A stretch of DNA of 64,000 nucleotides from Macrostomum lignano. Its lineage: Eukaryota. The DNA lies in assembly GCA_002269645.1 (NCBI GenBank), contig NIVC01001197.1, forward strand, positions 1 to 64,000. Direction: 5' to 3'. Positions within the stretch are counted from its first letter, which is position 1. The number at the start of each line of letters is the position of its first letter. Of this stretch, positions 1 through 64,000 are shown piece by piece. Both the position numbers and the translations under genes were made by a program. The notes below the pieces were generated by a model. That model was given only the letters and a program-made list of their open reading frames with translations, searched no databases and had not been told where the DNA came from.

Positions 1-25
1 TTCTAAATCATACGTTTCATTTTAG

Positions 26-3000
26 CTTGCCCAAGCGTTCAGAAATGGGACTCCGACAACGGTGAAGTGGTTACTCACACCAATGCTGGAACAACGCACT
101 ATTTGCACTCTATGACATGCAATTGGCAAATTTCTGTGTCGCCAGGCAAGCAAGTAATCGCCTGGTTTACTAGTAACAAACTGTCGAGTCACGGGTATTC
201 GTACGACAGAGTGACATTATACGATGGTCTCAGTGGTTCAAACACTTTGGTCAGCGGCACTTCTATTCCGACAGAGGTCGGATACCGGTCCATCACAAAC
301 AGCATGAGGTCCGGTCACAACAGATGCCACTTGCATTCTACGGCTTTCGAATGCGATACAGCATTGCGGAGAACTGTAAGTTAGAGTTTATTCAGAGGAT
401 TAGAGGACATACACGATAGAAAAAACCTATCATTCTTTCAGTTTCCAGTCTGTGATGGTCGGAAAATTCTTCAAGCCAGCCAAGGCAAGTTTTCGCCATG
501 TGAACTCATCATCCCTAACTATTTGAGACGTATGATATGCTACTGGACCATTACCGCGCGCCATTGGATACAGTGTAGTGGCTCACATTACATCATTCAG
601 CCTCTACCCGCAATGACTATGTCAGCATATCTGAAGGAATTCGAGGCTCACCATACATCGCAAGATACTACGGACGGAGTGAATTTCAGATTGTCAGTTC
701 AAGAGTTTTCGTTTCACAGTCAAATGCGATGCTTGTATATTTCACGTCGGGTGGAACAGGCTCTGGCTTCGGGGTGAAGTACAACACAACCGAAAAATGT
801 GAGCAAAGCTTACAGTTGTAACTACATTTTTGACAAACAAGCGCAATCTAATCTCTCTTAAGTTTTGGCTCATAAACTGAGTTTTGATTAGTTAAAATTG
901 TAAAACGTGTTGCAATGCCCAATGATAGATTCATGTACATGTCCGCTTGTACCGCTTACACTATTGATGCAGACACGTCACAGTCTTGAAAAGAGTTCAT
1001 TTTTCACCATGAAGCAGCGCTTTGATATTTTTATTGACCTATACTTACCACCAGTCTGTCAAGGCACGGAGCTCCTGACCAACGACACTGAGAGCTGGTC
1101 ACCACTCGTCTGCAGGAACTATGGGCTTCTTGATCAGCTCGGACTGCTACTGGGTGATCAGAGTCTCTCCCTCAAAGCGAGTGGTGGCTCGTTTTACCTT
1201 TTTTTAACCTAACTTCCCGTTATGATAGCGTCACTCTGTATGACGGAGCCTATCGCTCAACAGTTCTGGCTACCCTCGAGAGCAGCTTCTCGGACACCAC
1301 GCGGGATTTCATAAACGACAGAAAACGTCTTGACCGTGTATCTGCGTATTCCATATAGCAGCCAATCACTCGGAATCAAGATGAAATACGAAGCTTCAGA
1401 TACCTGTGAGTTTTGTGTACATTCGGATCTGCTAAAATGTGTCTTCGAGAATGTTTAAACGTACTCACGGTCGTACATGTACATGTACAGCCTGCCGCTC
1501 CTCTCCCTGCCGCTTGTTCATTCTGGTCCGTCCCTCATCTTAAAGCTGCAATTCTTGTTGTCCTTTGGTTTTCTTGTTGCTGTTCCCTTTCCGTTTCTCT
1601 CTCGTTTGGGCTCGTCCAATCAGGTCTCTAGCCGCAGAGGCACTGATTTGCTAGCCTTCCCCCTTCTCTCTCTCTCACCCTTCAACTCAGTGAGTTTTCC
1701 CTCCCACTTCCAGCCACCACATGGCTTAGCCCCACTCAGCCCCTTTCTCATTCCACCCTCTCACCCCACGGTTGCAGTATTTACGAGCATATACACACCC
1801 GCTCTCGCCCCCCTGCTCTCTTTCTATCCTCTAACCCTTCGCATGCTTAAGTTAGTGAAAGGAAAATGAAATATTTATTAGAAATATAGAAGCGAAACGA
1901 AGTCAGCTATCCCGGTAAGACAAAGCGTTATGCTCTTCGTTTATTTTTCTATCTCCTTCTAAATTCTTTCTTCCCCTCACAGTCTTCACTCGAGCATGCG
2001 AAGCGTCTGTAGCCTCCACAAAAGTGTCCAGCTCTCTGGTGCTGCTGAGTGGTAGCCTTATCATTCGCACCTCCCTCTTGTCGTAGGGCTGGACGAGTTT
2101 CAGTAGGCTTTCTGTACGACTCAGAGGGTCTTCGCTCTCACACCTAGGCAGAAAGACCCCCTGGGCAGTCCAGTACCCTAACCCAGATCATCCCGTATGC
2201 TGTCCGCACAGACGGAAGCGGGAAAATACAACACATGTTTAATATAGATTGTACGTGTACTGATTCAGTTCAAAGATGATATGCTTTGTAAAATTACTTT
2301 CAGTTTGCGAAAGCTACAAGCTGATAACCGATGGCAGTGGTGAGATCAGCAGCCACCAAGGCGCAGGTGCATTGCCTTACATAAGAGGAATGTCATGCAA
2401 ATGGCAGTTTGTCGGTAAACTCTGGAATTCAAATCTCAGCTAACTTGATCTACTTTAACTTGACGTCAAACTCTGACTCTATTGCTTTGTACGAAGGGTC
2501 AGACGACACCGAATTAGTCACAATTCAAGGTGGCGCCACCACATGGCTACAAAGTTTTTGTCTGTGTCAAACATCTTGACAGTGGTTTTCACCACTGGAA
2601 ATGCTGCTGGAAGTAGTAACAAAGGACTTGGTTTTCGGTTGCAGTACAGCGTTGGTAATAGTGTTGGTGCGTTAAAAATGTATTGCTTAATGTTCTCTGA
2701 GATATGGTGAGTGCTACGATGCATTATTCAATCGTAACTAATGCTCCTGAAATAAATGTATCCGCAGAAGCAGCAACAACCAGTTCAAAACAGACTTCCT
2801 CAAGCACTGCACGCGCTGTTGTCAGCAGTCCAAGTTCGCCAGCAACTGCAAAAATCGTATCAGATACCAGCTCTGCTTTGGAGTCGACAACAACTGGTAA
2901 ACTGTCACAAACTGGTAGGCAATTCATTTCAAACAATTTCTGTTTACGTTCTCTGCAATACGGTAAGTGTCACGACGATTACTTGTAGCGAATGTTCTTG

Positions 3001-4620
3001 AAATATCCACAGAACCAGCAACAACTAGTTCGAAACAGACTTCATCAAGTACAGCGCGCACTGTTGTCAGCAGCTCAAGTTCGCCGGCAACTACAAAAAT
3101 CGTATCAGATACCAGCTCTGCTCCGGAGTCGACAACAACTGGCAAACGGTCACAAACGGGTAGGAAATTACTTTTAAATATTCTTTTTGTTTAAGTTCTC
3201 TTCAAGATGGTGAGCGTTACAATGTATTACCCGCAACAAATGTTATTCACATATCTGAAGAACCGACAGCAACCAGTTCAAAGCAGACGTCAGCAACCAC
3301 AGCGCGCGCTGTTGTCAGCAGCCCAAGTTCGCCAGCAACTGCAAAAATTGTATCAGATACCAGCTCTGCTCCGGAGTCGGCAGCAACTGGCGAACTGTCA
3401 CAAACGGGTAGGAAATTACTTTTAAATATTCTTTTGTTTAAGTTCTCTTCAAGATGGTGAGCGTTACAATGTATTACCCGCAACAAATGTTATTCACATA
3501 TCTGAAGAACCGACAGCAACCAGTTCAAAGCAGACGTCAGCAACCACAGCGCGCGCTGTTGTCAGCAGCCCAAGTTCGCCAGCAACTGCAAAAATTGTAT
3601 CAGATACCAGCTCTGCTCCGGAGTCGGCAGCAACTGGCGAACTGTCACAAACGGGTAGGAAATTACTTTTAAATATTCTTTTTGTTTAAGTTCTCTTCAA
3701 GATGGTGAGCGTTACAATGTATTACCCGCAACAAATGTTATTGACATATCTGCAGAACCGACAGCAACCAGTTCAAAGCAGACGTCAGCAACCACAGCGC
3801 GCGCTGTTGTCAGCAGCCCAAGTTCGCCAGCAACTGCAAAAATTGTATCAGATACCAGCTCTGCTCCGGAGTCGACAACAACTGGCAAACGTCACAAACG
3901 GGTGGGAGATTCATTTCAAACAAAATCCATTAAAGTGAAAAGATTTTAATGTTTGCGTACATGCACACTCCTATATAGGGTTTTTATTTTTTGGTAAATA
4001 TCTTTGCAAAATTACACAAATCGATTCATTCCTGATTTTTCAGAGCCGACAGAATCTCTTCCGACTTATATTATCGCCTTAGCAATCGCTGTTCCCTCGG
4101 GTGCGATTGCATTTACTGCTGCAATAGTTGGAATTGTCATCCACAAGGTTTTGAGAAATTATGAAGTGATGCTTTAAGTTCATTAGTAAATCAATTTTTT
4201 ACACCATTTGACATTGTATATTGATCATTTCAGTATCTTCAGAACCTGAAGCGACCCAAAACTCACACAAATTCTTATACTGAGGTAAGAACCTTACAAT
4301 GATTTCGGCTGTCGTGCATTCCCGCACTTCACTAAAATATCCTAAAAGAAACTACTTGAATTTTGTTTATCTTTAACAAAAATTGCAGGGCAGCGCCGGT
4401 CCATATGCACCTGGGACAACGTCAGCGGGAGATTTAATTATCATAAAAATATTTCCTACATATTTTGTCATCTCGACCACGGCTTTCAGTAAAATCCTAA
4501 ATATCATTCCTTCAGATTAAAGAGGACTACTATCTGGAAGCTGACAACGCTGCACAGAAGAATCCCAATGAGGACGACTACTACGACTATATTGGCATGA
4601 ATCCGCAAATAGACCCATAG
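26..4620 (+). pseudogene. 3' part of a CUB-domain/mucin-stalk/single-pass membrane receptor gene, CUB exons frameshifted
   Basis: Four CUB-like exons with AG/GT borders (~26-375, 449-798, 1055-1405, 2304-2654), e.g. MTCNWQI..YDRVTLYDG..GFRMRY, each needing a frameshift. These are followed by five S/T-rich exons, a TM exon 4044-4147 (YIIALAIAVPSGAIAFTAAIVGIVIHK) and tail exons ending IKEDYYL..EDDYYDYIGMNPQIDP* (4516-4620). Confidence 0.75.
2700..3905 (+). repeat. Five ~247-bp tandem intron+exon units, each with an S/T-rich mucin-like exon
   Basis: Unit recurs at about 2761, 3008, 3255, 3502 and 3750 (TTSSKQTS..TARAVVSSPSSPATAKIVSDTSSAPES). Copies 3 and 4 are nearly identical. Each exon has an AG acceptor and a GT donor. 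Confidence 0.9.
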
Positions 4621-6082
4621 CTCAGCGCACATTGCTGCGCCTTGAGTAATATGAGATGCAAATCAACGACTGGAGTTTGCTCGGACTGTTTAAACGGAAA
4701 CACTAAACTCGTTTTCAACTTTTTAGTTTCTACTCTAACTCAGGTTTGCAAGCAATATGGTGCCTCAAAACCGAAGTCTTTTATCTGCTTATTCGATAGA
4801 AAGAAATATTCTGCCATCGGCGCTACAGCTTAAAGTTTCCAACCAAGTTAATTGAGCAGCTAGCTAAGTTACTTTAGGTGGATTCTAAATAATATTAAAA
4901 TCATTGAGTCTTCTTTATTCCCTTGCGACCTTGAAAAAGTTACCTTCAGCAATCAGCACGATTTTTTTGTCTCAGTGGTCACTTAATTAATATTGTTGAA
5001 ATAACCTAAGTAGAAATAAGGGTTGTTGTAATCAAATTTTTGTCGGTTCTGACAGGCTCCTGCTACCCTTTCATAGCAGTTTGTAACCATTTCATAATAA
5101 TCGTGATTTCTATTACAAGGACACGCGTTTTGTATTCACTATGCTATCGAATAAGTATTCCTAAGTACATTTTATTTCTGTCTGGAGTTTCTCGCCAATA
5201 TGTTTCGATATTCAGACTTTTAATCTTTGTCTCATGCGGCTATGAGAGGTTTTCTTTACTATAAAGATGATTTCAAATGAAATTTTTATTGAGCCTCTGA
5301 TGCTTTCTTTCTTTTCAACTTATTCACGAAAGTTCAGAAACACTGCTATAGCTAGTATTGTGTAGTATAGAGAACATACAATACGAACTGTTTCTTGTTA
5401 ATACCGTATATGTCGTGTTTGCGTGTTTTTAAAAAAGTATTGCTTTTTATTTATTCCGTTATTCGCCTGAGGGCTTTAATTCAAGTGGAAATACAAATAA
5501 ACTTTGAAAAATGGTATTAATACTTCTGATCAACATAACAAAGAAGGCGTCTTTTTGGTAATACTAAAAATGTCTTCTGTAAGGTTTGCCCATTTTGCAG
5601 AGCAAGACGTGGCCATGGAGACGAGAAGACAATTTTCCGTGCACTTTTCAAGCTGTAGAATTGTGACAGCGGAGGGTTGGAGTTGGAGAGTCGGGAAGGA
5701 AATGGAGACGAAATTCCTCTCGTCCGCACTGTCCAACACCCCATACTGCATCAAATGCACTCTTCGGGACTCTAAACTCTCCCTGTCTGTACTCAGTGCC
5801 AGCCCCAAGTACACTAGACAGTACAAGACAGCAGTCATCTACCTCAAATTCTCTGCGCCTCTGCTTGCTGAGTGACTATAAGCGCGATCTGTATTGTTTG
5901 TTCTCATGGACGCGCAGGGTACAAGGGAGGAGTAGCTGAGCTAGAAAGAGACAGAACTATGATATACGAGTATACGAGTATAGATGCGCTTCAAGGTAGT
6001 TTGCAGCCAAAGTATTTCGGGTGAGACCACTTTGCCGCCGATGAACCTTTCCTTAATTTTTCGGGGTGATTTCTCAGTAGTT

Positions 6083-7661
6083 ATGACAATGATCGGTCGT
6101 ATTAGTCAGCACCTGACGTTTTTGTTACTACTACTATTGGCAATTGGTGAGTTTTCTTGACATTTTGTCTATATTATATTTTGGGATGAACTTTTAAATT
6201 GGTCAAGCATTTAGCATTTTACATGTAGCTACAGCTAGTATATGAAGATCGGTTACATGCATATTGGGATTTTACCAGAGGATTCTTTTAGCGATTAGAC
6301 AAACCATGAGATAACGAATTTTAAAATGATAGCAGAATTTTTGTTTGGTTTTACATAAAACTACCGGATTCAGGTTGCGCTGCTGTCACCAAAAAGAATG
6401 GAGCAGACTGCAAAGCGAACACCTGCAAAAACGGCGGTACCTGCAACACATTCACGCCCAGTCCGCCGTGTATCTGCGTGCTGCCTTACATTGCGCCGAA
6501 CTGCGCTACCGCCGCTGACTACTGCAAAACCCTGCAGCCTGACAAGAACATCACAGCGCTGCCTGTGTGCCAAAATGGAGGCGCCTGCACCCTGACTTAC
6601 ACCGATCCGTTCTTTAACTGTACCTGTCCACCTAATTTTTACGGTGAATATTCGGTTTTTCAACTACTATGCTTTAGTGCTTATTTATCTACATTATGGG
6701 GTTTAACTTACACTCACGGTTCTAGCGGAAGATTTTGGTCTGCAATACAATGCAATGTTTGGACTCTTTTTTACAGCCGGTCCTTTTATATCTGCATTTT
6801 TTTATTTCAGGAATTCGATGTCAATTTAGAGTGACCACCTCTGCGCCAACAACCATAGAAATAACAACGGAGACCTACCAAGACGCCACCAGCTCCAGAT
6901 ACTCTGACGGAATCAACGCAACGCTGATGCCGAGTACCAAAAGTCCAGGTAAGAATTATGCTAGAAATCTGCATCTTTTGAGAAACTGCTGCGATCATGA
7001 ACGGCCGCATTTCTTATACTTTTAGGCCCAGTCGACTCGAATCCGTTCGACAGCCTACTGGTGAAGTCCCTCGCCATTGGGATTCCATCCGCAATCGTTC
7101 TCGCACTGATCATTGCTGGCGTTATTGCTCTGATTGTGAAATGCCGCAACTGCGGAAAGGTAAAGTTACGTAATCATAGTAAATCATTAATATTAAAAGT
7201 TATATGCAAGTAACATTACGAAATGGAAATTCGTTTAGGGACCAACATGTAATTGCTTTTTAAAATACATTGGTGGATAGACATTCCTCAGTTTTACAGA
7301 ATTTAGTGAATCATGTCCCTAACAACTAGTATCTGCTCTCCAGGAGATCATTTGAAGAGCTCATACATGTATGCACCAGTTATTACGCCCTCTTTCTCTT
7401 AACTACGCACTTTAGATACTCGTATTTTAGTTTAAAATAGTAGTTAAGTAACATTTTACATGGTTCTGTGGTTGATTTACTGAGCTAACTTTCATCAGTT
7501 AATTTAAAATTTAAGTATTTATTGTGCATATAGAATAGATAGTTCACTAAAACATTTCTAATGTGACATTCATTGAGAAAAATTTTAAAGCATGATTATC
7601 CGCACAAAAGCTTCCCTTCTATCTAATCTGATTCCAGGGCTCCGGAAGCAGATACGTTTAA
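6083..7661 (+). CDS. Intact 209-aa type I membrane protein: signal peptide, 2 EGF-like domains, S/T stalk, TM, short tail ending RYV
   Basis: Manual splicing of 6083-6146, 6374-6643, 6811-6948, 7026-7159 and 7638-7661 (all GT-AG, 630 nt) gives an open frame. EGF motifs are CKANTCKNGGTC..CICVLPYIAPNC and VCQNGGAC..CTCPPNFYGIRC; the TM is LAIGIPSAIVLALIIAGVIALIV. Confidence 0.85.
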
Positions 7662-9249
7662 GGAGACGTCAGACCGAGTCGTTACTTGCAAATGAGGAAT
7701 TAAAAACTGATGTTTTTGAAAACTATGAATTATAAAAATACGTTATTTTGAGGCAGGTATCTGACTTTAACTGATTTTAAACCCCCTGCTCACTTTAGTA
7801 GGTTGGTTGGGTGCAAGTGCTCTGCGTGCGTGCAGAAATTTTATAAAAAACTATTAATGTAATTAAAACTGTCAACTTTGCTAAATCGACTACATTCCTA
7901 TTTTATAGTCTGAATGGTTCTCTCTAACGCTTGTTTTGCTGGAAATCTCATTTTTCGGGTCTACTCTGCAAACAACAAAAAGCCAGCAACATTATTCGTT
8001 AATTTCATACCCAGCAGATATCAGAACTAGAAGCTATTGAAACGCCATAGTATATCTTAGATAGCAACAGGTAGCCAAATGCCCACATATTTTTTTTAAA
8101 TTAACGCATTGACTCTTTTTCAAACCGTTTTAAAATATTTTTGCTTCTATACAGTGTTTGCTCTCTGTTTTTAGCTGTATTTATCTGCCTTAACATTGTT
8201 GTTCCATTCCTTGCAAACTTTGCAGCAATGCCTTTGATTGTAAACTGGAATCTCTGATTGAGTCAATAAACTGATTTGATGTTCCGCATGCAACTGCGTC
8301 AATTTTTCCAGTAGATGATGGTTTTGTGCTGAAAAAGCTTGCAAGTATTCTGGGTGCCTTTATTTTAATAACGAGCTTTAGATCCAGTGGGTTAAGCACC
8401 AGGGGCTTTAGCACCAGGGGCGTTAGCACCAGGAGCTTTGGCACTACTTACAAGTGTGACTAACTATCTAACAAACTAAATATTTAGAGATGACTTTGAC
8501 CAATTCCATTCTAGAGAGATACAATTAGTGAAGTCACTTCTAGAGTCCAAGCAAAAGCGCAAATAGCAAGTGAAACTAAAATACAAAGACTATAATTTCA
8601 GCCAATCTGCAGCGCATCAATTTCAAAGGGCCTGTCATCGCTCGCTCTCGCTTTGCTGTGTTTCGCAACAAAAGTGTTCTGAGTGACGGGTTGCGCAACT
8701 TTTCTTTCACAAAAACACAGTCACAAAATAAAAGAGACAAAGTCACAATCACAAAACACAGAACACAGAACACAGTTACAAAAACAAAAACAAAAACAAA
8801 AAACAGATAGTTTAGCTAAAATTAATTCAAAAGACAAACCAACAGCCCATACAATTGTCACTTTTTGGAATTTTTGGCAGCTGGCTCGCAGGGATCACAG
8901 TGACTCCCGGGCTAGCCATCACCAGCTCATTCGCCTTCGCTTTAGCACTTCTTTCGCTTTGCTGGTCTGCCTTGCGCTTTTGAAGCTGCTTACATTCGTT
9001 ACGCAGATCTTCAATCTCTTGCTCACGGCTTTCAGTGGCCTCCGTGCGCTAAGCAGCAGTTGATTTGCCGCCCCTTTCTCTTTTAGCTTCACCTCTATCT
9101 CCTCCTTCTCAACCGGCTTCTCTTCCAGAATGTGCTTACAATAATCGGCGCCATTGTTACAAATTTTGTGCATTCGCGCCTGTCAGCACCAGATTCGCGA
9201 CTGACACGAATTCGCGCCTCGCTTCGAACACTGCGCGTCAACAGGCTTC

Positions 9250-10080
9250 ATCAGGACAGGTGATTTTCTACAGCGACAGCAGCTGTAGATCACCTTCAAA
9301 AACTTTTACCTGCCCGGTCACCGCCAGTGATCCTTGCCAACCCCGACTCTCTTCTTCTGACGGGAGCCGCTGCTCTGATCGATTTTTGCTCTCGGTTCTG
9401 CAGTCATTTTTTGATTGATTCCTTTTAATTTGCTTTGCATGCCCTGGGACCTGCTTCCGCATCCACCCTGTTTTCCAAGTGCCTTTTGGCTGCCAACCGA
9501 GCTGCTCCCTCTGGATTGTGTCACTTTCGCACCGGCGACGCTGCAGTCGAGGTACATGTAAAACATGTGGAGGGTGGGGCTCGCCTTCGGCAGCGAGACA
9601 AAGATCAAAGCTCTCTGAAGCCGACTCCAACTCAGATTTGCCAGTTCATCAGCTTTCTCATGCGCCATCGTCTGTCACAACAATCAAACCTGCAGGCATG
9701 CATCAGCTCGATCGCCACTCTGCTGCGACTCCGCGACTCTCCGGTGACGACAGACTCGGGACTCGTGAGCCTGGCTTTTCAAAGCTGCGCTGGGCTCGAG
9801 TCATCTGCTGCGACTGCGGTGGCCTTGGAGCTGCTCTGTGGAGCCTCATCTTAGCCGGCTGCTGGGCGATGCTACGGGCGGCCAATCGTCAGCCGCTGTC
9901 AACCGGACGAACGTCGGCAAGGCGTTGCTGGTCAGCGATCTGCGCCTGGGCGTCAAGGAAGCCCGGATTCCGGTTCGCCTGTCCAAGACAAATCAGTTCG
10001 GCGAGCGCCGTCACGTTGTTATTCTGCCCTGCATCTGCAAGAATGCACCGCTGAGCTCCAAAATCATTTCAGCCGAACTC
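9250..10080 (+). mobile_element. Decayed DIRS/Ngaro-like tyrosine-recombinase retrotransposon fragment
   Basis: Frameshifted pieces: RNase H-like QVIFYSDSS, YR N-terminal region PTPTQICQFISFL..LQACISSIATLL, and YR core IPVRLSKTNQFGERRHVVILPCIC. Truncated near 10080. Confidence 0.55.
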
Positions 10081-10639
10081 ACTAGACCAGGTGTCGCAAA
10101 TTTTTTTACCTAAATGGCTAGATAGAGAATCGAGTGTATAACTGCGGGCCAGAGGAGGGGAGGGAGAAAAGATGAGAAGAAAGAATGGAGAGGAGAGGAG
10201 AGAAAGTAAAGAGATTATTGAAAGAAGAGAGCTGAGAAGAGACACTAAACTTGAGCTGGCCGGATTGCAATTGTGAAGTTTTCACGGACCCGAGGGCCAG
10301 ATAGATAGGCTTTGCGGGCGGCATGCGGCAAGCAGGCCGGAGTTTGCCGACCCCTAAGCCTCACTATAGACATAGCTCCCCCTACACAGCCCCGGCATGT
10401 TTTCCAGCCTGCAGTTAGGAGAAGCTTGGATGAGCTTAACTGCAGGTCGTTTCCGGCGCGATTTGTCTTGCTCTTTCACTAGACTGGCCTTCTGTGAAAC
10501 AACCTTTCAATGCACAGCCTGTGTTGAGGCGGTGCCAGCTACGCCAGGCGTGCATCAAAGCCATCGGCGACTGGAAGAGCGATGCGGTTCATTTCTATGA
10601 GGGCCAGCAGCCGCAGGTGGCCGGCAGTGCTGTTCACAA

Positions 10640-12830
10640 GTTCACTCGTCCACAAGTTTTGGTTTGCGCATAGTTTTGTTTTGTGCCACCTCTGTGGTCT
10701 AGCTCTTTCCTTTCCCCGCGGTTTAAGTAAAGTACACAGAGCTCTAATTAATAAGTCGGTCAAAGCCAACAAGTTAGTACTGTATTTAATGAGCTTGTTG
10801 CATGCTGCATTCCAATGTAAGAATGTAAAGAATTTAAAGAATATAAAGAATGCTTATTTAAAGGAATGCAAAACCGGCATGTTTCAGTCAGAAAAGCATG
10901 CAGTTTCCAGATAAAAATTTAAGCCTCTCTGTTGGTGTCAAGTAAATAAACCGTTTAAATTCTTTGCTCAGGTTATCCGCAACTTTTGTGAATATTATAC
11001 AAGCTACATCTTTATTGGCTGTGCTCTTAACTGAGTCTTTTTAGAATTACGGATTCTGCTCCAAACTATTTTTTCATTTTCATAGAGCAAAAGCAAATTA
11101 TACTCTCGTACCTTGTTTGCTTCTTGAGCACTCCTTGTGTTTGCGCTCAAAATCGGCTAAAATACGAGACCCCAGTGATCAAATGCCTTGAAACCACTTT
11201 GAAAAGTTCTTTCATCTCTTTCCTTCGACCCATTTGAAGATGCTTCGTTTAATTGTTTGAAAATTTCTGTGTAAGCCTGGTTGAGAGTAAAAGCATTGGT
11301 GCACGCTAGGAGAAGGCCTAGCATCCGTGTTTCTAATATTTTTTTTTCTATTTTGTTGAGTATAAAGCAAGCCTTTCTTGCCACTGTGTTAATCGTAAGG
11401 GCATTTAAGATGGGGGTGAGATGGTTGGCTTGGTTGGGATGTGGTGCGTGCGACGTTGGTGTGTTGGGGGGCGGGCGCTATTTAGTCCAGTCTCTGCTTT
11501 GTGACGATATCTGGTCCGAGTTCGCGTGCTGACGGGCTGCTATTAAAGTAGTGAGTAAACACACAGTTAGTGGTGACGATAACTGACGGCGCCGATAATT
11601 CGATTACGGATTATGTATATTTGCAGGTTACACATGTAGTGGTTATTGCTGATGCTAACTGGTAACAAACAATTGCAGTGTCAATGGAATGGCTTCGAAG
11701 ATGACCTTAGTGGGTAACACTACTAAATTGAAAGCGATCTTGAACTACTGTTTTTTCAGTGTTTACTAAAATCAATCAGTGTTTACTAAAATCAAATGAC
11801 TGGCGATAGGAACAGCAGCCGCACACCACGCTCAGTCTTCTCCGAAGCCACAGAATTCAAAATGTTAAATATAACTATTTAATGCAGTAAAACAAAGCAT
11901 TGCTTACTATTTTCAATAAACATAAAAGTGAAACCAATTGATATAAATAAAGTACATATTAAATATTTTTTAGTAGATATTAATCGACGAACTGGGAGAA
12001 TAAAAGAACCACCAACGTCACAGCTTGTGCTTAAATTTTTTTCTGTCGTTTTATCTTCGACCATTCAATGCTTAGCAACAATAAGTTTTGGATCGCACAG
12101 GGGTTTTGTTTCCGCCCACCTCTGGTCTTGCGCTTTTCCTTTCCCGCGGTCAAAGTAGAATTGCACCGAGCTTTGATTATTAAGTCGGTCATGACCATCA
12201 TGTTTGTACTGCATTTGATTAGTTTGCTGCTGCATGCTCGACCTTTATTTAAAAGGATGAGAAGCCGCCATGTTTCATTCAATAAAATATGCAGCTTTCA
12301 GAGACGACTTTAAAGTCTGTCTGTTGGTGTCAAGTTATTAATTAACCGTTTAAGTTCTTTGTTTCATCAGTTCACAACTTTTTATGAATATTATACAGAC
12401 TATATCTTCAATGTATGTGCTCTTAATTCAGCAATGAGTCTGTTTAGAACTACGGATTCTGCTCAAAACAGTTTTCCAAGTTCATAAAGTTTAGCCTTGC
12501 AAAATGGTCTCAGTTTCGTAGAGCAATAACGAATTATACCCTGTTTGCTTCTTGAGCACTAGCTACTTGTGTTTGCGCTCTCAAAATGCTGCAACACGAG
12601 ACCCACTAGCTATATACGAGTGAACAAATGCCGTGAAAACCCTTTGAAAAAATATCTCTTATCTTTTTCCATTCGACCCATTTGAAGATGCTTCATTCAA
12701 TTGTTTGTGAATTTCTGTGTAAACCCTGGGTAAGCCTGGGTAAGAGAAAAAGCATTGGTGCACGCCATGAGAAGGCTGGCCTAGCATCCGTGTTTCTAAT
12801 ATTTTTTTAGTATAAAGCAAGCCTTGTTGT
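10640..12830. repeat. Diverged direct duplication (~10640-11400 versus ~12070-12830) of an unidentified decayed element
   Basis: Collinear shared blocks, e.g. ccacctctg..ttcctttcc(c)cgcgg..taagtcggtca, ttcgacccatttgaagatgcttc, aaagcattggtgcacgc and gcctagcatccgtgtttctaatatttttt. Confidence 0.75.
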
Positions 12831-12910
12831 GAGAAAATCTCTCAGAAGCAAGTGCAGCAGAATTTTCTTGGCGATTTCGAAGAATCCAGAGAGTTCTGAA
12901 ATATTTTAAT

Positions 12911-15900
12911 ATGACCTACCAGGAAGGCAGTAAGTTAAATATTTAGTTTTAAATAACAAAACTGGTTAATACTTTATTTATGCTTATTATTCATCTTTCA
13001 ATTTTTCCTGTCGCAGAAATAACACTTTGGCAGCTTGGCTTCGTTGCTTGTGCCTTGTTGATCTTTCTGCCAAAGTGCAGCAGTCAAACTGCCTGTAAGT
13101 TACTCATGTTTTCTGCTGATAACTCGCATTTTGTAACAAAAATTTTCTTAGTTTTGACTTCTGCATTTTCATCACTGTGGTTAATCTACTTTAGCTCTTG
13201 AAATTTGCTTTGAGGTTACTCATTAAGAGATAGCTTTAGCACACTAGAAAGGGAAGAGAAAGAGAGAATAACGTCAAACGCACGAACTCCCATTTCCAGA
13301 CTCGAGGGTTACTCGAGGGTACCAAAAGTCAATCAAATCAATAATAGCCTACGAGTATCGGAATCGGTCCAAATGGATCCTATCCAATCCCTTAGGAATA
13401 TGGAGGCCTTTAATTCAATAAATCAACAGAAATCAACTGATCAGTCACGTCACGACCGGTAATGTCTTAGCTCTCACTAATCAAATAACTGTGACTTCCA
13501 CAAACCCTTATCTATCGGTATGCACTTCTCTCAGAGATGCAGCCTCGTAGTTCTTGATAAGTCTCAAGTTCTCTGAAGGCTGATCCGAGTCTGGGATTTC
13601 GGTTCAGATTTTGGCTTGTATTTTATACACAATTTTAAGCCGGTTTTGGCCTAACCCGAGTTTTTTATGAGGTTACAAAAGGAATTTTTCATTTGACAGA
13701 TGGGGTTTTTGAATAGAAAGGGTGAGACTAAGGTCATTTTGAGGTTAACATTTACCATATTTGGAAGTTCTAAAATTAGATTTTGAGAACCGGTTTTTCG
13801 GACAATGGGTTGGTCACCGACTGTTTTTGTGATATTGCAAAAAAGGAGATATGAACGCATGGTATTTAAAATTTATGTTTTACATATTTTTATCTTACTA
13901 CTTCTAGTGGGCTCAATCTAGTAATATCAATAAGCCATATGTCCTTCACTAACCGGACCAACCATTCCCAACCAGACTGCAGCGGCGGGCTCCAGCGGCT
14001 GTCAGCTGAGGCCGGTGGCGAAATCGCCAGCCACAGCGGAGTCGGCACAACAAACTACAGCAGCAACTCGCAGTGCTACTGGCAGCTGGATGCGCCATCT
14101 GGCAAAAGAGTCATAGTCCGGTTCACCTACATGGATCTCGAGTCGCCAAACGACAGAGTGACTCTGTACGACGGCCTAACAACGTCATCCGAAATTGCAG
14201 TCGTTAGCGCGAATGACTCAGCTGGCTACGAGTCGCCGAAGTTTGTTTCGTCTGCAAATATTCTGACAGTGAATTTTTATTCAAACAGCCAATTCGCCAG
14301 AAAAGGATTTCGTTTACAGTACAATGCCACCGTATCAGGTAAGTTTGTCTGTGTTTTAGGATTGTAAATCATTGGATCATAGACGCATTAGCACATAGAT
14401 GCGATTAGAAGGGATGATATTTGCTTTATTTTGTTAAATTAGAATATTTTTCGCAGAATGGTGCGTCGCCGAACGGTACGGGGGCACACCCCAGTAAAAG
14501 CTAGGTGGGGGCATTACAGCGCTTTGTCCTCCGGCCCAACTTTTTGAGCCGTAATGGAAATCAATGATTTTGCTTCAGGACGATAAAATATCAAAAATGA
14601 GTGCTAACCAGACTGGCTCCCAACATAAAGTAGGATTTTATTGGTGTAAAGTTCTTGTTTTTGCCCCCATCATTAACTCGCCCCTCCCTGATCGCAGACA
14701 TCTGCAGTAAACTGTTGTGAATCATCAGAGTATAGCTAGTACATATAATAGCATACGATGTTTCATCAGCGACGACAACGGTTTTATTTAGTTAAATTTG
14801 AAAAACTGGCAGATATCTTCGTGCTTAATATAAATTTCTTCAGCTAACAGCAGTGCGTGTGGACCAGTCACATTTGATGACGCTTCCAACTCTTCCGGAA
14901 TGATTGTCAGCCACCCCGGCTACGACCAACACAGTTTATACGCCGCAAGCATGTCCTGCAGCTGGACCTTGCCATCGGTGTCCGGTAAATTTTACCAGCT
15001 CTTCGTTGGCAACGTGTCTCTCGGAAATGGAGATTGTCTGTCTGTAAATCAAGGCACGCCAGCGGAAATGACAGGTGGCAGTCCGAATGTGACCTTATGC
15101 GGCTGGAAAGCTGTCACTGGTATGACACTTCAGGTGGATGGCAACTTCAGCATTAGGTTTAGCTCCGATGGAGCTTATGAGTCCACGGGTTTTCAAATCA
15201 AGTTTGAATTACAAAACTGTGAGTTCTATTACAAGACTCAATTATTAGTTTGCTAGTTATGTTGCTTTCTTGTTTGTATCTACATAAACGGTTTTGTGCA
15301 ATATTTTGGTAAGAGATTAGTGATTTTTTGTCGCCTTGAGATGTGAGTCTCAAAGTAAAAAATATGAGCTAAACACAAGTATTGCTAGCCGTAATTAGAG
15401 TTTAGAACTTGTTAATGAAATAGGCCCTCTGTAGCAATATAAAATTTAGGAGGAATATACAAGTACTGGTAACGTTGTTGTAAGGTCTGTAGAATTTAAA
15501 CAATTAAAATGTTCATCGCAACTTGATATTGATGCATGATTTCGAATTAAAGGATTTATGCTTTGTTTTGCTACTATCTTCATTAAATAAAAATATTTAT
15601 GAACATTTTAGACTGTCCAGATAACCGCAACTTGACTAATAGCACAGGTGAAGTAGTAAGCCATAGTGGCGTCGGAGTATCCTATTATTGGAGCAATGTA
15701 ATGTGCGAATGGTACATTACGGCACCGCCTGACCACCAAGTTTGGCTCTGGTTTTCCTATTTTAATTTCGGGGACGGTGACTACGTCAAGGTTGACAGAA
15801 TTCAATATTATGGACTCCATTCTTATTTTGCATACTTCAACAAGATCAACCCACCTTTGCCGTCGGTGTATCGATCCAAAACAAGTGCTGTCTACGTAAA

Positions 15901-18900
15901 ATTTTATACAGATGGAGCGTACTCAGGTCTCGGCTTTCGATTTCACTACAACTTTACCCAGATATGTAAGTTAAAAATTTTAAGAAATGTTCTAAATATT
16001 TTACCTCTCAACATGAACAATTGATGCAGAAGGACGCTACGCCCAAAAGCCTAAAATAGGCCAGATAGCAAGTTTTTAGTTTTTCAGAAGCAAAGTCACA
16101 AATATCCTAGCTTCCCGGTCTTTTAGTCGCAAAGGGAGCAAAAGTGTGTTCCTTAAAAAAATTTAAACAAGTTTATCTAACTATTTTTACCGAATGCAGC
16201 TGGAGATTGGAAAGAAAGCCAACACAATCTGTATCGAACGTTTTTTACCCGCATTTTCTCCACCGATGTCAAATGTCGTATGACAAAATGATAAACATGG
16301 TCTAGTGAAATACTTTTAGTTGTGGTTTCGGCTCTCTGTCGGATCTGTTTCCGAGTACTCTAAGATTAAACAATAGGCAGCAAGTCCGACTGTGTTTTCC
16401 TGCTGTGTTAAACCTTCTCTTGAGATGGTATATTTTCAATCTAAATCACTGATGGAATTCACGTAAATACAAAGGATGTAAGCTTCTCAAATGCGAAGTA
16501 TGAAGCAGTCAGAAACGGAGTATATCGATACTTATCGGTACTCGGCTGATCTGGTGTTTGAGGCTAATGCCTGTATTGCTTGTCGATCGGGTGCGGACTG
16601 TAGATTTGATTGGTTTGGTTTCTATCAATGTCTTTAGTTACTTTGTCAGTGAGTCGGAAGTAGGGGAAATGGACAAAGGGTCTGCGAGCTTGCCAGAGTG
16701 CGAGAAGTACTAAGGGAGTTCCAAGAGAGGTGTTCCAAGAAAGATCTAAGGTCCAAGAAAGGGTCTAAGGACTGCTTCGTACTTTCGTGCATTAAATACA
16801 GCGCGATGTTAGGCTGTTATTGGTAGCCTACGTTTAGCGAATCAGCAGATGAAAGTGCATGGATGGAGTTTTGTGCTAAAACGCGTGCGGTGGAAATGGC
16901 TACATTTCACTAGTGCTATACAAAAAGACATCTTTGTGAAATGTATGTAGAGCGTTGTCTTGTCCCTATCCAGTAATACCTTTAAAGCTTATCCAGTAAC
17001 TTTTGAAAACTTCGAATGGTACTAATCAACCGAAGAGTACGTCCTGTAAATTTCCAATCCAGAATTATAGCGCACCATGCTGCAGTTTATATTTGAAAAC
17101 CATAAACTGGCCTGCGAAGCTTAAAATGAGGACTGCATGTGAGACCAAAGATCTCTTACGAGAATAAGTGCCATGTGAGGGGGGGGTAAAAAGTTTCTTG
17201 TCCAAGTTGGAATTGTAATAGTACTTTGCATGATAAATTGGAACAGAAAATTTCATTTAAATTTTGTTTTGAAACTTACTGCAGAAGATAATGTACTGGA
17301 CGTCTGGACGTCTCTAAATGTCTGTATTTCGTGACATTATAAACAGTAAACCAAAGTTTTAACAGGGAAAGATTTAAGAAGAAACAGGAATCATCATAGA
17401 GTTAACAGTAAACTGAATAAAAGCCATCAGCGCGCGCCCTGCGAATCTGCGACTTGACCTACCCAATCATGTGATGTACAACGGACCAGTCCATCTCCTT
17501 CAGGCATTTCTTGATTCTGTTCTCCAGCTGCTGAAGTGTCTGAGCCTGCCAATTATGATGGTACACCCGCTGCGTCAAAATGCCCCGAAAGTGCTTGATT
17601 GGACGAAGGTGAGGGACGCAGGGAGGATTCTGCTCCTTCGAGACAAAGTTGATGTCCAGCTTCTGGAACACCTCGATCACATCCTTGGCGTGACGGCAGG
17701 AGGCCAGATCTGGCCAGAATGCTTTGGTTTACATGGGTGCTTGCGCCTGTGCAAACCGGCTTCAGTGATCAGCCCGCCCCCTTTGCTGTCTCTGTGCATC
17801 TGTGTGGGGTGGGGGCTGGCCCCCACCCCCCTCCGCCTGCTAGCCTTTTTAGGTGAGCCTCTCACCGCGTTTTCTCACTCAATTTGCGCGCAGCTCTCCG
17901 CTTGAGATTTTGGTCGCTTTTTCGCTGTGCGCCTCCCGCGCGTTGCTCGCCTTGCTCGCCAACTGTCTCTGTTTCTCTTTGTGTCGGGCTGGTCACTAAA
18001 AGATAATTGCCATCGCTGTGCTGCTCATTGAGGAATGGCACTAGTCGCTTGCGAATGCATTCGTTTGCGTACAGCTCCTTGTTGCTCGTTATGGAGTGAC
18101 AAGTGAAGAATCGGCCAGCCACACCAGGATCTTGTCGCCGAACTTCTTCTGAGGTGAAACGCGCTTCTCAACAGGAGCGTCGCCGCGTGCAGTGACATAG
18201 TAGATGTCATGAATGTGTTATGACAGTGTGCTCTTTGCTAAGTTGCTGCACCGGGCCGTCCTCTCCCCCTCCCCCCTCCTTAGATATTTTCTGACTCACC
18301 CACCTGCACTTCTGCGCGTGCGTACCCCTCCCCTCCCTGCCTAGACCTTTTCTGTTGAGTCAACCCCCCATGCTCTGCGTGCGACCCCCCCCCTGTGCGA
18401 CCCCGCCCCATTATTTTGTTAGCTTTGCTGCCCCGCCCCTGTTTGTGATTGGCTGCCAGTCCCAGTCTGCCGTGCTGCGCCCCGGCGATTGGCTGGTACA
18501 GCTCATGCGTTGCCTTGGCTGATGTCTAAGCTCCCTTTTCTGCCTTTATCCCGCGCCCTCAACCCCCAGTTTGCTGCCTATTTATTCAGACCCCCTTGAG
18601 ACCCCATTCTCGTCGTCTTCGTGGCTCCTCGGCGATTGTGCCAGCGTTGGTTGCTGAATTGCTATTCCTCGCAGAATTGCTAGACAAATATATAAGTAAA
18701 GAATATCGAGGTCACCACTGCTCTGACGACGCTGTTTCTTGTACGACTGAAATCGCGGCTGGTAAGCCTTCCAATTTGCACGTCATTTGGGTCTGCATCT
18801 GTACTAGGCACCTTAGAGGGATTAAGTGCGTCGTACGCCGGTCCCACCCCAAGCAGCTCTGCGTCGTACGCGAGTCTGTAGGCTGTCGTGCGTCGTACGC

Positions 18901-21900
18901 TCGAGCAGCCTAGTCCCGACGGACACCGCGTCGTACGCGTGTCAGTGGAGGACCGTAGCCAGGGTCAGTACACGAACCCGAGTCTGGGAAAGGGGCACGA
19001 AAGGACCGAGCCCTTGAGCCCCATCACCACATAGAAGCTGTTGCCAGAAATCGTTTGGCTGGACATGTGGAAGTATGACTCATCATCGAGACGAGATCCA
19101 AGTAACCTCCGCGTCCGTCCAAGATTCTTCAGTACAGTCTGCCAACACGCATCTGCTGTTTCTCTCGCTGCTGATCAGTAACTGCTGTTACTTTCTCATT
19201 CTTTAAAGCTTTCAGGCCATTTTTCTGAAGGATTTTCCCGACGTAATCTTGGCTGATGTCGAACTTGCGCGCAATCTCTCGCTGCGAAAGTCCTCGTTGC
19301 GCGTCCTTCACGGTGTTCTTCACTTCCGCGTTCGTTACCTTGGGCTCTGTCCTGTGGCAGCCTGGACCAGCACTGCGCAGCACAGAATACTCACCGGCTC
19401 TTCGTAACGATTCAGAATGCCGTAGACTGATCAACAGTTGATCAGACCACCCCAACCTCAGCAAAGTATTTCGCAATGGCATGGTTGCTCTCTCCAGGGT
19501 ACTAAGTTTTGTACTGTTCGACCAGGCGCCTGCGCTGCTCTTCGTTCAGTAACTGCATGGCTCATTAGGATTTGAGCAGCTAGAGTTGTCAGAAAAGTTC
19601 TGTGTATATTGTAATAACTTGAGAACGATAAACAGAAGAAACATGAAAAGTTACAAATGTCTTCCTTCACATCTATTTACTCAAAGTATGAGCCCTCAGC
19701 TTCAATACACTTCTCCCAACGCCGCACCAGCCCGTCAATGCCTGCAGTCATGCCATTGTTCGTCACGGCGGCAATGCCAGCCTTGTAGGCCTGATTCGAG
19801 TCTTCCTCTGTGCTGAAACGCTGGCCCCGCATCGACTCCTTGATGCGAGGGAAGAGGAAAAAGTCGCATGGACTTAAGTCAGGAGAATAAGGCGGATGCG
19901 GAAGAATTTCCCACCCCCACGACTCGATCGTAGCCAGCACGCTTTGCTTTCGGTGCGGGGCTGCGTTGTCGTGAAGCAGAATCGGGCCAGCCGCGTGAAG
20001 TGCAGGCCTTTTGTCCCGAATGGCACGCCTAACTTTCACCAAAACCGACAGGTAGAAATCCCCATTGACCGTCTGCCCCACTGGCACAGGCTGATCGAAC
20101 AACAGACCCTCCCGGTCGAAGAAAGTCACGTGCATGACCTTCAGCTGGCCGATGCTCCGGATGGCCTTTTGAGGTCGCGGAGAACCTGGCCTGCATCAGG
20201 TGGCACTCTGCCGCTTCAACTCCGCCTCCCAAGAATGCGCCCAGGTTTCGTCGCAGGCAACAATCCTTTGCTAGAACGCCATGCCCTCCCGCCGACACCG
20301 CTGCAGGTTGGATGCGCACATGGCGACCCGCTGAGCCCGCTGATCGTCAGTGAGCAGATGCGGCATCCACTTGGCACAGACCTTGCGCATCCCAAGGTCC
20401 TCGGTCAGGATCTTGTGGACTAAGTCGTGTGACACCCCTATGGCATCAGCCAGCTGCCTGGTGGTCAGTCTCCGGTCCTGCAGCACGGCTGCCTCCACCT
20501 GACTCACCAGGCTGTCAGTCCGAGCACTCGTTTGTCGTCCACTGCGTAGCTTGTCGTCGAGTCTTCTTTACCGTTGCGAATGGCAATAGCCCAGCGGCGA
20601 ATCGTCTCATAAGATGGGCAAAATTCTCCTATGGTCTGCCGCATTTCTTCAAAAATCTCGGTTGCTGAACGCCCCTGAAGGACATGAAACTTGGTGATCG
20701 CTCGATTGTCGCGTTTGGAAAAACTCTCGCGGGACGGAATGCACCATGGGTGTGGTTGAAAAATTACTGCTATTTTGGCTAGAAATGCTCTGGTGCTCTA
20801 AAACTGAAGCTAGCAACTCTTTATATATGTATATATCTATGGCTAAAACCCCAACTCTTCAGTTATTTATAGAGCTGAGCTATTCTCTAATGCACAGAAC
20901 TTCTCTGACAACCCTAGTAGTTTTGCTGCTGCAGAACTGATTGCTAGTGAGTGTGAGAGCATCTGAGTAAGTTTCTGGCTTTATAGCAGCAAGCAGCCGC
21001 TATCTATGGCCTAACTCGGGAAGTCAGATTTTAAGTGTTCACCCAGTATTTTACGTCATAATTTCGGAAGATAGAGACAGTGGGGTTTATAGCAAAATTC
21101 CTGAAAGACGTGACACAAGCCAGAATATTCTTATTCACATTGACACCGAAAAATAGCCGGCGGCAGATTCTTAAATCTCTGAAAATTCACGCATTTGCTT
21201 ATTGAAAATGAAAGCCTACGTGACGATAATGCATTTTGCATCCAAATTTTCTGATTTATTACGAGTGAAGCGTCCCTCTACTTGTTCTAATTTTTGTAGT
21301 TATTTAAGTACCCAAGAAAGTTCTTGGTTGAAAGTTTTCACATCTATATACTCGTAGAATTAATTTATTTACAGCTTGTCAAGGAACAGGAAATGTGACA
21401 GCAACGAAAAGCGGAGGCTTTATATTCAGTCACTACGGTCTTGGTAATAGTCCTTATGGAAATAACATGGACTGCTACTGGCACATAAGCGTTCCTGTCG
21501 GACAGAGAATCGCCATTTTTTCGCCTGGCCGCTTCATTACACAGACAAATGATACAATGACAGTGTTTGATGGCTCAAACAGTTCAGTAGTTCTGCTCAG
21601 GACATCCGGCAGGTTTACCGGCGTCGTTGTATCCTCAGCAAATACTGCCACTTTGCGATTTATCACGGACAGTGCAAATACAAACTATGGGTTTCAATTG
21701 TGGCTTAAAGAGCTTGACAGCGGTAAGTAAAGCCTAAATGGCTAAATATGAAGTCAGAAAAAGTCATTAGAATACAAAACTAGATTGTACTTTTTCTCCA
21801 TACCTACTACCTAGATACCTACCGACAGACCATTTTTAGTATATTTGGATTTTTCACAAATCTAATCAAATCAGATCTTTATCAGTTGTAGTAAGAACTT

Positions 21901-24900
21901 TAAGCAGCCACAGAGTATTCCACTTGGAGAGCTCTCCTTGGATACTCGCAGCTTGAAAAGTGATTCTATTACTTGAGTCCCTATTCTACAAGTTAATTTT
22001 ATTGCAAGCCGTTGAACCCGCGGATTTTGAACATGTGGAATTCCAATCCCCGTAACAATTTAGCATGCATTCTAAAATCTGAAGTCATACTCAAACAAAA
22101 CTTTGTTAATAGTTAGGATAGAGGTAATCATAAATAGAGTAAATTCGTGTAAAATTAAGAGTTGTGAGGCAAGCGTTGATTTCATTGGCTGGGGTGCTGC
22201 GCAGAATGTCGGGCAATGTCTTTCGAAAAAATGTATAGGAAAACTCTGGCCTCTAGCTGTCTCTGCCTCTACATTTCTCGGATCCATCGAAACTTCTATC
22301 TTCTCTTCTGTTTTCTCTCTTCTCTCTTTCTTTCATCTCTTCTCTTCTTTCCTATCTCCTCTCTCCCCTCCCCCCTCTTCTCTTGTATTTGCCTCTCATC
22401 TCTTCTCTCTCTTCTCTCATCTCATCTCATCTCTCATCTGTCCCTCTGCTCACCTCACCTCTGAATCGAGGGGAGACGGGCGAGAGGGAAAAGGGAGAGA
22501 GGGAGAACACAAAAGAGAGATTGAAGAGGAGAGAGAGAAGATAGCAAATATGAGAGATGAGAGCAGAGAGGAGAGAGAGAACAGAAGAGAGGAGTCCATC
22601 ATGGGGCTAAGCCTGCTAGAAAGGAGAGGCCAAGAGCTGCTAGCTTCTGTTTTTACAGGTACAATTTCAGTTTTTTTGCTGTAAAAAACGTAAAAAAATA
22701 ATTTTTTTCGATTCCCAAAGGGGCGGAATTGAGAATTCCCGAGTTTTTTTAGGAAAATGCATCACTTAACTATATTAATGAGGGCGCCCATTTTTTAATC
22801 TTGAAACCGCACATTTGGCTTCGATGCGCTTTTTCCCCTACTGTCAGTAGGCTAGCTTAGGATTTTCTATCAATTCTCTCAGCTAGGCTGAATTCTAGAC
22901 TTTTTTGACATTACTAGTAATTATTTTAGGAAATAAATATAATTCCCTTAGGATTTTAATTTTGGGTTGTTTACGTATTTTTGAAGGTCAGGCTGTCTGG
23001 GTCTGAGGCGGATTGGATTGACCTCCAACAGTCTAAAAAGGCGACACTAAGTCTGGGAGGAATGCTTTTAATCTCCTTCTGACCGCCACATTTGTGACTT
23101 TTCACTATTTTTAATGATTTATTGCGGTCTAGCTGTCACTTTTGGCTCCAGCCTGTCTGGGTCAAAGATTTCTTCCCAGCCTCCTCCCCGCTTGCTCTAT
23201 ATTTTCTTTCTCCTTTGATTTATGGGCTTTTTGTAGTCACTTTTGGCGCCAGGATGTCTAGACAAGTGACTTTTATTCGGTTTTGCTCATGATTTATGAC
23301 CTCACCTGTCAACTTCCCTGGGGTCTAAAGGCCACCTGGTGGGCAGGGTTTTGGGGTTGAGCTCAGCCAATCAAAGTCGACCTGTCCGCCCCCGGCTCTA
23401 CCAATCAGAATATTCAGCGCTGATTTTAACAAAGGCTCTCAGTCAATAGGAAAATTCGGCGCTCATTATAACAAATCGACCGCGTGAGACCTATTAAAGA
23501 CGGAATTTCGGCCCGCGCTCGACAACCCTAACGTCCCCTAACCCTTGGACATTTTGGGCGGAGCTCTCTCTCGCTCGTCCTTTTGACTTTTTGGAAAAGC
23601 TCCTTCCAGGACCTTCGGCCTCCTGTGCCTGGCCCACGTCCTGATGTTCGCCCCCCTAAGTTCTAGTCGTCGTCTCTCATCAGCCTCGGCTTCAACAGTT
23701 TAGTTCCCCCTGAGCAGCATCGTCAGTGACTTCCCGGTCGTGATCTAAGGGTAGCGACGGCAACCGGCAAGTGAAGAGTAACGGCTTAGATCGTCATCAG
23801 CATCCCGTCCGAGCGCTTCGGTCTCGTAGAATCCTTGGCCACCGGCAGATAGGTCCTCTGATTGGTTGGGTGAGAGGCTCTCTTGAACTGCTTAATTGGG
23901 TGCACCAACCCTTCATCTGACCCTTTCCTAGGTAGTCTGATAGGATTTGCACTTTTTTACTTGTCTTTGTGTACCAGACTCGAGGCAGAAGTTTCATTTA
24001 ATACTGAAAGTAGCTAATCGCTCCGACTCAATCTCAGGCGTTTAGGATTATGGATTAAGTGAAAGTTAAATCTGGAAGTTAAAGACTCAGTGTTTTCTTT
24101 CTTTTTCGCAATGCCAGCTGAGATTAGTGGTTAAATCCACAGAATATTCTGTGGTTAAATCTAGTGGTAGAGGTCAGAGTGGACAGGAAGCGGCACAGTT
24201 CCCAGTCAATCAGTCGATATAAGAAATCATGATAGACATGCAAACTAAGAGCCAAACCGGTGCTTTCGCGCGGTCTCAGGCAGCTAAGCGGCTAAAACGA
24301 GTTAAATGTTAGTCTAAAGTTCTCCAAACGCGACAATACACCTACATCATCTCTATCTGTCGACGCGTTAACACATTTAGTGCCAAAAGCGTGCAGTTAC
24401 GTGTACTTGTACATGTACTCCTGGAATTTGGTAATGAGGTAGTACATTTAGCAGTGTATGAAGGCTCGCCAGCACAAGAGCCCCCTGCAGAAGTCTTCTC
24501 TGTCCCTGCATGGCCTATGCGATCTTAGTCCCAGCAGCGTCCCTTCTATTCGGCTATGACTTCGAGATTTAGAGTAGTATATACCATACAAAATTGCCAG
24601 CAAACCCTTCTCAGAATTCAAACGATTTAACCCTTTATCAGTGTGAAATGACTCATTTCCCTTCATTATCGCTCGTCTTCACTTCGCTCAACTCGCTTCG
24701 CTCATCCTCGCTTCATTTCGGTCAATCAACTCATTTCACACTTACAACGATTAATTCTCATCGAATTCTGAGAATACGCTCTCGTCGTTCGCTTCGGTTT
24801 GCTGGCAATTTTGTATGGTACTCAAACCCTTCCAACACTTCCAACACTTCTAACACTTCCAACTATATCCAACTCTTCTAATACTTCCAACTCTCTCCAA

Positions 24901-48900: not shown

Positions 48901-51900
48901 TGCCCACCAAAACTTATTAACCTATCACTTTCATCTACGATCCTAATATAAATTGATTGAACACTATATTGATTTAAAGGATAATATATTGGGGTTTGGG
49001 GTGCAACAATCATTTTCTCTCCAATTGGAACAGCAAGAAACGGGATTGAATAAATGATTCCTCGTTGAACCAAAACTCCATTATCATCTGTTATATAACC
49101 ACCGTTTGATATATGTCGGTTGTTATATTAATTGTATTGACACCACCCTCAATGTTTCCCACCGTATCGCCGGTGCTTGATGTGGTAACGATTCGGGAAT
49201 TAAATCCGAGTATGGTTCTAAGTGAATTTGCAATTGTGAAATCAACCTGATATCCAGATCCTAGTGATAGTTTGAATCTGCCAGATGGTAAATCAACCCC
49301 TATAACAATCGCACCTGCTACCCAATCGCCATTAGCTGGTAATTCTCCTTCTATATAAGCATTCAAATCGGTATAGCTATAAGCCCCCGGATTAACACTA
49401 AATGTCGTCCAATTGGCTCCTGAATCTTTAGAATATCTAAATTGATTATTTGTTGCATTAATTAATTGTGGCATATTGAAAACCGAAAATAGTATCAATC
49501 CAATTTGATAACTTAGGCTTTGATCGAGTTGTAACGGATCGCGCAATTGAATCCGTTGCTCGCTGCTTGTCATTATAAACTGTAATGTTGTACTAAATTT
49601 TGATTTAGTTCGATCTACCAATTGTTTTATAGTGTCTAAATTTGCAGCCATTTTTATAGTGGGAAAGCTTTAATCCTCGTCCTCATTATCTTCTTTTATC
49701 AGATCTGTTAAGATACGATTTCTCCTTTCTAACCTAGGATTGATATATATATGTTTGTATTGACTATCATCCCAAATTTTTTTACACATACTTTTAAATG
49801 GTTTTGTATCCAACCCAGGATTAAATCTCGCGTGTATATTTTGTAAATCATAGTTATCTAAATCAAACATTACACAACAACTTGCATTCTTTTTTATAAT
49901 CGAATCTAATTCTCTAAAGGACTGTGTTAGATAAAAAGCTCCAATTCCATCTCCTCTGCCACTAACAAAAATTTCCTTTTGCAATTCTTGATCGCCGTCG
50001 TTAAAAAAATCGTCAAAAACAATTAGTGTTTTATCATTCTTTGGAATTTGATCATATGATAATCGGGTTGATACTCTAACGGTTGGGGAATTTTTGGATC
50101 GAACCTTTGGTTCGCGGACTCCGTCCGATAAGTTTTCTGGATCTTCTGCGGTTGTTTTACACAATCCTTCAATGTCATCGAGTGTAAATTTTGGTTCGTT
50201 ATCATCCTCATATTGCTCATATGCTCTTAACATTCCAAACAAGACATCTTTTTTAGTTTATGTTTTAATCCATGTTTAAGAAATTCATAATATTTAATTC
50301 GTGGTTTGTTAGTATATATTAATAAATTATTGTAGTCTAACATTCCATCGGTTGTTAACAGGTCATAAACAAAGTGTGTTTTTCCTTTACCCGACCCACC
50401 AATTACTAAACAAAGAAAAGGATCATTTGGAAATATCTTATTATGTTTTGCTTTTACCATTTTTAAAGATATAATTTAACTAATCTTTTTCTACGGGGGC
50501 GTCCTGAACAACTGTGCCGTCGGCTTTAGCAATTGACATAAACTCCTCTAATAACAATACGTGGGCGTCTACTGCCTGATTTCCGGTTTTATTAATCTCC
50601 AACATATAATTCAAACTAACATTGGCTACATTTTCTTTCTGTGTGGTTAGATCATGAACAACCATGGGGTGAATGTTTAGAAACTCTGCGGGGGTATATT
50701 GAGGAACAGCATACGCTTCATTTTTGACATAATCCTGATAATATTTTATCAAATCATTGACATTATTATTTCCAGTATTTAAATTAAGAGGTCTTGCAAC
50801 TGGATAATGTTGATCATCAACCACTAGGCGGATATCCTGGAGATTAAACTCATTAATCGCTGAAACCGCGTTGTCGGTTGCGGTGGCTGCTTGTGCTGCT
50901 ACGTCAGCCGATTGAAGCCAATATAAATCCCCGTTGGCTCTTTTGCTAATTCTGTTTGTTATTTTAAACCAAACAAAAATATACCTCACGCGGCGCTTTG
51001 TTGGTAAGATTTGCCACTGGAAAAAATCCTGATTGTTATTAATAGTTCGCATAAAGTGGCGACGATTCAAATAAAATACTTCCTGATCTACCAATAACTG
51101 ATCATTGATGTGTTTTAAAAGCGGTGCCGTTACCTCAATCTTTGGCACGACTAATTGAATTGAAACTATACGAACCGCTAAATCAGTTGAAATTGAACTT
51201 CCAAAAAGTATCCTGGGCTGATATCCTCCAGATATTTGCAACTGAACCCCAAATTTTAATCCCTTCCATACGCGATTTGGTGATAAGAACCCAAATAGTG
51301 GAAATATTGAAAAGTCTTGCTCATATGCGCTTGCGGTTGTTAAAACCGCGACTGGGAATTTATTTTGACGGTCTATGAAACCGGTGTTAATATTTTTGGT
51401 GTTCGATAGGGTTGTTACAACCGGAACTATATTGTTATTAAGATAATTAATTAGAGCGGCGGTATCTGCGCCGGCTGCTGGTGCTACATTAAGAAAATTT
51501 ATTGCTCTACCGTCTCCCTTATCGGCCATCCATCCAACGCTGTCACCAACCTGTTTTGATAAATATGTATAATTTAAATGTTTCAAAACTCCATTAATCT
51601 CCGCTGGGTTTGTTGATGTCTCAACCTCGGCTCCGTTAACAGATAGTTGTGCTTGGGAAAAACATTTATAAAACCAATCATTTTCTATAATAATACCAGC
51701 GCGGTCAGCAATATCTGGGGCTGTAAGTGCCGTTCCATCATTTCTGGTATACAACCACCTAACGCGGAAAAACGCATTTTTCAAATCCAATATGCTAGAG
51801 GTTGCACCAATGTCAAAAGTTAGGGTTCCCGTTGTAAAGTTATTTGAATTATCGCATGTTGGTGCGGTAAAATTTAAATCTCTTGCCCTGACCTCATTGA

Positions 51901-54900
51901 TATACTGGCGATGCTTTTTAAAATGAAATTTATCACTCCATATGGTTTTTGTTTCAGCCATTTTTTTAAGTTAAAAAAGTTTTTTATGTTAAAAAATGAG
52001 TCAATTTATGGATGTTGATGAAGAGTTAGCGATTTATAAAGAGAAGCAAGGATATTCTGATTTTGTTAGAAACTTACAAAAAAGAAAGTTAGGAATACAG
52101 TTAGCTGGAGAAAGATTTGCTGCTCCTTTTGTTAATCCGATTACGGGGAAAATTAGTGAACTAGAAAAAACAGATAAAGACCTTCTTGAAAAAATTGCTA
52201 AGAATACGGAGCCAAAAGAGGATGAAATTTTGAATGAGCCGCCTGCTTATGATTTTGATCAAGCACTATTGAGAGTTGCAGAGATTAGGCGTGCAGAACG
52301 GGGTGGAGTTGATGAATATCCGAGAGCTGCACCACAAAGTATTGCTGTGATGGATTTAGGTAATGATAATTATCGAATTGGTGGAGTTGATAAAAATCGG
52401 AATGAACTATATACAGAATTGGGTGGAGCATATAATAGTATTATGAACCCTAGGGTAAAATTTAACCCTGAATTATATACTAGGGATGAATTAATAAGTG
52501 CTAAAAAAATTTATGATGAGTTAGGAGTAAGAGCTGCTAAAAATACTAGTTTGTATAAAAGGATTGTTGGTTCTATAAATAACAAGCGGGCTGTTGGCGA
52601 AGGATTTAAAACTCCGCGAAAATTTGTTTTAGCTGCTGCGAAAGCTGCTGGACATACAGGAGTTTAGTTAAATTTATTTTTTTTTAATGGCAAATACGAT
52701 AAAAGATTGTCTTTGTAAACCTGTTTATGATAAGGTTGGTTCTGACAGAATACTAAATAAAATATTTCGAGATGAATTAATAATTGCAAACCGTATTAAA
52801 GCAATTCAAATGAGACTTGGATATGTTTATGAATTATTAGCTATTGAACATTTTGGTTTTGAAAAAATAAAGAAAATTGATTTAATTCATACCGAAAGAA
52901 AAATTGCGTTAGAGTTGAAATCTTCTGATAATACAGATAATTCATCAAGTCGATTTAGAAATATTCAAAAGTTATTAGAATTTAAATATGTTAATCCCGA
53001 ATTTGATTTATATTATATTTGCATTAATAATACTACTAAAAACCCAATCAAAAAGGTATTTGATAATGGTGTTATCTTGTTAACTGGGGAATTTGCTTTA
53101 ATTTTTTATATGGTGATCAATATTTAGAAATTATTAAATTGATAGAAACATGTTTTTTAAACATTAAAAATGAACCAACTCGAACGAAGTTCGCGACCCT
53201 TTGGGGCGATTGTGTATGAAGGAGGATTTTTAGATGTTCAAAAAGGATTAACAAGCTTACCAAGTGTTTTTACTACTGGAAAATATACAGGTGAGTTACA
53301 CCTGCCGTCACATCAATTCACGGGTGGAGCTCGAGCTGTGCCCGAGTGGTAGAAGCAAAGCTACTGCTAGTCACTATTAGTGGCAACACCAGCCGCTCAC
53401 TCAATCTCCTAAAGCTTCAAGTACCACTTCAGTTGAGAAATCTTCTGAAGGAACACAGGTAACTCCTGTTCCCAATGGTAACAAGCTTGAAGATCTATAT
53501 GGACAAGCGTGAATCGAAAACCTAATCTCGTATTGCTTGAGTATGGTTGAGATGCAACGACTGTACGCTGGTGGGCTTGAAGGATTTAGTCAATCCTTAT
53601 GATAGCTTAAGACACAGTCTACTCCTTTGTGAAAGCAAAGGTATAAAGGCCGGGTTGACTCGACTCGATCTCCGATTAAATCCTGACAATACTCCAAAAG
53701 CCGATTCAATTCCCATTAACGGCATTGATTGGTTAGCATATTATCATGACTTAGCATACAGAGATGCTGACAAGAACTCGCCCGAGGAAGCATTAAGATT
53801 AAAGCATGAAGCCGATAGAAAAATGATTGAAGGATTAGATAATCTACAGGGCTTATCAGTGAGCCAAAGATTAACTCGGTGGATGGTTAAAAAGATCTTG
53901 CAGTCCAAAGTTAAATTTGGTTTGGGAATTAATTACAACCAACATGGAAATAATTGTGTCGAGTGCTTGTTGTTAAGTGGTGGTGGGTTAAGTTCTGATG
54001 AGGCAAAGGTTCTTCATAAAGAATACCGAAAGCCTAAATTTTATAGAAAAATCATGAACTTCAAAAAGAATGAAATTTGGTATGCTGATTTAATGTCAAT
54101 GCCAAACGAAAGAGGATATAAATATATCTTAACCATACTAGATGGTTTTACTCGATACGCGTGGGCTGTTCCTTTGAAATCCAAAAAAGGAGAAGAAGTT
54201 GCTGCTGCTTTTAGAAGCATTGGAGAAAAAAGTGAAAGGTTGTGTGTTGATGAAGGAAAAGAATTTTACAATCCTCATATGTATAAATTATATCATTTTG
54301 AAAAAGGAAAAGAAAGGATGAAGGACGCGAATGGGGAGTATATTAATAAAATTTATTCTATTTATGGCGAAAGCAAAAACGCATTAATAGAAAGATTTAA
54401 TCGAACTTTGGGGAAGAAATTGTGGTTTCAGTTTAGTCTTAATGGTAACCAAAAGTGGGTAAAAATATTACCAGACGTTGTAAAAGATTATAATAATTCA
54501 TATCATTCAGCTATAAAGATGACTCCTCAACAAGCTTATAACAACCCTGAAAATGTTAAAGTTACTTTTGGAGAGTTTGAAAAAAATAAAAAGAAACCTT
54601 TTAAGGTTGGTGATTCTGTTTATATCTATAAATGGAAAGATAAGTTTGAAAAAGGTAGAAAAGGATATTGGAAGATTAGTGAAAAATTTACTATCAGTAA
54701 AGTTTTAAATACAAATCCTACAACCTATATCATTGCTGATAAAGATGGTGAAGAAATATTGGGTTCGTTTTATGAGAACCAGTTACTTAAAGCTAGCTAG
54801 ATTTTTTAACATATCAATATTATTTTTTTCAAGTTCATGTTTTAATTCTTCGTCTGTTAAACTATTTTTTATTAATGTAGAATCTGAATATTTGAAAGTT

Positions 54901-57900
54901 TCAATTGTTTGTTGAAGTTCGGTATGACCAAAATTGAATTTAAAAATTCTATAAAAGTCTACGTTATTATTTAACTCATTATTATTCAAATATTTGGTAA
55001 TTTAAACTTCTATGGTGGTGGCTTCTCTATATTTCGTTTTTGGGAATTCATTTACAAGCGCTTCAATTTCAATTTGGGTTAGTGGATATATTTTTACTCC
55101 TCGAATATTTTTGATTTCTACAACCCTATCAAAGAGATAATTGGTTAGTTCTATTTGGTTGTGTTTTGGTAAATTATATTTAATAATATTTTTTATTGGA
55201 GTAGCATATTCTTTATATATAATATCGCGATTACTTATAAAACACTTTGGTGGGAATAATGCATAACCTCCATAACTATTCAAATATATACTGAATTTAA
55301 CTATATCAGAATCCTCTTCGTTGGGATAATAACTTCCCCAATACCTCATGAATGAATCTCTCTTTTTTATTCTTTTAATATCTAGTACTTCAATTTCAGA
55401 TGGTGTTAATGGATATATTTTTATTCCTTTATATATTACTTTTTTTATTAAACCATCGATTATCTTCTGTTTTAGATCTCTTAACCTTTGATCAATTTCT
55501 GATTCCATTTTTATGGATATATTTTATATAGTTAATCGTACCTTCGGTACGCAAACTTTGTTTGATTACTTGAGGCAGCAAGGTAATAATTTTTTTATAA
55601 CAAACAAAAACAATATTATTACTATTATAGTTACTAATATTATTATTGACATTTGTTCAACTGTGATCAAACTTAAATTTTCGTTAAGTTCATTAACTGG
55701 CACGTTTCCGATGTAAGAATAATTTACCTTCATTTTTTAGTTATATATTTTTAACAATAAATGTCTGAATCACTAGTTTCATAAGAACTATTTGTTGATT
55801 CGGAATCTGTTGATCTAACCTCCCAATCCTCAGAATTAAAATAATCTCCAAGTTGAAATATTAACTCACCCTCTTGTTCTAAATCATACAAACCATCCAA
55901 CTCTAGGGGATAAAGTTTTAGTTCAGTTTTGTCTTCATATTTTAAATAAACTTCATCAATTATTCCATTCAAAATGTGCTGTTTTATTATCTCTGAATTT
56001 TTAGCAACAGTCTCAAAAGTATCACTTACTGAAAAGGTGTAAACTCGGTTCATTTTTAGTAACAGAAAAAGACCCTTCGCGCCTGCGGCGCGGGCGGCGG
56101 GTTAGAGAGTGTTAGAAGTGTTGGAAGTGTTGCAAGTGTGGGAAGGGTTTGAGTACCATACAAAATTACCAGCAAACCGAAGCGAACGACGAGAGCGTAT
56201 TCTCAGAATTCAATGAGAATTAATCGTTGTAAGTGTGAAATGAGTTGATTGACCGAAATGAAGCGAGGATGAGCGAAGCGAGTTGAGCGAAGTGAAGACG
56301 AGCGATAATGAAGGGAAATGAGTCATTTCACACTGATAAAGGGTTAAATCGTTTGAATTCTGAGAAGGGTTTGCTGGCAATTTTGTATGGTATATACTAC
56401 TATTTAGACAGCTAAAAGACACTAGATGGCAGGTAAGTGCAGTGCCTCACTAGTCGGAAGTCCGATTTCGATAGCTCCGGTTTGGTGAGCCGTTGCGCAC
56501 GGACTGGTGGCAGCGGGTTAGTTAATCTGTAGGCTAGCTAATCTCTTCCTTTCAAATTCTCCCTGCTTGTCTCTCGCTGTCTTCTCTTAGCTATAGGACC
56601 TTGCTGCTCGCCCACAAACTAGCTACCATGGGGCTGACCATCTGACAGGAGTGAGAGGCCAGAGTTCTAAGAGATTCATTTCTGAGTTCTAGGCTACAGG
56701 CTTAAAAAGGCCGAACCCATCACTATGCTATATATTCTGTATAATAAAATACAAAGTTTCTGCGCCTACGCTCGTACCATGCAAAAATAATGCGTAATTT
56801 ACATAAGTCAAGCTCCAGCATAAATATTTAAGCGCCTATTAACGGACTATTGAGCAACAATGCCAAAATGATAAAAATAGCCACAAGATAATAAAATAAT
56901 ATTATATTAATAAAAATAAGCACAAAAAGCCTAATGAACTGAGGCATAAGGACCACAGAATATACACACAATGCCGATTCGAGCATTTTTGTTTAAAAAA
57001 TCGGTACAAGAATTAAAATCACATCAGCCTACTCTTGTTGTCTCACGATTTCGCGGGCAAGACGGCCTAAGGAATCGTCAGTGTGTTGCCCGCAGATTTT
57101 GTCTATGGCATAAGCGTAAACGTTTGTAACGCAAGAATTTTTTGTATTTTTTGTGATTAAACTTGAAAAGTACAAAGTGAAACTTATGAACATGGCATTA
57201 AAAGTACAATCCGTGATGGCCTTGAATCCTCGTTGGTCTCCAACGGTTCGCTCCCTCAACTGGAAACTCAAACGCAGGACGCACGAGTAGGTTTCATTGC
57301 TCAGGCAAAATTGCTCATTCCCAATGACGTCAGTCGCACGTGTCTCAATCATGTACCTGTGCACGCTGGCTCTGAAGCCCCGGATCGTATCCGGTGCATA
57401 TGTCTTAGTCCCCACGGCAGGATTTCCTTTCAAACTTACATACCAGAGGCGCAAATAGCTGTCGACATAACGCAGTGGCATGCGCTCAATGTCCTCAGGC
57501 AGTTTCTTCTCGCGGAGGAACTTCTTAAGTCGTTCAATGTGGTTCCGAGTAGTAGCCAATGTCGAAGGCGACTTTGAGGATGCCTCGGTGTCCTTAACGT
57601 TTTGAAGTTCTTTCGCATCCAAGTCTCGTAGCGAACACTCCGGATCAATAGCGGAATTCAGGAATTCTTCGACCTCCTCGTGGTCCAGGACCGGCAGCCC
57701 AGTGAATTGATCTACCGTTGATTCTACATGCATGGACAGTCGAGATATAAACTGCAGCTCAGAATTAGCCAGGCCACTAATATCGCCTGTTGCTATCTTA
57801 CTGAAATTGATCATGTTGCCGTCAGAATAAGCTATCAGTGCAGCTAATCTCAGCTCTAGTCCGATGCCTCCACGTCTCTCTTCACTGCAGCTGTATGAAC

Positions 57901-60900
57901 AGGCTTTAGGGGCTTTGGACATAGACGAATTCTCAGGGCAGCGGGCACACAACGACATTTACGAAAAAGGAAAAGGAAAGGTAAGGTTTTCACTTAACTG
58001 AAAATGAAGTTCAGTCTGAGCTTTTCTGCGCAGCATGGCTGGAAAATCCAGACTCCAGTGCGCAGCCTATGGATGCCCAAACTATGCCTACAAGTGCCCT
58101 CCGGACACCCGATTTCATCGATTTCCGTCAAGCCGCGAGAGGTGAGTAAACTTATTATATGAGGGGTCTTTCAAAAGTTCGTAGAGAAGCCATCTCCCCT
58201 TAAACATATGCCCTTGAAAATTTTCAAGTATTATTCCATATACGGTATCTACAGAGAATAAGAAGTGCACCTACATTGAAGGCTGGTTGCTTTTCAAGCT
58301 ATTCAAATCTGAGGAAAAGTGCGAGGAGTGCCAGCAGTCGTTAAAAGGCGATGGCTCGGGAGAGATGCGCTTCCTGCAGCTCAAGAACGGACAGGGCGGG
58401 ACTGGAAATCTGATCATTCCCAACAAGGCAGTCATATCTGCAGTCTGTCAGATGGAGCGCACCTTTACGACAATTGACAAAGAGCTGTTCGTTCTGAAGG
58501 ACGTGAGCAAACGGCTTCAGGAAAAGTTCTTTCTCATTGTTCTTGCAAATATTCAGACGCACAGCTCGGATCACGGCGAACGCTGTGCTAAGGCAATGGC
58601 CAAGTTGTTTGCCAGACTTCGCCTGCATCACTGGTGCAACAGTCAGAGGACGCTCGCTCAGCAGAGAAAGTGGGGCGTACGACAGGAATAAATAGAGCTG
58701 AAGAGAGGAAGAAGCTGATGCGATTAAATGCTGTTTAACTGTAGTTTGACTGTGATGCGAATGAATTCTGCTTAGCTGTTGTTTGTTGATGATGCGAATT
58801 GCGAATGAATTCTGTTTAACTTGAGTTCTTCATTGTTTGGTTTGTTTGGATGATAAACTACAAAAAAATGATAACATTTTACATTTTGTCCTCCAGGTTA
58901 CTTATTATTCTTCGCTAATTTATACTACTGGCCATAGACTTCACAACAAGAGTAGTGCACAAGAATTTTAATTCGGCTTCATGGAAATCGCTCGATTTGG
59001 CATTCTGTGTATATTCTGTGATAAGGACTGTTATTGCCACCTAGTTGAATTAGCCTAGCAGGGCGGTGCCTGTTCCTAGCGCTCTCTCTCTCTCGCCCGC
59101 TCTGTCCTAATCAATAGCATCAATAGCGTAGCAATGTACATGTTCATGAATGTACGCATCGTTCACTGTCGCCTAACAAATTTTTATATATTGGGCCCAC
59201 GGCCATATGGGGCCTTAAGCCTTTCGTTTCGCGCTCACACTGCCGCCTTCACTATCGCAGTCTTTACAGTGGCATCGCAAGCAGAGCTTACCCCTACGGT
59301 TAGCCACAATGGTGCATTTCATCTCCCTGCCACCGCCTGAGCAATTCAGCACAAACACTGATCAACAAAACATCTCTAAACGGTGGACCGTGTGGGCCGA
59401 TCGCTTCCGCGACTTTATCGACGCATCCGGAATTACGGCCGAAACTCAGAAGTGCAAACTGCTATCCTACACGGCAGGCAGGGAGATCGCCCAAATCGTC
59501 AAGGACCTGCCGGACGACAAGACAGACAGGCTCAGCAACTTGCTGGCCGCTCTTACAGCACACTTTGACGAACGCAAAGAGTATCGTCTTCGCCCGCTAC
59601 CAGTTCAGACTTTGCGTGCAGCATACTGGAGAGCCAGTGGACGCCTGGTACGCTAGACTAAAGGCAGCTGCTGAAGCCTGCGAGTTCTCCACCCTGAAGG
59701 ATTCTCTCATTAGAGACCAGATCGTCGCAACTTGCTGCTCCGACAAGCTCAGACGGCGACTGCTCCAGGAGAGAAACATCGCATTGAACGATGCTCTCAG
59801 ACAGGCTCGCGCACTAGAAGCCGCGGAAGAGCAGGCCACAGCCATGGAGAGCAGCAGCAGCAGCATCGCGGCCATTCACAAGTCGGCATCAAACCAGCGC
59901 AGAGACCAGCCACAGCCAAACGGCCAGAGACTGACATTCGCCTCCAACACCACCTGCTACCGCTGTGGAGAGCGCGGCCACAGCAGCTGCGGCGCCGCGA
60001 AAGGGAAGACCTGCTCGTCATGCGGCAAGCCCAACCACCTCGCAAAGGCCTGCAGGCAACGCCGGCAGCAGAACTCTTCCAGCATCAACGTGGTTGCAAA
60101 AAACACAGACGGCAGCTCAATCTATGTCTCGCCCGACAACCTCACCGAAGAAGCATTCACGATACAGACGCCGGCTGCGTCGTCAGGGCAGAGATCGGCC
60201 AACATGCGCCTGCAGATCGAAGGGAAAGAATTCAACGTGCTGGTCGACAGCGGCGCGAGCTGCAATGTCATGAGTGAGCATAACTTCCAACACCTGCAGC
60301 ACGTTCCCCTGCGTGGCGCCACCCAGCAGATCTTCAGCTATGGCTCATCAACACCGCTGCAAGTGCTTGGCCTTGCCGATCTAGCTCTCCGCACCGACTC
60401 AGATGAGCTACAAGCCCCGTTCTTCATCACCAAGGACAGTGGCATCACTCTGCTTGGGCGCACCACGGCCTTCGACATGGGAATCCTACACATCCAGCAG
60501 CCAGCCCGACAGATCAACGCTGTGAAACCTCGTGACAGCGCCGAATCCTCGACATTGAAGAAGCTACTCGCCAAACACGACCAAAATCTGGACAACGACC
60601 TACAACCAGACTTACGGTTAGGCAACATACTTCGCGAGTTCCAGCCAGTTTTTGAAGGCCTTGGTCGGGTCAAGGACGTTGAAGTCGACGTTCGGCTGCG
60701 CCCCGAAGCCGTGCCAGTGTGCCATCCACCGTCCAGGATACCCGTCCACCAGCGACAGGCCGTCATCGACGAGCTACAGCTCCTGCTAGATGAAGGCATC
60801 ATCGAGCGCGTGCATGGGCCTTCACCGTGGGTCTCCCGGATGGTTGTCGTGCCAAAGGAGTCCGGTGGCATTCGCATTTGCCAGGATCTTCGCAATGTGA

Positions 60901-63900
60901 ACTCTTTTGCCGTGCCGGAAAAGCAGCCGATCCCGACCTTCGAGGAAATCACTGACGACATGGCGGTCTCGACCGTATTTAGCGAGTTAGACATCACGAA
61001 AGCCTTTCACCAGATCCCCGTGAGCCCGGAGTCCCGCCACCTCTTCACCTTCAGCACCCCGCTAGGCCTCATGCAACTCACCAGGCTCAGCATGGGTTTC
61101 ACCAACGCGTCAGAGGTGCTGCAGAGAGTCATGACGGGAGTCCTCAACGGCCTAAATGGTGTCAGGTGGGCCCACGAGGATATCACGGTCTTCGCGCGCA
61201 ACATGGCCGAACACAACAGCCGTTTGAAGGCGTGCCTCCAGCGCCTCAGAGATTACGGGATCACCCTTAACCCCGATAAGCGCCGTCTCGCCCAACCTTC
61301 CATCGAATTCCTCGGAATGCGCATCAGCGCTAGCGGCGACCAGCCAACAGAGGAGAAAATAAAGACGCTCAAGGCCTTCAAGGAGCCGACGAACACATCG
61401 GAGCTACACTCATTCCTTGGGCTGGCAACCTACCTCTCAAGGTTCATCCCTAACTTCTCCGACCTGGCTCAACCGATGCGAGAGCTGCTCAAGAAGGGTC
61501 ACGTCTGGAGCTGGACGGACAAGCAGCAAGAAGCCTTCAAGCAAACTTGGGCCGCCATTTGTTCAGAAAACATTCTGGCCTTCTTCGACGTCAACATGGA
61601 GACGGAGGTGCACGTGGACGCCTCGCCGGTCGGCCTCGGCGCCATCCTGAGCCAAACGGACAAGAGAGGAGTCCGCAGACCTATCGCCTTCGCCAGCAGA
61701 TCTCTGACGGCCGTCGAGCAACGGTATGCTCAGATAGAGCGGGAGGCACTTGCTGTGAAGTTTGGCTGCCTCCGATTCGAGCACTACCTCAGCGGCTGCC
61801 CAAGGTTCACCATCGTGACAGACCACCGCCCGCTGGTACCACTCTTCCAGCCGGGGTCTCGGCCGCCGCCCAGAATCGAGCGTATGGCACTGAGAGTGCA
61901 GCACCTCAGCTTCAACATCATCTACCAGCCCGGGCCGCAGAACCCAGCCGATGTGCTCAGCAGGCAGCCGCAAATGCAGACAACCGACAACCCGGGCGAA
62001 GTGCTCGACCGGCAGTTCATCAACGCCATCGCCCTCGGATCGACGCCACAAGGTCTCAGCTTCGAGTCAATCAAGCAGGCGGCCAGGCTCGACGGTGTCA
62101 CTCAGGCAGCCATCTCGGCACTTCAGACCAACCAGTGGACCAGCAACGACCATGAGCTCCGTGCGCTTGCCTGCATCCGGCAAGAACTGTCGGCCCACGA
62201 CGGCGTTCTGCTTCGCGGTTCTTCGATCATCGTGCCAGCGAGTCTTCGGCGAGTAGTACTCCAGCTGGCGCACAAAGGCAATCAGTGCTGGCGGAAAACT
62301 CTAGACCGGCTTCAAACGAAGGTGTGGTGGCCAGGCATGAGGATCGACTGCCAGGTCTTCGTGCAAAGCTGCCTCGCCTGCCAAGCAACGTCGCCTAAAA
62401 CGACCAATCCGCCACCTCTTCAGCCCTCGCAGCTCCCCGACGGAGCCTGGCTCGTCCTCGGCATGGACTTCTACGGTCCGGTGCAGGACAAAATGCTGCT
62501 AGTGACAACAGATCTTTACTCAAAGTTTCCAGAGATCAACATCGTCAGTTCGACCTCCGCAGAGGCTGTGCTGCCACACCTGAAAACTCTCTTCAGCAGG
62601 TACGGCATCCCACAAGAAATCATCAGCGACAACGGCCCACCCTTCAACTCTGCAGAGTTCCACAACTTTCTCGCTGAGCACAGCGTCAAGCACCGCCGCA
62701 TCTGCCCGCTGTACCCGGAGGCCAACGGAGCGACCGAGCGCGTCAACCGATGCGTCAACAAGGTCGTCAGGGCGGCCATCGCCGAAGGCCGCAGCTGGCG
62801 CAGTGCCCTAGACGACTGGCTCCTTGCATACCGCGTCACTCCTCATTCGGCAACCGGAGTCGCGCCGGCCGAATTGCTAATGGGCCGGACCTTCAACGAC
62901 ACCGTCCCGTCGGCGCGCCCCTCGCAGCCCGTGTACCATCATCGCACACAGCTGACCCAGCGACACTCGGCCTACACCAGAGCGATGGCCAGGGACTTCA
63001 ACCGTTCCCGGAGGGCCAAGGCCTGCAGCATGAGGCGGAATCAGCGAACAAAGACTCAGAAACCCTTCGAGGTCGAGCCCTGGACCGTCGTGGACAGGCG
63101 AGGTGACTCCTACGTGCTGTAACAGGGCGACCGCACCTGCACTCGACACCTGACGCACATCCGCCCGCTAGTGGCGGCAGAGGGCGCTGCGGCGAACGCG
63201 GAACCGACGCCTCCAGATTGCGGCATTGCCTAGCGGCCGCATCCCCGCGCGGCCAAAGACAAGCCAATCAGCTACAAGGATTGATTTGGGGTTGGGGCTG
63301 ATTAAGGACTGGAACTATTGTACGAGTACTTCGATGACTGTCATTCGAGCTTTTATCCTCTCTTTGTTTCTTTCTGCTTTGGGAGAAGTGTTATTGCCAC
63401 CTAGTTGAATTAGCCTAGCAGGGCGGTGCCTGTTCCTAGCGCTCTCTCTCTCTCTCTCTCGCCCGCTCTGTCCTAATCAATAGCATCAATAGCGTAGCAA
63501 TGTACATGTTCATGAATGTACGCATCGTTCACTGTAGCCTAACAAATTTTTATGTATTGGGCCCACGGCCATATGGGGCCTTAAGCCTTTCGTTTCGCGC
63601 TCACACTGCCGCCTTCACTATCGCAGTCTTTACAAGGACCACTTTCTAAAAATATACGTGTACATACAACGATTGGAACTGTCTGCTTTCAGGTGTAAAT
63701 AATACGTGCGGCACGATCAGCTATGCATATTTATCGAACGTGACAGGAGTAATCGAGAGCCACAAGGGCTACAAAGCCATAACCGAATCAGAGCCGCGTA
63801 TTATGTCAATATACGCGCCCAATTTAACCTGTCTGTGGATACTGCCCAAACGCCTTGGGTTCTACATACATCTCTTTATTAAAACCTACTACCTTGCCAT

Positions 63901-64000
63901 GGGAGACTGCATTAAAATTGCAACAAAGCACTCTTCAAATACCAGCGAGCCTGGCAGTGATAGAGATTTGCAGTATTGCAGTAACTATTACGGATATCAC
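12911..64000 (+). CDS. Multi-CUB-domain secreted/membrane protein (signal peptide plus at least 5 CUB domains; continues beyond window)
   Basis: Exons 12911-12929, 13017-13094 (MTYQEGKITLWQLGFVACALLIFLPKCSS, signal peptide), 13976-14338, 14844-15218, 15612-15965, 21375-21722 and 63693->64000. All have GT-AG borders, phase-1 junctions and no stops. CUB motifs include CYWQL..DRVTLYDG..VNFYSN..GFRLQY. Confidence 0.85.
13976..14338 (+). CDS. CUB exon 1 of the multi-CUB gene
   Basis: 363 nt, phase 1-1; CSGG..GEIASHSG..CYWQLDAPSGKRVIVRF..DRVTLYDG..GFRLQY. Confidence 0.9.
14844..15218 (+). CDS. CUB exon 2
   Basis: 375 nt, phase 1-1; CGP..GMIVSHPGY..CSWTLP..GDCL..LCG..IRFSSDG..GFQIKF. Confidence 0.9.
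15612..15965 (+). CDS. CUB exon 3
   Basis: 354 nt, phase 1-1; CPD..GEVVSHSG..CEWYITAP..DYVKV..VKFYTDG..GFRFHY. Confidence 0.9.
17720..17997. other. ~278-bp GC-rich insertion splitting the DD37E transposase between GNYL and FWPD
   Basis: Removing it rejoins ..DGNYL-FWPDLAS. There is no clear TSD beyond a 2-bp aa overlap. Confidence 0.6.
18205..19031. mobile_element. Solo LTR (827 bp) inside the DD37E transposase
   Basis: TGTCATG...CCACA ends and 4-bp TSD TAGA (18201-04 / 19032-35). Removal restores NSFYYVTA. Contains CCAAT-like boxes, a TATA-like tatataa and gcgtcgtacgc repeats. Confidence 0.8.
19583..20914 (-). mobile_element. Mariner (DD34D) transposon, full length (1332 bp), transposase frameshifted
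   Basis: TA-flanked TIRs gagttgtcagaaaagttctgtg / cacagaacttctctgacaaccc. Motifs ETWAHSWE, ILLHDNAAPH and HPPYSPDLSPCDFFLFP in ORF pieces 20271-20507 and 19677-20135. Confidence 0.9.
21375..21722 (+). CDS. CUB exon 4
   Basis: 348 nt, phase 1-1; CQG..GGFIFSHYG..YGNNMDCYWHI..DTMTVFDG..LRFITDS..GFQLWL. Confidence 0.9.
22296..22600. repeat. CT-rich tract immediately followed by a GA-rich tract
   Basis: About 165 nt of near-pure pyrimidine followed by about 130 nt of near-pure purine on the + strand. Confidence 0.8.
24573..24960 (+). repeat. Left terminal inverted repeat of the Polinton
   Basis: Reverse complement of 56062-56401 apart from a few substitutions and an expanded ccaacactt-type array. 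Confidence 0.95.
25177..25587 (+). CDS. Polinton 136-aa protein with an amphipathic, membrane-active-like segment (putative virion core protein)
   Basis: RGEG-LFDVVGTAANFVKDNMGLIGQAGSAAGSITNAVKGG followed by a coiled coil; C-terminus IKGGKGLKKF. Confidence 0.6.
   Translation: MTHVTHIQNLNELQVGDPVEYRGEGLFDVVGTAANFVKDNMGLIGQAGSAAGSITNAVKGGIEAARAAEELKKLREFNDTLSQIKAIKDLKLAQEATQATQPTETPTKSTPISNKDIQDFNKMLTTIKGGKGLKKF
25598..27315 (+). pseudogene. Polinton core/adenovirus pX-like precursor (~316 aa) split by a solo LTR and one -1 frameshift
   Basis: Removing 25877-26640 plus one TTAC and adding one base in the aaaaaggg run joins ..ETHTKK-GLLPILPILLGLGAAGAAGLAG..KQGGILPLATLLPIIFAGIGAAGGIAGGAAGITKAVND..GSGLLLPK. 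Confidence 0.7.
25877..26640. mobile_element. Solo-LTR-like insertion (764 bp)
   Basis: Ends TGTCACG...CGTCACA, 4-bp TSD TTAC (25873-76 / 26641-44), more GC-rich than the flanking Polinton DNA, with AATAAA signals. Removal restores a recognisable Polinton motif. Confidence 0.75.
29039..29911 (+). mobile_element. Non-coding mini LTR element (TRIM-like): LTR-A 29039-29442, PBS-like TGG at 29445, PPT at 29548-57, LTR-B 29561-29911
   Basis: TGTAGT...ACTACA ends and 4-bp TSD AATA (29035-38 / 29912-15). Removal restores polB W-Y-E-Y-L-Q-F-D in frame. Confidence 0.85.
31984..34093 (-). CDS. EnSpm second gene (DUF4806-like), 4 exons, one frameshift in the last exon
   Basis: Exons 34093-33910 (FYIVAF..FVPEAWM..ECRWPK..GWETH), 33707-32721, 32547-32354 and 32243-31984 (LAHIGGKDVRETARRML / FNFTGTGSKRSF..AYCLMHAND), with GT-AG borders. 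Confidence 0.75.
32759..33337. repeat. 54-bp coding minisatellite, 11 copies
   Basis: Unit gaatgcgcagcgcccaacgaaggcgagcgcacggagtccgggcggccctcgcgc (RPDSVRSPSLGAAHSREG on the - strand). Variants recur every 5 units (270 bp). Confidence 0.97.
34873..36813 (-). CDS. EnSpm/CACTA-type transposase, 646 aa, intact ORF
   Basis: Motifs LTIHIDGLPLFKS, IIADRPAREFVKCIKGHNGYSACDKC, YDYMHLVLLGV, WKATEYRSFLLY, YSIHSLSHL and FSAFPFENY. Confidence 0.88.
   Translation of the reverse strand: MNPASSKQAARRVARRRFDALLEDMHVSISESESDESVEEVAFEANNPDADNDQQLFYDLLEDAEEFVPESDNESHSETDTKLSEEQLAEWALKFNVSSTAIDSLLHLLHFSMPWLPLSARTLLQTPRQIETVQLGSGEYAYFGIHSHLPKVEEMDSNVKLKLTIHIDGLPLFKSKKEGFWTILGTFPGMKPFVIALYFGADKPDVGPFLHDLVAELQDLSDYVVVQKIIADRPAREFVKCIKGHNGYSACDKCTIQGEYQQQVIFDELNCQPRTDESFRGRSDPDHHVGGDSPFEALPIDMVYSFPYDYMHLVLLGVMRRLLLFWIRGPLHTRFGSQLSSSVSNILISLRGFFPSEFSRKPRSLSCLNYWKATEYRSFLLYSGVVALIHARGLSKKISHNFLLLHSAIFILCDPLSSSDLIQYANQLLFHFIRSCKKVYGSQMLVYSIHSLSHLAHECLRFGCLDNFSAFPFENYMQQIKSWVRGSCRPLVQCANRIYESITFSKKKSSNHADVNVAFKFPCSNINLPIGQKAFYCCFVNNVRLSNSDNDCHFYDRKNYCYRVCHFISSEGSCEVVCQRYEGYSSVYNYPVDSKKLNIFSISSLSPDLLHLPLTEVFRKACVLPYKQNLYAFPMFVPLDPRFNSH
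36891..37327 (+). mobile_element. Internally deleted mariner derivative (437 bp) nested in the EnSpm
   Basis: TA-flanked imperfect TIRs (ctgaggtgaaccaaaagtccgtgcg / cgcacgaacttttctttcaccctaa). ORF 37071 encodes the mariner HTH (WYQRFSSGDTSLEVRPRSGRP). Confidence 0.85.
39822..40166 (-). CDS. Polinton hypothetical protein, 114 aa
   Basis: ATG in an AAAATG context; AT-rich coding; convergent with the polB end. Confidence 0.55.
   Translation of the reverse strand: METIKILVTKEREMNDINKKLNIIYYSDYGDDMFPIRYELDKRKSFIKSAIAYAETVIEIEIDRLVRRIKVLRKKIKECLSYPADCEDNWCSIKFEIEMVIMLKQLHALVFYKC
40182..40514 (-). pseudogene. Polinton hypothetical protein, frameshifted
   Basis: TAAAAATG start at 40514 (MERWFKTDSNV..); continues into ORF 40182-40382 after a frameshift. 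Confidence 0.4.
40541..40867 (+). CDS. Polinton hypothetical protein with CxxC..CxxC zinc ribbon and C-terminal hydrophobic tail, 108 aa
   Basis: CKKC..CYSC; tail ILILVGLIISIFF. Confidence 0.6.
   Translation: MKDIYECKKCNVTMHRGQTANGDIYHMCYSCSKIYQFEKTKKIENSYYYFKNTIIKNLTRDISHPILVPGNNVYLYNNFFNLNKGKGLSSKDAERILILVGLIISIFF
41447..45783 (-). mobile_element. Ty3/Gypsy LTR retrotransposon, full length and apparently intact (4337 bp)
   Basis: 204-bp LTRs (41447-41650, 45580-45783; TG..CA; 2 mismatches seen), 5-bp TSD TAAAT, PBS TGGCGTCGCAAGC and PPT GGAGGGAGA. Confidence 0.97.
41800..45579 (-). CDS. gag-pol: Gag-Pol polyprotein, 1259 aa (CCHC, protease, RT, RNase H, integrase)
   Basis: CGYCGQVH..C and CSKCSKPNHFASVC; VDTGA; YQDD; TDAS..EREAL..TDHKPL; H..H..C..C; SDNAPEF..GSAERAV. 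Confidence 0.97.
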   Translation of the reverse strand: MASQALGRIELSEPERALTWLTAFRALARAKKWKDEGTNREIADNFLALCGLPALEKLTSLVAPKKIDELEFSAIEAAIQSYLQPKTRIIIAERTRFYTIRQQHDESLPDYLSRLRKAAQHCKFDSLKEAKSPEEVMIQLALVAGMHCPTTQQKVLEAMQIKELSVEEIVDFVAQIKQVKEFVFKQASKPFFTTSPPKETVPEIHHGSLATKNNFTTPRKIGTRTGQCGYCGQVHVAGKCPAFGKTCSKCSKPNHFASVCRSSRPRQLHNVEELSNADTPQPDTTSLLHLGDADTIHAIDSTLENIVINGAQIPMQVDTGAAVSVISSTLWESLRRPALQKCHRRLQAYDGHTLKVLGKLSTAIELRGKFHPAELIVLQASKTFGLLGRDLLDSAQVHSTCSTSIGNSVDALPVIKGIKAKMETIAGATPRFCRARPVPVALESSTNAELDRLQQLGVIEPVDGPVSNASPVVWVKKKDGTLRMCADYSVHVNAKIKSEDYPIPSVEHLFSKLKNAKKFAKVDLRSAYWQIELDEAAQDLSTINTSKGLFRVKRLQMGMKNASFIFQRAMESILSDLKGVLIYQDDVLVFAENSDSLQKRLRAVKTRLAEKHVTINESKCIEATDEISFLGFKISAAGIQPDDRLVEKIRSIAQPKDKKELERFVGLINFFGRLVPNFSGKIQPLNRLRRADANFQWTAECDRAFRQLKTEIASQPIVQPYSLEKELTLTTDASKGALAGVITQDGHPVIYISRCLSTAEQNYSNIEREALAVFWAVSRLKHYLLGRHFTIKTDHKPLEQLFGQSRGVPLNTSARISRWALAMMHLDYTIRYIPGEKIPHADALSRLRFTDSSSDSTEVCEAIDCVAFEPSVIPKNRVAAELELDELIKKVMHRIRSGNWAGCSQAEKPFQAVSQCLTIEDGLLFKGRQVYIPPRLRKEAFRAAHYTHSGSLATLNFMSLSCWWPGMRADIERFVSQCDVCNRLRPRLGKTRDTWPSTEYPFQKLHVDWAYVKNVGNILIAVDSYSGWIEAFPCKDRSTDQIIKSLRTVFTRFGVPELLVSDNAPEFVSDSLRSWLHQNGIKKMESPTYYPQANGSAERAVQTVKRALRAWNERTTHAEFVPYLQRLLFHHRNSSTCRGKTPAEIVFGRQLRAPVVSTFNQGERVLYQPTSDVPPSTVEYVMNRGRNTAFVLDGSELRLASDNQLAPLPHDDEESMAGDSANTEAGNPSDNSTEGAQEQEAGGIRRSTRMRRQPDRYSS
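46004..46330 (-). CDS. Polinton hypothetical protein, 108 aa
   Basis: TAAAATG start; packed tightly between the fibre gene and the membrane-protein gene. Confidence 0.55.
   Translation of the reverse strand: MTFSRTPSMRQNNVIIPIPKQEPIIKTFKSHTRFLFSTVNVQNNTKLQELIKLLKNHIILQEFWKVGFKWEKKERITPIQYLLSSGQIPKERGEFILVLLKIDENVGV
46347..48227 (-). CDS. Fibre/spike-like protein (626 codons, one in-frame TAA at 47016-18)
   Basis: 19-aa YTKTEID.LNLKR shaft repeats; LDMDNNRIINVA and INMNNFKLTNL..DSVNLGQV trimeric-fibre motifs; discoidin-like segment (DGSLATQW..IQFEF). After the TAA the same frame stays open for 80 codons into ORF 46347-46775 (GDGADAVWFY, ConA/lectin-like). Confidence 0.75.
48238..48675 (-). 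CDS. Adenain-type cysteine maturation protease, 145 aa, intact
   Basis: GVHWSAVY..YFFDSYALPP..QFQSFDKSYCGQAALYFL (His/Asp/Gln/Cys). Confidence 0.93.
   Translation of the reverse strand: MVLTWGDFKQRYGTDATSNIELTNCARQLKIKPFRCVMRDEIKDLPKYGSYIVNIETTKENGVHWSAVYSKPKLVYFFDSYALPPLQEIKDIFNHTKNRLCGDYHEQFQSFDKSYCGQAALYFLYKINKSKERPEDFKAILDSIK
48677..48850 (-). CDS. Small basic/coiled-coil Polinton protein, 57 aa (below ORF-track cutoff)
   Basis: TAAAAATG start, MDNNNAIKKQSEKVQNAKDNYEIELTKL..; fills the gap between the penton and protease genes exactly. Confidence 0.5.
   Translation of the reverse strand: MDNNNAIKKQSEKVQNAKDNYEIELTKLKQLQAEKIRKELLKPTATKLTKTKSFSAT
48864..49651 (-). CDS. Minor capsid protein (penton-like single jelly-roll), one frameshift near 49110
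   Basis: PLQLDQSLSYQIGL..NNQFRYS..GAYSYTDLN..NSLRTILGF..INITTDI, then IIYSIP..PIYYPLN..IRIVDESDRLISFGGQSITVILRIK. Confidence 0.85.
49670..50460 (-). CDS. A32/FtsK-family genome packaging ATPase, one frameshift near 50235
   Basis: Walker A LVIGGSGKGKT; Walker B TLIVFDD; GRG..FYLTQSF. Confidence 0.92.
50480..51961 (-). CDS. Major capsid protein (double jelly-roll), 493 aa, intact
   Basis: LTFDIGATSSILDLKNAFFRV..FSQAQLSVNGAEVE; beta-rich; size and position next to the ATPase and penton genes match the Polinton morphogenetic module. Confidence 0.88.
   Translation of the reverse strand: MAETKTIWSDKFHFKKHRQYINEVRARDLNFTAPTCDNSNNFTTGTLTFDIGATSSILDLKNAFFRVRWLYTRNDGTALTAPDIADRAGIIIENDWFYKCFSQAQLSVNGAEVETSTNPAEINGVLKHLNYTYLSKQVGDSVGWMADKGDGRAINFLNVAPAAGADTAALINYLNNNIVPVVTTLSNTKNINTGFIDRQNKFPVAVLTTASAYEQDFSIFPLFGFLSPNRVWKGLKFGVQLQISGGYQPRILFGSSISTDLAVRIVSIQLVVPKIEVTAPLLKHINDQLLVDQEVFYLNRRHFMRTINNNQDFFQWQILPTKRRVRYIFVWFKITNRISKRANGDLYWLQSADVAAQAATATDNAVSAINEFNLQDIRLVVDDQHYPVARPLNLNTGNNNVNDLIKYYQDYVKNEAYAVPQYTPAEFLNIHPMVVHDLTTQKENVANVSLNYMLEINKTGNQAVDAHVLLLEEFMSIAKADGTVVQDAPVEKD
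51996..52667 (+). CDS. Polinton hypothetical protein, 223 aa
   Basis: TAAAAAATG start, intact; C-terminal AVGEG-F motif. Confidence 0.65.
   Translation: MSQFMDVDEELAIYKEKQGYSDFVRNLQKRKLGIQLAGERFAAPFVNPITGKISELEKTDKDLLEKIAKNTEPKEDEILNEPPAYDFDQALLRVAEIRRAERGGVDEYPRAAPQSIAVMDLGNDNYRIGGVDKNRNELYTELGGAYNSIMNPRVKFNPELYTRDELISAKKIYDELGVRAAKNTSLYKRIVGSINNKRAVGEGFKTPRKFVLAAAKAAGHTGV
52687..53127 (+). CDS. PD-(D/E)xK restriction-endonuclease-like protein (C-terminus probably frameshifted)
   Basis: Q.RLGYVYE..KIDL..KIALELKSSDNTDNSSS, matching the E..D..ExK active-site order. Confidence 0.65.
   Translation: MANTIKDCLCKPVYDKVGSDRILNKIFRDELIIANRIKAIQMRLGYVYELLAIEHFGFEKIKKIDLIHTERKIALELKSSDNTDNSSSRFRNIQKLLEFKYVNPEFDLYYICINNTTKNPIKKVFDNGVILLTGEFALIFYMVINI
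53170..54800 (+). CDS. Phospholipase A2 (parvovirus/adenovirus type) fused to Polinton c-integrase; PLA2 N-terminus split by a 329-bp insert
   Basis: ELHLPSHQFTG / RLDLRL..PINGIDWLAYYHDLAY (PLA2). In the same ORF follow WYADL, ILDGFTRYAW, CVDEGKEF, LIERFNRTL, YNNSYHSAIKMTP, FKVGD and GSFYENQL (DDE integrase with C-terminal region). Confidence 0.9.
53335..53663. other. Unidentified ~329-bp insertion in the PLA2 Ca-loop region
   Basis: Flanked by an imperfect direct repeat, cgggtggagctcga (53321-34) / cgggttgactcga (53651-63). No TG..CA ends or TIRs are evident. Confidence 0.55.
54783..55508 (-). pseudogene. Polinton accessory protein with internal duplication; in-frame TAA at 55002-04
   Basis: GIKIYPLTPSEIEVL and GVKIYPLTQIEIEAL repeats. 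ORF 54783-54989 is in frame after the TAA, and V*ITKYLN aligns with VKFSIYLN. Confidence 0.6.
55566..55733 (-). CDS. 55-aa single-pass membrane protein (below ORF-track cutoff)
   Basis: TAAAAAATG start; MKVNYSYIGNVPVNELNENLSLITVEQMSIIILVTIIVIILFLFVIKKLLPCCLK. Confidence 0.55.
   Translation of the reverse strand: MKVNYSYIGNVPVNELNENLSLITVEQMSIIILVTIIVIILFLFVIKKLLPCCLK
55751..56053 (-). CDS. Polinton accessory protein, 100 aa, acidic tail
   Basis: Starts immediately inside the right TIR; IKQHILNGIID..LKLYPLE resembles ORF 55508 (LKQKIIDGLIK..IKIYPLT). Confidence 0.6.
   Translation of the reverse strand: MNRVYTFSVSDTFETVAKNSEIIKQHILNGIIDEVYLKYEDKTELKLYPLELDGLYDLEQEGELIFQLGDYFNSEDWEVRSTDSESTNSSYETSDSDIYC
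56062..56401 (-). repeat. Right terminal inverted repeat of the Polinton
   Basis: Ends ...gtatggtatatactact, followed by TSD atttag. Confidence 0.95.
57240..57958 (-). mobile_element. Crypton-like / DUF3504-associated tyrosine recombinase, N-terminal fragment
   Basis: LKKFLREK..YLRLWYVSLK..TYAPDTIRGFRASVHRYM..DVIGNEQF; truncated before the catalytic domain. Confidence 0.6.
58287..58691 (+). pseudogene. P-element/THAP9-like transposase C-terminal fragment
   Basis: CEECQQSL..LQLKN..GNLIIPNKAVISAVCQMERTF. Confidence 0.5.
59029..63634 (+). mobile_element. Ty3/Gypsy LTR retrotransposon (4606 bp)
   Basis: LTRs 59029-59268 and 63389-63634 (TG..CA; differ by a (CT)n length change and 2 substitutions), 5-bp TSD AGGAC, PBS TGGCATCGCAAGC and PPT GGGAGAAG. 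Confidence 0.97.
59309..63122 (+). CDS. gag-pol: Gag-Pol with one frameshift near 59580
   Basis: CYRCGERGH and CSSCGKPNHLAKAC; LVDSGA; AHED (degenerate YxDD); VDAS..EREAL..TDHRPL; SDNGPPF..GATERVN. Confidence 0.93.
63693..64000 (+). CDS. CUB exon 5 (partial, runs off window)
   Basis: Acceptor tgctttcag, then the open phase-1 frame GVNNTCG..TGVIESHKGY..YAPNLTCLWILP..GDCIKI, which resembles CUB exon 2. Confidence 0.8.

Follow-up and report, generated by a model that had tools for sequence, protein, structure and literature searches.

A decayed Maverick with nested mobile elements

The window, that is, the whole stretch of 64,000 nucleotides analysed here (Macrostomum lignano contig NIVC01001197.1), harbors an integrated Maverick element whose polymerase, integrase, capsid protein, ATPase and ends fit the Polinton/Maverick type. 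The features are as follows.

24567..24572 (+): left 6-bp target-site duplication
24573..24960 (+): left terminal inverted repeat, AGTAGT end
25177..25587 (+): small putative core or membrane-active protein, no family match
25598..27315 (+): pX-like core gene, frameshifted, with a solo LTR inside (PF05829, E 1.3e-5)
25877..26640 (+): nested solo LTR (TG..CA), 4-bp duplication, of a family abundant genome-wide
27342..39851 (+): protein-primed family B polymerase (pPolB; PF03175), with two insertions, seven frame changes and two stops
29039..29911 (strand not assigned): nested solo-LTR-like element, 4-bp duplication
31073..39116 (-): nested DNA transposon, CCCAC ends, 2-bp duplication
39822..40166 (-): small ORF, no known family
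40541..40867 (+): small Cys-motif ORF, longer in the sisters
41022..46017 (-): conserved ~220-aa ORF with an LTR retrotransposon inside
41447..45783 (-): nested LTR retrotransposon, 1266-aa gag-pol, 5-bp duplication
46347..48227 (-): fibre-like gene, one in-frame stop (PHROG tail-fibre matches, E 5e-5)
48238..48675 (-): putative adenain-type cysteine protease (His/Asp/Gln/Cys motif; no database match)
48864..49651 (-): putative penton, frameshifted (position only)
49670..50460 (-): A32-like packaging ATPase, frameshifted (PF04665, E 2e-3 to 4e-3)
50480..51961 (-): major capsid protein (MCP), double jelly-roll by predicted structure, open, 493 aa
51996..52667 (+): conserved 223-aa ORF, no known family
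52687..53127 (+): free-standing PD-(D/E)XK (Eco47II-like) nuclease, putative homing endonuclease; frame longer in most sisters
53170..53325 (+): PLA2-integrase fusion gene, exon 1, ends F-T-G
53326..53649 (+): group I intron, IC1-like (3' end candidates 53648, 53649 and 53657)
53650..54800 (+): exon 2, the remaining PLA2 domain fused to a retroviral-type integrase
55002..55508 (-): variable ORF, missing from 8 full sisters
55751..56101 (-): acidic small ORF
56062..56401 (-): right terminal inverted repeat
56402..56407 (+): right 6-bp target-site duplication

Both ends and the 6-bp duplication reported in the initial annotation are present: the element terminates in AGTAGT and is flanked by ATTTAG. 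The terminal inverted repeats (24573-24873 and 56101-56401) show 10 mismatches in 301 nt, and there is in addition a 52-nt perfect inner arm; 6-bp duplications were found as well in all four sisters in which both ends were read. The family of this Maverick has >100 matches in a flatworm genome whose Wnt sequence shares 99% identity with that of Macrostomum lignano, and the search for intact sister copies that had been suggested yielded natural sisters of 16-19 kb without breaks. The window copy itself is a fossil, one decayed member of this large family, because several of its genes are frameshifted: in pPolB, frame changes and stops add to the two insertions, the reading frames of penton, ATPase and pX are shifted, and a stop interrupts the fibre gene. 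The view of this copy as an almost complete genome therefore does not hold and, given the large family with unbroken sisters, it offers no unique route to the ancestral genome. What survives of the proposal of an undescribed virus lineage is that the lineage is poorly sampled, with MCP relatives at E<=1e-30 limited to 4 representatives among 1.84 billion, the best of them 51% identical.

Five insertions, of 768+877+8046+4342+329 bp, had been subtracted from the element. The first four are exact, each with its own target duplication (764+4, 873+4, 8044+2 and 4337+5), their sites are empty in every covering sister (6/6, 7/7, 7/7 and 8/8, respectively), and they are ordinary nested mobile elements. 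The DNA transposon encodes a 686-aa ORF and contains a 54-bp tandem array and a Mariner HTH remnant; the LTRs of the retrotransposon differ by 2 mismatches in 207 nt. Exclusive targeting of Mavericks by the 764-bp LTR was considered and rejected, with only 1 of the 20 top copies located inside a Maverick. In contrast to these four, the 329-bp segment proved to be a group I intron, found in 8/8 sisters; the most unusual feature of the element had been taken for a junk insertion.

Genes of the Maverick

As had been anticipated, the structure predicted for the 493-aa ORF is a double jelly-roll (pLDDT 84.5), with mavirus, iridovirus and Sputnik capsids as the best PDB matches (E about 1e-14). This fold was built from a 39-row alignment, the single-sequence fold reaching a pLDDT of only 30.5; PF21738 is matched by 25 of the 39 aligned proteins, the window protein itself giving no match. 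Fragments of pPolB and integrase (PF00665), and likewise the A32 ATPase, match the respective Pfam families below the cut-off, and pX matches PF05829 above it. The pPolB frames in the sisters extend up to 1205 aa, and the ATPase, weak as its PF04665 match is, shows a visible Walker A motif. The claim that all core genes are present is thus borne out for pPolB, integrase, MCP and ATPase, whereas penton and protease are putative assignments by position or motif: Pfam and PDB sequence searches gave no significant match for either. The ORF at 48238..48675 is a putative adenain-type protease by its His/Asp/Gln/Cys motif.

A group I intron in the PLA2-integrase gene

The intron is seated in the calcium-binding loop of the PLA2 domain, at one site common to the eight sisters. 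Its position is fixed by natural, precise empty alleles, which give an intron length of ~324 nt. The empty alleles read through as F/Y-x-G-P-G-T, at 3 places in the family of the window Maverick and in 13 of the 14 fetched loci of a second Maverick family in the same genome (family C), and the ORFs of the two that were tested match PF08398 above the cut-off, together with rve. Exon 1 was located by motif.

The window copy matches RF00028 at 53261-53641 (E 1.7e-9) with 42.9 bits, the gathering cut-off being 50. Scores above 50 were obtained for a type B sister (65.8 bits), family C (72.7-91 bits) and an independent metagenome contig, L166 (80.6 bits); three other loci with type A or B introns gave no match to this model at E<=0.01, and the intron was missed when Rfam was run at gathering level over the whole window and at E<=1 over the 32-kb element. 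P1, P2, P2.1, P3-P9 and P5abc are all recognizable and IC1-like. The P1 U.G pair at the 5' splice site is present in 19/19 rows, and one exon position covaries with the internal guide of the intron. Compensatory two-sided changes affect 24 of the 65 helix pairs, also within intron types, and covariation reaches 0.347, compared with 0.147 in shuffled alignments (0/500 reach the observed value) and <=0.076 when slid. P3, P6, P7 and P8 are 100% paired, with compensatory changes, and the G-binding pair is conserved; P4 was read by eye, stands outside the pair counts and has one mismatch in the window copy.

The 3' end is less uniform. The terminal G is found in all 19 type C introns and in 6 of the 26 of type B; the remaining 20 type B introns end in A instead of the usual G, an ending other than G for which ND5-717 provides a natural precedent (PMC6545197). 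The type A site is ambiguous: each of the 8 type A rows departs from the empty alleles in the length of the beginning of exon 2, so that the frame behind the homologous 3' site meets a stop, and splicing would have to use a different one. The integrase could be made without splicing from an AAAA-ATG at 53823.

Both exons are under purifying selection, with dN/dS of 0.06-0.16 for exon 2 and 0.30-0.39 for exon 1, values to which divergence that predates the intron gain may partly contribute. P2 and P5abc are mosaic between intron types (P5abc is 73/78 identical, compared with ~65/134 in the core). On the integrase tree the intron types are dispersed: type A requires 11 changes, at least 5 of them forced. 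Such dispersal also fits ordinary recombination.

Spliced junctions were not seen in three presumed-RNA runs, in which unspliced intron ends were present. This assay is weak, because it used contigs only and because the fourth run, of unlabelled kind and likely a DNA control, did not show the empty alleles either. A 77-nt joint in one contig lies away from the intron ends and was discounted.

A nuclease linked to the intron

Family C and L166 carry the intron at the same site, and in both a homologue of the free-standing nuclease of the window sits inside the intron, in the P2.1 loop. The nuclease adjoins the intron core in 28/28 family C loci, with exon 1 upstream of it in 26 of these, and in at least 6 of 9 metagenomic homologues the protein continues into translated intron core. 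Among nuclease-bearing loci with PLA2 adjacent, the intron is present in 28/28 and the site is empty in 0/28; within the family of the window Maverick, the association is not significant because there are only 3 empty alleles. The slot upstream of PLA2 is occupied either by this nuclease or by an HNH-like ORF, each of which goes with intron types A and B.

Between the free-standing and intronic forms of the nuclease (one pair), dN/dS is 0.15, and the motif E..ID..ELK is invariant in 10/10. The nuclease matches PF09553 below the cut-off (E 2e-5 to 3e-4) and Atlas restriction-enzyme clusters at 0.90-0.92; a PDB sequence search gave no significant match. Searches of IMG/VR for relatives of PLA2 exon 2 and the nuclease were negative, and one distant, uninterrupted PLA2 was found.

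Interpretation and alternatives

The most probable explanation, in our view, is that this is a decayed Maverick whose PLA2-integrase gene carries a predicted self-excising group I intron, likely homing among Maverick copies with the help of the adjacent PD-(D/E)XK nuclease. Guanosine-initiated two-step splicing would restore the PLA2 domain for virion entry, the nuclease would cut the empty site, and recombinational repair would copy the intron in while Maverick genomes replicate together; the giant-virus/PLV gene pool could be the source of the intron and the nucleases. Comparison of the loci is best read as presenting the intron and its putative homing nuclease in three states: empty, free-standing and intron-embedded.

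A real, splicing intron might instead spread by general recombination only, the free-standing nuclease being an unrelated passenger or having lost its homing activity. The two possible occupants of the upstream slot, both of which go with types A and B, and the mosaic structure of P2 and P5abc are compatible with such a course, but we consider it unlikely when family C and L166 encode this nuclease within an intron at the identical position, and when it evolves under purifying selection and was found next to an empty site in none of the 28 loci. Less probable still is that the intron is a dead relic, with PLA2 inactive or supplied in trans from rare empty alleles and the integrase made from the internal start. 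The lack of a terminal G in most type B copies, the ambiguity of the 3' end in type A, the AAAA-ATG and the failure of the insensitive contig assay to reveal spliced RNA all speak for decay; against it, many compensatory changes, some of them within types, have preserved the helices, and dN/dS is low in both exons of intron-bearing copies, even if part of this divergence may predate the gain. That the segment is an ordinary nested insertion or derives from a contaminating microbe is hardly tenable: the sub-threshold Rfam score of the window copy would fit, but the occurrence at one site in 8/8 sisters, the covariation throughout the core and the empty alleles refute it, and contigs C506 and C67 carry intron-bearing Mavericks along with Wnt genes. 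Searches for bantam and mir-124 gave no signal anywhere and carry no weight either way.

A bolder extension of the homing interpretation, possible but one we would not count on, is that a giant-virus-derived intron and nuclease are engaged in a live homing cycle in a bilaterian, with a ribozyme processing a chromosomal protein-coding transcript and both mobile-intron stages present in one genome, and that this Maverick lineage replicated beside a giant virus, in a virophage-like manner. A search of the flatworm genome for giant-virus MCP and VLTF3 gave no match, with the controls equally silent.

Significance

Group I introns are almost unreported in animal chromosomes. According to a 2024 review (PMC10964413), they are absent from metazoans except non-bilaterian lineages and five sharks, and nuclear group I introns have been described as confined to rDNA (PMC3679873). 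None was found in animal Mavericks in the literature searched, which does report them in protist Polinton-like viruses (PLVs). Here, they occupy many chromosomal copies of a protein gene of a laboratory flatworm. Conserved splicing of PLA2, if true, would imply that selection maintains a virion-entry enzyme in animal Mavericks, and homing, if true, that Maverick genomes come together as free DNA and recombine. Each has a bearing on two questions: whether animal Mavericks are real viruses, and whether they depend on giant viruses. The three apparent states of the intron-nuclease system would allow the collaborative-homing model to be put to the test in a eukaryote, and the Eco47II-like nuclease is a candidate for a new family of homing nucleases.

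Comparison with known systems

Nuclear rDNA IC1 introns of the Tetrahymena type possess P2, P2.1, P5abc with an A-rich bulge, and GAAA loops. The Maverick intron shares all these elements, but resides in a protein gene and has a short 3' end that lacks P9.1 and P9.2.

The window element resembles animal Polintons/Mavericks (adintovirus-like, with PLA2X-bearing virion modules; PMC8502044) in its (AGT)2 TIR ends, 6-bp duplication and size of about 17-18 kb, and in the possession of pPolB, integrase, double-jelly-roll MCP, ATPase, parvovirus-type PLA2 and pX-like genes. It differs in the fusion partner of PLA2, which is the integrase and not pX, in the group I intron within the fusion gene, and in the small number of close relatives of its MCP. 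Intact vertebrate Mavericks have been described as intronless (PMC8097293). In protist PLVs, RF00028 introns of 309-376 nt have been reported in an integrated element; these are confined to three protist groups, the cryptophyte case involves a small gene upstream of MCP, and no endonuclease is annotated (PMC12220804). Here, in contrast, the host is a bilaterian, the intron lies in PLA2-integrase, and its site is linked to a nuclease.

Giant-virus homing introns (Bodo saltans virus, PMC5871332; IMG/VR loci) likewise interrupt protein-coding genes and include both introns with endonucleases and ORF-less introns served in trans, and intron cores of giant viruses in IMG/VR are related to the Maverick intron (about 70-75% over 110-250 nt). 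Unlike in the Maverick, their host genes are those for MCP, VLTF3, RNA polymerase and Hsp70, and their nucleases are HNH or GIY-YIG rather than Eco47II-like. The arrangement in the window, where an ORF-less intron has a free-standing endonuclease as its neighbour, has a parallel in phage collaborative homing, for which the composite intron is the proposed end state (PMC3984707); in the flatworm, one nuclease appears in both states within a single eukaryotic genome.

The Maverick element and its relatives

The element under study is delimited as follows:

24573-56401 (31,829 nt): Maverick element with inverted repeats, AGTAGT ends and an ATTTAG duplication

The 301-nt arms of its inverted repeats differ at 10 sites. 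In the flatworm assembly that we searched (G000), the left end of the element has 72 matches (40 scored of 311 candidates). A Wnt exon of this assembly shares 99% identity with a protein annotated as Macrostomum lignano, which makes the host this flatworm or a very close relation of it. Eight sister copies with paired ends were fetched, of which five are 15,961-18,923 nt long end to end and the remaining three 11.3, 24.7 and 25.7 kb. TIR-bounded deletion derivatives of 3-4 kb are present as well (L109, at G000:C393:168308-172388, and one on contig G000:C1040); L109 retains the PLA2 3' region and pX.

The MCP structure prediction recommended in the initial annotation (39 sequences, pLDDT 84.5, pTM 0.85) yielded a model resembling the mavirus, iridovirus and Sputnik capsids at ~10% identity, and the nearest sequence relatives are unnamed metagenomic proteins (51% and 42%). 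Taken as a Maverick, the element is a new but ordinary member of this group. Of its 16 gene starts (25177-55508), 15 have AAA directly before the start codon, mostly as TAAA(A), after AT-rich stretches; we take this pattern to resemble the late initiators of large viruses or simply to represent AT-rich context.

The flanks contain further repeats. Outside the element, 59024-63634 is another young LTR retrotransposon, the second in the window, whose pol frame is 1272 aa long; the segment 56954-59020, with 36-nt inverted arms around a 309-aa ORF that has no Pfam match, is probably a small DNA transposon; and in the left flank (2733-4020 and 10918-12808), 248-bp tandem repeats run to 4.6 copies and an old direct duplication measures ~1.4 kb.

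Nested insertions and gene decay

Two solo-LTR-like elements, one CCCAC-ended DNA transposon and one LTR retrotransposon are inserted in the Maverick, each with its own target duplication, and none has a counterpart in any sister covering the respective site. The sizes initially assigned to them (768, 877, 8046 and 4342 bp) are exact, but a fifth purported insertion (329 bp) matches RF00028, the group I intron family. The accompanying proposal of a nearly complete ancestral genome is at odds with the decay of the window copy: pPolB has seven frame changes and two stops, insertions not counted, and penton, ATPase, pX and fibre are broken. The frames of MCP and integrase are open. The suggested search for intact sisters found every core gene with a long open frame in several of the eight, in a survey that gave unlabelled counts.

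The solo-LTR family represented at 25877-26640 occupies other sites in four of the eight sisters (five insertions), and one of its 20 top genomic copies lies inside a Maverick protease gene; the loci concerned are L001, L005, L014, L017/L018 and L169. This family may be enriched in Mavericks but is not confined to them.

A group I intron in the PLA2-integrase gene

The RF00028 match spans 53261-53641 (42.9 bits, E 1.7e-9) and was missed when 32 kb were scanned at once, so routine annotation would overlook the intron. The intron starts at 53326, directly after the codons F-T-G, and separates exons 1 and 2 of a PLA2-integrase fusion gene. Empty alleles, without the intron, read F/Y-x-G-P-G-T-R-L-D and occur at exactly three places in the assembly; one encodes a 424-aa PLA2 (PF08398, above cut-off) fused to the integrase. 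Exon 2 has 135 family matches (150 scored of 500 candidates), a count from a redundant assembly with part of the matches inspected. Among 63 distinct fetched copies, a sample biased by the choice of queries, 22 carry the intron core of the window (type A), 37 carry a second core (type B), three are empty and one is unclassified. The dN/dS ratio is 0.06-0.16 for exon 2 and 0.30-0.39 for exon 1.

Over 65 pairs and 19 chosen rows, pairing holds in 95% of the cells, and 24 pairs show two-sided changes. The covariation value of 0.347 compares with 0.147 after shuffling (0 of 500) and no more than 0.076 for slid alignments, although independent covariation events are few because the window row served as the template for the structure and the changes lie mostly between the two types. 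Within-type changes are present in P2, P3, P5b and P5c, and folding of the window intron stretch gives a z of -3.0. The presence of P2 and P2.1, and of P5abc with its A-rich bulge, suggests subgroup IC1. Types A and B are mosaic, with identity at 71-74 of 78 positions in P5abc and at about half in the core.

In type A, the sequence directly following the homologous 3' site differs from that of the empty alleles, and use of this site would bring the frame to a stop. The frame is preserved at either of two nearby Gs, with stronger P10-like pairing at the downstream one (-10.9 vs -7.2 kcal/mol). The type B 3' end is A in 20 of 26 copies; the ND5-717 intron splices in vivo without a terminal G (PMC6545197). 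No spliced joint was seen in the contigs of four runs compared with a type A reference, an insensitive assay in which the unlabelled run taken as the likely DNA control did not show the empty alleles either. An AAAA-ATG at 53823 could initiate the integrase on its own. Just after the homologous 3' site of type A, a second copy of the five guide-pairing exon bases is found at 53651-53655, with long P10-like pairing downstream; a second ribozyme-catalysed processing event in this region is conceivable.

Intronic and free-standing nucleases

All 28 scored RF00028 matches in the assembly (72.7-91 bits; 29,353 rough candidates) belong to a second Maverick family, family C, with ~60% integrase identity to the window family, and occupy the same PLA2 site. 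Family C carries, inside P2.1, a homologue (~60-64%) of the putative PD-(D/E)XK nuclease ORF at 52687-53127 of the window, bounded at locus L056 by 12-bp inverted repeats. Among the other fetched family C loci, 13 of 14 are empty, with no nuclease seen in these. The same composite layout is found in the JGI contig Ga0224502_10072777 (L166; exon 2 identity 40%), and at least six of nine metagenomic nuclease homologues end in translated intron core. The intronic nuclease frame at L056, like that at further loci of family C and in several of the metagenomic homologues, continues into the ribozyme core (237 aa).

In the window family, the nuclease is free-standing, with its gene immediately 5' of exon 1, and alternates with an HNH-like ORF. 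The intron is present at all 28 nuclease loci with an adjacent PLA2 (30 fetched), and the three empty alleles all have the HNH form; with only three empties, the association is not significant in this family. The dN/dS ratio is 0.29 among free-standing nucleases, 0.42 among intronic ones and 0.15 between the two forms (one pair).

Provenance and comparison with known introns

The intron core motif matched at least 124 IMG/VR loci (~240 estimated), the best of which are ~70-75% like the Maverick cores and are located within or next to giant-virus genes for MCP, VLTF3, RNA polymerase and Hsp70. The HNH slot protein matches 16 of these 124 loci (some apparent duplicates), and in 8 of the 16 its position is after the P3/P4 motif and before P7; the PD-(D/E)XK nuclease and PLA2-integrase are encoded at none of these 124 loci. 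From these similarities, the donor would be a giant virus or a PLV. The HNH-like ORF that replaces the nuclease at L097:819-1385 and in many sisters is related to ORFs in group I introns of giant-virus capsid genes.

No report of a group I intron in an animal Maverick was found among the largely open-access papers searched on Polintons, Mavericks, adintoviruses, endogenous viruses and Macrostomum. The PLVs described with group I introns are protist ones only (PMC12220804), intact vertebrate Mavericks are described as intronless (PMC8097293), PMC11131425 makes no mention of introns, and collaborative homing is treated as a hypothesis (PMC11296320; 10.64898/2026.10.13.758929). The intron-nuclease system in the Maverick PLA2-integrase gene is probably new, but of an already known type.
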